Positions 1 to 64,000 are shown, counted from the first letter of the stretch. The stretch is DNA of 64,000 nt from Lachnoclostridium sp. UBA5725 (GCA_002419585.1 DIGJ01000018.1:44566-108565), one strand, 5' to 3'. The notes: generated by a model not told the origin, from the letters alone. Numbers and translations: made by a program.

Positions 1-953
1 CTTGTTATGGAAGCATCTACTTGAGAAAAGTCCTTGAACAATTTATCCAGATCTTGTTTTTCAATACCAATTCCAGTATCCATCACCATAAAGAATAGCT
101 CAATCTCTCCATTATCGTTTTCCTGCGTCATATTTACTTCAATGCTGATTTGTCCTACATTGGTAAACTTTATACTGTTCGATAATAAATTATTAATAAT
201 CTGAGTTAACCGAAGCTCATCTCCAATTAAATTATCGGGTACATTTGGTGTAATACTAACACGAAGTGTTAATCCCTTTTCATTAATCATCGGAAGGGAT
301 GCTTCCATGGTTCGATCCATAAATTCACGAAAATGGAATTTTCTCTCTTCTAGCGAAAACTTTCCAGATTCAAGTTTTGAAAAATCAAGTAAGTCATCGA
401 TTATCGTTGACATATTATTGCAGCAACGTTCAATAATACTTAGTAGACTCTTTTGTTCTTGTGAAAGCGTCGTATCACGAAATGTAGCGGCAATTCCTTT
501 GATTCCATTGACGGGTGTTCGAAGTTCATGTGTTACAATCGATACAAAGTCATTTCGAGTCTGTAACGCTCGTTCTGCTTGTTCTTTTGCTTTTTCCACC
601 TGTCGGAATGCTGCTATTCGTTCCGTAATATTGACTGCACTTATGATTTTATACGAGTCATCCCCTTGATTGGAAAATACTCTCATTTCTACTGGAAAGC
701 AAGTTTCATTCTTTCGATATGCGAACCCATTCTTTTCTTTATTTATATATTCTACACCTTGGAAAGTCATTCGAAACTCTCTTCGAAAAATATCCATAAT
801 CGTAATACTTTCATCGGTTTCAAAATACCCCAGTTCCTTCCTTGCCATTTGGTTCCATCTTATTATCTCGCCCTTGCAATTTATGATCCAAAACATGCAA
901 TATGCATTGTCGAATACCATCTCTTTTAATTCTTGCAATTTGTCTAATTCCAT
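1..953 (-). CDS. sensor histidine kinase (PAS-like N-terminus, HisKA, HATPase_c); 3' end runs off the window
   Basis: Reverse translation from the ATG at 951-953, with a GGGG SD about 8 nt upstream, gives MELDKLQELKEMVFDNAYCMFW... It contains the H-box FVSIVTHELRTPVNGI, then LTQIINNLLSNSIKFT and MDTGIGI. It is absent from the ORF track because no stop lies inside the window. Confidence 0.8.
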   Translation of the reverse strand, partial: MELDKLQELKEMVFDNAYCMFWIINCKGEIIRWNQMARKELGYFETDESITIMDIFRREFRMTFQGVEYINKEKNGFAYRKNETCFPVEMRVFSNQGDDSYKIISAVNITERIAAFRQVEKAKEQAERALQTRNDFVSIVTHELRTPVNGIKGIAATFRDTTLSQEQKSLLSIIERCCNNMSTIIDDLLDFSKLESGKFSLEERKFHFREFMDRTMEASLPMINEKGLTLRVSITPNVPDNLIGDELRLTQIINNLLSNSIKFTNVGQISIEVNMTQENDNGEIELFFMVMDTGIGIEKQDLDKLFKDFSQVDASIT

Positions 954-1060
954 AGGATTACCCCTAGTTTCTTGGCTCATAATTAGTTACATTTATTCTA
1001 TTTCACAAAATGTGATTTGTCAACAAGTGCCCCATGGTTGTGAACATTTTATGACTTTAC

Positions 1061-1090
1061 TTGACATTTTGCAAAATAAGTGTATATAAT
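1061..1090 (+). promoter_or_regulatory. sigmaA-type promoter for the XRE gene
   Basis: TTGACA (1061-1066), an 18-nt spacer, then TATAAT (1085-1090), about 40 nt upstream of the ATG at 1133. Confidence 0.5.
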
Positions 1091-1132
1091 AACATGAAAC
1101 TATACGGTCTGTGAACAAAAGGAGCCAGCCAT

Positions 1133-1477
1133 ATGAACTTTAATGTACGTTTAAAGCAATTACGACAAAAGCATAAACTGACACAAAGTGAATTAGCTGA
1201 TATTCTTGGTCTAAAGCCTACTGCTATATCGAATTATGAGTCTCAGCGAAATGAACCATCTTTTGATAAATTAATTGCACTCTCAAAATATTTTGATGTT
1301 TCATGTGATTACTTGTTAGGGATTTCCGATGCATACCTTCCGGTTGGAGGAGAAGTGCTGGATAAAGATATTGTAGAATTCTTTGATTTATATCAAAAAT
1401 TAGATGGTGATAAAGCCAAGGAAGTTCGTAATTACACGAATTACCTAATTTATTGTCAAGAGCATCCGGAAAAGTAA
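1133..1477 (+). CDS. XRE-family helix-turn-helix transcriptional regulator
   Basis: The N-terminus LKQLRQKHKLTQSELADILGLKPTAISNYESQRNEPSFDKLIALSKYFDVSCDYLLG is a typical HTH_3/Cro-C1 fold. A GGAG SD lies upstream. Confidence 0.85.
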   Translation: MNFNVRLKQLRQKHKLTQSELADILGLKPTAISNYESQRNEPSFDKLIALSKYFDVSCDYLLGISDAYLPVGGEVLDKDIVEFFDLYQKLDGDKAKEVRNYTNYLIYCQEHPEK

Positions 1478-1508
1478 GATATGTACGTATGCAAAAAAAT
1501 GCTGTGGC

Positions 1509-2015
1509 CTAGTTGGCTCCACAGCATTTTTTATATTTCTTTCCACTTCCGCAAGGACATGGATCATTACGTCCCACTTTTTTATCCTTCACGATAGTGC
1601 CTGATTTTTTTTGTTCTTTATAAAGTTCTTTTCTTTTCTCTGGTGTCAAGAGGCTATCCCAAACTTCTAATTCGTACAACCACTCTGCTTTTGCCTCTAC
1701 CATATTATAATATAGTTTTTCTTTATCAATATCCAAAGATACCACAGTATCTTTATCCATCTCTTCAATTGGATTTTGAGTCTTCAAACTATCATTAATA
1801 CCATCTAAAAATCCTACCATGATACTTAATTCGGTATTGTACTTCTTTGCAAGTTCTTCAACCGTTCCACTTACTACGTTATCAATATCTGCAAGGATTT
1901 CTTCGTAAATACCTTTTTCAATCATAAAATATTCAGCCCAGAATTTTTCTCCGGCTTTTGTGTTTGTCATTTCGCGAGAATATGCGTATTCTCTCCAGTC
2001 ATTTAATAAACTCAT
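1509..2015 (-). CDS. SEC-C motif domain protein
   Basis: The C-terminal [17 protein letters not shown] is the SEC-C metal-binding motif. An AGGGAGG SD lies upstream. Confidence 0.75.
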
Positions 2016-2245
2016 AATAAACCTCCCTTTTCATGGTCCGTTTAACAGTATATCATAAAGTAGTCCAAGTTTTCAATAATTTTTTATTTTTTTACTTAAT
2101 ATGTATAAAAAAAATAAGGACGATAATACTATAATCATACCAATGACAAATTATAAATACTTATCCTCCCCTGTTGAAGAGGCTGGCGCATAGTTTCTAA
2201 TTTCCCCCTATGCGTTGGCCTCTTCATTTTATGATTTTCTTACTT

Positions 2246-2482
2246 TTATCGATTTAAATCCTTGTTCTTATTCTTCAGTGCACGATAAACGAGTATATAT
2301 CCATAAAGCATTACTGGGATAGCTACTGTGGAAAAAATACAAGCCATAAATAATCCTTTTGTAGCAGGTGTCGTAAAAATCGCAGAAATCAAAGTCACGA
2401 CATAAAGGGCAACTAAAAATACGACTCCTATCATAGCTAAAATTCTCTGACCTTTTGGTCTTTTTTCTTTTTGATTCTCCAT
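2246..2482 (-). CDS. small membrane protein (two predicted TM helices)
   Basis: Hydrophobic stretches ILAMIGVVFLVALYVVTLISAIF and LFMACIFSTVAIPVMLYGYILVY. A GGAGAA SD precedes the ATG. There is only a 12-nt gap to the upstream Nudix gene. Confidence 0.5.
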   Translation of the reverse strand: MENQKEKRPKGQRILAMIGVVFLVALYVVTLISAIFTTPATKGLFMACIFSTVAIPVMLYGYILVYRALKNKNKDLNR

Positions 2483-2494
2483 CTGGTTTTCTCC

Positions 2495-3220
2495 TTACAA
2501 ATTTTCTTTTATATGCAAAAGGGCTTGTACAATCATTCTTGGATGATCAAACGCCGTTTTGCTATTTTCTATTACTTCATAGTCCGTTTCCTTTAATATT
2601 CCTGTTTTATTATAGGTCACACCAACTTTGCTAATAAGATGAATATCCTGTTCTTCATTTGATAATCTTAGTTCATAGATGTCACGAATTCGTTCCCCAT
2701 TTGTCTGATCACATACCTTACTTTCAATCTGGCGAAAAGAAATATCCATCCACTGCGCATCGGCTGCGTCATCCCCAGCTTTTATCTTTGCTACACTATC
2801 ATCTACAATTGCAAGATAAGATGTGGTAATAATTCGCGTTCTTGGGTCTCTCCAAACTTCTCCCCAAGCATACATTTGCTCAATTGGAATATCTTTCAAG
2901 CCGGTTTCTTCGGTAAGTTCCCGTTTTGCTCCGTCAATTAAGTCTTCATACATCTCAACGAATCCGCCCGGTAGGGCATAGTATCCAATACTAGGATGAT
3001 TGCGTCTTTTAATCATGAGCACTTTCAGTCCTTCTTCCACACATTTCAATTCACCATGGGTACGAATCACAATAATATCAGCTGTGCTGCACGGATTCTT
3101 ATATTTTAAAGGATCATATACCTCCAGAAACTCCTCTAAAGTCTGCCCGAATTCATTTTTTATTCCAGTCCCATAAAAGGATTCTATAGTTTCTAAAAAA
3201 GCTGACATCATTACCTCCAT
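2495..3220 (-). CDS. NUDIX hydrolase (ADP-ribose pyrophosphatase-like)
   Basis: Nudix box GGFVEMYEDLIDGAKRELTEETGL (G-x5-E-x7-REUxEExGU). The start may be one of the internal Met residues in MEVMM. Confidence 0.85.
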   Translation of the reverse strand: MEVMMSAFLETIESFYGTGIKNEFGQTLEEFLEVYDPLKYKNPCSTADIIVIRTHGELKCVEEGLKVLMIKRRNHPSIGYYALPGGFVEMYEDLIDGAKRELTEETGLKDIPIEQMYAWGEVWRDPRTRIITTSYLAIVDDSVAKIKAGDDAADAQWMDISFRQIESKVCDQTNGERIRDIYELRLSNEEQDIHLISKVGVTYNKTGILKETDYEVIENSKTAFDHPRMIVQALLHIKENL

Positions 3221-3337
3221 TTGTTTTCATCTGTAACAAATATGATAGTCCATCCTGGTAAAAAATGCAAGGTTAACTGTTGACGCTTGTATTTTCTCAT
3301 CGTTTGTGTCAAACTGTACAAGCTAGGAGGATATAAC

Positions 3338-4249
3338 ATGTTATACACAAAATCAAAGGAAACGTTAGCGTTCCCTGATAATTATACGGTCATTGATCTA
3401 GAAACCACCGGTCTTAATATAGAGGAAGATTCCATTATCGAGATTGCTGCATTAAAAGTAAAAAGCGGAAAAGAAGCCGAGTATTTTCAGACACTAATTT
3501 CTTGCCCCATTACGATAACACAACGGATACAAAATCTGACTGGAATATCAAATGAAATGCTGATGGACGCACCAATATTTTCGCAAATTGCAGGACAATT
3601 AAGCGCATTTATCGATGATGATATCATCATTGGTCATGCTATATTGTTTGATATTACCTTTTTATCAAAGGCTTTCTTGGCAACTGGATTTATGCCCCTT
3701 GAAAATCTTTATATTGATACCTTGCCAATCTCTCAGAAACTGCTGCCAGAATTGGTCCATCATCGTTTAAAGGATATGGCCTCTTACTACAAGTTCGATA
3801 CCACCAATGCCCATCGGGCGATGGTGGACTGCAACATGAATTATCAGGTGTTTGAGGCAATGAAGCAGACCATTATAAATACGTATACCAGTTATGATAC
3901 TTTTATTTCGAATTGGAACACGCTGTCCAAACGCATCAAGGCGGACATGATTTCAACAGACATCGAATCTTTTGACACTACACACCTTCTTTATCAGAAA
4001 AATTGTGTTATTACCGGGGCTCTTGACCGCTTTTCGCGTAAAGAAGCAATGCAGATAATCGCAAATCTTGGTGGTATCAATATGGATAAATTGAATACAT
4101 CTACTGATATTTTGATCCTCGGAAATGGAGAATACTGCGACTTATTAACTGGTATTACAAAAAAGCAAAAAAAAGCCCTCCGCCTTATCGACGAAGGGTA
4201 CCCTATTAAAATCATAACTGAGCTGGAATTTTATCAGTTGCTTTCTTAA
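3338..4249 (+). CDS. DnaQ/DEDDh-type 3'-5' exonuclease fused to a C-terminal BRCT domain
   Basis: ExoI motif VIDLETTGL and ExoIII motif HRAMVDC. The C-terminal CVITGALDRFSRKEAMQIIANLGGINMDKLNTSTDILILG is BRCT-like. The ATG at 3338 has an AGGAGG SD, so the track start at 3287 is unlikely. Confidence 0.8.
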   Translation: MLYTKSKETLAFPDNYTVIDLETTGLNIEEDSIIEIAALKVKSGKEAEYFQTLISCPITITQRIQNLTGISNEMLMDAPIFSQIAGQLSAFIDDDIIIGHAILFDITFLSKAFLATGFMPLENLYIDTLPISQKLLPELVHHRLKDMASYYKFDTTNAHRAMVDCNMNYQVFEAMKQTIINTYTSYDTFISNWNTLSKRIKADMISTDIESFDTTHLLYQKNCVITGALDRFSRKEAMQIIANLGGINMDKLNTSTDILILGNGEYCDLLTGITKKQKKALRLIDEGYPIKIITELEFYQLLS

Positions 4250-4271
4250 AAATGTTCAACGAAAGACTTTA

Positions 4272-5210
4272 TTATACAAGGTTCAGTATTTCTTCTTTGG
4301 CAGGTTCTGTTTCTTCTATCTCAATTGCATAGAGTACAGGACCTTTTCCATTGTAATCCGTCCAAAATTCGTTTTTTACTTCTGCGGTTACTTTCACCCA
4401 TTGTTTATTCTCAAGATGTCTTGCCTGCCTTGTCTTACATACAAAACCAAGGAATGCAATATCATCTGCACAACACGTCATAGCCATTCTGCCGGGCACA
4501 AAGTAATTTTTTGGGAAACCTCCTGGTTTTAACACCATACCTTTAAATTGTACTTTCTTGCCAACATAACGATCCGTATTTTCCAGTGCATCAATATACC
4601 AGATGCCAAATGCTTCCTCATCAATTTCAATAGTTGGAGCGTTTACATCGTATGGCAGATCTTCTTCGGTTATAACATCCACCATGTCTTCATCTGCATC
4701 CTCAAAGACAACCTGTGCTCTTTGATTGATTGCTTTCAGAGCCCTACGATATACTGGAAGATCTTCGATTCCCTGACAACGGTTGAAAATAATCATATCT
4801 GATTTTCGAATCATTTCTGCCAATAAGGATTTCATATTTGCAAAATAAGTAGTAAACGTAGATGCATCAAGAAAAGAGATCTGCTGCTGAATCTCCCAAT
4901 GTCCAGGAAGTTTCATATCCTTGGCATTCCACATTCCATTGTATTCAAGCAAAATACGTTCTGGCTTATATTTGTTTTCCAGTGTAATCAGTTTTTCAAC
5001 GGTAAAATCTTCCTGATCTTCTATCATTTCCAAAATGGTACGATTTTTATCTAATAGCTTAGAATCATATTCCACCAATCCATCTTCACAAACAATCAAT
5101 AGCGTAGTGCCCTCCACCAAAAAGTAATCTTCATCAATTGTTTGATTCAAAAAGGTAGTCTTCCCACTCTCCAAAAAACCATTTATTAAGTATATTGGCA
5201 TTGTTTCCAT
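4272..5210 (-). CDS. G3E/CobW-like P-loop GTPase fused to a C-terminal Cys-motif domain
   Basis: N-terminal YLINGFLESGKTTFL (Walker A). The C-terminal RMAMTCCADDIAFLGFVC resembles the CC-containing DUF1980-type domain found in metal-homeostasis loci. Confidence 0.65.
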   Translation of the reverse strand: METMPIYLINGFLESGKTTFLNQTIDEDYFLVEGTTLLIVCEDGLVEYDSKLLDKNRTILEMIEDQEDFTVEKLITLENKYKPERILLEYNGMWNAKDMKLPGHWEIQQQISFLDASTFTTYFANMKSLLAEMIRKSDMIIFNRCQGIEDLPVYRRALKAINQRAQVVFEDADEDMVDVITEEDLPYDVNAPTIEIDEEAFGIWYIDALENTDRYVGKKVQFKGMVLKPGGFPKNYFVPGRMAMTCCADDIAFLGFVCKTRQARHLENKQWVKVTAEVKNEFWTDYNGKGPVLYAIEIEETEPAKEEILNLV

Positions 5211-5247
5211 CCTGGCACCTCATTTCTAAATATTGAACTTATACTTC

Positions 5248-6342
5248 TTACTTAAATAATTGTTCCAAAGCTTCTTCCTTTAACTTTGATCCAATCACGC
5301 AAACTTTACCCGTATAATCTGGCTTACCTTTTCTAAGTTCCATTTCTCCTGGAACATAGTCAAAGTAAATCCATTCCTCGTTATCTTTGGATTTCACCAT
5401 ACCTTTGGCACGAAGTACAATACCGTAAGTCTCTTCCTCTTCCAAACGGGCTAACTTACTCTTTAATTCATCTTCTGCATAGGAAATTGGTGCTTCGAAT
5501 CCCCAGCTTCCAAATACTTCATCGGCGTGATGATGTCCATGTTCATGCCCATGATTGTGTCCACAGCCACAGCCACATTCTTCGCCGTGTTCATGATGAT
5601 GTTCATGCTCTTCTTCATGGTCATGGTGATGTCCACAGCCACATTCCTCATCATGATCATGATGGTGTCCACAGCCACATTTTTCATCCTGATCGTGATG
5701 ATGTTCATGATGGTGTTTCATTTCTTCTAGCATTTCTTTTTCTAATGTATTTGTCTTTTCAATTGCTTCAAGTACTGCGGTTCCATCTAACTGATCCCAT
5801 GGAGTAGTAATGATGGTAGCCTCTTTATTATAGTTACGAATTAATTCGACACAAGCATTGATTTTGTCTTCTGACATCTTGTCCGTACGGCTTAAAATAA
5901 TCGTCCCTGCATGTTCAATCTGATTAATAAAGAATTCTCCGAAATTTTTCACAAACATTTTACACTTTATCGCATCCACAACAGCTACTGTACTATTTAG
6001 TGTACTTCCATTTTCACGCACGTCTTCAACTGCCTTTGTGACATCCGAAAGTTTGCCTACTCCAGATGGTTCAATTAATATGCGCTCTGGCTTATATTTT
6101 TCGATTACTTCTTTTAATGACGCACCAAAATCTCCAACAAGAGAACAACAAATGCATCCAGAGTTCATTTCACGAATTTCGATACCAGCTTCTTTTAAGA
6201 ATCCGCCGTCAATTCCGATTTCTCCGAATTCATTTTCTATCAATACAACTTTTTGTCCATTTAACGCTTCTTTTAAAAGCTTTTTGACTAATGTAGTTTT
6301 TCCAGCACCTAAAAATCCAGATATAATATCAATCTTTATCAT
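5248..6342 (-). CDS. COG0523-family metallochaperone GTPase with a long internal His/Cys-rich tract
   Basis: IISGFLGAGKTTL (Walker A) and the CxCC motif GCICCSL, then HHHEHHHDQDEKCGCGHHHDHDEECGCGHHHDHEEEHEHHHEHGEECGCGCGHNHGHEHGHHH. The start was chosen at the Met of MIKIDII, which has a GGAAGG SD. Confidence 0.8.
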   Translation of the reverse strand: MIKIDIISGFLGAGKTTLVKKLLKEALNGQKVVLIENEFGEIGIDGGFLKEAGIEIREMNSGCICCSLVGDFGASLKEVIEKYKPERILIEPSGVGKLSDVTKAVEDVRENGSTLNSTVAVVDAIKCKMFVKNFGEFFINQIEHAGTIILSRTDKMSEDKINACVELIRNYNKEATIITTPWDQLDGTAVLEAIEKTNTLEKEMLEEMKHHHEHHHDQDEKCGCGHHHDHDEECGCGHHHDHEEEHEHHHEHGEECGCGCGHNHGHEHGHHHADEVFGSWGFEAPISYAEDELKSKLARLEEEETYGIVLRAKGMVKSKDNEEWIYFDYVPGEMELRKGKPDYTGKVCVIGSKLKEEALEQLFK

Positions 6343-6457
6343 AATATTCCTTCCAATCCTTTCAATCGAACTGTCCACCTAAATTTGCGGATCAGTATAA
6401 CCTAATTTATCCATTACGGTGTACATCATACCACAAGCAAATTAAGAAATCAAATCG

Positions 6458-7444
6458 TTACACGAAAACCTCGTAGGAACTTTCACTCTTATTATAAAAG
6501 CTTAGCAGTGCTTCTAAGGAACCTTCCACCATACTGGCAACTGCTGCATCGGTATAAAAAGCCATATGCTGTGTCATCGTAACATTTGGAAACTGACGAA
6601 GATATGCCATATCTTTGTTAGAAATAATGTCAGAGCGAAGGTCATGATGGTATATGCCTTCTTCTTTCTCAAAAACATCAAGTCCCAGAGCCCCAATTTT
6701 TTCTGTTTCCACCGCCTCAATGATATCCGGTATTGACATGAGCTCGCCTCTTGCACAGTTAATAATGATGACTCCCGGCTTCATCTTTGCAATCGAATTT
6801 TTATCAATCATATGATACGTACTGTCAAGCAACGGTGTGTGCAATGAAATCACATCACTTTTTTCATATAGTTCGTCCAAAGAAACATAAGTCACCATTT
6901 CTTTCAGACTTTCTTTTTTATAGGCATCGTATGCAATAATATTACACCCAAATCCTTGAAGATTTCGAACGACCGATTCTCCAATTTTTCCAGTTCCGAT
7001 AATACCAACTGTGAGATTTCTAAGTTCTCTTCCCTGCAATCCTCGCAAGGAATAATCATTTACATTTCCACGAAATAGAGCCTGTTTATAGTGTCTTAAT
7101 GACATAAGTAGCAACATGACCGAAAACTCTGCTACACCATTTGGAGCATACTGTGAATTACTGATACGAATGCCTACTTTCTTTGCATATTCTACATCGA
7201 TATGGTTAAATCCGATCGTTCTGGTTGCTAAAAACTTCACGCCAAACGCTTTCATTTTATCTAAAATTTCGGAACTAATATTACTTCGTCCCAAAATGGT
7301 GATTCCATCCTGACCGCTAATTTGGTCAATATTTTCTAAGGTCAAGGCTTCGCTACAGTAAGTAACCTCCATGTGAAAACGCTCCGCTTGTTCTAAAAAG
7401 TCTTTCTTTTCATCTTCTCTTACTTCAAATGCTATTACTTTCAT
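6458..7444 (-). CDS. D-isomer-specific 2-hydroxyacid dehydrogenase (D-lactate dehydrogenase-like)
   Basis: NAD fold GIIGTGKIGESV, plus a catalytic region with NCARG and MTQHMAFYT. The overall layout matches LdhA/LdhD. Confidence 0.8.
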   Translation of the reverse strand: MKVIAFEVREDEKKDFLEQAERFHMEVTYCSEALTLENIDQISGQDGITILGRSNISSEILDKMKAFGVKFLATRTIGFNHIDVEYAKKVGIRISNSQYAPNGVAEFSVMLLLMSLRHYKQALFRGNVNDYSLRGLQGRELRNLTVGIIGTGKIGESVVRNLQGFGCNIIAYDAYKKESLKEMVTYVSLDELYEKSDVISLHTPLLDSTYHMIDKNSIAKMKPGVIIINCARGELMSIPDIIEAVETEKIGALGLDVFEKEEGIYHHDLRSDIISNKDMAYLRQFPNVTMTQHMAFYTDAAVASMVEGSLEALLSFYNKSESSYEVFV

Positions 7445-7447
7445 TTT

Positions 7448-8452
7448 TTATACACTCATTTCTATAGAATAGGAATCAATTTGTTTCAGTTCTTCCTTCG
7501 TGAAGGATATTTTATCTATTATTTCTAAGTTCTCTATAATCTGTGTTGGCTTTGATGCACCTATCAAAACACTCGTAACCTCACCATCACGCAGTACCCA
7601 GCTTAGTGCCATCTGTGCAAGCGTTTGTCCTCGCCCTTTAGCAATCGCATTAAGCCCCTCGATTTCTTTGATTCGTTCTGGGGTTAGATTATTTTCCTTT
7701 AAAAATCGGCCATCCTTTGCAATTCGACTGTCTGATGGAATCCCATGAAGGTATTTGTCCGTTAACATTCCTTGCGCAAGCGGACTAAATGCAATAATTC
7801 CGCAGCCATGTTTTGCTGCGTATGATTTTAAACCATCTTCTTCCATACTACGGTCAAAGATCGAATATCTCCTTTGGTTTATAATAAATGGGCACCGAAG
7901 TTCTTTTAATATCTTCATGGCCGCTATGGTATGTTCCTTGTCATAATTGGAAATGCCCGCATAAAGTGCCTTCCCGCTCTTTACTGCTTGATCTAGTGCC
8001 ATCATGGATTCTTCTAACGGTGTTTCTGGGTCCATTCTGTGATGATAGAAAATGTCAACATAATCAAGATCAAGGCGTTTTAGGCTCTGATCAAGACTAG
8101 AAAGTAAATGCTTTCTACTGCCAAAGTTTCCATAAGGACCTTCCCACATGTCATATCCAGCCTTTGTACTAATGAGTAGTTCATCCCGATACGCATGCAT
8201 TTCATTTTTTAGAATACGTCCTATGTTCGTTTCTGCACTTCCTGCAATGGGACCATAATTGTTTGCGAGATCAAAGTGTGTAATACCCTGATCAAATGCC
8301 GTAGTGCATAGTTCCTTCATCGAATCATACGATGCATTGGAACCAAAATTATGCCATAATCCAAGCGACACCATGGGAAGCTTGATCCCACTATTGCCAC
8401 ATTTTTGATAACTCATCTTGACATAACGTTCTTTATTTGCTACATAGGTCAT
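7448..8452 (-). CDS. aldo/keto reductase, YghZ/Gpr-like
   Basis: MTYVANKERYVKMSYQKCGNSGIKLPMVSLGLWHNFG closely parallels the YghZ N-terminus. FDLANNYG and ISNY motifs are present. Confidence 0.8.
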   Translation of the reverse strand: MTYVANKERYVKMSYQKCGNSGIKLPMVSLGLWHNFGSNASYDSMKELCTTAFDQGITHFDLANNYGPIAGSAETNIGRILKNEMHAYRDELLISTKAGYDMWEGPYGNFGSRKHLLSSLDQSLKRLDLDYVDIFYHHRMDPETPLEESMMALDQAVKSGKALYAGISNYDKEHTIAAMKILKELRCPFIINQRRYSIFDRSMEEDGLKSYAAKHGCGIIAFSPLAQGMLTDKYLHGIPSDSRIAKDGRFLKENNLTPERIKEIEGLNAIAKGRGQTLAQMALSWVLRDGEVTSVLIGASKPTQIIENLEIIDKISFTKEELKQIDSYSIEMSV

Positions 8453-8462
8453 ATGTTTATCC

Positions 8463-9692
8463 TCATTTCTGTGCTGTTTTTGCGCACTCCATTACTTCAT
8501 GATATACCGTCTGATAGTCAAGACCTGAATCCATACATAGTTTCTTTACACTCTCATACTCCGGATACCATTTCACACCATGATTTCCTTCACACACTTT
8601 TACCTTCGCTGATCCGTAGGTTGTTTCGATGCAACGTATCTCTCTTTTCAGAGTTGTACGTTCCATTGGACATTTTCGAATGCCTATGGTTGTCGTATTT
8701 GTAAATACGATGTCTTCACATTCTTTTATTTTCTCTTCTTGACAGATCACAGAAAGCAAATAAGCAGGACGGTTTTTCTTCATATAAATCGGAGTATAGT
8801 ATACATCTTTTGCCCCGACTTCAAAAAGTTTCTCCATGGTATAAGAAAGGGCTTCACCCGAGCAATCATCGATATTGGTCTCTAGCATCCAAATAGAATC
8901 CGATGGATGTTTAAAAGACTCCTCATCCCCTGCCGTTTTTCTTTCAAAAAGCATGGCTCGAAGAATATTTGCCGTTTTAAACTCCTTCTTCCCTGCGCCA
9001 ATTCCAGTTGCCAGTATCCTTACATTCTCTGGCAAGGTTTCTTTGGTTTTTAGTGCAGCTACAATAGCCGCACCAGTTGGCGTAACCATTTCTCCTTGAT
9101 TATCCGTTATCCTTAAGGTTAGTCCATAATCACACACTATATTCAAAGTTGCTGGCACTGGTACTGGAAGAATCCCATGTTGGCAGCTAACATGCCCCTG
9201 ACCTTCATATAAGGTTGAAACAACTACATCATCTACCTCTAAATCACAAACACAAAAAGCAACGCTAACAATATCAACAATGGAATCAATGGCTCCTACT
9301 TCATGAAAGTGTACCTCTTCAATTGGTAACTGATGCGCCTTCGCCTCCGCTTTTGCTACGATTTCAAACATCCTTTTGGATAAACTTTTTACCTTTTCAT
9401 CCTCTATGGCATCCAGTATTTTATGAATATCGTATAGATTGCGATGCATGTGAGAAGAATGATCGTTCTCCTTATGATGATGCGTATGATTATCTTCTAA
9501 GATTACATCAAATGAAAAACTATCTATACCACTTTTTTTACATCGTTCCATCTTTAGTTGGTAACCGTCAAATGGCAGTTTCTTTAATAATTCCTGTAAC
9601 TTCTTTTGATCTGCGCCAAGATCTAGTAAGGCACCAACCGTCATATCTCCACTAATACCGGAGTAACATTCCAAATACAAAGTTTTATTCAT
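8463..9692 (-). CDS. larC: LarC, nickel-pincer cofactor nickel-insertion protein (DUF111)
   Basis: The N-terminus YLECYSGISGDMTVGALLDLGAD is the LarC signature. It has an internal His-rich HTHHHKENDHSSHMH and a C-terminal LarC2-like part. Confidence 0.85.
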   Translation of the reverse strand: MNKTLYLECYSGISGDMTVGALLDLGADQKKLQELLKKLPFDGYQLKMERCKKSGIDSFSFDVILEDNHTHHHKENDHSSHMHRNLYDIHKILDAIEDEKVKSLSKRMFEIVAKAEAKAHQLPIEEVHFHEVGAIDSIVDIVSVAFCVCDLEVDDVVVSTLYEGQGHVSCQHGILPVPVPATLNIVCDYGLTLRITDNQGEMVTPTGAAIVAALKTKETLPENVRILATGIGAGKKEFKTANILRAMLFERKTAGDEESFKHPSDSIWMLETNIDDCSGEALSYTMEKLFEVGAKDVYYTPIYMKKNRPAYLLSVICQEEKIKECEDIVFTNTTTIGIRKCPMERTTLKREIRCIETTYGSAKVKVCEGNHGVKWYPEYESVKKLCMDSGLDYQTVYHEVMECAKTAQK

Positions 9693-10437
9693 CTGTCTTT
9701 ACCGCCAATCGATTAATCTGTGTTGCCATATAAGCTGCTCCGTAACCATTATCAATGTTAACCACTGCAATTCCATTTGCACAGGAATTTATCATGGTTA
9801 AAAGAGCAGACACTCCTCCAAAATTGGCTCCATATCCCACCGAAGTTGGTACTGCTATTACTGGCATGTCAACCAATCCAGCTACCACACTTCCAAGTGC
9901 ACCTTCCATCCCCGCAACCGCTACAATACAATTGGCTGACTGAATTTCCTCTAACTGGGATAACAATCGATGAATCCCAGCAACACCCACGTCGTAAATA
10001 CGGGTTACCTTGGCTCCAAAAAATTCAGCTGTTTGTGCTGCTTCTTCTGCAACCGGAATATCAGCTGTTCCAGCTGTGCACACTACTATATTTCCAATTC
10101 CTTCTCTTGGATTTTTTTGAATCTTTATGATACGAGAAATAGGATCAAACATAACCGTTGGAATCTGCGGCTTCAACAATTCAAATTGTTCCTTTGTTCC
10201 TCTTGTACCCATAATATCTTCTCCCTTTTCGTAAAAGGAGCGATAGATTCCTAATAGGTGTTCATCTGCCTTTCCACCACAAAAAATTACTTCACCAACT
10301 TTTGTACGCAGTTTTCTATGATGGTCAAGTTTCGCATATCCTAAATCCTCATAAGGAAGATTTTTTAGCAACTTTTCACCCTCTAAAACGGTAAGTGTTC
10401 CATTTTTAATCTCATTTAGTATCTTCGATACGTCCAT
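9685..10437 (-). CDS. larB: LarB, pyridinium-3,5-biscarboxylic acid mononucleotide synthase (PurE-like)
   Basis: VVCTAGTADIPVAEEAAQTAEFFGAKV and AVAGMEGALGSVVAGL are AIR-carboxylase-like. It overlaps larC by 8 nt. The ATG at 10437 has an AAAGGAGG SD. Confidence 0.85.
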   Translation of the reverse strand: MDVSKILNEIKNGTLTVLEGEKLLKNLPYEDLGYAKLDHHRKLRTKVGEVIFCGGKADEHLLGIYRSFYEKGEDIMGTRGTKEQFELLKPQIPTVMFDPISRIIKIQKNPREGIGNIVVCTAGTADIPVAEEAAQTAEFFGAKVTRIYDVGVAGIHRLLSQLEEIQSANCIVAVAGMEGALGSVVAGLVDMPVIAVPTSVGYGANFGGVSALLTMINSCANGIAVVNIDNGYGAAYMATQINRLAVKTDE

Positions 10438-10457
10438 TTTTCCTCCTTTGGGCACTG

Positions 10458-12044
10458 CTACGCAATTTTCCTTAAATCAAGTTTCATATTATGGTAGTAG
10501 AGTAATAATGTTATGCCCCCTACAAATATGGTAGTCGCAGCAAAAATCCAATTTGCAGAAACGACTCGTAAAAGAAAGAATCCTGCAATCGGAATCGCTA
10601 CACTAATCATTCCCACTACGATAAATATAAAGGTTGCTGCACTTTGTTTTATAACATCAACCTCATTGTCCCATTTGAGCTTTGGCAATTTCAAGTTAAT
10701 AGACAATCCTGCGACTGCTGAAAACAAGCAATAAACCATTGGTGTCACAAACAGCCAAATCAATTCCATTCCTTTAAATGGGAGGGCAAATGCAAACATA
10801 AGTGATGTAAGTACTGCCGATGGAATGGATAAGGTTAAATTCACGAGTATTTTGCTATCAAATATCGTCTTCGGCGCAATCGGAAGGGATAATAGTATAT
10901 CCCATTGCTTTCCTTCTAAAGAAATAGAAGAGGAAGTAGTCGAATTAATACAAACCATGGAAGCAATAATTAAGGGTGATATTGACGCAATTACGTTCTC
11001 AAATCCTGGTATATTAAGCATGGTTTCAAGTCGTTTTGCTCCCATAACGAGTATTGCGATTCCCATTGCAAGCATCATAATATATCCAATCCCTGCATTT
11101 AAAACATATACAGAGGAAGAAAAGAATCGTTTCCTCTCTTTTTCATAAAGTGCTTTTAACGGTGACTTTGTACTAAGCTGCGTGAATTGATAATTGCTTT
11201 TGGTCATATGCGCTTTTAGCGCACTATTTATCTCTACATACTTCCAAGCAGTTAGTCTTACAAATAAATAGAATATACCAATAGACAAAACAGCAAAAAT
11301 CAAAAAAGAAAGTCCATTATTTTCAATCATTGCTTTGGAATAAATCGAAGTCAGCGGATACATTTTTTGCAATTGTTTGGTTAAAACAAGGGAAAGATTT
11401 GCATAATCGTTTGCTTTCAAATTACCACTTCCAAACGATAAGGCCATAATTCCTAAGGTTGCACTCATTGTAAATACAATGGATATCAGATTTTTATGTT
11501 TCATTCTTGATGCAACTGCTGTGATAATAGCGCCTATCATAGCTGCTATGGTCATTGGGATGAGCGGAATCAGAAAAACACTCAAAATTAGCATGACATA
11601 GAACCATAGCGATACCTTTACAAATGTAACATATACAAAAGCGCTGGGAATCATGGTCAACGCACTGAATGCTAAATTATTGACATACATCGTTAAAAAC
11701 CGGCTTGCAACGATAGTTTTCGGTAAAATCGGAAGTGCGCTTAACAGCTCATAATCATTCGCACCAAACAACATTCCATTTGTCTTAAAGATTGTAAACA
11801 GTAAGATAACCACACTTGTAATGGCAAGCATGTAGGACGGGATGAGTTTTGTCATACCAATCATCTGCAAGGAATATGCCACCATCCCCACATACATAGC
11901 CAACGTAGCGCCTACAACCAAAAAGCAAAATGCCATAAGGATTGCCGTACTCTTTTTCTTTTTATCATGAGAATGCAGGATATCATTGATACCAAAAATA
12001 CGAAGCAGCTGTACTTTGAGTAGTATCTTTAAGTCTTTAAGCAT
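10458..12044 (-). CDS. multi-pass ABC-2-type exporter permease
   Basis: 528 aa with at least 10 hydrophobic helices. It overlaps the upstream ATPase gene by 8 nt. Confidence 0.7.
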   Translation of the reverse strand: MLKDLKILLKVQLLRIFGINDILHSHDKKKKSTAILMAFCFLVVGATLAMYVGMVAYSLQMIGMTKLIPSYMLAITSVVILLFTIFKTNGMLFGANDYELLSALPILPKTIVASRFLTMYVNNLAFSALTMIPSAFVYVTFVKVSLWFYVMLILSVFLIPLIPMTIAAMIGAIITAVASRMKHKNLISIVFTMSATLGIMALSFGSGNLKANDYANLSLVLTKQLQKMYPLTSIYSKAMIENNGLSFLIFAVLSIGIFYLFVRLTAWKYVEINSALKAHMTKSNYQFTQLSTKSPLKALYEKERKRFFSSSVYVLNAGIGYIMMLAMGIAILVMGAKRLETMLNIPGFENVIASISPLIIASMVCINSTTSSSISLEGKQWDILLSLPIAPKTIFDSKILVNLTLSIPSAVLTSLMFAFALPFKGMELIWLFVTPMVYCLFSAVAGLSINLKLPKLKWDNEVDVIKQSAATFIFIVVGMISVAIPIAGFFLLRVVSANWIFAATTIFVGGITLLLYYHNMKLDLRKIA

Positions 12045-12750
12045 GACTTACAACCTCCATAAATACCTCTTCCAAAGAATTGTCTTTGGTCAATTCTTCC
12101 ATTACTCCGTCGTAAACTAGTGTTCCATTTTTAATGATTGCTATTTTATTACACAATTTTTCTGCCACATCCAACACATGGGTTGAGAAGAAAATTGCAC
12201 AACCTTGATCACACATCTGACGCATTCTGTTTTTGAGTGTCAAAGCTGCCTTTGGATCAAGGCCAACAAAAGGTTCATCCAAGATTAATAATTTCGGTTG
12301 ATGTAAAAGTGCCGATATGATAGCGAGTTTTTGCTTCATACCATGAGAATAAGAAGAAATTAAATCACCTAAATTACTGGTAATCTCAAACTCATCCGCA
12401 TATTCTTTGATTCTTTGTTCTCTTACTTCTTTCCCTACCTGAAAAATATCTCCAATAAAGTTTAAATACTGGATACCAGTAAGATGCTCATAAAGGTCTG
12501 GATTGTCAGGGATATAAGCAAGCATCGATTTACAATCCTTCGCATCGGTTCGAATCGACTTTCCATCAATCAAAATCTCTCCTTCTTCAAAATCAATGAT
12601 TCCAACAATCGCTTTTATGGTTGTCGTTTTACCTGCACCATTGTGCCCGATAAATCCATAAATATCTCCTGCTTTGATTTCTAGACTTAAGTCGGATACT
12701 GCTGGTTTATTTCCCTTATATGTTTTTGACAAATGATTGATCGTTAACAT
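12037..12750 (-). CDS. ABC transporter ATP-binding protein
   Basis: Walker A GHNGAGKTT, signature YSHGMKQKL and Walker B LLILDEP. Confidence 0.9.
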   Translation of the reverse strand: MLTINHLSKTYKGNKPAVSDLSLEIKAGDIYGFIGHNGAGKTTTIKAIVGIIDFEEGEILIDGKSIRTDAKDCKSMLAYIPDNPDLYEHLTGIQYLNFIGDIFQVGKEVREQRIKEYADEFEITSNLGDLISSYSHGMKQKLAIISALLHQPKLLILDEPFVGLDPKAALTLKNRMRQMCDQGCAIFFSTHVLDVAEKLCNKIAIIKNGTLVYDGVMEELTKDNSLEEVFMEVVSHA

Positions 12751-12759
12751 AGGCCCCTC

Positions 12760-14577
12760 CTATTTTCGTTTAAAATGAAACATTCTTCCTGAAAATTTAA
12801 TAATATCAAGCATAATATATGGCTTATTTGTTTTAGCATTCCGTGTTTTCAAAGATATGTCTTTCTTTTTCGTCGCTCCACCAAATGCTTCCCAATCGGA
12901 ATTTAATACTTCCGTTAGTATACCATCCACTTCCACTTCGATGGTATAATCTTTCACGTCTTGATTCATGAAATTAAAAAATACCATAAAACAATCCTTT
13001 TTGGCTCCCCTTCGATATGCATATATGCACTTTTCTTCTCCATGCACTTCCAGCCATTTAAAATAATCGCTATCATATTCTTCGCTATATAAGGACGGTT
13101 GCATACAATAAATTTGATGAAGCTCCCTCATATAATGATGAAATGCATCATGAAGCGGATAGTTTAGCATATCAAAATCCTGGCCTCTGCTTTCATCCCA
13201 CTCACGAAATTGTGCAAACTCATTCCCCATAAAATTAAGCTTTTTTCCTGGATGCGTAAACATATATAGATATAAGGCCCTTGCTTGTGGAAATTTATCT
13301 TCGTAGGATCCCCACATTTTTTGAATAATCGTTGCCTTCCCATGTACTACTTCATCATGAGACAAAGCAAGTAAATATAATTCCTTATAAAAATAATACA
13401 TGGAAAAGGTCAGTTTGTGATAATTCTTGCTTCTATTTTCCGGTGGAAGTTTAAAATATGCTAGTGTATCATTCATCCATCCCATATCCCATTTGTAATC
13501 GAATCCAAGTCCATCATATTCAACCGGAGCACATACTTTTTCGTAATCCGTAGAATCTTCTGCAATCAGCATAGCATTAGGATGCAGATTATGTAATCCC
13601 TCATTCATCACTCGAATAAATTCGATTCCCCATTCGTTGACCCCTCGGCTCTTATCACCCATCCAGTAGACTGCCCGGCTCACCGCATCCATTCGTATTC
13701 CATCAAAATGGTATTTCGTAAGCCAGTAATTTGCAGCCGATTGAAGAAAGCTTCGCACCTCTCCTCTTGCAAAATTAAAGTTAAGACTACCCCATTCACT
13801 AACTCCAATGTCAGTTTCTGGATACTCAAAAAGTGCCGTTCCATCGTATCGCCTAAGTGCATAATCATCGACTGCAAAATGTACCGGTACAAAATCCATA
13901 ATTACTCCAATATCCGCTTGATGGCAGGCATTTACCAACTCCATGAGTTGCCTTGGTGTCCCATACCTAGAGGTCGGACTAAAAAATCCGGTATTTTGAT
14001 ATCCCCAGGAACAATCGGCTGGATGCTCACTTAACGGTAAAAATTCGATGTGTGTATAACCATTTTCCTTTATATACGGAAGTAGCAGGTCCTTCATCTG
14101 CGAATATGTATACCATCCATGTTCGTCAGTTTCATTTGTCTTCCAAGATCCGAAATGTATCTCGTAAATATTAAGTGGACGATTGTAATTTTTATCCCGA
14201 TTTTTCATCCACTTTTCATCACTAAATGGATAGGATATATCAGCAATCCGACTTGCATTTTTAGGGCGAAGTTCCATCGAAAAACCGACAGGATCACAGT
14301 GCTCAACATAAGTATCATCTTGTCCATGTATTTTATATTTATAAAGCATTCCCTCTTTCGCCTTTGGAACAAAAATAGAAAAGATGCCACTTTGTTCCTC
14401 CTGCTCCATTTCTTCTTCTTTCCAACCATTAAAATCACCCATTAGCCACACATGCTTTGCACCCGGCGCATAGGTACGAAACCTAGTTCCGTTTTCTTCT
14501 ATATGTGCCCCAAAATAATCATATATATCAAACGCTTTTCCGATATAAAAATCATGCTTTTTCATATCCCAATTCAC
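12760..14577 (-). CDS. glgB: 1,4-alpha-glucan branching enzyme
   Basis: GH13 motifs GVIMDFVPVHF, FDGIRMDAV, IAEDST and ALSHDEVVHGK. The true start may be the ATG at 14565, since the track start is a GTG. Confidence 0.9.
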   Translation of the reverse strand: MNWDMKKHDFYIGKAFDIYDYFGAHIEENGTRFRTYAPGAKHVWLMGDFNGWKEEEMEQEEQSGIFSIFVPKAKEGMLYKYKIHGQDDTYVEHCDPVGFSMELRPKNASRIADISYPFSDEKWMKNRDKNYNRPLNIYEIHFGSWKTNETDEHGWYTYSQMKDLLLPYIKENGYTHIEFLPLSEHPADCSWGYQNTGFFSPTSRYGTPRQLMELVNACHQADIGVIMDFVPVHFAVDDYALRRYDGTALFEYPETDIGVSEWGSLNFNFARGEVRSFLQSAANYWLTKYHFDGIRMDAVSRAVYWMGDKSRGVNEWGIEFIRVMNEGLHNLHPNAMLIAEDSTDYEKVCAPVEYDGLGFDYKWDMGWMNDTLAYFKLPPENRSKNYHKLTFSMYYFYKELYLLALSHDEVVHGKATIIQKMWGSYEDKFPQARALYLYMFTHPGKKLNFMGNEFAQFREWDESRGQDFDMLNYPLHDAFHHYMRELHQIYCMQPSLYSEEYDSDYFKWLEVHGEEKCIYAYRRGAKKDCFMVFFNFMNQDVKDYTIEVEVDGILTEVLNSDWEAFGGATKKKDISLKTRNAKTNKPYIMLDIIKFSGRMFHFKRK

Positions 14578-15778
14578 CCTCTTTTTCTGTAAAAATTAAA
14601 ATGCATACAAAACCTGCGATTGCAAACACAACACTTATCCATAACATGGAAAACACACCATACACATCAATTAGCGTTCCTCCTAATACGTTTCCAATCA
14701 CTGCACCGGCAGTCATCGCACTCGTAGTATATGCCTGCCCTTTCACACGGTCTTTTTCTTTCATCACGACATTTATATAATAAACCGATGCTGGAATCAT
14801 TATAGCATAGGCAAAAATTTGTAGCATCTGGTCTACATACAGCATCACCATATTTGTTGCGATCAATGCCCCTATTGCTTTCAATACAAAAAAGAATGCA
14901 GAAACAAATATTAATTTCCGAATGCCCGTTTTCTTTACAACTATCGTAAAAAATCCCATAGCTGGAAGTTCTACTGCCGCTGCAATAAAGATAGCCAGTC
15001 CCAGTGATTTACTTGTTCCACCAAAACGGTTTACCACATGAATCAGATAATTATTAAACATTGTGTGATAGGTAAAAATAAGTAATATACCAAGAAGATA
15101 GCCAAGAAAGCGCTTGTAATCCCTTATAAAATCAATCAATTTCCCATTATCGCTTGTATTCCTTTTATCCGTTTTTTTCTTTGCTTCATCATCTTCAACC
15201 GGAAGATTCCCTATATTCTTTACCATAAAAAGACAAATAAATAATCCTAAAATTAAAAGAAAAGAAACATATGGTATCGCATCTGGTCCTAATCGTTCCA
15301 CTAAAACACCCAAAAAATAAGAAATCATGGCATAGGCTACCGAACCAATTCCCCTTGTAACACCAAAATTAACAAAAATTCCATTATTTATAAATTCAAA
15401 AACAAGACCATTGATCAATGGCTGCATGATAATGATAGAGGTAAAAATAAGTACAAATAGAGATGCAATAATAAGGAATGAATCTGGAATAAAAATAAGT
15501 ACCGCTGAAAAACTGAGCGCCATGAATGCTAATATACAAACCAGCTGCTTTAACGTAACACGTTTGGAAGAATCAGCAAACGATGCAACCATAGGTTGCA
15601 AGAAGACCGCAAAAATATTCGCTAAAGCAAGCACCAGACCAATTTCACGATTATCAAAATCCTTAGATAATAAAAATACCGATGCAAACCCACCCGTACT
15701 GCAAAATGCCATCCAGTAAAAACTTTGTATAAAACTAAAATTCAGATTCAAATCATGTTCCACTTTTTTCGTATCCAT
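14552..15778 (-). CDS. MFS transporter
   Basis: 408 aa with about 12 TM helices and a central charged loop (VEDDEAKKKTDKRNTSD). Confidence 0.8.
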   Translation of the reverse strand: MDTKKVEHDLNLNFSFIQSFYWMAFCSTGGFASVFLLSKDFDNREIGLVLALANIFAVFLQPMVASFADSSKRVTLKQLVCILAFMALSFSAVLIFIPDSFLIIASLFVLIFTSIIIMQPLINGLVFEFINNGIFVNFGVTRGIGSVAYAMISYFLGVLVERLGPDAIPYVSFLLILGLFICLFMVKNIGNLPVEDDEAKKKTDKRNTSDNGKLIDFIRDYKRFLGYLLGILLIFTYHTMFNNYLIHVVNRFGGTSKSLGLAIFIAAAVELPAMGFFTIVVKKTGIRKLIFVSAFFFVLKAIGALIATNMVMLYVDQMLQIFAYAIMIPASVYYINVVMKEKDRVKGQAYTTSAMTAGAVIGNVLGGTLIDVYGVFSMLWISVVFAIAGFVCILIFTEKEGELGYEKA

Positions 15779-15980
15779 TTATTATAATCTCCAAATCTTC
15801 TGTAAACGCTTTGCTTCTATTATATGTCATCTGTTTTCTTTTTTCTATCTAAATTTCTATACCGTTTGTTATTACAATTCCCATTGTTTTTCAGTATATT
15901 ATGCACGATATGGATATACTAAAATAAGTAACCGTTGTAGTTATCATGAAAAGGAATCAAAAGAAAGAAAGGATTGTATT

Positions 15981-16508
15981 ATGAGTCGAAAAATCATTTT
16001 AAATATGGCTATGAGCCTGGATGGATACATCTCAGACAATACCGGCGGCTTTGATTGGATTTACGGAGATGGAAACCGTTCCCTTGATACAAAAGATCAA
16101 TGGTCCTATGAGAAATTTGTCAAAGAAGTTGACACCGTAGTCATGGGACATACCTGTTTTGAGCAGAAATTTAGCGAAGCCTTTTCCGATAAAAAAATCT
16201 ATGTTGCCACTGAAAGTCACAAAGAAGATCATGATAATATACATTTCATCCAAGATAATATTACCAAGCCGATTCTGGAGGAAATGAAACAAGACGGAAA
16301 AAATATCTTTCTCTTTGGCGGAGGAATCACCATTGACCCCTTTATCAAAGCAAACTTAGTCGATGAATATGTGGTCGGTATCATACCGATAATCTTAGGA
16401 AAAGGCCGGACCCTTTTTCAAAAGGACAACCCACGTATCCGATTATATCTGGATGCCTGCTATATAAATAGTGGCATTACTACTTTACACTATAAGAAAA
16501 AAATCTAA
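15981..16508 (+). CDS. dihydrofolate reductase-family protein (RibD C-terminal domain)
   Basis: KIILNMAMSLDGYISD and LFGGGITIDPF are typical of the RibD_C/DHFR-like family. Confidence 0.75.
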   Translation: MSRKIILNMAMSLDGYISDNTGGFDWIYGDGNRSLDTKDQWSYEKFVKEVDTVVMGHTCFEQKFSEAFSDKKIYVATESHKEDHDNIHFIQDNITKPILEEMKQDGKNIFLFGGGITIDPFIKANLVDEYVVGIIPIILGKGRTLFQKDNPRIRLYLDACYINSGITTLHYKKKI

Positions 16509-16616
16509 ATATCGGATTTGAACAGCACAAATATTTCAAAATTATAAAATTTCCATAGAAAACGAACTTGAATCGTGGTATTATATATTAAGTTTTTACC
16601 ACTAGGAGGTTCCATT

Positions 16617-17183
16617 ATGTCCCAGACAACAAAAAAAGCTCTCGTTGCCTCACTGAAAAAATTACTTGTGCTAAAACCTCTGGATAAAATCACAGTTGTC
16701 GATATCGTAGAAGACTGTGAAGTCAATCGCCAGACATTTTACTATCACTTTCAAGATATCTATGACTTAATCGAATGGATGTTTTTAAGTGAATCCACCA
16801 AAGCGCTCGATGGAAATAAGACCTATGATACCTGGCAGGTTGGATTCTTACAAATTTTTGAGTATGTGGAACATAACAAAACACTGGTAACCAATATTTA
16901 TCACTCCATCTCAAGGACTCATTTGGAACGTTTTCTTGGAAACGAAACGTATTCTTTATTAATCGGTGTCATAAACGAAATGGCGAAAGGAATGTCCATT
17001 CGTGACGAATATAAAAATTTCATTGCTAATTTTTATAAATTTGCATTTGTTGGATTAATGCTCGATTGGATTGAATCTGGTATGAAAGAAGAACCTGCAC
17101 TCATCATAGAACGCCTTAGTATTTTAATTCATGGAGATATTTTGAAAGCGCTCAATATATACCGAACCGATTCCATAAATTAG
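16617..17183 (+). CDS. TetR/AcrR-family transcriptional regulator
   Basis: KITVVDIVEDCEVNRQTFYYHFQDIYDL is a TetR HTH. The ATG at 16617 is preceded by AGGAGG. It lies directly upstream of oleate hydratase. Confidence 0.8.
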   Translation: MSQTTKKALVASLKKLLVLKPLDKITVVDIVEDCEVNRQTFYYHFQDIYDLIEWMFLSESTKALDGNKTYDTWQVGFLQIFEYVEHNKTLVTNIYHSISRTHLERFLGNETYSLLIGVINEMAKGMSIRDEYKNFIANFYKFAFVGLMLDWIESGMKEEPALIIERLSILIHGDILKALNIYRTDSIN

Positions 17184-17323
17184 ACAAACGCAACCGTGTG
17201 TCTAAACTTTCTACAATAACCGTATCATGTCGAAACTTTCGGCATGGTACTTTTTTTGTCTATGGAAAAATATTTAAGGAAAGACTATCCTTTAGATACA
17301 AAATAATTTTGGAGGTGTTCTAT

Positions 17324-19093
17324 ATGTATTATAGTAATGGTAATTATGAAGCGTTTGCTCGTCCAGAAAAGCCAGCAAACGTTGATAGAAAATCCGCTTA
17401 TTTAGTTGGTTCTGGTCTTGCATCTTTAGCTGCTGCATGTTTCCTCGTTCGTGATGGACAAATGAAAGGTGAGCACATTCATATTTTAGAAGAATTAAAA
17501 CTTCCAGGTGGTGCCTGCGACGGTATCAATGATCCACAAAAAGGGTTCGTCATTCGTGGTGGCCGTGAAATGGAAAATCACTTTGAATGCTTATGGGATT
17601 TGTTCCGTTCCATTCCATCGATCGAAACAGATGGCGCTTCCGTTCTTGACGAATACTATTGGCTCAATAAGCACGATCCGAACTATTCCTTGATGAGAGC
17701 CACTGAAAAACGCGGAAAAGATGCTCATACGGATGGCAAATTTGGACTTTCCAATAAAGCCTCAATGGAACTCATGAAATTATTCTTTATGAAGGATGAA
17801 GATCTTTATGACAAGAGAATCGATGAAATTTTCACCGACGAAGTATTCTCTTCCAACTTCTGGCTCTACTGGCGTACCATGTTCGCATTTGAAAACTGGC
17901 ACAGTGCATTGGAAATGAAATTGTACATCCAACGTTTTATTCATCATATTGGAGGACTGCCTGATTTTAAAGCATTAAAATTCACAAAATACAATCAATA
18001 TGATTCTCTTATCCTTCCAATGGTAAAATATTTAGAGGACCATGGCGTTCACTTCCAATACGATACCATGGTAACCAATGTTATCTTCGATATTAAAAAA
18101 GACAAAAAAGTAGCAAAACAAATTATTTGCCTACATAATGGAAAAGAAGAAAAAATTGATTTAATCGAAGATGACTTAGTATTTGTAACCAACGGAAGCT
18201 GTACCGAAAATGCAACCCTTGGTGATCAAGATCATGCACCAGAATTCAAAATAGAACATGGCGGTTGCTGGGATCTTTGGAGAAATATTGCAGCACAGGA
18301 TCCATCCTTTGGACATCCTGACAAATTCTGTACCGATACCAAGGCTACCAACTGGGAATCTGCTACTGTTACAACGCTTGATGACCGAATTCCAAAATAC
18401 ATTGAAAAGATCTGTAAACGTGATCCATTCAGCGGTAAAGTCGTTACTGGTGGTATCATTACTGCAAAAGACTCTAGCTGGTTATTAAGCTATACCTTAA
18501 ATCGTCAACCACACTTTAAAGATCAGCCAAAAGATCAGCTTGTTGTCTGGGTATATGGACTCTTCACAGACGTACCTGGCGATTATATTAAAAAACCAAT
18601 GAAAGAATGTACCGGAGTCGAGATTACCGAAGAATGGCTCTATCATATGGGCGTTCCTGAATCTGAAATTCACGATATGGCAACAAAATCTGCACGTGCT
18701 ATCCCTTGTATGATGCCTTATATTACCGCATTTTTCATGCCAAGAACAAAAGGTGACCGTCCTGACGTTGTACCAAAAGGCTGTGTAAACTTCGCATTCC
18801 TTGGTCAGTTCGCAGAAACGGTACGTGATACCGTATTTACAACAGAATACTCCGTTCGTACTGCTATGGAAGCGGTATATACACTTCTTGATGTAGACCG
18901 TGGTGTTCCAGAAGTATTTGGTTCCTGCTATGATGTTCGTGTCTTATTGGATTCTACCGTAAAGATGATGGATGGAAAAAAACCAATTGATATGAAGCTT
19001 CCATTCTTAGCTGGACTTGCGAGTAAAAAGGCTTTGAAGAAAATTAAAGGTACTGTGATCGAGGAAGTTTTAGAACGGTATCATGTAATTTAA
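17324..19093 (+). CDS. ohyA: oleate hydratase (MCRA family, FAD-dependent)
   Basis: MYYSNGNYEAFARPEKP..., the FAD fold AYLVGSGLASLAAACFLVRDG, and GGREMENHFECLWDLF. The ATG at 17324 has a GGAGG SD. The upstream 42 codons of the track ORF are not supported. Confidence 0.9.
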   Translation: MYYSNGNYEAFARPEKPANVDRKSAYLVGSGLASLAAACFLVRDGQMKGEHIHILEELKLPGGACDGINDPQKGFVIRGGREMENHFECLWDLFRSIPSIETDGASVLDEYYWLNKHDPNYSLMRATEKRGKDAHTDGKFGLSNKASMELMKLFFMKDEDLYDKRIDEIFTDEVFSSNFWLYWRTMFAFENWHSALEMKLYIQRFIHHIGGLPDFKALKFTKYNQYDSLILPMVKYLEDHGVHFQYDTMVTNVIFDIKKDKKVAKQIICLHNGKEEKIDLIEDDLVFVTNGSCTENATLGDQDHAPEFKIEHGGCWDLWRNIAAQDPSFGHPDKFCTDTKATNWESATVTTLDDRIPKYIEKICKRDPFSGKVVTGGIITAKDSSWLLSYTLNRQPHFKDQPKDQLVVWVYGLFTDVPGDYIKKPMKECTGVEITEEWLYHMGVPESEIHDMATKSARAIPCMMPYITAFFMPRTKGDRPDVVPKGCVNFAFLGQFAETVRDTVFTTEYSVRTAMEAVYTLLDVDRGVPEVFGSCYDVRVLLDSTVKMMDGKKPIDMKLPFLAGLASKKALKKIKGTVIEEVLERYHVI

Positions 19094-19105
19094 ATATGGG
19101 TTAAT

Positions 19106-19283
19106 GAAGGACGGACGCGAGTCTTTTTTGAGGAGTGACGCTATAAAAGGCTGAGCATTTTAGACTTACTACAATTTACACGGCTCCCCTGCTGGGATTT
19201 TATATCAATCGTATAAGCATTCCACGTAACCTCTGAACATCGAAAATCGACTCTTAAGGGAGTCGATTTTCGATAGAGTTTAC
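19106..19283. repeat. palindromic MITE-like repeat, copy A (one arm plus central hairpin)
   Basis: GAAGGACGGACGCGAGTC...GGCTGAGC...CAATTTACACGGCTCCC...TTTTATATCA matches 59011-59090 and the reverse complement of 22553-22690. A perfect 15-bp hairpin lies at 19239-19274. Confidence 0.8.
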
Positions 19284-19730
19284 GTTTAATAAATATTTCA
19301 TTTCTATTGCAGATATGCGGTTTTCTTTTTGTAATCTTTTTATATCTATAAAACCAATCTTATGGTAACACTCTATTGCTCTGGTATTGTTTTCTCTTAC
19401 ACGCAACTGTATTTCTTTTATATTAAGCTGTTCGGCTTCTTGGATAATCATTTTAATAGACTGAAATCCGATTCCCTTATTTCGATATTCCTCGTAAGCG
19501 ATAAATACACCTAGTGTAGCATGGTCATCATCAGCATCTTTCTTCTCAAGCCATACACTTCCTATATATTTTTCATCCTGTTTTATATAATACCATATTA
19601 AGTTATACGCATTCTGACACGGGTATATTCTCGACTGGTATTGAGATAAGTCAATACTAAAAACAGCTTCAAATTGCTTGTAAATCTCTTTGTTATTATC
19701 ACACACTACTTCAAAATTCAACATAGGCAA
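19254..19730 (-). CDS. GNAT-family N-acetyltransferase
   Basis: The acetyl-CoA region YRNKGIGFQSIKMIIQEAEQ fits the Q/RxxGxG/A pattern. The last ~8 codons lie inside the repeat-A hairpin. Confidence 0.8.
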   Translation of the reverse strand: MPMLNFEVVCDNNKEIYKQFEAVFSIDLSQYQSRIYPCQNAYNLIWYYIKQDEKYIGSVWLEKKDADDDHATLGVFIAYEEYRNKGIGFQSIKMIIQEAEQLNIKEIQLRVRENNTRAIECYHKIGFIDIKRLQKENRISAIEMKYLLNVNSIENRLP

Positions 19731-19778
19731 CCCCCAAAATATAAATAATCATTATCTTGCGTATTGATTACCATTAAT

Positions 19779-20129
19779 TTATATAATTGCATCCGTCTTT
19801 GTATAGCCTTCAAGAGATCCGGCTTTTACCTGAATACATGCAAAGCTGATTGCACTATCATCTGAAGCAAAGAACTGTCTTTTTCCTTCTGGTGCGATAC
19901 GAATCCAATCGCCGGCTGTAAGTGCAATTTCTTCGCCATCTACAACTACTTTTCCATTGCCTGATAAAACGACATAAATTTCTTCATTTTGCTTATGTGA
20001 ATGAACAAATGGAACACTTGCTCCTGCTGGTAAATTATTAATGCTTACCTCTGCACCTGTTAAGCCAATCTGATCATGAAGTTCTACTCTTGCATCACTA
20101 GGTACACTGATTTTACTAAAATTACTCAT
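19779..20129 (-). CDS. cupin-domain protein
   Basis: Cupin motifs FVHSHKQNEEIYVVLSG and GDWIRIAP. The ATG at 20129 has a GGAGG SD, so the longer track ORF start is unsupported. Confidence 0.75.
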   Translation of the reverse strand: MSNFSKISVPSDARVELHDQIGLTGAEVSINNLPAGASVPFVHSHKQNEEIYVVLSGNGKVVVDGEEIALTAGDWIRIAPEGKRQFFASDDSAISFACIQVKAGSLEGYTKTDAII

Positions 20130-20271
20130 ATTGATAACCTCCGGTTTAAATTGTATAGTTGTATCATTTATTGTTACAACATGTATGGTATCATTTTTTC
20201 GTTGTAATGTCAATGGTTACATCTATATTTTTGTTTAAAAATACCCCATCTTTTTCCAGACAGGGTTCTTT

Positions 20272-20715
20272 CTAATTTTGTTCTTCTTTTATTAATTGTT
20301 TTGTTTCTTCCAGTATATCAGATAGTGTTGTCTTCTTCATTTCATTTTCAAAAGCTTCTTGCATCTTAATCAACTTATTATCCAATACCGCATGAATATT
20401 CCTACCTACCGGACATTGCGTGTTAGGATCTTCGTGAAAATGAAATAAATCTCCACTCTCTACACAATCTACTGCACGATATATCTCTAACAAAGTAATC
20501 TGTGAAGGTTCTTTCTTTAATGAAGCACCACCACTTCCTCTTATTACATCAATCAAATCAGCGGCTTTCAGTTGTTGTATAATTCTGCGGATTACCACAG
20601 GATTCGTGTGAACACTCGATGCCAGCAAATCACTGGTAGTTTTATACTCATCCTTAAAAACATCGATTGCTGTAAGCACATGAATTGCTATTGTAAATCG
20701 ACTTGATATTTGCAT
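20272..20715 (-). CDS. Rrf2-family transcriptional regulator
   Basis: MQISSRFTIAIHVLTAI... and TSDLLASSVHTNPVVIRRIIQQLKAADLI form an Rrf2 wHTH. Confidence 0.85.
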   Translation of the reverse strand: MQISSRFTIAIHVLTAIDVFKDEYKTTSDLLASSVHTNPVVIRRIIQQLKAADLIDVIRGSGGASLKKEPSQITLLEIYRAVDCVESGDLFHFHEDPNTQCPVGRNIHAVLDNKLIKMQEAFENEMKKTTLSDILEETKQLIKEEQN

Positions 20716-20789
20716 AATTGCACATCCTTCTCAATTGATAACTATATTTTAGCATTTATATGTTGTACGGTCAATTGTTACAATGTTCG

Positions 20790-20902
20790 TAGCTTGGTCG
20801 TCATTAACATCACTCTTCTCAAGCCAAACACTTCCGCATATTTTTCATCCTGTTTTATATAATACCATATTAAGTTATAAGTATTCTGATATGGGTATGT
20901 TC
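20790..20902 (-). pseudogene. internal fragment of a GNAT paralogue
   Basis: About 112 bp is roughly 85 percent identical by eye to 19519-19630 (core TCTTCTCAAGCCA.ACACTTCC...TTTTCATCCTGTTTTATATAATACCATATTAAGTTATA). No start or stop context is present. Confidence 0.6.
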
Positions 20903-21065
20903 ATAATCTTAGCTTACGTTTCACTTACAATCAATAACACTAATATCCATAATAGTATAGCATAATATCAGGGAGCCACATTTCATTGATTTATGTTCAC
21001 CTTAACATTTTGTATATTATTTTTTATTCCGCAGACACTACTAAAAAGTGAAAGGAGCATCAATT

Positions 21066-21245
21066 TTGAATAACAAAAATATATCTTATAAAAAACCGAG
21101 AAAAGCTGCAGATAATAATGAAAATAATAAAAATGTTATCCATACAGAAGATCATCGTTCGAATAGCACATCAAAAATCGATTATAATGACCCATTTTAT
21201 ACTCCTCCCGGTGAAGGCCCTGCTCCTAGAATTACATCTAATTAA
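21066..21245 (+). CDS. small hypothetical protein (59 aa)
   Basis: TTG start 8 nt after AAAGGAG. It is followed by the intrinsic terminator GGCTCTAgcttttgtTAGAGCC plus a T-run at about 21283-21310. No recognisable domain. Confidence 0.35.
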   Translation: MNNKNISYKKPRKAADNNENNKNVIHTEDHRSNSTSKIDYNDPFYTPPGEGPAPRITSN

Positions 21246-21322
21246 GTATCGTTCGATGGAACAAATAACTTGGCTCTAGCTTTTGTTAGAGCCTTTTCTT
21301 GCAAAGTTGATTCCCTTTTATT

Positions 21323-21709
21323 CTAGAAGAGTTTTTCTATTTCATTCATTAATACATCTGCATCGCAGATAGTATAAGTATTTCTACCATTATTATAATA
21401 TCCCCAGTTATTTCCTAATAGTATCTGAACAAAATTTCCATCTATAATACCAATAATTTCAATTTTTAAATCTTCTGGCGAATATGTTTGTTGTCCAATT
21501 GGAAATTTATCACGCGAATAACTTGTCAGTATATCATTTAAATCAGCCTTGTTAATTTGATTTGTTATATCTTCTCCGTTATATCTTACGAAACCAATTG
21601 AAAACTTTGTAGTATCCTTAATTAATGGTGTAGATTTTAAATAAAATGATACAATTACAACAATACTAACAAAAATAACCCCATAAAATATCTTATTCCT
21701 ATTTTTCAT
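21323..21709 (-). CDS. hypothetical membrane-anchored protein
   Basis: N-terminal TM segment IFYGVIFVSIVVIVSFY followed by a ~100-aa soluble part. No recognisable motif. Confidence 0.5.
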   Translation of the reverse strand: MKNRNKIFYGVIFVSIVVIVSFYLKSTPLIKDTTKFSIGFVRYNGEDITNQINKADLNDILTSYSRDKFPIGQQTYSPEDLKIEIIGIIDGNFVQILLGNNWGYYNNGRNTYTICDADVLMNEIEKLF

Positions 21710-21986
21710 TATGCTTTCTCCCGAGATCGCAAATTCAAATTTGTCTTATTTGAATATATAAGTATTCCATATTTATTATCCAACTATCAATATTAATTTG
21801 TCAAGGTTCAATAACTTATTCTAATTTCCAGCACTTTATTTTTTCAGTGGGTATAGTATTATATAATCATAAGCAAAACATCAACCATCATGATGTCTTA
21901 GCTATACTTCTTAAATTTTTTTCAAACTCCCCTCATAAGATGCTGCCGAATGGTGGCATCTTTGTTTTCATTCTATTTGCTTTTAT

Positions 21987-22015
21987 TTGACACTTCCCAT
22001 AAATACGCCTACAAT
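21987..22015 (+). promoter_or_regulatory. sigmaA-type promoter for the small membrane-protein gene
   Basis: TTGACA (21987-21992), a 17-nt spacer, then TACAAT (22010-22015). Confidence 0.5.
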
Positions 22016-22048
22016 AGATTTAATAAACGAATTTGAAGGGGGAATATA

Positions 22049-22258
22049 ATGGGAGGTATCTTAATTGTTTTAGGCATAATTTTTATTTTTGTTTTTATTC
22101 CTCTAATTATTCAATATTTTATAACTTTAAATCAGCCCCCGGAGGATTTTTCTATTTTGAAGTATTTTACAATCAATAGATTAGTTAACATGGTTGTTAA
22201 AAATATTGTTGCAATAATACTTTTAATAATTTTATTTATTATAAAATTAAGAAGTTAG
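22049..22258 (+). CDS. small membrane protein (two TM helices)
   Basis: GGGGGA SD, a strong upstream promoter, and two hydrophobic helices. Confidence 0.45.
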   Translation: MGGILIVLGIIFIFVFIPLIIQYFITLNQPPEDFSILKYFTINRLVNMVVKNIVAIILLIILFIIKLRS

Positions 22259-22403
22259 CACTTTTTTAAATTTTAACTTCTATCTTGTTACCTCCTACTC
22301 TGCATTTTCAGGCATGAGTGCAATTTCTTCCTACATGATTTCATTCAATACCTGGATGCTATCAATGTTCACCGCTGATACCTGTAAATTTGCATATAAA
22401 ACC

Positions 22404-22690
22404 CAGCGAGTCCACATTTTAAAGTCAGCCATGAAGGGCTGAGCTCATAAACTATCGTCCAATTTACACGGCTCCCATGCTAGGATTTTATATCATTTGA
22501 GCATATGTAACATAAACTCAATCGAGAAATCGACTCCCACAGAGTCAATTTCTCGATGTTTTGAGGTTGTGTGGAATGTTTATGCGACTGATATAAAATA
22601 CTAGCATGGGAGTCGTGTAAATTGTAGAAAGACTAAATTGCTCAGCCCAACACGGCGTCACACCCCAACAAAGACTCGCGTCCTTCCATC
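22404..22690. repeat. palindromic MITE-like repeat, copy B (both arms plus central hairpin)
   Basis: The left arm (22404-22520) is degenerate at its outer end. The hairpin is at 22521-22557. The right arm (22553-22690) is the reverse complement of the copy-A sequence and ends ...GACTCGCGTCCTTCC. Confidence 0.8.
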
Positions 22691-22703
22691 GCAACCCCAG
22701 AGT

Positions 22704-24608
22704 TTATTCACATGTGACACTTACCCCCTCCACATACTTTCGATCCATCTGATGTCTTGCCTTCCGGTTTTCCACACTATCAAAGATTATCGAGAAATCA
22801 TAATCCTCCGGATAAAGCTCAGTCGCTGCCACATGTAGCTTAATTCGTTTGTGATTGATCCAGATCTTTTTATCTGGCATCTGGATTCGTATCAAACCTT
22901 TTTCATTTGCGGTCTCACAGACAATTCCTATCTTTTTGTCCGGAAATACCATAACGCTATCTCCTAGATGATACTTTTCTGCTTCTGTCTGCTTGTTATG
23001 GAGCTCTTTCTTTTTCTGAATCTGCGCATGTCTTTCATGCAGCAATTCTTCTTGTTTATCGAAAGACAGGGTGTTCTCTGCTTCTTCATTCCCGTAGGCT
23101 GCTAGATAAGCGCTCCTTAGCATACTTCCTGGCATTCCAAGTTTCTTTGCAATGTAGAAGGCGCAGCTTTCACCAGCTTCACCGATTACGAGCTGATAGA
23201 GTGGTTTTAGACTTTCCTTATCAAATGTCATTCTTGCATTTACCACGCCATCTTCCTTGTCTGCGTATTTTTTCACTTCTGGATAGTGGGTTGTAACTAA
23301 ATACAGCGCGCCGCTTTTCTTCAATTCTTCTAAAATTGAAATTGCAATACCCATTCCTTCCGTTGGATCGGTTCCTGATCCCAGTTCATCCAATACAACC
23401 AGACTATCCTTATCTGCCTTATGCAAAATATCGAGTACATTCATGATATGAGAAGAAAAAGTTGACAGATTTTCAGAAATATTCTGCCCATCTCCAATAT
23501 CACATAAAAATGCATTGTTCATACAAATATCCGCTTTTTCACAAGACACATGCAATCCACATTGTGCCATCATACAATTAAGGGCAACTGTTTTTATTGC
23601 AACTGTTTTTCCACCAGTATTTGGTCCAGTAATAATAATTCCATTTATCCCCTGCCCAATCTCAAAATTAAGGGGTACATTTATTTTTTTATCCATTAAT
23701 GGATGCCTTCCATTTACCAAGCAGATTTTTCGCTGCGTGTTCATTTTAGGTTCTACTCCATCGTATTCCATACTTAATTTTCCTTTTGCAAATATGAAAT
23801 CCAGTTTTTCAATCGTTCTGTTATTTCGATCAAATACATCAAAGGTATCTGCCAACATGCCTGATAACGAATAGAGAATCCTAATTTCTTCATTTTCTTC
23901 CTCTAGCTTCAGGTTCTGTAGTTCTTCGTAATATTTTGCAACGGACTGAGGCTCTATAAATAGTGTATTTCCCGAAGAGGATTTACCAATCACATAACCA
24001 CTAATACGATTTTTATATTCTGTTTTAACCGGAAGACAAATATGACCATTTCTGATGGTACTGAAACTATCTGCCATATACTCCTTATTTGCTCGCATAA
24101 CAGAATCTGCTTTTTCACGCATTTTTTGCTCTGCCTGCTCAATGCCACTTCGCAAAGACTTTAATGTTTTTGAAGCAAAATCGTCTACTCTTCCATTTCG
24201 GATTTTTACATTTAATTCTTCACGGACTACTTCCATGGAATCTAGATTTTCCTCATAATAAGGAAGCCCTATTTCATACTGCTTACATCGATTTAAATAA
24301 TCTTTTAATCTGGTTACTGCGGTTAATTGGATTGCTACACTTTCTAGCTGGTCTGCCGTAAGGCAACCACCCTTATTCGCAACTTCAATCAGCTCATCCA
24401 ATCCTTGCATCGATGTGAGTGGTGGATTTCCGGCTTTTTCTAGAATAACTCTTGCTTCGCTCGTTTCTCTTAATTTTGCATGCAATTTTATTTCAGACAG
24501 ATATGGCTTTAAAGACCGAATTTTTTGCTTTGCCTTATCTGTAAATGCCAAATCTATCATTTTTTCTTTTATTAAGTTAAAATCTAGTGTTTCTTCTATA
24601 TTCTTCAT
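22704..24608 (-). CDS. MutS2-like ATPase lacking a recognisable Smr domain
   Basis: MutS domain V with GPNTGGKTVAIKTV (Walker A), VVLDELGSGTDP and TTHY. The C-terminus is KOW-like (GDSVMVFPDKKIGIVCE...). The protein ends at 634 aa with no Smr-type sequence. Confidence 0.8.
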   Translation of the reverse strand: MKNIEETLDFNLIKEKMIDLAFTDKAKQKIRSLKPYLSEIKLHAKLRETSEARVILEKAGNPPLTSMQGLDELIEVANKGGCLTADQLESVAIQLTAVTRLKDYLNRCKQYEIGLPYYEENLDSMEVVREELNVKIRNGRVDDFASKTLKSLRSGIEQAEQKMREKADSVMRANKEYMADSFSTIRNGHICLPVKTEYKNRISGYVIGKSSSGNTLFIEPQSVAKYYEELQNLKLEEENEEIRILYSLSGMLADTFDVFDRNNRTIEKLDFIFAKGKLSMEYDGVEPKMNTQRKICLVNGRHPLMDKKINVPLNFEIGQGINGIIITGPNTGGKTVAIKTVALNCMMAQCGLHVSCEKADICMNNAFLCDIGDGQNISENLSTFSSHIMNVLDILHKADKDSLVVLDELGSGTDPTEGMGIAISILEELKKSGALYLVTTHYPEVKKYADKEDGVVNARMTFDKESLKPLYQLVIGEAGESCAFYIAKKLGMPGSMLRSAYLAAYGNEEAENTLSFDKQEELLHERHAQIQKKKELHNKQTEAEKYHLGDSVMVFPDKKIGIVCETANEKGLIRIQMPDKKIWINHKRIKLHVAATELYPEDYDFSIIFDSVENRKARHQMDRKYVEGVSVTCE

Positions 24609-24650
24609 TTCTTCATCTCCTATTCAATACTCTAACTGCCTTATGAATCA

Positions 24651-24702
24651 AAAAAAAGACCCTGAAAGCACCTGCCTCTTGGCATACTACTTCCTTGGTC
24701 TT
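24651..24702 (-). terminator. long hairpin plus U8, 40 nt upstream of the mutS2-like start
   Basis: Minus strand GACCAAGGAAGTAGTATGCC...GGCAGGTGCTTTCAGGGTC followed by TTTTTTTT. Confidence 0.6.
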
Positions 24703-24730
24703 AAAAGTGTAGACTTAATCCTTTTTGGAT

Positions 24731-24964
24731 AAAAAAATAGCATGACTCTACAGCCATGCTTTCAATAGTCTACTATGATACAGACGTCTATTCGAAGTGT
24801 ATGAAGCATTTCGTAAGGCAGATACATCGGCATTACAAGCCGACAAAAGGGTACGACAATAACAATTGCGTTCACGCAACCATCGCTCCCTTTACAACTA
24901 TTTAGTTAGCTGCAATCTCCATTACCGGACTCAACATACATTTACCTCTTCTTTTCTAATATAT
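24731..24964 (-). ncRNA. candidate ~230-nt sRNA or leader transcript of unknown class
   Basis: It is bounded by a near-consensus promoter (24971-24999) and an intrinsic terminator, AGCATGGCT-GTAG-AGTCATGCT plus a U-run (24731-24760). Only tiny ORFs of 11 and 23 codons lie inside. Confidence 0.3.
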
Positions 24965-24970
24965 ATTTTT

Positions 24971-24999
24971 ATATTATCTTATTTTTGTAGTATTGTCAA
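24971..24999 (-). promoter_or_regulatory. sigmaA-type promoter driving the candidate sRNA
   Basis: On the minus strand: TTGACA (24994-24999), a 17-nt spacer, then TAATAT (24971-24976). Confidence 0.5.
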
Positions 25000-25018
25000 T
25001 ACACGTCGTTCCTATGTA

Positions 25019-25612
25019 TTATAACCCATAAATGGTTTTGACTTGGTCAAAGTCATTCTTAAAGACATGACCATGCATCCCCAGCTGTAAAGCTGCTTCA
25101 ATATTTTCTTTTCTGTCATCGACAAAGAGGCACTCATTTGCTGATAAGTCATATTTATCCAAAAAATACTGATATATCTTTAAATCCGGTTTGACCATAT
25201 GGATATCCGAAGATACCACTATCCCATCAAAATAATTAAGTTGATGAAATCTTGGGAAATACTCATAAAATGCATTACAAGCATTGGATAAGACATAAAT
25301 CTTATATCCCTTATCCTTTACATATTGGACAAATTCTTTTGCTTCGTTGATTGGTTTCATACATACAGTCCAGCCATCAACACATTGCTTTAATTGGTCA
25401 TGAAGACGCTTCGGAACACGTGTACTTACACCATAATACCTTTCTTCATTCTTGATTTCACCCAAATCGCCTTTTATCCATTCTGGACCATTAAAAAGTT
25501 CTTTCAATATGAGGGCTTTATCCTCATCTGACTCAAAGAAAAGATCCAATGGAATCTTTGGATTATAATCCATTAATACATTTCCCATATCCAAAACGAT
25601 ATTTTTAATCAT
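25019..25612 (-). CDS. HAD-superfamily hydrolase (subfamily IA)
   Basis: Motif I VLDMGNVL, motif II VLSNA, and a motif IV-like FVDD. Confidence 0.85.
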   Translation of the reverse strand: MIKNIVLDMGNVLMDYNPKIPLDLFFESDEDKALILKELFNGPEWIKGDLGEIKNEERYYGVSTRVPKRLHDQLKQCVDGWTVCMKPINEAKEFVQYVKDKGYKIYVLSNACNAFYEYFPRFHQLNYFDGIVVSSDIHMVKPDLKIYQYFLDKYDLSANECLFVDDRKENIEAALQLGMHGHVFKNDFDQVKTIYGL

Positions 25613-25837
25613 AGTAACCTCTTTTCATAATATAAAAATCCCTTTTCAAAATATCGACATTTTATGAATTTTTACCCTTAGTTTGTGCACCTATTTATTA
25701 TAACACGCTTTCCACTCTATGCAATCAAAGCAACATTCTTTTTTCATTTGCATATGGATAATCATCATCAATAACACAAAAAATTCCGACTATAAACATG
25801 ATTCATAGCCGGAATTTTTCCATTTCATATTATACTT

Positions 25838-27262
25838 TTAACCTAATGTCATAAATGCATATCTTGCAATAAATATCAAAGCAACAATTGCTGTTAAAGG
25901 CTTAATTTCTTTTGCCTTTCCTGCGAATAACTTAATCACACAATATGTGATCAATCCCATAGCAATACCATTTGCAATTGAGTAGGTAAATGGCATAAAT
26001 ACGATGGTACAAAATGCAGGTAGTGCATTTGTCATATCACTAAAATCTACATCTTTAATATTGCTAATCATAAGAATTCCTACAAAGATTAATGCTGGAG
26101 CTGTTGCTGCACCAGGAACAATTCCTACGATAGGAGCAAAGATAATCGCTGCAATGAATAAAAGTGCAGTAACCATACTTGTCATTCCAGTACGACCGCC
26201 TTCTGCAATACCTGCACTGGATTCAACAACGGTTGTTACGGTAGAAGTTCCAAGCATCGCACCAGCTGCTGTTGAAATTGCATCTGCCATAAGTGCTTGT
26301 TTCATATTGATAACTTCGCCCTTTTCATCAATAAGACCAGACTGCTTCGCCGCACCAAATAAAGTTCCTATGGAGTCAAACATATTAACCAATGAGAAAC
26401 TGATTACTAAAAGTGTTACTGTAAAAATGGTTTCTATTAAACTTTTACCGCTAAACATTCCAGCAAAATCCATCTTTAAGAAAGATACTTCTGCAAAATC
26501 AGCAAATTTCTCGGCAATATTAAAATTAATATTAGAAACACTGGTTACTCCTAGAGGAATGCCGACTATCGTAGAAACTACAATACCAATCAAAATGGAA
26601 CCTTTAACTTTACGAGCATGTAGTACTCCCATAACCATAAGGCCTATTAGTGCTACTAAAGCCCCTAGTATTACACTCATGTTTGCATCTTTTGTTCTCC
26701 ATTGTGCAAAATCAACCATACTAACAAGCGTTGCGCTGTTACCAACGATGATTCCACCATTTTTCAACCCGATAATGGTAATAAACAAACCAATTCCCGG
26801 CGTAATAGCTTTAATAACTGCATCCGGTATTGCTCTAATAATGGCTTCTCGTATTCCAACTGCTGTAATTACAATAAACAAAATTCCGGAAATAAATACT
26901 ACTACCAATGCCTGTCCGTAGGTATATCCCATACCCAAAACAACTGTATATGCAAAAAATGCATTTAAGCCCATTCCAGGTGCCTGAGCTAACGGTAGTT
27001 TTGCATACAACGAAACTAAAATTGTTCCTATAAATGCACCAAAGCATGTACCAATAAATACACCATTCGATATTTTAGTTGCCATTTCGGCATTTCCCAT
27101 AATAACATATGGATCTGCCAATATTTGTGGGTTTAATATCAGTATATAAGCAACTGTAATAAATGTGGTAAGACCAGCTAACATTTCCGTCTTTACCGTG
27201 GTATCATATTCATTTAGTTTAAAATACCGACTAAAAAAACCCTGTTTTTTCTTGTTGTCCAT
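25838..27262 (-). CDS. NCS2-family purine (adenine/hypoxanthine/guanine) permease
   Basis: FKLNEYDTTVKTEMLAGLTTFITVAYILILNP is the AzgA/PbuG-type N-terminus. The ATG at 27262 has a GGAGG SD. Confidence 0.9.
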   Translation of the reverse strand: MDNKKKQGFFSRYFKLNEYDTTVKTEMLAGLTTFITVAYILILNPQILADPYVIMGNAEMATKISNGVFIGTCFGAFIGTILVSLYAKLPLAQAPGMGLNAFFAYTVVLGMGYTYGQALVVVFISGILFIVITAVGIREAIIRAIPDAVIKAITPGIGLFITIIGLKNGGIIVGNSATLVSMVDFAQWRTKDANMSVILGALVALIGLMVMGVLHARKVKGSILIGIVVSTIVGIPLGVTSVSNINFNIAEKFADFAEVSFLKMDFAGMFSGKSLIETIFTVTLLVISFSLVNMFDSIGTLFGAAKQSGLIDEKGEVINMKQALMADAISTAAGAMLGTSTVTTVVESSAGIAEGGRTGMTSMVTALLFIAAIIFAPIVGIVPGAATAPALIFVGILMISNIKDVDFSDMTNALPAFCTIVFMPFTYSIANGIAMGLITYCVIKLFAGKAKEIKPLTAIVALIFIARYAFMTLG

Positions 27263-27472
27263 AAGAACCTCCATTGTCTTGTGTAATATGTTGTGCCATA
27301 TGTTAATCTTATCACAATGTTTAGTGTTTTTCAACAACTTTCTAAAAATATTTTTTAGTTCTCACAATTATTTTTGTTGAATGTGATTTATTTTAGGTTC
27401 TCTTTTCCATCTTTCTATTGCAGTTAGCTCAAAAGAAAAAGAAGCCTCAAATATCGAGACTTCCTATAACAT

Positions 27473-27724
27473 TTAACCTTGAAGACCATTGCTCTGACGT
27501 TCCATATTCTCTATCACTATATCACAAATATCTCCCAATGAAGAACAATACTCTAGTACTTTCCATGGAGTATTGGTATGAAAATGAATTTTAATCAACT
27601 CATCATCTCCCACAGCTAGTAGACAGTCCCCCTCAATATGGTTTGTAATATACTCATTAATTGTATCTTCCGAAAGATTATGTCCCTCGATTAATAATTG
27701 AGTATCAAATTTGTATTCAAGCAT
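27473..27724 (-). pseudogene. stand-alone C-terminal fragment of a DAK2/YloV (FakA-like) protein
   Basis: The 83 aa ...GDCLLAVGDDELIKIHFHTNTPWKVLEYCSSLGDICDIVIENMERQ matches only the C-terminal domain of ~550-aa YloV-type proteins. A terminator follows at about 27437-27465. Confidence 0.5.
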
Positions 27725-27789
27725 AATAATTCCCCTTTGTTCTTTCTATTTATAAATTACTTCTTCACTAATTATACGTTTCTTCCTAT

Positions 27790-27991
27790 TGAAAGTCAAT
27801 TTTCACAGGGTGAATAAATGCACGAATGCCTTTATCTAGTACTTCCCTTATAACTGCATCTTCCATTGTCTCAAATTGATTTTGTCCGCCAGGTCGATCA
27901 AAATAGACCACATAATCTTCTGTAATACATCTGTAACAACTATTCTATCTTTATTTAGAATAATCGCTTTAGCCGCATTTCTAATTGCCAT
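27790..27991 (-). pseudogene. frameshifted Nudix hydrolase remnant
   Basis: MAIRNAAKAIILNKDRI... in one frame. After a frame change it reads YFDRPGGQNQFETMEDAVIREVLDKGI, a degenerate Nudix box. There is no intact ORF. Confidence 0.45.
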
Positions 27992-28273
27992 AACACTTAC
28001 CCAACTTTCTACTAATAGAATTTTTATGTAATATGATAAATTTACTAAGTGTACATTTCCAAATAAAGGAAGTTAATCTTTACAAAAGTGTATTAGTACC
28101 CAACGGATAAGCGAACACCTTCTATTACTGACATGATAACGATTACTCGTTACGCATTATTTATATGTTCTCATTAATTAACCACAATTTATATTTGACT
28201 AATAATAACAAAATTGACTCCAGAATGGTATTTTTAAAATTTTATCCTCATCAATTGCTTCATTTATGACGTC

Positions 28274-28774
28274 CTAAGGTTCAAAATTAAATTCAATGCG
28301 AAAATAGTTTTCCAAATTAATTCCATAATAGATAACATCAGTTTGATAAACTGAAAAAATAGGCGGTTCATCAACTTCATTCATTATTGGAATATACCTA
28401 TAACCATATATGGGAATCAGCTTAGGGACTTTTTGCATTTCTTCAATACACTTTTGTTTGGCATATAATAAATCGAGAGGCTTCTCGCCCCAGTTATCAT
28501 CCCAAAAGTTGTTATTCTCCAAATCGAAAAGAACTCCTTCCAAAGGCCATTTTATCATATCTTTAATTTTTTTTACATTAGCTTCATTAAAATTTCTCCA
28601 ATTATAAAAAGACTTTGATATAGGTAATGCTATTTGATACATTTCTCTTAATGACTTAGGAAATTTAATATCATAAGTTTGTTCAATTTTTTTGATTTCG
28701 TCATTTGTAAGTCCTTTAGCAAATTTTATTTTTTTCAACTTTAAATCATCGATTAGTAGCCTGTATTTTTCCAT
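28274..28774 (-). CDS. SMI1/KNR4 (SUKH-1) family protein
   Basis: LTNDEIKKIEQTYDIKFPKSLREMYQIA is the characteristic SUKH N-terminal motif. This family typically provides polymorphic-toxin immunity. Confidence 0.75.
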   Translation of the reverse strand: MEKYRLLIDDLKLKKIKFAKGLTNDEIKKIEQTYDIKFPKSLREMYQIALPISKSFYNWRNFNEANVKKIKDMIKWPLEGVLFDLENNNFWDDNWGEKPLDLLYAKQKCIEEMQKVPKLIPIYGYRYIPIMNEVDEPPIFSVYQTDVIYYGINLENYFRIEFNFEP

Positions 28775-29055
28775 TTTTTAAATCCTATCTCTATATTGTA
28801 TTAAATCAGGTTGAATTAATTATACTTTTCCAAATATAGTAAGTCAATAATGACTGTGAAATAGTGTATCTTCTACACTTTATAAGAAAGAATTGAAATG
28901 CTTAAGGGGCAAATATTTATTTACACAGGCGAATGGTGAAAGAATGACAAGCAGAAGCTTTAATATCTACAATTACAACAAAATGGTCAAGGCATTATAA
29001 CACTTCCAGTACAACAAAGGATGTTGCGCACATCCTGCACACAAGTTTTTTAAGC

Positions 29056-29098
29056 AATAAAAAATCGCTAACCCTTGATTTATAAGGATTAACGACCA
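29056..29098 (-). terminator. intrinsic terminator after tRNA-Gly
   Basis: Minus strand CGTTAATCCTTataaatcAAGGGTTAGCG followed by ATTTTTTATT. Confidence 0.65.
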
Positions 29099-29108
29099 TT
29101 TTTAGTTA

Positions 29109-29180
29109 AGCGCGAGACGGGACTCGAACCCGCGGCCCCGACCTTGGCAAGGTCGTGCTCCACCACTGAGCCACTCGCGC
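29109..29180 (-). tRNA. tRNA-Gly (anticodon GCC)
   Basis: The reverse complement GCGCGAGTGGCTCAGTGGTGGAGCACGACCTTGCCAAGGTCGGGGCCGCGGGTTCGAGTCCCGTCTCGCGCT folds as a cloverleaf. The anticodon loop is TTGCCAA and the T-loop is GGTTCGAGTCC. No CCA is encoded. Confidence 0.95.
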
Positions 29181-29254
29181 ATAATCGATAACTGCGTTAC
29201 CGAACAATCAATATAATAACATAATAGCATGTACTTGTCAATAATATTTTTAAT

Positions 29255-30286
29255 TTAATTAAAACAAAGTTCTAATTCCTCAACATCCGCTTGCAAAGTA
29301 ATATTACAATAACGGATTCCGTCATTCAAATTAATCTGAGTCCCATCCATAAGACGAACAACCGGGCGAAGAATGTGTGTAGTATTTTCTACAACAATTC
29401 CCTTTCTTCCATCGGATAACACAACTTCCATCCCCTTTGGATAGATTGGAACACATTTTAAGAATATATCCACTACCGTCTTATCAAACATAGCACCATA
29501 TCCAGCCATCAAATACTCTGCTGCTTCGGATAAAGCATATGGTTTTTTGTAAGGACGTTTTGCAGTTAGCGCATCGTATACATCGGCTACATGAATAATT
29601 TTTGCAAATAATAAGATCTGAGAAGAATGCAAACCACTTGGATAGCCACTTCCATCCTCATTTTCATGATGATACAATACACCTACTTTTGTTCTTGCTG
29701 ATATATCCCAACGATCTTTTAACAAATTATAGGACAAAATTGGATGTTCCTTCATAACGTTATATTCATCATCAGTTAATTTCGCAGGCTTATTTAATAT
29801 TTCATCTGGTATTTGCAGTTTTCCTAAATCATGAAAAATAGCAGCCGCACACAAATCTACTAAGTCTTTTTGTTTCAAAGACATTCCCATACCAATGATG
29901 GTACATAAAACTGCAACATTTACCGAATGTCGGAATGTATAGTCATCAAAGGTACGCAAATCCACTAAATCAAGTGATAGTGTATTACTGTTAATAATCT
30001 GGTCTACAATACACTTTGCTACTTCCAAACTCTCATCAATGTTGCACTCACGTAAGCTACGAACGCCCCGATTACGAAGTTCGACACTAATGGTTTCTTC
30101 AATATTAATTCCCTTTGAAATCTCGTCATCAATATAGAGGCCCTGAAATCCACGAATTGATAGCTTTTCAATAAAGTCTATCGTCAGTACACTTGCAGCA
30201 CCTAACAGTACACGATCCGCCTCATCAAAAACTGACTTAGCAAGAATCATACCTGGCTCTACTTTTTCTATTGTAACATAGCGCAT
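29255..30286 (-). CDS. HD-GYP domain protein (putative c-di-GMP phosphodiesterase)
   Basis: HSVNVAV..., FHDLGK and HHENEDGSGYPSG are the HD and GYP motifs. Confidence 0.85.
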   Translation of the reverse strand: MRYVTIEKVEPGMILAKSVFDEADRVLLGAASVLTIDFIEKLSIRGFQGLYIDDEISKGINIEETISVELRNRGVRSLRECNIDESLEVAKCIVDQIINSNTLSLDLVDLRTFDDYTFRHSVNVAVLCTIIGMGMSLKQKDLVDLCAAAIFHDLGKLQIPDEILNKPAKLTDDEYNVMKEHPILSYNLLKDRWDISARTKVGVLYHHENEDGSGYPSGLHSSQILLFAKIIHVADVYDALTAKRPYKKPYALSEAAEYLMAGYGAMFDKTVVDIFLKCVPIYPKGMEVVLSDGRKGIVVENTTHILRPVVRLMDGTQINLNDGIRYCNITLQADVEELELCFN

Positions 30287-30371
30287 TATACAAATTCCCC
30301 CACTAGTAGAATAAAAATTTAGTCATTCATCCTATTATAATATGTCAGTCTTTAGATTTCAATCCAAAAGC

Positions 30372-31109
30372 TTACTTTTGAAATATTATTGATACTAAAT
30401 ACTCATTACTTTTAAAAGTTCGTTCCGAAATATTATCAATTTTTTTTATTTCACTATAATACCAAAGTTCTTCTGCTGCCAAATACATATTTGCTAGTGC
30501 AATACCTACATCGATATTTTTCATAGCTTTTAATGGATCAAACGGTGTTTTTGATTTTTTACAAAACAAATGAATGCGGTTATCATAAACGACAAATCGC
30601 CATGGCTGACTATTAAACGAAGATGGTGCTAGCCTACCAGCATTTAAAATCTTTTTCATATCATCACTGACCGTTGTCTTAAAACTACAAAGTTCAGAAA
30701 TAGGAAGACGATACGCACGTTTTGATTCCCGATAAATACTTTTATCTGTTTTTCCAAAAGCAAGCATAACTAGGGGTTCAAGGCCTTGTATTTTGTGAAT
30801 TGGTAACTTATGATATTTCATAAAGCTACTACCAAGCCCTTTTGTCATGATATATAACATAACTTGTTGCATTAAAAAACCCGCATTTAACTGATAACCT
30901 TCTACCGGCAAAGCGGATATAACTAAATAATACGGAACGCTTTTATCTTCCGTATTTTCTATGATTTCAAATTGAACTTGTTGAGTTTCATCCAGCATTT
31001 CCAGATGATTTGTAAAGTTCAAAATATTATCTAATATTTTTCTATCAACGGTTTCCATTCGAAAGTGTCGAATGGACTTTCTTAAATACATCCCTTCATA
31101 TAAATTCAT
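30372..31109 (-). CDS. nitroreductase-family protein
   Basis: LRKSIRHF and APSSFNSQPWRFVV are nitroreductase signatures. The start was chosen at the MNLYEG Met. Confidence 0.75.
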   Translation of the reverse strand: MNLYEGMYLRKSIRHFRMETVDRKILDNILNFTNHLEMLDETQQVQFEIIENTEDKSVPYYLVISALPVEGYQLNAGFLMQQVMLYIMTKGLGSSFMKYHKLPIHKIQGLEPLVMLAFGKTDKSIYRESKRAYRLPISELCSFKTTVSDDMKKILNAGRLAPSSFNSQPWRFVVYDNRIHLFCKKSKTPFDPLKAMKNIDVGIALANMYLAAEELWYYSEIKKIDNISERTFKSNEYLVSIIFQK

Positions 31110-31247
31110 CTTCCAACCACCATTCACCAAAATAAAAAAGCAATACACTTAGCTTACCCAATTAAGTTAAGTGTATCACAGTTTTCTTTATTTTGTTTCA
31201 CAATTTTATTAAGATTTTAAAATTTTTTTTGTATGTTTTCACAAAGT

Positions 31248-31976
31248 TTATTGTCGGAACCCTTCTAGTACAAGTTTTCTAGCTTCCAAAATCTCTTCGT
31301 TACTTGGTTCTTTTATACCTTTTAAACAGTATGGAATTCCTAGCTCTTGGTACTTTGCAACGCCCATGGTGTGATACGGAAGAAGTTCTAGCTCTTTTAT
31401 GTTTTTATATTGTGACAGCGCCTTTCCTAATTCAATCAGGCTATCTTTATCAAGCGTAATGGAAGGTACTATGACATGACGGATGCGTACGGGTACTTGC
31501 TGTCGATCAAGAAACGATAAAAATTCGAATACAGCCTTATTATCTTTCCCCGTTAATTCGAAATGGTCGTTTGATCTTACATGCTTGATATCAAGAAGTA
31601 CATAATCTGTAACTTTTGAAAGCTGCAAGTACTCCTCTTCCTTATCTTTCGAGAATGTAATACCTGATGTATCCAAGCAAGTATGTATACCTGCCGCTTT
31701 TGCCTTTTGAAACAATTCAATCAAAAAATCCAGTTGAAGAAGCGGTTCTCCACCGGTTGCAGTGATTCCACCATTTTTATAATAGATTTCTTTCTTTTTA
31801 TAACCGGCTATTATTTCATCCGCAGTCATCATGGTACCACCTTGCATTGTCCAAGTATCGGGATTATGGCAATATTTGCATCGCATTGGACAACCTTGGA
31901 AAAATACGACATAACGAATACCCGGTCCGTCTAGTGTACCAAATGTCTCAATCGAATGTATCCTTCCTTCTATCAT
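31248..31976 (-). CDS. pflA: pyruvate formate-lyase activating enzyme (radical SAM)
   Basis: GPGIRYVVFFQGCPMRCKYCHNPDT carries the CxxxCxxC cluster, and GGITATGGEPLLQ is present. Confidence 0.9.
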   Translation of the reverse strand: MIEGRIHSIETFGTLDGPGIRYVVFFQGCPMRCKYCHNPDTWTMQGGTMMTADEIIAGYKKKEIYYKNGGITATGGEPLLQLDFLIELFQKAKAAGIHTCLDTSGITFSKDKEEEYLQLSKVTDYVLLDIKHVRSNDHFELTGKDNKAVFEFLSFLDRQQVPVRIRHVIVPSITLDKDSLIELGKALSQYKNIKELELLPYHTMGVAKYQELGIPYCLKGIKEPSNEEILEARKLVLEGFRQ

Positions 31977-31979
31977 AGC

Positions 31980-32216
31980 TTACATTCCTTTATGAAACGT
32001 TCTACTGATTACTTCATCTTGTTGATCTTTCGTTAACTTGTGAAAATTAACCGCATATCCAGATACACGTACTGTAAGCTGTGGATACTTTTCTGGATGT
32101 GCCTGCGCATCTAATAACGTTTCTTTGGTAAAAACATTTACATTTAAGTGATGTCCACCGTTTTCAACATAACCATCTAGCATTGCAACTAAATTATCAA
32201 TCTGTGTATTATTCAT
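31980..32216 (-). CDS. separately encoded glycyl-radical domain of pyruvate formate-lyase (GrcA-like small subunit)
   Basis: [29 protein letters not shown]...[15 protein letters not shown] carries the RVSGYAV glycyl-radical motif. A GGAG SD lies 6 nt upstream of the ATG at 32216. Confidence 0.8.
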
Positions 32217-32257
32217 ATCGTTCTCCATTCCTGCGCATGTCGTTTGCGCATTTTGTC

Positions 32258-34345
32258 TTATTTACTTCCTTCATCAAACAGCATGGTAGGTATATTACAA
32301 GCACAATCTGGTTCCATGGAAAGTTCCAAATCTCCCATCATAATTAAATCATCCTTACCCAGTGCCCCAGGTACAATTGAGAATGTATTGGATATACCAT
32401 CCTGTGCATCGCCAAACGGAAGCTTGGATACAGAACTTAAGGATGCAATTGCTCCTTTTTGGTCACGTCCATGCATTGGATTTGCACCAGGTGCGAAAGG
32501 CTGCCCTGCTTTTCTTCCATCTGGTGTAGATCCAGTATTTTCTCCATACACTACATTTGATGTAATGGTCAAAATGGATGTCGTAGGAATACCACCACGA
32601 TACGTATGATTGGATTGAATATAATGCATAAATGTGTGCACCAATTCAGCGGCAATACTATCTACACGATCATCATCATTTCCGTATTTCGGAAAGTCAC
32701 CTTCAATTTCGAAATCGATCACAATACCTTTGTCGTCACGAATTGGTTTTACCTTTGCATATTTTATTGCTGAAAGGGAATCTGCTACAACAGAAAGTCC
32801 TGCAATACCAGTTGCAAACCAACGTGTCACTTTTTTATCATGCAACGCCATCTGAATTTTTTCATAACAGTATTTATCATGCATATAGTGAATGACATTC
32901 AAAGTATTCACATATACTTCTGCAAGCCATTTCATCATATCATTATATTTATCCATTACTTCCTGATAATCTAAGTAATCAGAGGTAATTGGACGATATT
33001 TCGGTCCAACCTGTTTTTTGCTGATTTCATCCACACCACCATTGATGGCATAAAGCAAGCATTTCGCAAGGTTTGCTCTTGCTCCAAAAAGCTGCATTTC
33101 TTTACCGACTCTCATGGATGATACGCAACATGCTATCGCGTAATCGTCTCCATGCGTAACACGCATTAAATCATCGTTTTCATACTGTATCGAAGAGGAG
33201 GCAATGGAAATTTTTGCACAATAACGTTTAAAATTACTTGGTAACTTTGTTGACCAAAGTACCGTTAAGTTTGGCTCTGGTGCCGCACCCAAATTTGTCA
33301 ATGTATGAAGATAACGAAATGACATCTTCGTAACCATTGGTCTTCCATCAATGCCAACACCACCGATGGATTCGGTAACCCAGGTAGGATCCCCAGAAAA
33401 GAGTGCATTGTACTCTGGTGTACGGGCAAATTTAACCAAACGCAATTTCATAATAAAATGATCAATAAATTCCTGAATCTTCTCTTCGTTAAACGTACCA
33501 TTTTTCAAATCGCGCTCTGCATAAATATCGATAAAGGTAGAGGTTCTGCCAAGTGACATAGCTGCACCATTTTGCTCTTTAATCGCTGCTAGATATCCAA
33601 AATATAACCATTGAATGGCTTCTTTTGTATTCGCTGCTGGCTTTGAAATATCAAAACCATAGATATTTCCTAACAGCTTTAGTTCCTTTAGGGCACGAAT
33701 TTGTTCCGACAACTCTTCTCGTTCACGGATCACATCGGAATACATAACTGTCCTTGTTGTGTCCTTTTGTTCCATCTTATCTTCTATCAGACGATCTACT
33801 CCATATAAGGCAACACGACGATAATCTCCGATAATTCGTCCTCTTCCGTATGCGTCTGGAAGTCCAGTAATAATATGGCTGGAACGGCATGCCCGCATTT
33901 CCTCCGTATATACATCAAACACTCCTGCGTTGTGTGTTTTTCGATGAGTTGAAAAAAAATCTACTATTTCAGGGTCTACTTCATATCCGTTATCCTTGCA
34001 AGCCTTCTGGGCCATACGTATACCACCATAAGGCTGAAGCGAACGTTTGAAAGGTTTATCGGTTTGAAATCCCACAATTGTTTCTTTCTCTTTATCTAAA
34101 TATCCTGCTCCATGAGAGGAAATGGTAGAAATCACCTTGGTGTCCATATCAAGCACACCACCGGCTTCCATTTCTTTTTTTGACAGTTCCATAACCTGTT
34201 CCCACAACTTTTTTGTGTTTTCAGTCGCTTCAACTAAAAACGCTTCATCTCCTTCATAAGGAGTGTAGTTTTTTTGGATAAAATCTCTGACATTGATTTC
34301 TTTATTCCAAATACCTGTTTTAAATTCGTTCCATTCTGTCTTCAT
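32258..34345 (-). CDS. pflB: pyruvate formate-lyase, large fragment lacking the glycyl-radical domain
   Basis: It has the active-site region AIACCVSSM and ...[18 protein letters not shown]. It then diverges into a 29-aa non-homologous tail and stops. Confidence 0.9.
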
Positions 34346-34392
34346 ATTTTTTCTCCAATCTGACTACTAACTTTTCCTTTGTAATCGTCTAT

Positions 34393-34421
34393 AGCATACT
34401 GAAAAGCTATTTTATTGTCAA
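34393..34421 (-). promoter_or_regulatory. sigmaA-type promoter for pflB
   Basis: On the minus strand: TTGACA (34416-34421), a 17-nt spacer, then TATGCT (34393-34398). Confidence 0.5.
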
Positions 34422-34463
34422 GCGGTTTATGGCAGGATATTGCTTATTGATTTTTTATATCAT

Positions 34464-37400
34464 TTATTGAAAATAAGATATTCCTGATTCAAATAAACAT
34501 TGATTCTGATTTCCTGTAATATTAATTGCAACTCCATTTCCGATTCGTTCGGAGTGTGCCATCTTGCCAAGTACACGCCCATCTGGACTTGTGATTCCCT
34601 CAATTGCTGCAAACGATCCGTTCGGATTGAACCTCTCATCCATCGTTGGATTACCAACTAGATCTACATACTGCGTTGCTACCTGTCCATTCTCAAATAA
34701 GCGCTTCAAGGTATCTTCGTTTGCAACAAAGCGACCTTCACCATGAGAGACTGGAATGGTATACACATCACCCACCTTTACTTTTTTTAACCATGGTGAT
34801 TGATTACTTACCACTTTGGTTTGCACCATTTGTGATATATGTCTGCCGATCATATTTGTAGCAAGTGTTGGAAAATCTTCTTCACATGGTAAGATTTCAC
34901 CAAATGGAACCAACCCAAGTTTAATCAATGCCTGAAATCCATTGCAGATACCTAACATAAGACCATCCCTATTTTTCAGCAAATCATTTACAGCTTCCAC
35001 TAAATTTGGATTACGAAAGATGGATGCAATAAATTTTGCGGATCCATCTGGTTCATCTCCAGCTGAAAAACCACCAGGAAGCATTACAATATTACTTTCT
35101 TTGATTTGCTTTGCGTATGCTGCAACCGAATCCTGAATATCTTTGGCTGATTGATTACGAAATACAAGAGAGGTTACATCACCACCTGCTTTTTCAAACG
35201 CACGAATACTATCGTATTCACAGTTCGTACCAGGAAAAATTGGAATAAATATCTTTGGTTTCGCAAGTTTTTTGTTGCATATATAGATTTCTTCCACTTG
35301 GTGTAATTTTGTTTCAAGTATTGTAGTGTCTTCACTTGCTTTTGTTGGATAAACGCTTTCCAATGTTTCTGTCCAAGCTTTGATTGCTTCTTCTAATGAA
35401 ATGCTCTCATTTCCATATTCAAATTTTCCGGAATCTATGACTTCACCAATGGTTACACAGTTTTCAATCACGTTACGAACCTTGGCTATATCATCTGCCT
35501 TAACTTCTACTATAATCGTACCATAATCGCAAGTAAAGTATTTCGAAACTTCCAATTCCGTCGATAAACAAACTCCCAGCTTGTTTCCAAATGCCATTTT
35601 GCTTACTGCTTCCGCAATTCCGCCATAACCGATTGCATAAGCCGCTTTCCATGTATTCGATTGATTTAACTCATAAATGGTTTGATAAAGAGCTAATAAA
35701 TACTCATAATCCGGTAAATCATATGCATCCTTTTTGATTGGAAACGCAAGTAATACGTTTCCTGCTTCTTTTAATTCCGGCGTAATAACATCTTTAAGCT
35801 TTCCGGTATTCACTGCAAAGGAGCATAAAGTTGGTGGAACATCAATGTCTTGGAACGTTCCAGACATACTGTCTTTACCACCGATGGAAGCAAGTCCCAA
35901 TTGAATCTGCGCTTCATAAGCACCTAAAAGTGCAGCCATTGGCTCTCCAAAACGTGTTTTATCCTTTTCTAAACGCTTGAAATACTCCTGGAAGGTAAAC
36001 CTGATTTTACGGTAATCTCCACCAGAAGCTACAATCTTCGCAACGGAAGCAATAATTGCGTAAACTGCTCCATGATAAGGACTCCAACTTGATAAGTATG
36101 GGTCTAGTCCATAACTCATCATAGTAACGGTATCACAATTTCCTTTCAGTAATGGTAGTTTTGCAATCATGGTTTGTGTTGGTGTCAGCTGATACTTTCC
36201 TCCATAAGGCATGGTAACGGTCGCTGCGCCAATGGAACTATCAAACATTTCTACCAAGCCCTTTTGTGAGCAGACATTCAGATCTTTTAACGTCTTTAGC
36301 CAATTTTCTTTCATGCTTCCCGTAACCAGATGATTCCACACGGATGTTTCTTTCTTAGGGTTTGTAACGAGTACATCATTTTCTTGATGCGCTCCATTGG
36401 TATCCAGAAAACTTCTTTTTATATTAACAATTGTTTTTCCTCTCCAGTTCATAACAAGACGAGGTTCTTTCGTTACTTCTGCTACTACAACTGCTTCCAG
36501 ATTTTCGGACGCTGCAAACGCTAGCATTGCCTTCACATCTTTGGCATCTACAACCACAGCCATTCTCTCCTGTGATTCCGAAATAGCAAGTTCTGTTCCA
36601 TCCAGCCCCGCATATTTTTTAGGAACGAGATCAAGATTAATAATAAGGCCATCTGCTAGTTCACCAATGGCCACGGATACTCCACCTGCACCAAAGTCAT
36701 TGCATTTTTTTATGAGGGAACTCACTTCGATTCGACGGAATAATCGTTGAATTTTTCGCTCTGTTGGAGCATTTCCTTTTTGCACTTCTGCGCCACATAC
36801 ATGAATGGATTCACTGGTATGTGCCTTCGAAGAACCCGTTGCGCCTCCACAGCCGTCGCGTCCAGTACGTCCGCCAATTAAAATAATCTGATCCCCTGGT
36901 AAGGAATCTTCACGAATCACATTTTTTCTTGGTGCCGCACCCATAACAGCTCCAATTTCCATTCGTTTTGCCACGTAATTTGGATGATATACTTCATTCA
37001 CCAAGCCTGTTGCCAAGCCGATCTGATTGCCGTAAGAGCTATACCCACTTGCTGCACCTTTTACGATTTTCTTTTGCGGAAGCTTTCCTTCTAGTGTCTT
37101 GTCAAGTGATACGGTAGGATCAGCGGCACCTGTTACACGCATCGCCTGATATACATAACCACGTCCAGATAATGGATCTCGAATTGCTCCACCAAGACAG
37201 GTAGCAGCACCACCAAATGGTTCGATTTCCGTTGGATGATTGTGGGTTTCATTTTTGAAAAATACAAGCCACTCTTCTTCTACTCCATCGATTTCAACTG
37301 GAACCACAATCGAGCAAGCATTGATTTCATCTGACTTTTCAAGATCTGCAAGTTTTCCTTCTACCTTTAACTTTTTCATCGCAATCAATGCCAGATTCAT

Positions 37401-38225
37401 TAAAGATGGATAATCCCCTTTTTCATCCTGTCCAAGTTGTACTCTTGCTTCTTTATAAGCTTGATAGCTTTTCTTCATCGCATCGCTATAAAACCCATCT
37501 TCAAATTCCACATTTTTTAATTCTGTTAAAAACGTGGTATGTCTGCAATGATCGGACCAATATGTGTCTAACATACGAATTTCTGTCATCGATGGATTTC
37601 TATTTTCTTCGTTTAAAAAGTATTGTTTTATGCTAGTAAAATCCTCAAAACTCATTGCCAGATTTAAAGACTGAAAAAGGCTTTTGAATTCTTCCGCTTC
37701 CATTGTCTTAAATCCCTCCAATATACGAACATCCGCTGGCTCTTCGAAATTCTCAATTAAGGTTTTGGGTTTATCTTCACTTGTAATCATCGAATCCACC
37801 GGATTTACGCAATACGATTTGATTTTGTCAAATTCGTTGTTCGAAAGATTTCCTTTAAACACATACGTTGTAGCAGTTTGAACGGTAGCTACTTCATCTT
37901 CTTTCAGCAATCGAATGCATTGATTTGCAGAATCTGCTCTTTGATCAAATTGTCCTGGTAAATAAGCAACGGAGAAGATATGATCCTCTTTGGTTTGTTC
38001 AAACGTTTCCTCATATAAATAATCCAATGGTGGTTCTGAAAATACAATTCCTTTTGCCTTTTCATAGGTTTCCTCTGAGATATTTTCTATGTCATATCGA
38101 ACTAATATCCGGACACTTTCAATTGTTTTTATTCCTAAATAAGTTTGAATCTCATGCTTTAATTCTTTTGCACGAACCGCATAAGGTAACTTCTTTTCTA
38201 CATAAATTCTTCTAATCTCACTCAT
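34464..38225 (-). CDS. purL: phosphoribosylformylglycinamidine synthase, single-chain large form
   Basis: 1253 aa with AIR-synthase-like repeats (ETHNHPTEIEPFGGAATCLGG) and a C-terminal glutaminase (GICNGFQAL). Confidence 0.95.
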   Translation of the reverse strand: MSEIRRIYVEKKLPYAVRAKELKHEIQTYLGIKTIESVRILVRYDIENISEETYEKAKGIVFSEPPLDYLYEETFEQTKEDHIFSVAYLPGQFDQRADSANQCIRLLKEDEVATVQTATTYVFKGNLSNNEFDKIKSYCVNPVDSMITSEDKPKTLIENFEEPADVRILEGFKTMEAEEFKSLFQSLNLAMSFEDFTSIKQYFLNEENRNPSMTEIRMLDTYWSDHCRHTTFLTELKNVEFEDGFYSDAMKKSYQAYKEARVQLGQDEKGDYPSLMNLALIAMKKLKVEGKLADLEKSDEINACSIVVPVEIDGVEEEWLVFFKNETHNHPTEIEPFGGAATCLGGAIRDPLSGRGYVYQAMRVTGAADPTVSLDKTLEGKLPQKKIVKGAASGYSSYGNQIGLATGLVNEVYHPNYVAKRMEIGAVMGAAPRKNVIREDSLPGDQIILIGGRTGRDGCGGATGSSKAHTSESIHVCGAEVQKGNAPTERKIQRLFRRIEVSSLIKKCNDFGAGGVSVAIGELADGLIINLDLVPKKYAGLDGTELAISESQERMAVVVDAKDVKAMLAFAASENLEAVVVAEVTKEPRLVMNWRGKTIVNIKRSFLDTNGAHQENDVLVTNPKKETSVWNHLVTGSMKENWLKTLKDLNVCSQKGLVEMFDSSIGAATVTMPYGGKYQLTPTQTMIAKLPLLKGNCDTVTMMSYGLDPYLSSWSPYHGAVYAIIASVAKIVASGGDYRKIRFTFQEYFKRLEKDKTRFGEPMAALLGAYEAQIQLGLASIGGKDSMSGTFQDIDVPPTLCSFAVNTGKLKDVITPELKEAGNVLLAFPIKKDAYDLPDYEYLLALYQTIYELNQSNTWKAAYAIGYGGIAEAVSKMAFGNKLGVCLSTELEVSKYFTCDYGTIIVEVKADDIAKVRNVIENCVTIGEVIDSGKFEYGNESISLEEAIKAWTETLESVYPTKASEDTTILETKLHQVEEIYICNKKLAKPKIFIPIFPGTNCEYDSIRAFEKAGGDVTSLVFRNQSAKDIQDSVAAYAKQIKESNIVMLPGGFSAGDEPDGSAKFIASIFRNPNLVEAVNDLLKNRDGLMLGICNGFQALIKLGLVPFGEILPCEEDFPTLATNMIGRHISQMVQTKVVSNQSPWLKKVKVGDVYTIPVSHGEGRFVANEDTLKRLFENGQVATQYVDLVGNPTMDERFNPNGSFAAIEGITSPDGRVLGKMAHSERIGNGVAINITGNQNQCLFESGISYFQ

Positions 38226-38241
38226 AAACAGCCTCCATATT

Positions 38242-38280
38242 AAAAAAATGGTATCATTATCGTTACAATAATGATACCAT
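38242..38280 (-). terminator. perfect 13-bp hairpin plus U7, ending 16 nt upstream of the purL start codon
   Basis: Minus strand ATGGTATCATTATtgtaacgATAATGATACCAT, then TTTTTTT, then AATATGGAGGCTGTTT-ATG. Confidence 0.7.
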
Positions 38281-38420
38281 ATGTCTTTTTATAATTAAAA
38301 TTAATATAAATAATGATGTTTATAAGTTAAGATAATTTATAAACAAATTCATCCTTTTCTTATTATAAACAAATTTCTAAAATATTTGCATGAATGCAAT
38401 CATAAAATATAGGTTTTAGT

Positions 38421-39545
38421 TTAGCCTAATGTAACAGTACCAAATACGATATTTCTCCAGTTTGTATCATATTCTTTGATTTTATAATTTGCTTTCAAGG
38501 CTGCATACACTTCATTAAATCCAGCATCTTCTGCCTCTGTAATTGCATCTTCAACCGCTTTATCGTATTTTGAAGGATCATTGTTATCAACCATACGGAA
38601 TACATAATAACCATCTTCTGCTTCTACGATTTCTGAAACATCACCATTTCCCATCGCAACAATCTTTTTCATGATGTCTTCACTAAATGTTTCATCCTTT
38701 GCTGTCAGAATGCTTTTCTTATAAGAGACAACGGCATCTTCGTCTTTTGAATCAACTACTTTACTCCAGTCATTACTATCTTTTGCTTTCTCTAATACGG
38801 TTTTTAATTCACTGTACATACTTGTTTTATCAGCTACCGCTTCCGTTTCTCCAGCATCATTTGTTGTAGTGGTTGGCGCGAAGAAATATTGAACGCTGTA
38901 ACCACGATAGGTATCATAATCAACACCCGCTTTGATTTCGTCATCATTGATATTAAGACTTTCCACCGTATCAGTTTTGTATCGTGATACAACTAATTCT
39001 TCCAATGCTTTTTCTGTTAATAAATCTTTTGTTAATCCTAATTTACTTGCTTTATCTGCTGTAAGTTCTTCGATTGACTGCGCTGCTGTTTCGGCTGCCT
39101 GTGTTTTTTCATCCTCGGTTGCTTCATAGCCTTTTGCTACTGCTTCCGCATAAATAATACGGTTGTATAAATAGTTTTCGATGGTCTGGCTTTTTAATGT
39201 ATCCTGAGTCGTTGTTCCATCCCCATTATCCATATTCCAGTAATCCTGCGTATACCCAAACTGAGAATAGAGGCTGGCCATCTGTGAACCAATTAATTCG
39301 GTCTGATAAAAATCATACATCAAATCTTTTTTGGATAATTTTTCGCCATTTACTGACAACAAGTATTTTGGAGCTAGTCCTTCCCATGCGACAATTCCAA
39401 TTACAGCTGCTAAGAGTAAAATAATAATGCCGGCGCCAATTCTTTTGCCAATTCCTCCTGCTGGTATATTATCTTTCGTCTTCTTTTTTGACTGTTTCGT
39501 TTCATTCATTGCTTTCTTTCCACTATTCACGTTTCCATCCTCCAT
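38421..39545 (-). CDS. membrane-anchored PpiC/parvulin-type peptidyl-prolyl isomerase (PrsA/SurA-like)
   Basis: N-terminal TM segment GAGIIILLLAAVIGIVAW, a SurA_N-like region, and a C-terminal GYYVFRM parvulin-type motif. Confidence 0.7.
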   Translation of the reverse strand: MEDGNVNSGKKAMNETKQSKKKTKDNIPAGGIGKRIGAGIIILLLAAVIGIVAWEGLAPKYLLSVNGEKLSKKDLMYDFYQTELIGSQMASLYSQFGYTQDYWNMDNGDGTTTQDTLKSQTIENYLYNRIIYAEAVAKGYEATEDEKTQAAETAAQSIEELTADKASKLGLTKDLLTEKALEELVVSRYKTDTVESLNINDDEIKAGVDYDTYRGYSVQYFFAPTTTTNDAGETEAVADKTSMYSELKTVLEKAKDSNDWSKVVDSKDEDAVVSYKKSILTAKDETFSEDIMKKIVAMGNGDVSEIVEAEDGYYVFRMVDNNDPSKYDKAVEDAITEAEDAGFNEVYAALKANYKIKEYDTNWRNIVFGTVTLG

Positions 39546-39549
39546 TTTA

Positions 39550-40650
39550 TCATTCTGGAATTTCGAGTGCGTCTTTTATATCTTCTTTACTTGACACCAC
39601 ATTCTTATCGTATGTAATAGCCCCTATTTCAATTGGATTCCATACTTTTTCCTGAATGGTTATTTCATATTCATTTTTTATCGTTTCATAGGCTTTTGAA
39701 AAAGCATCGTTCCAAGCAGCCTCTACCGCGCGATTCATCGCATCCTCATAGCTAACTTTGGAATCCTTATTTACCATTTTTATGATATAATAGCCATCCT
39801 CTTCTTCTACAACTTTATTTGCTATTTCTCCATTTGAAAGAGTAAGCGCTGTTTTTTCAAAATATGCTCCAAAGATTTCATCTCCCTTAATAAAGGTAAC
39901 TTCCGAAGATTCCAAGCCCTCCACGCGATTTTCTTCCATTAATAAATCTGAAAAGTCTGTTCCTTGCTTCGCTTGTTTCAAAAGCTTAACAGCCTCTTTA
40001 TACGCAGCTTGTTTTTCTTCCTTCGAAAACGCAATCATGTCACTATCGTTTGAAAATGTAACCGTTGGAACATATAGATATAATACATCATATTCCTTAT
40101 AATCTTCTTCATATATGGTAGAAGTTGCAGTTGCTTCGTCTACTTCCAACGTATCCCGAAAATCCTTTTCGTATGCATTTGCAATCGAAAGTTTGGTCAG
40201 TATTTCAACCAGCCGCTCTTTTGTGATACCCATGGCAAGTTTTTGCTGATCTGTCCATCTTGTCATCAAGGTTTCCACCTTTTTTGAAATTTCGTTCATC
40301 TCATCTTTTGAAACCTCATAACCAGCTTTCGCTGCCCTTTGATAGAAGATATCATTACGAATTGCAAGTTCCATGACATCTGATTTTGCTAACTCACGAT
40401 TAGTTGTCCCCGTCTCATCTTTTGTTTCCCAATAACTTTCACCAAAAAAAGCTTGATACGTTTCTTCCTTTGCATTACCATCCGCCTCTGTCTGGTAAAT
40501 GTAGTACATCATTTCATCCATATGAATCTTTGAATCATTCACCGTTATAACAACCGGTGTATCATTTTTTACTCTTTTTGAACATGCTGTTAATAAGAAA
40601 AGAAGAAGCATACTGAAAGCAAATACTAATCTTCTTTTATAGTTCACCAA
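39550..40650 (-). CDS. PrsA-like lipoprotein (SurA N-terminal plus degenerate parvulin domain)
   Basis: Lipobox LLFLLTAC, and DGYYIIKMV near the C-terminus. It is a tandem paralogue of the downstream gene. Confidence 0.7.
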   Translation of the reverse strand: MVNYKRRLVFAFSMLLLFLLTACSKRVKNDTPVVITVNDSKIHMDEMMYYIYQTEADGNAKEETYQAFFGESYWETKDETGTTNRELAKSDVMELAIRNDIFYQRAAKAGYEVSKDEMNEISKKVETLMTRWTDQQKLAMGITKERLVEILTKLSIANAYEKDFRDTLEVDEATATSTIYEEDYKEYDVLYLYVPTVTFSNDSDMIAFSKEEKQAAYKEAVKLLKQAKQGTDFSDLLMEENRVEGLESSEVTFIKGDEIFGAYFEKTALTLSNGEIANKVVEEEDGYYIIKMVNKDSKVSYEDAMNRAVEAAWNDAFSKAYETIKNEYEITIQEKVWNPIEIGAITYDKNVVSSKEDIKDALEIPE

Positions 40651-40824
40651 TACCCTCCTTAATTTTACAATAAACTCACCCTATTATTTTAACTGATATT
40701 CGTTATAAGTCAAGGTCTTAGGGTAAAGTTCACAGTATATTCATATTGTCAAATAATTTAACTTATGATACATTATATTAGTAATACTTATAAATTAATG
40801 AAAGAAAATGAGGAGGAACATCAC

Positions 40825-41724
40825 ATGGATATCAATCTGGAGTTATATAAGGTATTTTATCATGTTGCAAAAACACTTAGTTTCTCGGATGCTTCCAGGG
40901 AATTGTTCATTTCCCAATCAGCAGTCAGTCAATCGGTTAAAACCTTGGAAAAGCGCTTGAACCAGACTCTTTTTATCCGTAGCACAAAAAAAGTACAGCT
41001 CACAAAAGAAGGCGATTTGCTATTTAAACATATCGAGCCCGCAATCAATTTAATTGTACGTGGTGAAACACAATTATTAGATGCTTCTTCCTTAAAAGGT
41101 GGTCAGCTTCGTATTGGCGCGAGTGATACCATATGCAGGTACTTTCTCGTGCCTTATTTAAAACATTTTCATCAGATGTATCCAGGAGTCCATATCAAAG
41201 TTACAAATGGCACTTCCGTTCAATGTGTTGATTTGCTTGAATCCAATCAGGTGGACCTTATCATAACGAATTCACCAAATAAACGACTTGCCAACACACG
41301 TAATGTTTATGATGTCAAAGAATTTGGAGATGTTTTTATTGCAAGCAAAGAGGCCTTTCCTGAATTGGAAGAAAAAATTCTCAGCTATGAAGATCTTTTG
41401 ACGTACCCAATTTTAATGCTAGAATCCCATGCTACTACCAGTATTTTTTTGCATCAGTTGTTTTTAAAGCACCAGTTAGAATTAGCACCTTCGGTTGAAT
41501 TAAGCAGCAACGATTTGCTAATCGATTTAGCCAGAATTGGTCTAGGTATTGCTTTTGTACCTGATTTTTGCAGACATGAATTAAATGAAGATCTTATCGT
41601 TCTGAAAATAAAAGAGCCACTTCCAAAGCGAAAACTAGTCGTTGCTTATAATGACCAATTCCCACTCTGGCGTGTGGCTGAAGAATTTTTAAATATGTTG
41701 ACGAAAGAATCTATTCAACCGTAA
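40825..41724 (+). CDS. LysR-family transcriptional regulator
   Basis: LELYKVFYHVAKTLSFSDASRELFISQSAVSQSVKTLEKRL is a LysR HTH. The ATG at 40825 has a GAGGAGG SD. Confidence 0.85.
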   Translation: MDINLELYKVFYHVAKTLSFSDASRELFISQSAVSQSVKTLEKRLNQTLFIRSTKKVQLTKEGDLLFKHIEPAINLIVRGETQLLDASSLKGGQLRIGASDTICRYFLVPYLKHFHQMYPGVHIKVTNGTSVQCVDLLESNQVDLIITNSPNKRLANTRNVYDVKEFGDVFIASKEAFPELEEKILSYEDLLTYPILMLESHATTSIFLHQLFLKHQLELAPSVELSSNDLLIDLARIGLGIAFVPDFCRHELNEDLIVLKIKEPLPKRKLVVAYNDQFPLWRVAEEFLNMLTKESIQP

Positions 41725-43258
41725 AGGTTGCTACTGCCGTTTTTTCATGTCCCTTATCATCTCTGATGGTATAGGTAACGGTATATTTTCCATCTACAAG
41801 CTCAGATATTTTCACCTGTATCATACTGGAAATGTCTGAGCCATTATTATATGCTTTTACATCAATTAATGCCTGATAAGTCCCCATATAGGTATTGGCT
41901 GAGATGGTCCTATCCTTTACTCCTTCAAAAGAAAGGAAATTTGTGATGGTATAGGTTGCTGTCTGCTTTGTAATATTACGGCATTTATCTTTTACTGCAT
42001 AACTTATCTTATATTGCGTGGCATTTTCCTTTGTAATTGTTACCTTTACAGAAGAACCTGACACGGTAGAATAGTTATCCGAAACCGTTACATTTTCCAT
42101 TGCAAAATTACGATCTACGACCGTATCATTAGAAATCTCTTTATCCGTGATTCCAGTTAATACCGGCGCCTCTAAATCGACATAGACTTTTTTAACTTTT
42201 TTGGCTGTTTTTCCATTAGGAGCAGTCACTTTGTAAGTAGCCGTGTAAATTTCTAATTTATCCGTATTTTTTTCTTCTTTCAGTGTTACTTTTACACTAC
42301 CCGCTGCAAGCTCTTTCCCATGCCATACTGCTGTAACGCCATTCAAAAGTGTTGCTTCATCTGGATTTTCTTCTCCATTTAAGTAAAGGTTATATGCTCC
42401 CGTTATCTTTGGATTCACATTATCTTGAACTGTAAATACCGCTTCCGTTGTCGCTTTTTTGTTTAATCCATCGGTTACTTTATAAGTAACATAATATTTT
42501 CCTTCTACGGATGTATTAATTTTACTTACCTTTTTTCCCTGATACTTAATTGAAGTCTTAATGGATTTGCTAATATAAACATTCGTTGATGATACCGCAG
42601 ATACTCCGGTCAATAGGTTAACGGACTGTCCATATTCTAATGTTTTATTCTTCACACCCTTGATTACAGGCTGATTTTTTATGTATGGATTGTTTGCGCT
42701 CCAAATATCGGTTGGATCATAACCCATTTTAGAAGCGGCACTTACCTTAATCGCTTCTGGCTTTCCAAGTGGTCCTGGATCCTTGGAATCATAGATGGTA
42801 ACCGTCGTTCCAACTGGACAATTATCATAAATCCATTTTGCATCTTTTACATTCAGTCGAACACATCCATGGGAGCAAACAGAGCCTAGTTTGTTAAACT
42901 GAGCATTTGCCAAAGTAGCTGGATCTTTTTCGTAATACCATACCGAATGGAATAATACGCCCTTATTGATTCGAGTGCTATACTGTCCCCAGACATCTCC
43001 CATAAGAAGTCTCCAACGATATTTTTCTGGTGTCTTGAATGTTCCAAGTGGCGTATCCCATCCTGGTGAACAAAGCATTGCTTTTACAGGAATGGTGTAT
43101 TTTCCAGTTTCGTCTTTTTCATAAATAGTAACAACGCATTGTTTGCGATTTACCTTTATTAAATAAGGATACGAAGTTTCTGCTTCCGTTGTTGGAGTAA
43201 TTAAAATAAAAATACCCAAAATTAATGCCACGTATAGTATCCTAATCCTATTTTTCAT
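41711..43258 (-). CDS. L,D-transpeptidase (YkuD) with C-terminal Ig-like repeats
   Basis: It has a signal/TM segment, the YkuD active site SHGCVRL, and then about 4 repeats of a ~75-aa beta-rich module (YKVTD, YTIRDD). Confidence 0.8.
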   Translation of the reverse strand: MKNRIRILYVALILGIFILITPTTEAETSYPYLIKVNRKQCVVTIYEKDETGKYTIPVKAMLCSPGWDTPLGTFKTPEKYRWRLLMGDVWGQYSTRINKGVLFHSVWYYEKDPATLANAQFNKLGSVCSHGCVRLNVKDAKWIYDNCPVGTTVTIYDSKDPGPLGKPEAIKVSAASKMGYDPTDIWSANNPYIKNQPVIKGVKNKTLEYGQSVNLLTGVSAVSSTNVYISKSIKTSIKYQGKKVSKINTSVEGKYYVTYKVTDGLNKKATTEAVFTVQDNVNPKITGAYNLYLNGEENPDEATLLNGVTAVWHGKELAAGSVKVTLKEEKNTDKLEIYTATYKVTAPNGKTAKKVKKVYVDLEAPVLTGITDKEISNDTVVDRNFAMENVTVSDNYSTVSGSSVKVTITKENATQYKISYAVKDKCRNITKQTATYTITNFLSFEGVKDRTISANTYMGTYQALIDVKAYNNGSDISSMIQVKISELVDGKYTVTYTIRDDKGHEKTAVATFTVE

Positions 43259-43399
43259 ACAAATTCTCCTTAAAATAAATTATGTCAATTTTACCTTACT
43301 ATATAATACCAATATGTCCATTATGTGTCAATTTTATTTGAAATGCATAAAATAGGAATGAACACTTAATATACAATTTATTCAAAAGAAGGAGAGAAT

Positions 43400-43993
43400 A
43401 TGTCCCATATTATTAATTTTTTTAATCGATTTGGTCTTCTTGCCATGTTTCTATGTATTTTATTAGAATATGGATGTTTTCCAGTATCCAGTGAAGTCGT
43501 TCTTCCGTTATCTGGCTGTATGGCATCCATGCAAAAAATTCCTTTTATTCCAATGGTTTTATTAAGTATACTTGCCGGCTTAATCGGCACCAGCTTTTGT
43601 TTTTTCATCGGAAGAATTGGTGGAACGCGTGCTCTAGCACGAATTTCGAATCGCTTCCCAAAAACAAAAAAGCCCCTGAGGGCTTCTTTTCAAACCTTTG
43701 AAAAGTATGGAATATGGGCCGTTGGGATAGGGCGCGTCATCCCAATCTGTCGTACATATATTGCTTTTGTTGCTGGCGTTTCCAACCAGTCCTATCTCAA
43801 ATTTTTGATTGCATCTATGGTTGGAATCTCTATATGGAATACCTTACTGATCGGTTTTGGTTATCTGCTAAAAGATAACTGGTATTTAGTTGTCAGTTTT
43901 TATGACCAGTATAAGCATATTCTAATGCTTGTTATTATATTTATTCTATCGCTTTACCTGATTCAATTACTTCTTAAAAAGCAAGAATTATAG
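43400..43993 (+). CDS. DedA-family membrane protein
   Basis: LEYGCFPVSSEVVLPLSG and GRVIPICRTYIAFVAGV are SNARE-associated/DedA motifs. Confidence 0.85.
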   Translation: MSHIINFFNRFGLLAMFLCILLEYGCFPVSSEVVLPLSGCMASMQKIPFIPMVLLSILAGLIGTSFCFFIGRIGGTRALARISNRFPKTKKPLRASFQTFEKYGIWAVGIGRVIPICRTYIAFVAGVSNQSYLKFLIASMVGISIWNTLLIGFGYLLKDNWYLVVSFYDQYKHILMLVIIFILSLYLIQLLLKKQEL

Positions 43994-44734
43994 ATAACTT
44001 ACATCCTCTAAAAAGAGTCCTCTTGCCTCAGCAGTTGGGCCTGCATTTTCACGATTCAAGCTGGTGATAATGGATTCCATTTTACTTGGTGCGACATTCC
44101 CACGTCCTATTTCGATTAACGTACCAATAATAATACGCGCCATGTGTGGCCAGAAGTCATCTGCTTTTATCGTTATTAAGATTTCTTTCACATCCCCGTA
44201 AACTTCTAATTCAAAAATTTCACGTTCCGTAGACTTTTTCATTCGCTTGTTATCAGAAAAGCTTTTAAAATCGTGTTTTCCAATAAAAGCTTTTGCTGCT
44301 TCTTTCATTGCCCCTACATCAAGTGCATCAAAGCTATAGTAGTTATATTTTCGTTCAAAAACAGAAGCAACTTCACCTAATGAAATCTTATACTGATAGG
44401 TAAATGATGTTGCATTAAAACAACTGTGAAAACGTTCTGGTACTTCCCACACCTCAAGCACTGCAATGTCTCTTGGAAGATAACGATTCAAATAATGCTT
44501 GATTTCATAGAGCTTTTTTGTTGAATTGGTCTTAAAGTTTGCGATTTGTCCATAGGCATGTACCCCTGCTTCTGTTCTTGCCGCTCCGATCAATTCAATT
44601 TTCTCATCCTCCATTTTACAAAGGACATCTTCTACCTTGTCTTGAATGGTAATACTTTTATCAACATTTGGCTGTTTTTGCCATCCATCATATCTGGAGC
44701 CATCATATTCTAATAATAATTTTATATTTCTCAT
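43988..44734 (-). CDS. truA: tRNA pseudouridine(38-40) synthase
   Basis: LLLEYDGSRYDGWQKQ and GAARTEAGVHA, with the catalytic-Asp-type context RTD/E. Confidence 0.9.
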   Translation of the reverse strand: MRNIKLLLEYDGSRYDGWQKQPNVDKSITIQDKVEDVLCKMEDEKIELIGAARTEAGVHAYGQIANFKTNSTKKLYEIKHYLNRYLPRDIAVLEVWEVPERFHSCFNATSFTYQYKISLGEVASVFERKYNYYSFDALDVGAMKEAAKAFIGKHDFKSFSDNKRMKKSTEREIFELEVYGDVKEILITIKADDFWPHMARIIIGTLIEIGRGNVAPSKMESIITSLNRENAGPTAEARGLFLEDVSYL

Positions 44735-44860
44735 AGTTCTCCTATTCTTACTACCTTTTGTATTTTCTTATATTGTACACTGTAAGTCGCCACAAATCAA
44801 TCATACACAACATTTATCCCCCTATTGCACTCCTTCCATGTAACAGGGGGATCACTTTAT

Positions 44861-45415
44861 TTATAGATTTTGAAGAATTCCCATAAAAATGAGGAGACTT
44901 CCTGCAAATACACCACTTTTTTTTGCATCAAATGAATTTTTTAAGTTGCTTTTTTGCGTTAAATATTTTCCAATCCATAAAAAAAGTATTTGCATCAAGC
45001 CAACACTAAGAGGCATCCAAAAAAGAGAAACATGCAAGGTTGCAGCTGCAATTCCGATACTTAGAGAATCCGCAGAAAGCGCTACCCCAAGTAAAAACGC
45101 TTCTAAGAGATTGATATCCTTTGAATTGTCTAAATCACATAAGGTTTCTCCGTTCGCAAACAGAGCATTTTTGATAAACAAACAGCCAACTAAAATAAGT
45201 ATAACCGTTCCAATACACTGCGATACAATGATTGGAAAGTAGGCTAATATTTTTTGACCAGCGAAGATAGCCAGACCCATAACTACTGCATTGATGACAC
45301 CAATCATAAGTCTAGGCATCACCCCCATCCTAATTCCTTTCATTTCATAGGAAAACCCAATTCCAAGTGCATCTATACTTAATGATATTGACATCATTAT
45401 GATTCGAAATAACAT
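44861..45415 (-). CDS. MntP/YtaF-family (DUF204) membrane protein
   Basis: Two repeats carry the SIDAL/SADSL motifs (SLSIDALGIGF and ALSADSLSIGI). Confidence 0.7.
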   Translation of the reverse strand: MLFRIIMMSISLSIDALGIGFSYEMKGIRMGVMPRLMIGVINAVVMGLAIFAGQKILAYFPIIVSQCIGTVILILVGCLFIKNALFANGETLCDLDNSKDINLLEAFLLGVALSADSLSIGIAAATLHVSLFWMPLSVGLMQILFLWIGKYLTQKSNLKNSFDAKKSGVFAGSLLIFMGILQNL

Positions 45416-45501
45416 TTGATAACCAGCCTTTTATTTTTACATTATTCATTTTCATCCCCCTTGGTGCATAAATTGTAATTAATCCATAGGAGGATATTTA
45501 T

Positions 45502-48135
45502 ATGTCAAATCAGGAAAACATTCATACGCTCCATCTTAGAGAAGCTATTGAACTTTTTTCAACCAATCAGATTACTGGTCTTAGCAGTGAAGAAGCCAAA
45601 CGACGCCTGACTACATACGGCTATAATCGCCTGGAAAAGGAAAAAAGAACGCCAATTATCATTCGTTTTTTTAAGCAGTTTGCAGATTTTATGATCATTA
45701 TTTTAATATTTGCTGCAATCATCTCCTTCTTAATTTCCTTTCTCCAAGGGAGCACTGATTATATTGATCCAATTATCATATTTGCAATTATTATTCTCAA
45801 TGCAATGATTGGAACAATACAAGAAGCTAAGGCTGAAAAATCATTAGAAGCATTAGAAAAATTGGCAAGTCCTACTGCGAAGGTACTTCGGGATGGTATT
45901 GTCAAAGTCATTCCCTCTGAACTTTTGGTTCCAGGTGATATTGTTTTACTAGAAACCGGTGATTTTGTTCCTGCCGATTTGAGACTGATCGAATCCTTTC
46001 AATTAAAAACAGATGAGTCCTCCTTAACGGGAGAATCTACCTCCGTTTCAAAAGGTCCTGACTTCGTTCTATCGAAAGATACGCCTTTGGCTGAGAGAAA
46101 AAACCTTTGTTTTTCCAGTTCTATGGTGACCATCGGGCATGGAATAGGTCTTGTCGTTAAAACGGGAATGCATACCGAAGTTGGAACAATCGCAAAGCTG
46201 ATTGCAGAAGTTAAGACACCTCTTACGCCCTTGCAAAAACGGTTAGCATCCCTTGGTAAAACACTTGGCATTCTTGCGCTTTTAATCTGTGGTGCAATTT
46301 TCTTGCTCGGAATCTTTCAAGGCAGACCGATATTAGATATGTTCATGACCAGCGTAAGTCTTGCCGTCGCTTCCATTCCAGAAGGACTTCCAATCGTTGT
46401 TACCATTATGCTTTCTCTTGGTGTACAGACCATGGCAAAGAAAAATACCATTGTAAGACGTCTTGCTTGCGTTGAAACGTTAGGTAGTGCTACCGTGATC
46501 TGTTCTGATAAAACGGGAACTCTGACTCAAAATAAGATGACAGTAACTCAACTTTGTTCTATCCAGGGAAATGAAACGCTTGATAGCGATTTTGCGCGTA
46601 ATCTTCTTCACTTTGCAAGCCTGTGCTGCGACAGTCGCATACAGTATGAAAATGGAAAAAAGGAAGTGTTTGGTGATTCCACGGAAAATGCAATCATATT
46701 AGCGGCGGATGCTTTGGGGATTGATAAATCGAAGCTTGATTTGCATCACAAAAGACTCAATGAAATTCCTTTTGACTCCAATCGAAAACGAATGTCTACG
46801 GTATATAAAGATGGTAACGATTATATTCAGGTAACCAAAGGAGCCTTTGACTTTTTACTTCCCTGCTGTACTCATATCTATAAGAATGGAAAATCTGTTT
46901 CAATTTCTCAAAATGACCAATTGCAATTAAAAAACTTAAATCAAAAACTAACGAACAAAGCGCTGCGTGTTATTGCGATTGCAACGAAGAATTTAAGTGA
47001 TCCAAAGCGGATAAGTGAAAGCTCTCTCACTTTTCTTGGATTAATCGGTATGATTGATCCTCCTCGTCCAGAGGTATTTCATGCGATTCAAACTTGTAAC
47101 CAAGCTGGAATTTTACCGATTATGATAACTGGAGATCATATAGCGACTGCTACTTCAATTGGAAAAGAATTAGGAATTATCAAAAATGAAAAAGAAGCTA
47201 CCACCGGAAACAGTCTTGATAAGCTATCCGATGATGAACTAAAAGACACGGTACTAGATTATCATATCTATGCCCGCGTTTCTCCAAAACACAAGGTTCG
47301 CATTGTAAAAGCGCTACAAAGTCTTGGGCATATTGTAGCTATGACAGGTGATGGAGTAAATGATGCACCTGCATTAAACGCAGCTGATATCGGTTGTGCT
47401 ATGGGTCAGTCCGGTACCGATGTTGCAAAAAGTGCTTCCGACATGATTCTTACCGATGATAATTTTGCAACCATCGTCACTGCAATCCGAGAAGGAAGAG
47501 GCATCTACGATAATATTAAAAAATCCATTCACTTCCTTTTATCTAGTAATATTGGAGAGCTTTTGACTATTTTCGCTGCAATTTTATGTAAACTTCCCAC
47601 ACCACTCCTTGCCATTCATTTATTATGGATTAATCTAATTACAGATTCCCTGCCAGCCATTTCGTTAGGAGTAGAACCTCTAGACAAAGATATTATGAAA
47701 CGTACCCCACAAGCACCGGATCAATCGATGTTTGCGGGTGGCCTCGGAATTAAAATTGCATCGGAAGGTCTTCTCATCGGTGCCTTGTCTCTATGCGCCT
47801 TTCTTCTTGGGTACCATCACTTAGACGGCAGCGGTGTGGAACTTGGGCGAACCATGTGTTTTACTGTTTTAAGCCTGTCACAGCTTTTTCACTCCTTTAA
47901 TATGAGAAGCAGCCGATCTATATTCGAAATTGGAATTTTTAGTAATCCTCAGCTCTTTTTCTCCTTCTTAATCTGCTTTGCTTTACAAACTAGTGTGGTC
48001 ACAATCAAACCGCTTCGCATGATTTTTCATGTATCCTCGCTCACCTTTTTTCAATGGGTAATCGTAATTTCCTTATCCTTGTGTCCGATTCTTGTTGTCG
48101 AATTGCAGAAAATGAGTTATAATAGAAAAAAATAA
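45502..48135 (+). CDS. P-type Ca2+-transporting ATPase (P2A, YloB-like)
   Basis: TGES, the phosphorylation site CSDKTGTLT, the hinge MTGDGVNDAPAL, and PEGLP in M4. Confidence 0.9.
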   Translation: MSNQENIHTLHLREAIELFSTNQITGLSSEEAKRRLTTYGYNRLEKEKRTPIIIRFFKQFADFMIIILIFAAIISFLISFLQGSTDYIDPIIIFAIIILNAMIGTIQEAKAEKSLEALEKLASPTAKVLRDGIVKVIPSELLVPGDIVLLETGDFVPADLRLIESFQLKTDESSLTGESTSVSKGPDFVLSKDTPLAERKNLCFSSSMVTIGHGIGLVVKTGMHTEVGTIAKLIAEVKTPLTPLQKRLASLGKTLGILALLICGAIFLLGIFQGRPILDMFMTSVSLAVASIPEGLPIVVTIMLSLGVQTMAKKNTIVRRLACVETLGSATVICSDKTGTLTQNKMTVTQLCSIQGNETLDSDFARNLLHFASLCCDSRIQYENGKKEVFGDSTENAIILAADALGIDKSKLDLHHKRLNEIPFDSNRKRMSTVYKDGNDYIQVTKGAFDFLLPCCTHIYKNGKSVSISQNDQLQLKNLNQKLTNKALRVIAIATKNLSDPKRISESSLTFLGLIGMIDPPRPEVFHAIQTCNQAGILPIMITGDHIATATSIGKELGIIKNEKEATTGNSLDKLSDDELKDTVLDYHIYARVSPKHKVRIVKALQSLGHIVAMTGDGVNDAPALNAADIGCAMGQSGTDVAKSASDMILTDDNFATIVTAIREGRGIYDNIKKSIHFLLSSNIGELLTIFAAILCKLPTPLLAIHLLWINLITDSLPAISLGVEPLDKDIMKRTPQAPDQSMFAGGLGIKIASEGLLIGALSLCAFLLGYHHLDGSGVELGRTMCFTVLSLSQLFHSFNMRSSRSIFEIGIFSNPQLFFSFLICFALQTSVVTIKPLRMIFHVSSLTFFQWVIVISLSLCPILVVELQKMSYNRKK

Positions 48136-48145
48136 CCAAAAGCGG

Positions 48146-48562
48146 GTGAATATTATCGAAACTTCTAGTATATCTAAGCGTAAATTAAGACCGTTTGATG
48201 CCGCAAATCGTGATGATTTTTCTATGTATAACAAGCTTCCATATTACCGTGACATTGACCTTTGCACACCAGAAATGATCACATTTGTCACTGGTAATGT
48301 GATAAAATACTTTCAGTATAATGTTCAGAGCGCCTTTGCGTTATCTGGAATTGATAATCTTGCAATTCTTAAAATCAAAGAATACCAAAAACGCGAAAGC
48401 GAACGTTTGGAATCTTTCTTTGAAAAGGATTCGAAGGAGGAGCTTTCTATCTCCAAAGATGAGGATGAAACAATGTACTTGGATGAAACAGTATTGGAAG
48501 TTCCAGAGACGAAAGCTCCAGAAAAGAAGCATTTGGATTATTTAGATATCGATTTTGAATAA
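48146..48562 (+). CDS. hypothetical protein with an acidic C-terminus
   Basis: GTG start with a weak SD and no recognisable domain. A bidirectional hairpin terminator follows at about 48565-48605. Confidence 0.4.
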   Translation: MNIIETSSISKRKLRPFDAANRDDFSMYNKLPYYRDIDLCTPEMITFVTGNVIKYFQYNVQSAFALSGIDNLAILKIKEYQKRESERLESFFEKDSKEELSISKDEDETMYLDETVLEVPETKAPEKKHLDYLDIDFE

Positions 48563-48637
48563 AAGGATGTATGAATGCAATTGCATTCCATACATCCTTT
48601 TGTATCCATTTCCTTCGTTTTTTGAAATCGTTTCGAC

Positions 48638-50137
48638 TTAATAGAGTGTTTCATATTTTTCTTTTAGATAAGTAACATAATAATGCGGATTAAATTTCTC
48701 ACCTGTCATCTCAAATAATATCTGATTTGTATTCTTTGACTTTCCAAACTTATGAATATTTTCCTTTAAGAATTCCTGGATTGGTTTTAGGTTTCCTTCC
48801 TCCAAATAAAGTTCAAATGGCATTACCTTTTTCATATGATAATAAATTTGTGCCCCAATTGCACTTCCGAGCGCATAGGATGGAAAATAGCCAAAATCGC
48901 CACAGGCCCAGTGCACATCCTGTAAAGCACCCTCTTTATCATTTTTGGGTTTTACGCCTAAATACTCATTGTATTTTTCGTTCCATACACGAGGAATATC
49001 CTCCACTGTAATTTTCTCCGAAAACAATAGTTTTTCAACTTCATAGCGAATCAGTACATGCAAAGAATACGTTAGTTCATCTGCTTCGGTTCGAATCAAC
49101 CCGCATTCTGGCTTATTGATTGCCTGAACGAAGTCTGTAATCGAAATTTGATTCAACTGCTCAGGAAAGGTCTCTACCAACCTTTTGTAAAGTGGTTTCC
49201 AGAAAGCTTCGCTTCTTCCAATTATATTTTCATAAAAACGAGATTGCGATTCATGAACCCCCATTGATGTTCCTTCTCCAACAAGGGTCTGCGTCAGAGC
49301 ATCATCAATCTGCATTTCATAGATTGCATGCCCACCCTCATGAATGACCGAGAAAATTGCACTTTCCAGGTTGTTTTCATAGTAATGATTTGTGATACGC
49401 ACATCTTTGTTATGAAAGTTTGTTGTAAATGGATGGGCACTCTCCTTAATTACCCCTTTATCAAAATCAAAACCAATATATCCAGCAAGGAAATTACAAA
49501 ATTCCTGCTGCTTGTCTACATCATACGATTTATAGTTAAACGATTTATCAACCGCCTTCGTTTTTTCGGTGATTGTCTTTATGAATGGTATAAGTTCCTG
49601 TTTTAATACTTCAAAAAATTCGTCAAAACTTGCTTCATTAAATCCAGGTTCAAAATCACCAAGTAAAATATCATAGGAAGATTTACCGTCCTCTTTTTTC
49701 CGATATGTGGCAAACTTCTTTTTATATGAAAGAATCTTTTGAAGCGTAGGAGCAAACGCCTGGAAGTCTGCGTTTTGTTTTGCCTTTGTCCATATATTTA
49801 ATGAAAGGGACGTTAATTCAGAATATTCACGATATTCTTTCGCCGGTATGGTTTCAAGTCTTTCGTATAATAGTTCCAATTCATGGAAAATGGCATTCTC
49901 TCTTTCATCCAAGGTTTCTTTTTGTGCTTCTATTTGTTTCATGCATACCTTTACCTGGTTATTGATATAGGCATTAAGATATAGGTCCGAAAGCACGCCT
50001 ACCATTTTTGAGGTATTCTCATCTGCATCTTGTGGCGCTTCCGTTGCCCCATCCCACTCAAATAAAGTCAAAGCGTTGGCTAATGCCTGACCTTTTTGCA
50101 AGTAATTTTCTTCTAGTTCTTTAAACAACTGATTCAT
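48638..50137 (-). CDS. M32 carboxypeptidase (Taq-type)
   Basis: HEGGHAIYE (HExxH), plus HESQSRFYEN and DVHW motifs. Confidence 0.9.
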   Translation of the reverse strand: MNQLFKELEENYLQKGQALANALTLFEWDGATEAPQDADENTSKMVGVLSDLYLNAYINNQVKVCMKQIEAQKETLDERENAIFHELELLYERLETIPAKEYREYSELTSLSLNIWTKAKQNADFQAFAPTLQKILSYKKKFATYRKKEDGKSSYDILLGDFEPGFNEASFDEFFEVLKQELIPFIKTITEKTKAVDKSFNYKSYDVDKQQEFCNFLAGYIGFDFDKGVIKESAHPFTTNFHNKDVRITNHYYENNLESAIFSVIHEGGHAIYEMQIDDALTQTLVGEGTSMGVHESQSRFYENIIGRSEAFWKPLYKRLVETFPEQLNQISITDFVQAINKPECGLIRTEADELTYSLHVLIRYEVEKLLFSEKITVEDIPRVWNEKYNEYLGVKPKNDKEGALQDVHWACGDFGYFPSYALGSAIGAQIYYHMKKVMPFELYLEEGNLKPIQEFLKENIHKFGKSKNTNQILFEMTGEKFNPHYYVTYLKEKYETLY

Positions 50138-50168
50138 AATATCCCCATTCCCTCATATGCATTTTCTA

Positions 50169-51539
50169 TTATTTTAAATATTCTTCATAGATTTTAATTA
50201 CTTCTGCCATTGCCTGTTTACCTGGTGCACCTATGGTATTTCTCTTTTCCACGCATGTATCTAAGCTGATTGCTTCATAAATGTCTTCCTGAAAAACCGA
50301 AGAGACTGCCTGATACTCGGAAAGTGGTAGTTGATCGAGAGAACAATTCTTATCAATACACAAAAGTACCAGCTGCCCAATGATTCCATGTGCATCACGG
50401 AATGGAACTCCATGATTCACCAGATAATCTGCGGCATCGGTAGCATTGGTAAATCCATTTTTCGCACTGTTTTCCATTGTTTCTTTATTAAATTTCATCG
50501 TATCTAACATGCCGGTAAATAACGCAATACATCCTTTTGTGGTATCCATGGCATCAAAAGCAAGTTCTTTATCCTCTTGCATGTCCTTATTATAAGCCAA
50601 AGGTATACCCTTCATTGTAGTAAGTAGTGACATCAAGGCGCCGTAGACACGACCTGTCTTACCACGAACCAGCTCCGCGATATCCGGATTTTTTTTCTGT
50701 GGCATAATACTTGAACCGGTACTATAGGAATCATCAATATCCACAAACTGATATTCATTGGAATTCCAGATAATGACTTCCTCCGAGAATCGGCTTAGAT
50801 GCATCATAATCGTTGCCATAGCGCTTAAATACTCAATTAAATAATCGCGATCTGCTACGGAATCCATACTATTTAGGGTTGGACCATCAAATGCAAGGAG
50901 TTTTGCTGTATAGGCACGGTCTAATGGATATGTGGTTCCTGCTAACGCCCCTGAGCCAATCGGTGATAAATTCATACGTTTATAAATATCTTCCAAACGG
51001 GAAACATCCCTTTTAAACATTTCAAAGTACGCTCCCATATGATGAGCCAACGTAATTGGTTGTGCCTTTTGTAAGTGGGTAAATCCAGGCATAAAGGTAT
51101 GTGTATTTTCTTTCATAATACGTAACAATACAGAAAGCAAATTCTTTAACAATTCCTTCGTTTCTATGACTTCATTTCTTGTATAAAGTTTCATATCAAG
51201 CGCAACTTGATCATTTCTACTTCTTCCTGTATGCAGTTTTTTTCCAGCATCTCCTATCCGCGAAATAAGGTGTGCTTCTACAAAGCTATGAATGTCTTCA
51301 TAAGTTCCATCAATCTCAAGTGAACCATTTTCGATTTCTTCTAAAATACCAGAAAGTCCTGCAATAATGGTGTCTTTTTCATCTTCGGTCAGTATGTCTT
51401 GTTTACATAACATGGTAACATGTGCCATACTGCCTTCGATATCCTGACGATAAAATCTTTGATCAAAAGAAATGGATGCATTAAAATTGTGTACTAGCTG
51501 ATTGGTTTCTTTCGTAAAACGACCGCCCCATAGTTTCAT
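50169..51539 (-). CDS. argH: argininosuccinate lyase
   Basis: [10 protein letters not shown]..., the signature [12 protein letters not shown], and [10 protein letters not shown]. Confidence 0.95.
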
Positions 51540-51630
51540 AAATTCGTCCTCTTTTCTATTTATTGTATGTTACTAATCATACTCTATACTCTGCTACTTT
51601 GTCAAAGTACTCCTTCCCGTTTGCTTTCAC

Positions 51631-53421
51631 CTACGATACATTCTTAAACTGCGCCATATAAAGATTATAGTATTGTCCTTTCTTTTCTAATAACTCTTTT
51701 GCATTGCCTTCTTCCACAATGCCGCCATTATCAATGACAAAAATACGATCTGCTTTTTGAATCGTAGAAAGTCGATGCGCAATGACAAAGGAGGTTCTTC
51801 CCTTTAAAAGTACTTCAATTCCCTGCTGTACCAACAATTCTGTCTTGGTATCAATACTAGAGGTTGCTTCGTCTAATATCAAAATCTTTGGCATAGAAAC
51901 CATGGTTCTTGCAAATGCAATTAACTGTCTTTGCCCAATGGAAAGTCCAGCTCCTCGCTCCTTTAACTGTGTATCATAGCCATTCTCCATCTGCATAATA
52001 AAGGAATGTGCATTGACTGCTTTCGCTGCATTTATGATTTCTTCTTTCGTCGCATCTAGTTTTCCATAGCGGATATTATCCTCCACTGTTCCTGAAAAAA
52101 GGAAGTTATCCTGCGTCATTACACCCATTTGATTTCTCAGACTTTCCATTGAAATATCCTGCAAATCATAACCATCCACGTAGATGTGACCTTTTTGAAT
52201 GTCATAGAATCGACTAATGAGATTCACAATCGTACTCTTTCCTGCTCCGGTCGGTCCAACAAGTGCAATCGTCTCTCCTGGTTTTACGGAAAAACTAACT
52301 TCATTTAGTACTTTTGTTTCCGCACTGGTGCCTTCATCATAGGAAAAAGAAACCTTATCGAACGTAATAGCACCTTCCACTTCTGGGAGTTCAATTACAT
52401 CGTTTCGATCTACGATATCTGGTTTGGTATCTAAAATCTCAAAGATACGCTCTGCTCCTGCCAGATTGGTAACCAACTGGTTATAAAAATTGCTGACATT
52501 GAGCACGGGTGACCAAAACATCCAAATATAATTACCAAAAGCGACTAAGATACCAACCGATACCTCGTTGATTCCAAGAACTACAATTCCAACAAAGAAT
52601 AAAACCATAGTACCCATTCCCCAACAAAAATCAATAATCGGTCCAATCGTATCAGCTACGACAACCGCTTTTTGAAATGATTTCTCATGCTGATCTACTA
52701 ACTCCGAAAACGTATCCTTCGTCTCTTGTTCTGCCGTTAAGCTTTTGACTACGCGGATTCCAGATAAATTCTCATGCACAAAAGCATTTAAATTCGATCC
52801 TTTCTTCCGAAAAATCTGCCATGCCTTTTGTGATCGTTTCATAACACACCAGATACCGACAATCATAATTGGCAGACTGCTAAGTGCTGCTGCCGCTAGT
52901 CTTGCATCTTTTACAAACATAATCACGACAACGGCACAAATCGTTATAAAATCCGGAATCAATGTCGTTACACTATCGGAAAGGACTTTTTTCAATGAAT
53001 TTACATCACCGATGACACGTGCCAAGATCTTACCAGTTGGTCTGCTATCAAAAAATTGGAACGATAACGTCTGAATATGTTCATATAATTCCTTTCGGAT
53101 ATCCAATAAAATTTTATTGGATACCACTGCCATAATATACATTCGAAGCTTTACCAGTAAAACAAAAGCAAGATTAATGGATGCTCCAAATATAGCAAGC
53201 TTTATAAGCCCCTTTACATCTTTGTTTGCAATATATACATCAATTGCCCGTTCAATCAAGAGTGGATTGATGACCGAAATACCAATCGTTACTGCCATGA
53301 TTAGTAGTACCCCTATGATTGGACCCATATATTTTAATAAATAGGAAAACAACCGAGTCAGCGTATCCCTTCGAGACACTGTTGTTGTTTTCTCATCTTT
53401 ACGAAACGTATCAATACTCAT
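51631..53421 (-). CDS. ABC exporter, fused permease/ATPase (heterodimer partner 2)
   Basis: 6-TM domain, Walker A GPTGAGKST, signature LSIGQRQL and Walker B ILILDEATS. Confidence 0.9.
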   Translation of the reverse strand: MSIDTFRKDEKTTTVSRRDTLTRLFSYLLKYMGPIIGVLLIMAVTIGISVINPLLIERAIDVYIANKDVKGLIKLAIFGASINLAFVLLVKLRMYIMAVVSNKILLDIRKELYEHIQTLSFQFFDSRPTGKILARVIGDVNSLKKVLSDSVTTLIPDFITICAVVVIMFVKDARLAAAALSSLPIMIVGIWCVMKRSQKAWQIFRKKGSNLNAFVHENLSGIRVVKSLTAEQETKDTFSELVDQHEKSFQKAVVVADTIGPIIDFCWGMGTMVLFFVGIVVLGINEVSVGILVAFGNYIWMFWSPVLNVSNFYNQLVTNLAGAERIFEILDTKPDIVDRNDVIELPEVEGAITFDKVSFSYDEGTSAETKVLNEVSFSVKPGETIALVGPTGAGKSTIVNLISRFYDIQKGHIYVDGYDLQDISMESLRNQMGVMTQDNFLFSGTVEDNIRYGKLDATKEEIINAAKAVNAHSFIMQMENGYDTQLKERGAGLSIGQRQLIAFARTMVSMPKILILDEATSSIDTKTELLVQQGIEVLLKGRTSFVIAHRLSTIQKADRIFVIDNGGIVEEGNAKELLEKKGQYYNLYMAQFKNVS

Positions 53422-55169
53422 TAGGCATTCACCTCCAAAAACTCACCATACTGCGCCATGTAGGTTTCATAGTATAATCCCTTTTTCTTCAAAAGTGATT
53501 CATGCGTACCTCGTTCTGCAATTCTTCCATTTTCTAAAAAAAGAATTTCATTTGCATAACGGACTGCTGAAATACGGTGTGCAATAATTACCTTTGTTAC
53601 ATCTTTTAGATCATTCAGTTCTTTTTGAATCATGAGTTCTGTTTCCATATCAAGAGCTGAAGTAGAATCATCCAACACTAGAATTGGCGCTTTTTTTGCA
53701 ACCGCTCTCGCAATACTGATTCGTTGCTTTTGTCCACCGGACAAGCCGACTCCTCGCTCACCAATAATGGTATCGTAGCCTTCTTCCATGCCTTCTATGA
53801 ACTCTCTTGCTTGCGCAAACTGGGCTGCATGAACAATACCATCTTCGGTAATCAGCTCACGTTTTCCCATTTTAATATTTTCTTTGATTGTGTCTGAAAA
53901 TAAAAATACATCCTGCATTACGATAGAGGCACTTTCTCTTACCTGTTTTAGAAGCATCTGTCGGATATCAATGCCATCTAATTTGATATATCCCGATTTT
54001 TCATCTTCCGTTGGCTTATCTACATCATAGAATCGCTGCATCAGATTTATGATGGAGGACTTACCTGCACCCGTTGCTCCCATAATTCCAATGGTCTGAC
54101 CAGCAGGTAGATCAAAACTGATATCATCTAATATCTTTGTGTTATCTAAGGTTAACGATACATTTTCAAAAGTTATATCACCATTTACTTTATCTAACAC
54201 AATAGGATGATCCACTTCTTTTACCAAAGATTCCTCCGCATAAATCTTTCTTATCTTTTTAAGAGATGCCACCGCAGAGGAAAAATCATTCGTAAGCCAG
54301 CCAATCATCTCCATTGGCCAGACAATATTTCTCGAATATTCGGTAAAGGCAACTAAAACTCCAAGTGTTATTTCTCCTTTCATAACCAGGATACCGCCAA
54401 GGATTACTACCGTAAATGGCAGAAGCTTTGTAACAAATTGAAAGAATGGCTGATATTTCACCAATACTTTGGATTGTTTAATATTTAAATCATAGTACTT
54501 TTTGTTATGTTGCATAAATTTTTTAATTTCATATTTTTCTTTGGCAAACGCCTTTACCGTTCTTACTCCTGCTAAGTTCTCTTCTGCAATTGTATTTAAT
54601 ACTGCATTTTCCTCACTAATTTCCTCATAAATCTTATTCAGTTTTCGCTCCATGATAATCGCAAATGCTCCAATAATCGGCATTGCAATACAAGGTAGCA
54701 ATGATAGTTTTGGACTTAACCGAAACATACAAAATAATACGATAGAAACATGAATGACGACCTCTATGATAAGCATTCCAACAAATCCAAGTGCTCCCCA
54801 TATGTTATCAATATCTTCTTTCAAACGTGCCATTAATTCTCCGGTGTTGGTATTGTCAAAATACGAAGTTGGCAATCCCTCAATATGGCAAAACAAGTCA
54901 TACCGCATTTCCTTTCCAATCTTTGCACTGATTATATCAAAGATAAGCTCCTTCAAATATCCAAATATCGCTCTTCCTATTCCAATGAATAAGATTGCAA
55001 GCAATAAGTTTCGAAGCAACGCGACTTTACCATCTAAAATAACGTCGTCGACTAAATGTTCACTAATTACTGGGTATAACATATCAAGTACAACTGCAAT
55101 AATCATTGAAACAATTGCAAATGCATAAGCATACCAGTACTTTACGATGTAGCTGCTAATTTTCTTCAA
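53421..55169 (-). CDS. ABC exporter, fused permease/ATPase (heterodimer partner 1)
   Basis: TTG start with a GGAGGGAGAGG SD. Walker A GATGAGKSS, signature LSGGQKQR and Walker B ILVLDDSTS. It overlaps partner 2 by 1 nt. Confidence 0.9.
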   Translation of the reverse strand: MKKISSYIVKYWYAYAFAIVSMIIAVVLDMLYPVISEHLVDDVILDGKVALLRNLLLAILFIGIGRAIFGYLKELIFDIISAKIGKEMRYDLFCHIEGLPTSYFDNTNTGELMARLKEDIDNIWGALGFVGMLIIEVVIHVSIVLFCMFRLSPKLSLLPCIAMPIIGAFAIIMERKLNKIYEEISEENAVLNTIAEENLAGVRTVKAFAKEKYEIKKFMQHNKKYYDLNIKQSKVLVKYQPFFQFVTKLLPFTVVILGGILVMKGEITLGVLVAFTEYSRNIVWPMEMIGWLTNDFSSAVASLKKIRKIYAEESLVKEVDHPIVLDKVNGDITFENVSLTLDNTKILDDISFDLPAGQTIGIMGATGAGKSSIINLMQRFYDVDKPTEDEKSGYIKLDGIDIRQMLLKQVRESASIVMQDVFLFSDTIKENIKMGKRELITEDGIVHAAQFAQAREFIEGMEEGYDTIIGERGVGLSGGQKQRISIARAVAKKAPILVLDDSTSALDMETELMIQKELNDLKDVTKVIIAHRISAVRYANEILFLENGRIAERGTHESLLKKKGLYYETYMAQYGEFLEVNA

Positions 55170-55236
55170 ATCTTCCTCTCCCTCCTAAAATCCCTCAAAA
55201 ACGTCCCGTCGTACCACGATTCTTAAAAAAGTATGC

Positions 55237-55268
55237 AAAAAAACCGTGGCAAGATCTACCACGGTTTT
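55237..55268 (-). terminator. intrinsic terminator/attenuator between the leader ORF and the ABC exporter genes
   Basis: Minus strand GAAAACCGTGGtagatcttgCCACGGTTTTTTTGC. Confidence 0.65.
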
Positions 55269-55315
55269 CAAAACTCACTTATTTATTCCATTGCATCGAT
55301 AAATAAATCGTTCTT

Positions 55316-55399
55316 CTATAACGTTATTGAGGTAATCTTACATGTGCTAATTATAAAGTTGTTTTTACTAATTCTAAAGTTTCTGCCTACGTTAATCAT
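55316..55399 (-). CDS. 27-codon leader peptide candidate (MINVGRNFRISKNNFIISTCKITSITL)
   Basis: The ATG is preceded by AGTGAGGT at 7 nt. It lies downstream of a consensus promoter and upstream of the terminator. It is too short for the ORF track. Confidence 0.4.
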   Translation of the reverse strand: MINVGRNFRISKNNFIISTCKITSITL

Positions 55400-55457
55400 T
55401 TTAATTACCTCACTTTCTTTGTTTTTTTGATGACCGGCTAGGTCAATCACTTTTGCC

Positions 55458-55486
55458 ATTATATTCCACCAATATTTATTTGTCAA
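55458..55486 (-). promoter_or_regulatory. consensus sigmaA promoter for the leader/ABC exporter transcript
   Basis: On the minus strand: TTGACA (55481-55486), a 17-nt spacer, then TATAAT (55458-55463). Confidence 0.6.
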
Positions 55487-55536
55487 TCTATTTATTAAAA
55501 AAGTATAAACATCTATTTATTAAAAAAGTATAAACA
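55487..55536. repeat. perfect 2 x 25-bp tandem repeat abutting the -35 box
   Basis: TCTATTTATTAAAAAAGTATAAACA occurs at 55487-55511 and again at 55512-55536. Confidence 0.9.
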
Positions 55537-55561
55537 AAATTGGATTATTGATTGATTATTT

Positions 55562-55774
55562 TTATTCCTCTGATAATTTTTCTAAAATTTGCTCACATAT
55601 TTTTCCCTCGGCATTGACGGTTTCATCTTCATCAATACCTTCATAGATCAAATATTCACTCACCAAATCATCAATTTCTAAAACTGTATCATTATCCAAT
55701 TTTTTTGTTACATCAAAGGTTATCCCTGCTTTTTTCATTACTTCAATCTCTGCTTTTGTAAATTCAATCTTCAT
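55562..55774 (-). CDS. small acidic hypothetical protein (70 aa)
   Basis: GGAGAA SD, 15 nt downstream of the M42 peptidase stop. No recognisable motif. Confidence 0.5.
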   Translation of the reverse strand: MKIEFTKAEIEVMKKAGITFDVTKKLDNDTVLEIDDLVSEYLIYEGIDEDETVNAEGKICEQILEKLSEE

Positions 55775-55789
55775 TTAATTTTCTCCTTC

Positions 55790-56817
55790 TTAGCCTAGAT
55801 AGGCTTTTAAAAGCGCTATCGTATTTTTCACACCATCCACATGACTTCTCTCATATCCATGAGAAGCATATACACCAGGTCCAATCAGTCCATGTTTTAC
55901 GTCATGTCCGGAAATCAATGCAACATCTGCATCCGACCCATAATATGGATATACATCGACTGCAAAATCAAGTTTTTTCTCTTTTGCTGCTTTGATAAGA
56001 CCAGTCACTACATCATAGCTATATGGCCCCCGGCTATCCTTTGCACAAATCGAAACTTTCGTTTCATCACAGGTAAGTCCTTTGCCTACACAGCCCATAT
56101 CGACGGAGATAACTTCGGTTACGCCACTTGGAATGGAGGCAGCACCTCCATGCCCAACTTCTTCATAGACCGTAATATGCTGATAAATCTTACGTGCTGT
56201 TGTTATCTTCTCTTCTTTTAAATACCTAGCGTATCCAAGCAAAATTCCTACACTTAACTTATCATCTAAAAAGCGACTCTTAATAAATCCACTCTTTGTA
56301 ATTGTTGTTCTTGGATCAAAGCAGACAAAGTCCCCAGCCATGATACCAAGTGCCTGCGTCTCTTCTTTTGTTTTTACAATCTCATCAATAACAACTTCCA
56401 TTTCCTTGTATTCACGACTGGTCTTGTCATAGTCACCATTTACATGAATAGAGGCATCTTCTAATTGGAAGGTTCCTTCAAAGATACCATCAAATTTTGT
56501 AATGATACGGCAGTTTTCACCTTCTGCATTATTAGCATTCATGCCCCCAATCGGAGATAATCTAAGTCTTCCATTTCCTTTAATCTCAGTAACCATCGCT
56601 CCAAGTGTATCAATATGTGCTTCTAAAAAAACGGCATTTTGGGCATCTATCCCTCCAATATCAACTACCACTCCCCCTTTTGTGGTAAGGGTTGGCTGAT
56701 ATCCGAGTGTTTCATATGCCTTCATGACATAGTCCGCTACATTTTTGTGTAACCAGAAGGGCTATCTATTTCCAATATTTTTTTCGTTTCTTCTAAGATA
56801 TATTCGATCTCTGTCAT
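55790..56817 (-). pseudogene. M42-family aminopeptidase (PepA/YsdC/FrvX-like) with a -1 frameshift in an A-run
   Basis: The N-terminal 26 codons MTEIEYILEETKKILEIDSPSGYTKM* (56817-56737) continue in another frame as ...NVADYVMKAYETLGY... into ORF 55790-56725 (HIDTLG and EEVGHGGA motifs). The break is at A5/T5, 56742-56746. Confidence 0.75.
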
Positions 56818-56840
56818 AATAATCCCTTTCTTTTCTTGTT

Positions 56841-57374
56841 TTATTTATAAATTACATATGCTTCTTTTCTATTTTTAGCATCAGCATTTTGAGGATCATC
56901 ATTTCGGACATCACAATTTTGGACATCGCCTTTTTTGGCACAAAGATGAAATAACCCTTGTGGAAGTGCAAACCCAAATATAATTCCCAGTACAATCGCT
57001 CCTGCCACTAAAAATGTTTCCACGCCTTTCACTGACGCCATATTTATGTTCTTTGTAATCAGGTAATATGCTGTATAATATATACCGGCTCCCGGTACGA
57101 GCGGAAAGATGCCGGTTACTAAAAATATCGTGGCTGGTACTTTACGAATTACGGATAAACACCTGGATAATATTGTCAAAGTAAAGGTTGCAATCAGTGA
57201 TGCCACTGCAATATTCACTCCATGTTTCGAAAGTAGATAATAAGTAATCCATCCAACAGCACCCGTTATAGTACAAGACAGATACTGGTCTTTTGGTGCA
57301 AAAAACAAAATTGCAAAGGAAAGCGTTGCGAACATTGCTACCATAATCTGAATCAAAGTCTGAACTATTATCAT
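56841..57374 (-). CDS. threonine/serine exporter family protein, small subunit (ThrE_2/DUF3815)
   Basis: MIIVQTLIQIMVAMFATLSFAILF... has 4-5 TM helices. Its ATG overlaps the upstream stop (ATGA), and a GGGAGG SD is present. Confidence 0.75.
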   Translation of the reverse strand: MIIVQTLIQIMVAMFATLSFAILFFAPKDQYLSCTITGAVGWITYYLLSKHGVNIAVASLIATFTLTILSRCLSVIRKVPATIFLVTGIFPLVPGAGIYYTAYYLITKNINMASVKGVETFLVAGAIVLGIIFGFALPQGLFHLCAKKGDVQNCDVRNDDPQNADAKNRKEAYVIYK

Positions 57375-58147
57375 ATATGGATACCTCCCATCAGCATCTG
57401 AACAATCTGAATTCCGGCACCTACACCAACTGCAATACAAACAGCGGTTAAAACTGCATCCACTAAATGAATTCCTCCAGATAAATAATCACCATTAAAA
57501 AATTCTCGTATTGAGGTTGTAAATACCACGCCTGGCACTAATGGAATGATCGAGCCGATAACTACGCTATCAAAGGTAATCATTGGAGAGAACTGTGCAA
57601 TAGCGGCACTTCCAAAGGTTACAATTGCACTTCCGATAATACTTGTTATGAATTTTGACATTTTTTTCCTTATCGCCATATTTAGAAACACTTGTAAAAT
57701 AAGGCCAAATAGAAATGCAACGATACTATCCGTTATCTTTCCCCCAAACAGATAACAAAAGCAAGCACTTCCCATTCCACAAGCAGCAATCAATAAGTTC
57801 GGATTCATCTGTTCTGGCTCTTTACATTTTAGCAGTCGTTCATTTGCCTGTTCCATCGAGCAACTACCTTCACATATTTCTCTTGAAATTTGATTTAGCA
57901 TTGTAATCTTACCTAAGTTTACTCCTCCTAATGGTACATGACGTACCGAACTATAAAAGTCTTCTTTATTTTCATTGATCGTGGCAAATATTCCATTCGA
58001 AATAACATAAACGTTGTAATCGGTAATTCCATATGTCTCCAAAATTCTGGTTACGGTTTCTTGCACACGAAAAATTTCTGCGCCATTTTTTAGTAATAAC
58101 TCGCCTGCTAAAATGGCGGTATTGAATATTTTTTGACTCTCTGACAT
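57371..58147 (-). CDS. threonine/serine exporter family protein, large subunit (ThrE/DUF1212)
   Basis: LAGELLLKNGAEIFRVQETVTRIL is the ThrE signature. The start was chosen at the MSESQK Met. Confidence 0.75.
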   Translation of the reverse strand: MSESQKIFNTAILAGELLLKNGAEIFRVQETVTRILETYGITDYNVYVISNGIFATINENKEDFYSSVRHVPLGGVNLGKITMLNQISREICEGSCSMEQANERLLKCKEPEQMNPNLLIAACGMGSACFCYLFGGKITDSIVAFLFGLILQVFLNMAIRKKMSKFITSIIGSAIVTFGSAAIAQFSPMITFDSVVIGSIIPLVPGVVFTTSIREFFNGDYLSGGIHLVDAVLTAVCIAVGVGAGIQIVQMLMGGIHI

Positions 58148-58241
58148 GTTACTGCCCTTTCTTTTGTACCTTAAATAACCATACTTAGATATTATACAAA
58201 AAGGTATCCATTTTTTCAATGAATACCTTTTTTGTATTATA

Positions 58242-58628
58242 CTATCTAAGTTCTGCGATTCGACTAACCGCAACATAAATTTCTGAAATCTTATACCAGG
58301 TTGGAAAATCTACAATTCCATTATTGGGAAGTCCAAAAACTTCCTGAAATACCTTTACCGCATTCTCTGTTCCTGGACCAAATACGCCGTCTTCCGAAAC
58401 CTTTGGAATCAATGGATATCCAGTTGATATCACATTAAGTTGAGACTGCATCTGCTTGATTTTAGGACTTGTCATTCCGTTTGATAAATTAAATCCAGGC
58501 CACGAGGATGGAACCCCTGCAACTTCATTTGTACTATTAATAAACATATCACTACCGTAATAATATTTAATTATATCGCTAGCAGAATATCCATCATCTG
58601 CCAAATATTTCGATCCCCATTGGGTCAG
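58242..58628 (-). CDS. sleC: 3' portion of the interrupted sleC-like spore cortex-lytic enzyme gene
   Basis: ...(L)TQWGSKYLADDGYSASDIIKYYYGSDMF... continues to the PG_binding_1-type C-terminus DGVFGPGTENAVKVFQEVFGLPNNGIVDFPTWYKI. The first ~53 codons of track ORF 58242-58787 are element DNA, not gene. Confidence 0.8.
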   Translation of the reverse strand: MTQWGSKYLADDGYSASDIIKYYYGSDMFINSTNEVAGVPSSWPGFNLSNGMTSPKIKQMQSQLNVISTGYPLIPKVSEDGVFGPGTENAVKVFQEVFGLPNNGIVDFPTWYKISEIYVAVSRIAELR

Positions 58629-58814
58629 CCAAATGGAAATAACATATCGATTCCGATAATTTTTGTATTTTGTTTGTATAAATTTATATTTTTTAATACA
58701 TCCTATGAACGAATATGAAAGTGTGAAGAAAAATCTTCGCTTTTCAAGTTTGTGTCTGCGCTGCGCTCGCAAACTTGCTATGCACAAAAAGCAGCGCAGG
58801 AATGGAGAAAAAAC

Positions 58815-58970
58815 ATGGATAATAAAGAACGATTCAATTTTGGAAATATTTACGAAGAGGATGATTTGGAAGAGGTAGATTTACCTCGCGATTCAAAAGG
58901 AAAAAATGCTTCTGTAGAGCCACTACCTGAATCATCAAGACCTAGAAAAGATGGGCCTGGTGGCGAATAA
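58815..58970 (+). CDS. small acidic hypothetical protein (51 aa) inside the element
   Basis: GGAG SD 7 nt before the ATG. MDNKERFNFGNIYEEDDLEEVDLPRDSKGK... has no recognisable domain. Confidence 0.3.
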   Translation: MDNKERFNFGNIYEEDDLEEVDLPRDSKGKNASVEPLPESSRPRKDGPGGE

Positions 58971-59010
58971 AAAAGAAGGGGTTATCGCACTAAATTCAGG
59001 TTTGACGGTA

Positions 59011-59090
59011 TAGGACGGACGCAAGTTTTTGTTGGGGAGTGACGCCAGGAGAGGCTGAGCAATTTAGTATTTTGACAATTTACACGGCTA
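59011..59090. repeat. palindromic MITE-like repeat, copy C (outer ~80 bp of one arm)
   Basis: ATAGGACGGACGCAAGTTTTTGTTGGGGAGTGACGCCAGGAGAGGCTGAGCAATTTAGTATTTTGACAATTTACACGGCT aligns with 19108-19190 and with the reverse complement of 22600-22688. Confidence 0.75.
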
Positions 59091-59193
59091 CCGGGCGTCT
59101 CTTTTACTCTTCTAAGTATTCTCTTTTTACTACTCCCATATAAATCTGGTATTTACTTTAACATTACAAACATAGCGGGACCGTTTATCAAAA

Positions 59194-59985
59194 TCAGCCC
59201 TTCTTAAAGCTGACATATACCAAACTTGTCATCCCATTACTTGATTTTTCTTGTTTCGTCTGTAATTCATCAAAAGAATCAATCATTTTTCCAAATTTTA
59301 CAAATCCATAATTTCTACAATCAAAGTCTGGATATCTTTTGAGAATCATATTTCCTAAATTTCCCATAAACATCCATCCATCATCATCCGATTGTTGCTC
59401 CAACAATGTTATGATCGTGCTCTTAATATTATCCATACTAGTGATTGGCTCTGCATCTTTGTTTAAAACAAATTTTTCTTCATTTGTTTTAATATCGACT
59501 TCCTCACCAGATTTTTTATACAAACGTCCTTTTGTGCTTTGCGCATCGCTTTTATACAATACATCCAGTGTCTTAAACTGTTCGCAAGCTTTTACAAAAG
59601 AAGAAGGGGTTTTACTTTCACCCATACCGATTACTCTCTTACCAGATTCCCGCAGTCGGACAGCAAGTCTTGTAAAGTCGCTATCGGAGGTCGCAATGAT
59701 AAAACCATCCACATTATTCTCATACAAAATATCCATAGCATCGATTATCATAGCAGAGTCCGATGAATTCTTACCCGTTGTATAGTTGTATTGCTGTATT
59801 GGTGATAGCGAATTATCTAACAAGCAGCTTTTCCATGTACTTTTTGACAAATCCGTCCAGTCTCCATATATTCTTCGAATGCTGGCTATTCCATATGCTT
59901 CCGTTTCTCTTACTATAATTTCGATATACTTCGGTGATATATTATCTGCGTCAATCAACAGAGCAAATTTATTTTCTTTATTCAA
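59194..59985 (-). CDS. NYN (LabA-like PIN-fold) domain protein with a C-terminal OST-HTH/LOTUS domain
   Basis: ALLIDADNISP..., GKNSSDSAMIIDAMDILY and VDGFIIATSDSDFTRLAVRLRESGKRVIGMG are NYN motifs. The C-terminal DDGWMFMGNLGNMILKRYPDFDCRNYGFVKFGKMI is LOTUS-like. Confidence 0.8.
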   Translation of the reverse strand: MNKENKFALLIDADNISPKYIEIIVRETEAYGIASIRRIYGDWTDLSKSTWKSCLLDNSLSPIQQYNYTTGKNSSDSAMIIDAMDILYENNVDGFIIATSDSDFTRLAVRLRESGKRVIGMGESKTPSSFVKACEQFKTLDVLYKSDAQSTKGRLYKKSGEEVDIKTNEEKFVLNKDAEPITSMDNIKSTIITLLEQQSDDDGWMFMGNLGNMILKRYPDFDCRNYGFVKFGKMIDSFDELQTKQEKSSNGMTSLVYVSFKKG

Positions 59986-60054
59986 AATAGAACCCTCCTA
60001 TTTTCTTCGAATCGTTACTTACATTATAATTCATCTATTGTGAACTATCAATAT

Positions 60055-60228
60055 TCAGTTTGTCGCATCCCTTTTACTCTTATTTATTACCTTTATACCT
60101 ACTTCCTTCATAAACGCAGTGGTACCATGCTGAATCAAATGTTCTTTTTGGGCATATGTAATATCCTCAAACGGAAGTTCCTCATTTTCATCGAAGAAAT
60201 GTACAAAGCATTTGAAAGTTAATTCCAA
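60055..60228 (-). CDS. 57-codon hypothetical ORF, divergent from the recombinase gene
   Basis: TTG start after GGGGGTGA. (M)ELTFKCFVHFFDENEELPFEDITYAQKEHLIQHGTTAFMKEVGIKVINKSKRDATN. It lies 69 nt upstream of the NYN gene on the same strand and is below the track size cutoff. Confidence 0.3.
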   Translation of the reverse strand: MELTFKCFVHFFDENEELPFEDITYAQKEHLIQHGTTAFMKEVGIKVINKSKRDATN

Positions 60229-60334
60229 TCAATCACCCCCATATAAGTTATGCTTTAAAGGATGTACTTGTTGTTAACAATAGGTGTATTTTTTTTGCCT
60301 TTTTCTAATAAACATAAGTAAGGAGTTGGTATGA

Positions 60335-61834
60335 TTGAGTAAAGATAAAATAGACCATGTGAAATCAGCTGCACTTTATATTCGTGTCTCTACCGATAAA
60401 CAAGAGGAACTATCCCCGGAATCGCAGAAAGATAAACTACTTGAATATGCTGCTCAAAATGGCTATTTGGTACCAACTGAATTTATCTTTTGGGAAATCG
60501 GGATATCTGGACGAAAAGCAGATAAACGTCCACAATTTCAGCGGATGATAGGGATTGCAAAAGATAAAAGTCATCCTTTTGATGCAATTCTCGTTTGGAA
60601 GTTTAGCCGATTTGCAAGAAATCAAGAAGAATCAATCGTTTATAAATCCATGCTAAAAAAAGAAAACGTGGATGTTATCAGTGTGTCCGAGTATATCTGT
60701 GATGATGTATTTGGAAAACTGATTGAGCGAATTATTGAATGGATGGATGAATACTACTCCATACGCCTATCTGGCGATGTTTTCCGTGGAATGCATAAAA
60801 AAGCAGAATTGGGTGGATATCAGGCAAGCCCACCACTTGGATATAAAATTGCAATAAAAGGCGAACCCCCTGTGATTGATACACAAAATGCAGAAATTGT
60901 AAAATCGATTTTTCGTATGTATGTGGAAGAACGCTTGTCCCTCCATGCCATTTGCGCACACCTAAATGAAATGGGATATACCACTAGATCCGGCGCTTGT
61001 TTTCAAAAACGAAGCGTTGAGTATATACTGAAAAATATACACTATTGCGGATATATCAGATGGAATGTAACAAACAACTCCACAAAACAGATAAAGGAGA
61101 AAGCAGAATGGGTCATAACAAACGGAAATTTTGAGCCAATTATATCCGAAGAATTGTTTAACGCTGCCAATGAACGGCTCGCGAGTGAATATCATCCCCG
61201 CAAATCAAAACCAGTGTATAATCAAAAGCATTGGCTTAGCGGTATGGTAAAATGTTCTGCCTGCGGCCGCTCTCTAACAATTGGCTCTGGCACGAATAAA
61301 TGTACTGGTAAAAAATATAATTATCTGCAATGCTATGGATACCACAAAGGCCTTTGCACCGTATCTCATCATGTAAGTATGTCAAAAATCGAACCGATTA
61401 TTTTGCAGGCCATTCAATATGCCTATGAATCTGGGGACTTTGAATTCGAAGCTGTATCGAAGTATCCAGGCGAATCCATGCATGATAAGGAACTTATAAG
61501 CTCGCAAATAAAGAGTATCGAAGAAAAGAAAAAACGAAGTAAAAAAGCGTACCTAGAGGGCATTGATACCCTAAGTGAATATAAAACATCTAAGATAGCA
61601 TTGCAAAAAGAGCATACTAAACTTTCTGTCATGTTAAAGAAAACGGAAATTCTTGAAATGAGGGAAGAGTCAAAAGACATTTTGCAAGATAGAATCAAAG
61701 ATGTTTATTCTGTTCTTAAGTCTGACCGTTTTTCAAATGATGAAAAGGCAAATGCGCTCCGAAAAATTGTTTATAAAATTGTTTATCAAAAAGCCATGAA
61801 CCGGATCGATGTCTACTTTCTTTATACTGACTGA
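60335..61834 (+). CDS. large serine recombinase
   Basis: It has the resolvase catalytic domain AALYIRVSTDKQ (nucleophile Ser), ...VWKFSRFARN, a recombinase domain, the Zn-ribbon CSACGRSL...CYGYHKGLC, and a coiled-coil tail. TTG start with an AAGGAG SD. Confidence 0.9.
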   Translation: MSKDKIDHVKSAALYIRVSTDKQEELSPESQKDKLLEYAAQNGYLVPTEFIFWEIGISGRKADKRPQFQRMIGIAKDKSHPFDAILVWKFSRFARNQEESIVYKSMLKKENVDVISVSEYICDDVFGKLIERIIEWMDEYYSIRLSGDVFRGMHKKAELGGYQASPPLGYKIAIKGEPPVIDTQNAEIVKSIFRMYVEERLSLHAICAHLNEMGYTTRSGACFQKRSVEYILKNIHYCGYIRWNVTNNSTKQIKEKAEWVITNGNFEPIISEELFNAANERLASEYHPRKSKPVYNQKHWLSGMVKCSACGRSLTIGSGTNKCTGKKYNYLQCYGYHKGLCTVSHHVSMSKIEPIILQAIQYAYESGDFEFEAVSKYPGESMHDKELISSQIKSIEEKKKRSKKAYLEGIDTLSEYKTSKIALQKEHTKLSVMLKKTEILEMREESKDILQDRIKDVYSVLKSDRFSNDEKANALRKIVYKIVYQKAMNRIDVYFLYTD

Positions 61835-61868
61835 TTGCACACAAAACCGTATTACTTTCCGTACGCTA

Positions 61869-62768
61869 TTACCATTGGGTCATCCAACCTGGGCACGTTA
61901 CCTGTTTACCATCGCAGTACTGAGTCAATATTGGCTGTACTACATTTGGTCTCGAAAGGTAATTGTTAAATATGGTATCTACCGTTCTTGAAATATTACT
62001 AAAGATATTTCGTCCTGGTACCCACTTATGATCAAATGCCGTAGAACTGGTAATCGTAAAATTGTACCCTTTATTGCGGTACCACTCCGTAAAAACACGG
62101 TTTAATGTAAACGATTGAATGGCTAAGATATTCGCATATAACGCAGCTTCTGGCCATGTAGCATAAATTTCACTGGAAGCTACATTTTTAATATAATCAC
62201 GATACCTGACATAATAATTTTTAGCTGTCTTATCGGTAGGCGGACCATCATGTACAACAACAAATTCTGGAACAACTGCTTTGCTTAATACAATTTCTCC
62301 TGTTTCTTTGACGGTTTTTATTTCATCCTCTGCAATTTTTGGTGGAAAATCGCCGAATAAACGATGTGGTGGTATGACGAATCCTTCCTCTTCAGGTGGT
62401 CTATTTTCAGGAACCGGATCTAAAGAAACTGGTTGCAATGCTGTAACATTGGGCAAAACCTGAGCTCCATTTACTGAAACAGAAATATATCCCGGTGCCT
62501 CAATTAATACCGTATATTCCGAATAAGGCTGTGTTTCAGAAGGTGCCATACTATAGTCAACAGAAGGCGCCGGCAATTCCACTTCTTTGGTCCTTCCTAT
62601 CGTATCTGTTGTCAGCTGATCTACAACTTGATTTGGCTGTCCGGTTACCGTAATAGTTACTTTAGCTCCCGGAACTGGCTTGTTATCCCGAAAAGAAGTA
62701 ACATTTACCTGAAAACCGCCAAAACTCTGCGTTTCAACCTGTGCAGGATATAGCTGTCTAAAATCCAT
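61869..62768 (-). CDS. sleC: 5' portion of the interrupted sleC-like spore cortex-lytic enzyme gene
   Basis: VVPEFVVVHDGPP...YIKNVASSEIYATWPEAALYANILAIQSFTLNRVFTEWYRNKGYNFTITSSTAFDH...QYCDGKQVTCPGWMTQW*. The stop is supplied by element DNA immediately after the shared core. Confidence 0.8.
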   Translation of the reverse strand: MDFRQLYPAQVETQSFGGFQVNVTSFRDNKPVPGAKVTITVTGQPNQVVDQLTTDTIGRTKEVELPAPSVDYSMAPSETQPYSEYTVLIEAPGYISVSVNGAQVLPNVTALQPVSLDPVPENRPPEEEGFVIPPHRLFGDFPPKIAEDEIKTVKETGEIVLSKAVVPEFVVVHDGPPTDKTAKNYYVRYRDYIKNVASSEIYATWPEAALYANILAIQSFTLNRVFTEWYRNKGYNFTITSSTAFDHKWVPGRNIFSNISRTVDTIFNNYLSRPNVVQPILTQYCDGKQVTCPGWMTQW

Positions 62769-62825
62769 AAAAAACCTCTAGTCTATCTATCATTATTAGT
62801 ATACGAGATAGATGGATTAGAGGTT
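62769..62825 (-). terminator. 19-bp hairpin plus U-run between the flagellin-like gene and sleC
   Basis: Minus strand AACCTCTAATCCATCTATC-(15 nt)-GATAGATAGACTAGAGGTT, then TTTTT, then immediately the sleC ATG. The only SD-like GAGG lies in the 3' arm. Confidence 0.6.
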
Positions 62826-62844
62826 CTTATTCTTATGAACAAAA

Positions 62845-63561
62845 CTACATATTTAATAAATTAATCATACCTTGCTCTTGATTTTGCTTTGCCTGCTGCG
62901 CAAATGTTTTATATTCATTGATAACTTCTTCTTTTTTCATATCCGAAACTGCTTTTCCTACATCTAAGTCTTCTACCTTACTAAAGGACGAGGTAAGATT
63001 TTCGTTAGATAATTTATTATAGGCAATGGTACTATCCAAAGCATTACTTGTCGCTCCGGTAGTGGAACGCTGCGCATTTACCTTTTTGATTGCAGCATCA
63101 ATGGTCGACACATCAAAGTTTCCACTTGTTACATCATAATCCGAAATCCCAAGCGAAGCCAATGTAGCATTGGTGTCAGTGTCAGAATCACCATTTAATA
63201 ACTTCTTTGTGTTGAATTCTGTATTTTGTGCAATCGATGTAATTCCCTGTTTTAACTGTTCCACTTCTTCTTGAATGGTTGCCTTATCACTGTCCGCATT
63301 CGCTGTATTGCCTGCTTTAATACTAAGTTCACGCATCCTTTGCAGACTATTTGTTATATTTTGCAAGGCGCCATCTGTAACATTTAACATATCCTGTTTT
63401 GAACTCGCTCCATCTGCAACCACCTTGTTTTCCGTAGCCTGAGCTTTCATTCCTTCTACGATTGCAACACCTGCTGCATTGTCTTTTGCACTATTAATGC
63501 TCTTCATAGAAGACAGTTTCATATATGCATCACTTGTACTGTTAATTCCTGAAATTGCCAT
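62845..63561 (-). CDS. short divergent flagellin-like protein (238 aa)
   Basis: The N-terminal region ...DNAAGVAIVEGMKAQ...DGALQNITNSLQRMRELSIKAGN...IQEEVEQLKQGITSIAQNTEFNTKKLLNG and the C-terminal ALDSTIAYNKLSNENLTSSFSKVEDLDVGKAVSDM parallel flagellin D0/D1. There is no variable domain. Confidence 0.65.
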   Translation of the reverse strand: MAISGINSTSDAYMKLSSMKSINSAKDNAAGVAIVEGMKAQATENKVVADGASSKQDMLNVTDGALQNITNSLQRMRELSIKAGNTANADSDKATIQEEVEQLKQGITSIAQNTEFNTKKLLNGDSDTDTNATLASLGISDYDVTSGNFDVSTIDAAIKKVNAQRSTTGATSNALDSTIAYNKLSNENLTSSFSKVEDLDVGKAVSDMKKEEVINEYKTFAQQAKQNQEQGMINLLNM

Positions 63562-63651
63562 GCGATCACCATCCTTTGTAGGGCTAATTGACTATTCTTC
63601 TATCTTAATTATACATCGAAATGAAAATTCTGGCAATCTAAATTTGGAAGG

Positions 63652-64000
63652 TCATTTGAATTGGCATGGCTTCGAACGCTTATCAATCGTAGCAAATTCA
63701 TAGCCTTCTGCCTTTAATTCATCAATGATATAGCGCAATGCTTTTGCTGTATTTTTATTTATGGAAGAGTCATGCAGCAGTATCACTGGTTCCTTATATT
63801 TTTTATAATCCTTTCGAATATTGGCAATGATTTTTTGCTGCGAAGGTTTACCAACTGAATCCTCCGCACTTACATTCCAGTCAAAATATGTGTACCCATC
63901 ATTTTCCATGCATACAATTATTTCATCGCAAAACGGGGAAATAAAACAATTTGAGCTACCCCATGGAAAGCGGTAATAAGTGGGTTCTGTTCCCGTAACT
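63652..64000 (-). CDS. polysaccharide deacetylase (NodB-type); 5' end outside the window
   Basis: YYRFPWGS... and VILLHDS are NodB motifs 3-5. The reading frame is open to the window edge. Confidence 0.7.
   Translation of the reverse strand, partial: VTGTEPTYYRFPWGSSNCFISPFCDEIIVCMENDGYTYFDWNVSAEDSVGKPSQQKIIANIRKDYKKYKEPVILLHDSSINKNTAKALRYIIDELKAEGYEFATIDKRSKPCQFK

Follow-up and report, generated by a model that had tools for sequence, protein, structure and literature searches.

The gene for SleC, an enzyme that lyses the spore cortex, is split in two in the genome of Lachnoclostridium sp. UBA5725 by a 3.26-kb insertion that carries a large serine recombinase (LSR). Our best explanation, which we regard as probable, is that the insertion is a degenerate, prophage-derived gene-intervening element integrated by its own LSR, and that excision of this skin-like element in the mother cell rebuilds sleC. 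An earlier note on this DNA had read the insertion as a skin-like element that a serine recombinase excises from a mother-cell germination gene, and this proposal is supported by SleC orthology, an empty site in a relative, selection on the split gene and a motif preceding a small ORF. We read sleC as a new host within an established type of element. The stretch of DNA analyzed, referred to here as the window, is 64,000 nucleotides long, and all positions are counted from its first nucleotide. The split gene and its insertion comprise the following features:

58242-58627, minus strand: sleC 3' segment, codons about 297-423, with its stop codon at 58242-58244
58600-58655, minus strand: attR, the junction of element and sleC 3' segment; repeat 58617-58632, probable crossover TG 58626-58627
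58815-58970, plus strand: 51-aa acidic ORF, ...VEPLPESSRPRKDGPGGE, from a family without annotation that spans at least 294 clusters
59194-59985, minus strand: 263-aa NYN ribonuclease-like and OST-HTH/LOTUS gene (PHROG 37744, function unknown)
60055-60228, minus strand: 57-aa ORF, candidate recombination directionality factor, divergent from the LSR
60244-60271, minus strand: promoter-like motif before the small ORF, AC-N17-CATAACTTA (AC at 60270-71, CATAACTTA at 60244-52)
60335-61834, plus strand: large serine recombinase, 499 aa (Resolvase, Recombinase and Zn_ribbon_recom domains)
61855-61905, minus strand: attL, the junction of sleC 5' segment and element; repeat 61872-61887, probable crossover TG 61881-61882
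61881-62768, minus strand: sleC 5' segment, codons 1-296/297, colinear with SleC of PDB 9h68 and 30 intact homologues
62798-62824, minus strand: sigma-K-like promoter of sleC, AC-N17-CGTATACTA, 56 nt 5' of the start codon

The interrupted gene and its product

In the integrated state, the 5' part of sleC is a 299-aa ORF on the minus strand (61869-62768) that ends in ...CPGWMTQW, followed by a stop codon supplied by the element. The same strand reads ...WLTQWGSKYLADDGY... from approximately 58631 down to the stop at 58242, and this 3' segment, which encodes the end of the SpoIID-like domain and a PG_binding_1 domain, lacks its own start codon and promoter. Direct repeats, CCATTGGGTCA(G/T)CCAA, lie at the two junctions (58617-58632 and 61872-61887); they are identical at 15 of 16 positions and spaced exactly 3,255 bp apart, and the sequences flanking them are unrelated outside the repeat itself. 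Joining the sequence after removal of the 3,255 bp between the repeats gives a single 423-codon ORF. The split ORF (61869-62768 and 58628 onward) is present as the earlier note described it, and both its repeat pair and its joined frame are reproduced here. No second sleC or second LSR occurs elsewhere in the window; a 499-aa ORF at 48638-50137 was considered as a second LSR and rejected, being an M32 carboxypeptidase.

The joined protein has the architecture of SleC, with an N-terminal pre/pro region, a SpoIID-like catalytic domain and a C-terminal PG_binding_1 domain, colinear with the characterized enzyme. It matches the solved SleC structure (PDB 9h68) with an E-value of 4.4e-172 and unbroken colinearity over the junction, and the 30 intact homologues, which are 409-448 aa long, also align colinearly across it, a comparison that the earlier note had suggested. 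The SleC-like catalytic and PG_binding_1 regions named there are both recovered, the former through weak SpoIID matches and the latter at residues 349-408. The insertion point falls in the most conserved motif of sleC, W-M-T-Q-W-G: in the alignment with the intact homologues, Q298, W299, G300 and S301 are invariant, and W295 and M296 are nearly so. Among the matches listed from 5.8 billion proteins, the best intact homologue is 79% identical. An AlphaFold model of the joined protein is of moderate quality (mean pLDDT 74). Judged by its sequence, the interrupted gene is a true orthologue of SleC.

The -10 box of the window sleC promoter is CGTA, not CATA, with a G at the consensus A. At the equivalent position of sleC, the strict sigma-K pattern is found in 10 of 25 loci (0.5% background), and a loose version lies upstream of sleC in 16 of 25 (2.4% background). 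In C. difficile, sleC is a sigma-K-dependent gene within the sigma-K regulon (PMC3789822). The gene is presumably expressed in the mother cell of the window organism as well.

Recombinase and attachment sites

The LSR contains Resolvase (PF00239, residues 12-161), Recombinase (PF07508, 184-283) and Zn_ribbon_recom (PF13408, 300-361) domains, with a YIRVS motif at residues 15-19 and the active-site serine in the Resolvase catalytic domain. It matches the PHROG 95 integrase with an E-value of 2.8e-110, and its identity to deposited phage integrases does not exceed 36%. The earlier note had rightly recognized a 499-aa recombinase and placed its end 38 bp from the junction; the distance from the 3' end of the gene to the attL repeat is 37 nt. 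Sister LSRs split another spore gene, cotJC, and the targets of the LSR clade are sleC, at two sites, and cotJC, both of them spore genes expressed in the mother cell.

In nine elements, the attP arms form inverted repeats around GGATGACC, and comparison of the nine places the dyad centre at the TG within GGATGACC/GGCTGACC, making TG the probable 2-bp crossover. The centre claimed earlier, CCCATTGGG, is off by a few bases. A metagenome scan with a degenerate pattern for attL, attR, attB and attP, in which the left flank was shifted by one base relative to attR and attP, returned 0 matches; attL was also unmatched, so the window species is absent from that collection.

The small divergent ORF and other element genes

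Besides the LSR, the element encodes the 57-aa ORF, the NYN-LOTUS gene and the 51-aa ORF. Profile HMM matches of the 57-aa ORF always lie upstream of and divergent from an LSR, in approximately 50 loci, and a leave-one-out HMM ranks the window copy first among 1,707 ORFs (E=6.6e-7). Pfam and PHROG searches with five to six members of the family gave nothing meaningful, and among 5.8 billion proteins its matches are named only 'hypothetical'. The small ORF, conserved but unannotated, accompanies the LSR as a partner, and it may act as the directionality factor. In prophages at the equivalent sleC site, it is found within the early operon.

The motif before the small ORF in the window is a perfect match to the sigma-K consensus AC-N16/17-CATAnnnTA, and its N17 spacer includes a GTACAT box (60262-67). 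Across the family, the motif KKACAD-N8-11-MATA precedes the small ORF in 41 of 50 loci against a background of 1.45%, and the strict sigma-K pattern is found in just 11 of 50. The family motif also stands before the small ORF where this forms part of the early operon in full prophages integrated at that sleC site. A conserved GKACAA box precedes CATA by only 9 nt, a non-canonical position for a -35 element; because it is too near, the sigma factor assignment is uncertain. The box may be the site of a regulator, for example a SpoIIID-like one, and the motif could be read as SpoIIID-like, sigma-E or sigma-K.

Among related loci, the NYN-LOTUS gene is shared only with L007, the nearest relative of the window, and has an omega of 0.026. 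The 51-aa ORF was considered as a captured neighbour of sleC, an idea rejected because its homologues occur in unrelated contexts without consistent linkage. Gene calls, domain searches and PHROG searches detect no structural, packaging, replication, conjugation or mobilization genes in the window element.

Recurrence in Lachnospiraceae

Among loci with related recombinases from 80 species, sleC is broken at residues 295-299 (W-M-T|Q-W) beside the LSR in 52, and the recombinases adjoining this break are 44-81% identical to the window LSR. Recurrence of the same break in 52 of 80 independent loci rules out chance. Split sleC occurs in about 50 gut species of Lachnospiraceae, among them abundant commensals, and its carriers include strains that can be cultured, from Blautia producta (DSM 2950), [Ruminococcus] torques (ATCC 27756), Anaerocolumna aminovalerica (DSM 1283) and Faecalimonas umbilicata. 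LSR identity and sleC identity are correlated with a rho of about 0.47. One relative (L006) has a syntenic empty site with an intact sleC, as the search for such sites proposed in the earlier note had sought. Motif-anchored joining restores the frame at all nine single-element loci for which both junctions are present, giving ORFs of 420-435 codons.

Related elements range from 2.6 kb to more than 12 kb and include whole prophages, three of which (L087-L089) are full prophages at the same sleC site. One of them (L052) is 2.58 kb, and two-gene skin elements of 2.6 kb have been published (bioRxiv 10.1101/2022.02.25.481979); the size of the window element, once described as close to the minimum conceivable, is not exceptional.

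A model of developmental excision and its alternatives

In the mechanism we propose, the element would be in place in vegetative cells and in the forespore, leaving sleC split and inactive. A sigma-E/sigma-K-type promoter active in the mother cell during sporulation would turn on the small divergent ORF as a directionality factor, and the LSR together with this factor would recombine attL with attR at the central TG, yielding a 3.26-kb circle and an intact 423-codon sleC. The rebuilt gene would be transcribed from its sigma-K-type promoter, and the spore would receive pro-SleC. In the germ line, sleC would remain interrupted, and the element would therefore be inherited vertically. We infer both the timing and the cell type of excision during sporulation.

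Decaying halves in relatives had been named as a finding that would argue against such a model, and the opposite is observed. None of 59 fragments (25 from the 5' side and 34 from the 3' side) carries a premature stop or a frameshift, the stop codon keeps its position, and dN/dS ranges over 0.015-0.14 among the 5' fragments and 0.013-0.31 among those from the 3' side. Together with the in-frame rejoining of every single-element locus with both junctions, these values already largely refute the view of sleC as a dead gene, that is, an insertion pseudogene in a lineage without sporulation or SleC germination; we consider it highly improbable, even though sleC is interrupted in the assembled genome and several carrier species are described as non-spore-forming. 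The signal of purifying selection could in part be older than the independent insertions. Between the window and L007, dS is 0.93 for the LSR, 0.67 for the NYN gene and 0.43-0.70 for flanking genes, and the sleC halves have an omega of about 0.04-0.05 (0.054 for the 3' segment). Given the similar dS of element and flanks and the low omega of the halves, sleC has been under selection while split.

The same comparison bears on whether the insertion is an ordinary mobile element or prophage remnant for which the sleC motif is a convenient attB, with excision that is stochastic or stress-induced rather than developmental. Selection on sleC would then be kept only through element-free cells or frequent excisants in the population, which sits poorly with an omega of about 0.05 in a split gene whose element and flanks have diverged to a similar degree. 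Whole prophages do occupy the same site, LSR phages often insert within conserved genes, and it is uncertain which sigma factor reads the small-ORF motif, all of which fit an ordinary element. Yet elements of 2.6-3.3 kb without replication, packaging or transfer genes persist across species with intact LSRs, and the window element is fixed in its species-level cluster, where the 5' fragment is truncated at 298/299 aa in 5 of 5 alleles. The small ORF, moreover, keeps its dedicated CATA-type motif even within a phage operon, and the clade targets mother-cell spore genes in both sleC and cotJC. We therefore judge an ordinary element to be unlikely. Another alternative, which overlaps with mother-cell excision, is a heterogeneity switch in which excision occurs in a fraction of mother cells and some spores are SleC-less and superdormant, a form of bet-hedging. 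Excision of the yin element from yabG is heterogeneous (PMC10747680), and in some genomes (L019 and L044) sleC can be rebuilt only by two independent excisions, a requirement that would compound any inefficiency. Plain restoration, however, accounts equally well for the strong purifying selection on sleC, and we hold such a switch to be quite improbable.

Relation to known intervening elements

Known intervening elements interrupt regulators (sigK, gerE) or spore-assembly genes (spoVFB, spoVR, spsM, yabG and cotJC). In C. difficile, skinCd (LSR CD1231 with CD1234) interrupts the mother-cell gene sigK, and its excision restores the ORF (PMC5025042). CD1234, to which we liken the small ORF of the window, is a 72-aa acidic, unannotated directionality factor with a mother-cell promoter and a short leader (PMC5025042); it is controlled by sigma-E and SpoIIID, and 14 nt separate its transcription start from its start codon (PMC3789822, PMC5025042). 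In contrast to skinCd, the host in the window is a germination effector enzyme of the sigma-K regulon rather than the sigma factor, the element measures 3.26 kb instead of 14.6 kb, the small ORF has no sequence relation to any annotated family, and excision is a prediction.

SPbeta in spsM of Bacillus subtilis (SprA/SprB) comprises whole prophages and degenerate derivatives at one sporulation-gene site, and its directionality-factor gene has its own sporulation promoter inside the phage operon (PMC4191935, PMC5499854). The full prophages at sleC, set beside the window element, parallel this pattern, although the taxon (Lachnospiraceae), the target gene and the att sites all differ. The gin element, which interrupts gerE of Bacillus cereus (GirC/GirX), is a non-phage element whose LSR and directionality factor are both expressed during sporulation (PMC5595907); it is 28.6 kb long and carries three recombinases, whereas the window has one LSR in 3.26 kb. 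In heterocystous cyanobacteria, the LSR XisF excises the fdxN element from a gene needed only in the terminally differentiated cell. That system differs in phylum, developmental programme and accessory factors (XisH/XisI), and the window LSR, a weak match to NCBIfam XisF (E=5.6e-32, score 111 versus a cutoff of 375), falls outside the XisF equivalog.

Catalogued skin-like elements span 2.6-48 kb, a range that includes the window element, and the minimal ones have two genes; their sole shared gene is a recombinase at the edge, the position it also has in the window, whereas the window family shares the small ORF as well (bioRxiv 10.1101/2022.02.25.481979). Galperin et al. 2022 describe such elements in cotJC (Laceyella) and spoIIID (Ruminiclostridium), so that cotJC is a target common to the catalogue and the LSR clade of the window; sleC is absent from their list of hosts (bioRxiv 10.1101/2022.02.25.481979). 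Neither sleC nor any cortex-lytic enzyme was found as the host of an intervening element in the literature searched, in line with the earlier claim that sleC was undescribed in this role.

Implications for germination in gut Lachnospiraceae

If the model is right, the set of genes that developmental DNA excision rebuilds would come to include, through sleC, the key enzyme of germination in Clostridia. A split sleC is likely to be annotated as a pseudogene or as two unrelated ORFs, and such misannotation would distort genome-based predictions of sporulation and transmission. In this family, LSR, attB, attP and candidate directionality factor also come together in dozens of natural combinations, and these sets, whose footprint is very small, may serve as recombinase tools.

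A broader possibility, which we offer only tentatively, is that germination in gut Lachnospiraceae is routinely gated by programmed DNA rearrangement. Here, sleC would be a hotspot with at least two independent target sites, and one LSR clade, with an unrecognized family of small directionality factors under a dedicated developmental promoter, would have colonized sleC and cotJC across dozens of species as selfish 'germination-addiction' modules. In that case, a spore line that loses the function of the recombinase or the directionality factor could not hydrolyze its cortex. The elements could also tune the heterogeneity of germination in the gut.

A sleC gene split by a serine-recombinase element

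The spore cortex-lytic enzyme gene sleC lies in the window as two minus-strand parts, separated by an element that carries its own large serine recombinase (LSR).

Features of the split gene and its element (window coordinates)
~58631 down to 58242, minus: sleC 3' part, with its stop at 58242, reading ...WLTQWGSKYLADDGY...
58617-58632 and 61872-61887: direct repeat, 16-mer CCATTGGGTCA(G/T)CCAA, copies exactly 3,255 bp apart
58815-58970, plus: acidic 51-aa ORF (...VEPLPESSRPRKDGPGGE)
59194-59985, minus: gene for an NYN + OST-HTH/LOTUS protein, matching PHROG 37744, where its function is unassigned
60055-60228, minus: 57-aa ORF, divergent from the LSR
60335-61834, plus: LSR ORF, 499 aa, with Resolvase, Recombinase and Zn_ribbon_recom domains, ending 37 nt from the repeat
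61869-62768, minus: sleC 5' ORF, 299 aa, ending ...CPGWMTQW and stop
62769-62830, minus: long hairpin (AACCTCTAATCCATCTATC...GATAGATAGACTAGAGGTT) with T-run, overlapping the sleC promoter and ribosome-binding site

The two gene parts, the repeats and their spacing reproduce an earlier note made from the sequence alone, as does the single 423-codon ORF obtained when 3,255 bp are removed in silico. The LSR described there also carries all three domains, and it ends 37 rather than 38 nt from the repeat. Similarity between the two repeat surroundings ends at the repeat edges. Domain searches of the joined protein place PG_binding_1 at residues 349-408 and a match to the C-terminal motif of the SpoIID/LytB domain at residues 296-320, in keeping with the SleC-like assignment made earlier. 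The joined protein is colinear with the solved SleC (PDB 9h68) over residues 15-422, including ...CPxxMTQWGSK..., and aligns end to end across the junction with 30 intact homologues (409-448 aa, 63-79% identity). Judged by these alignments, the host gene is a genuine sleC orthologue. Because Q298, W299, G300 and S301 are invariant among the homologues and W295 and M296 nearly so, the junction falls in the most conserved motif of the protein. The best intact homologue among the matches listed from a 5.8-billion-protein set is 79% identical.

The relative L006 (79% amino acid identity) has an intact 423-codon sleC in the same neighbourhood as the window (flagellin, sleC, ThrE, ThrE, M42 peptidase), and its locus is, on this comparison, the empty site that the earlier note suggested seeking in relatives. 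No second sleC or second LSR was found in the whole 64-kb window, and the rest examined, 39.5-58 kb, holds ordinary chromosomal genes.

In the sleC direction, the element reads attL, LSR, a 106-bp control region, the 57-aa ORF, the NYN gene, the 51-aa ORF and attR; the LSR and the sleC 5' segment are convergent. Domain and PHROG searches of its ORFs revealed no phage structural, replication or transfer genes, and its G+C content is 36.3%, versus 36.4% for the window. Strong purifying selection acts on the NYN cargo gene (omega 0.026 against L007, the nearest relative), whose product could serve in defence or addiction. The 51-aa ORF is a member of an unannotated family that comprises at least 294 Lachnospiraceae clusters; a homologue in L006 lies just 3' of the intact sleC, and others occur in unrelated chromosomal or mobile contexts.

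Across the family, the att core is (G)GATGACC, spanning the W-M-T codons, and the window repeat is longer (16 bp) because its arm mimics the next sleC codons too. The element-side arms are inverted repeats, as in locus L035 with TTAATACGCTATTGCCA and TGGCAATAGCGTATTAA either side of the core. The dyad symmetry noted earlier is thus present; its centre is TG (minus-strand 58626-58627 and 61881-61882), so the centre proposed before, CCCATTGGG, is a few bases off.

A family of elements in Lachnospiraceae

A scan with the window LSR as query, covering one genome per species, returned 80 LSR loci at 44-81% identity, nearly all in Lachnospiraceae. A sleC fragment broken at residues 295-299 adjoins the LSR in 52 of them. 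Named carriers include Blautia producta DSM 2950, Blautia celeris, [Ruminococcus] torques ATCC 27756, Anaerocolumna aminovalerica DSM 1283, Faecalimonas umbilicata DSM 103426, Roseburia amylophila, Dorea amylophila, Mediterraneibacter massiliensis and Lacrimispora saccharolytica. The LSR occurs in two layouts: convergent on the sleC-5' side, which is the window arrangement, and codirectional on the sleC-3' side (roughly 22 versus 29 loci, read from coordinates). Nine further loci with two junctions in reach have elements of 2.58 (L052), 3.04, 3.26, ~4.0, 5.67, 5.80, 8.1, 9.9 and 12.6 kb. The near-minimal size that the earlier note singled out is therefore not exceptional, nor is it new, since two-gene skin elements of 2.6 kb have been published (bioRxiv 10.1101/2022.02.25.481979).

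In the nearest relative (L004/L007, Acetivibrio sp. JTS-AC268), the window element is accompanied by 6.7 kb of extra cargo (GNAT, FIST, a histidine kinase, three response-regulator genes), which is inserted at L004 1373-7973, between the recombinase stop and the attL arm. The comparison shows that cargo is gained or lost as a module at this position. The elements of L026, L054, L019 and L018 seem to carry toxin-antitoxin-like pairs, an ATPase whose partner gene is defence-system-like, and phage lysis remnants, as read by eye from ORF order and translations.

Three loci (L087-L089) hold whole prophages, with a cI/ImmA module, Sak, RusA and a 502-aa LSR, integrated at the same sleC site; in L087 the sleC 3' fragment spans 1861-2250, the LSR 2302-3810 and the small ORF ~6070-6216. 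This suggests that the small elements are reduced descendants of temperate phages integrating in sleC. Skin and defective SPbeta copies are likewise thought to be reduced phage descendants.

Selection on the split halves

All nine single-element loci with two junctions rejoin into ORFs of 420-435 codons. Premature stops are absent from the 25 sleC 5' fragments and the 34 3' fragments of the family; the first stop falls at the same conserved position in 30 of the latter, the extracted stretch of the other four being one codon short of it. Among pairs both carrying an element, dN/dS is 0.015-0.14 for 5' and 0.013-0.31 for 3' fragments. The decaying halves that the earlier note named as contrary evidence are thus the opposite of what is seen. 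In the species-level cluster of the window's 5' fragment, all five alleles end at 298/299 aa, and LSR identity correlates with sleC identity at a Spearman rho of ~0.47. Between the window and L007, dS is 0.93 for the LSR and 0.67 for the NYN gene, versus 0.43-0.70 for flanking genes, and omega is 0.038 and 0.054 for the sleC halves, the same as for neighbouring intact genes (0.05-0.10). These results are most simply read as an element that the common ancestor already carried, with full purifying selection maintained on the interrupted sleC.

A small ORF with its own control motif

The 57-aa ORF of the window belongs to a family of 45-62 aa with the pattern phi-phi-phi-I-x-G ... L-T-x-E-E-x-x-x-I ... 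L-N-x-x-A ... G-Y, found in ~50 loci, always divergent from the LSR and upstream of it. The window copy is the most divergent member, and a leave-one-out HMM ranks it first of 1,707 ORFs (E=6.6e-7). Neither Pfam nor PHROG assigns the family, and all its named members are called hypothetical. We regard the small ORF as a candidate recombination directionality factor.

Directly upstream lies (G/T)(G/T)ACA(A/G/T)-N8-11-(C/A)ATA in 41 of 50 loci, against a background of 1.45%; from its end to the start codon are 16-49 nt, usually about 25. Its window version, AAC-AAGTACATCCTTTAAAG-CATAACTTA, is a perfect sigma-K consensus, AC-N17-CATAnnnTA, a strict form present in 11 of 50 loci (background 0.44%). 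In prophage L087, GTACAA-N9-CATAAGATGTA, a ribosome-binding site and GTG precede the small ORF within the early operon, recalling sprB of SPbeta.

The sigma-E and sigma-K promoters of C. difficile have the CATA-type -10 box in common and are told apart at -35 (ATA versus AC), and the SpoIIID box of this species is KRTAACARK (PMC3789822, PMC5025042). The skin directionality factor CD1234, a 72-aa unannotated protein, is transcribed there by sigma-E with SpoIIID from a start 14 nt ahead of its start codon (PMC3789822, PMC5025042). The GKACAA box resembles a SpoIIID-type site, but at 9 nt from CATA it does not lie where a canonical -35 would; the motif may be of either sigma-E or sigma-K type.

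Many LSR genes are themselves preceded by a hairpin and T-run and then a T-rich CATA block, probably an insulated promoter. In L034, L022, L033, L076 and others, the conserved terminator-like hairpin and T-run lie ~100 nt upstream, followed by ATAC(C/T)C-T6-7-(C/A)ATAnnnT and a ribosome-binding site. The window has a degraded version of this block, overlapped by the small-ORF promoter.

The sleC promoter

The mother-cell origin of SleC invoked in the earlier note agrees with the membership of C. difficile sleC in the sigma-K regulon (PMC3789822). Upstream of sleC, AC-N16/17-CATAnnnTA is found strictly in 10 of 25 loci (background 0.5%) and loosely in 16 (background 2.4%), mostly 53-60 nt upstream. 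The -10 box is CGTATACTA in the window, L007 and another family locus, L008, and CATATATTA in the empty-site relative. In the window it sits inside the 62769-62830 hairpin, which probably terminates the flagellin gene upstream.

Other target sites

In loci L019 and L044, a different element with an unrelated 567-aa LSR is inserted after sleC W229 (T-E-W|Y-R-N), at 467-11872 and 3174-5088, respectively. Their sleC is thus in three pieces and two excisions are needed; L056 may be a third case. In Lachnospira, Butyrivibrio and others, elements of 3.1-4 kb with LSRs 44-47% identical to that of the window, and with the same small-ORF partner, interrupt a spore-coat gene for a cotJC-like Mn-catalase after ...SQYGG. 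The split lies just downstream of the LSR in L065, L066, L067, L072, L076, L077, L079, L081, L082 and L085; in L067, for instance, the two fragments lie at 8121 (5') and ~11450 (3'). cotJC has already been noted as an intervening-element target in Bacillales (bioRxiv 10.1101/2022.02.25.481979).

Proposed mechanism and alternatives

On the observed anatomy, conservation and selection on split sleC, we set a model of mother-cell excision that we consider likely, its timing, cell type and directionality-factor activity being what the model proposes. In vegetative cells and the forespore the element would remain integrated, supplying the stop of the sleC 5' ORF and leaving the 3' part without a promoter. 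The mother cell would switch on the small ORF, whose product would let the LSR recombine attL with attR at TG. The rebuilt sleC would then be transcribed by sigma-K RNA polymerase, and the excised circle lost together with the mother cell. Known systems of the same kind are skin, SPbeta/spsM, vfbin, vrin, gin and yin.

A conventional mobile element whose excision is non-developmental strikes us as improbable: the LSR clade has repeatedly landed in spore genes, which points to a developmental lifestyle and not to an attB chosen arbitrarily. A switch generating heterogeneity or bet-hedging, which overlaps the excision model, seems less probable still. That sleC is simply a dead gene is very hard to credit given in-frame rejoining at nine of nine loci, no premature stop in 59 fragments, their low dN/dS and the low omega of both window halves.

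As the earlier note suspected, the searchable literature contains no report of sleC as a host gene of an intervening element. Apparently new, besides the host gene itself, is how widely the family extends through gut Lachnospiraceae. So, it seems, are the two independent target sites within one gene and the conserved small protein that accompanies the LSR, together with the conserved control motif in front of it.
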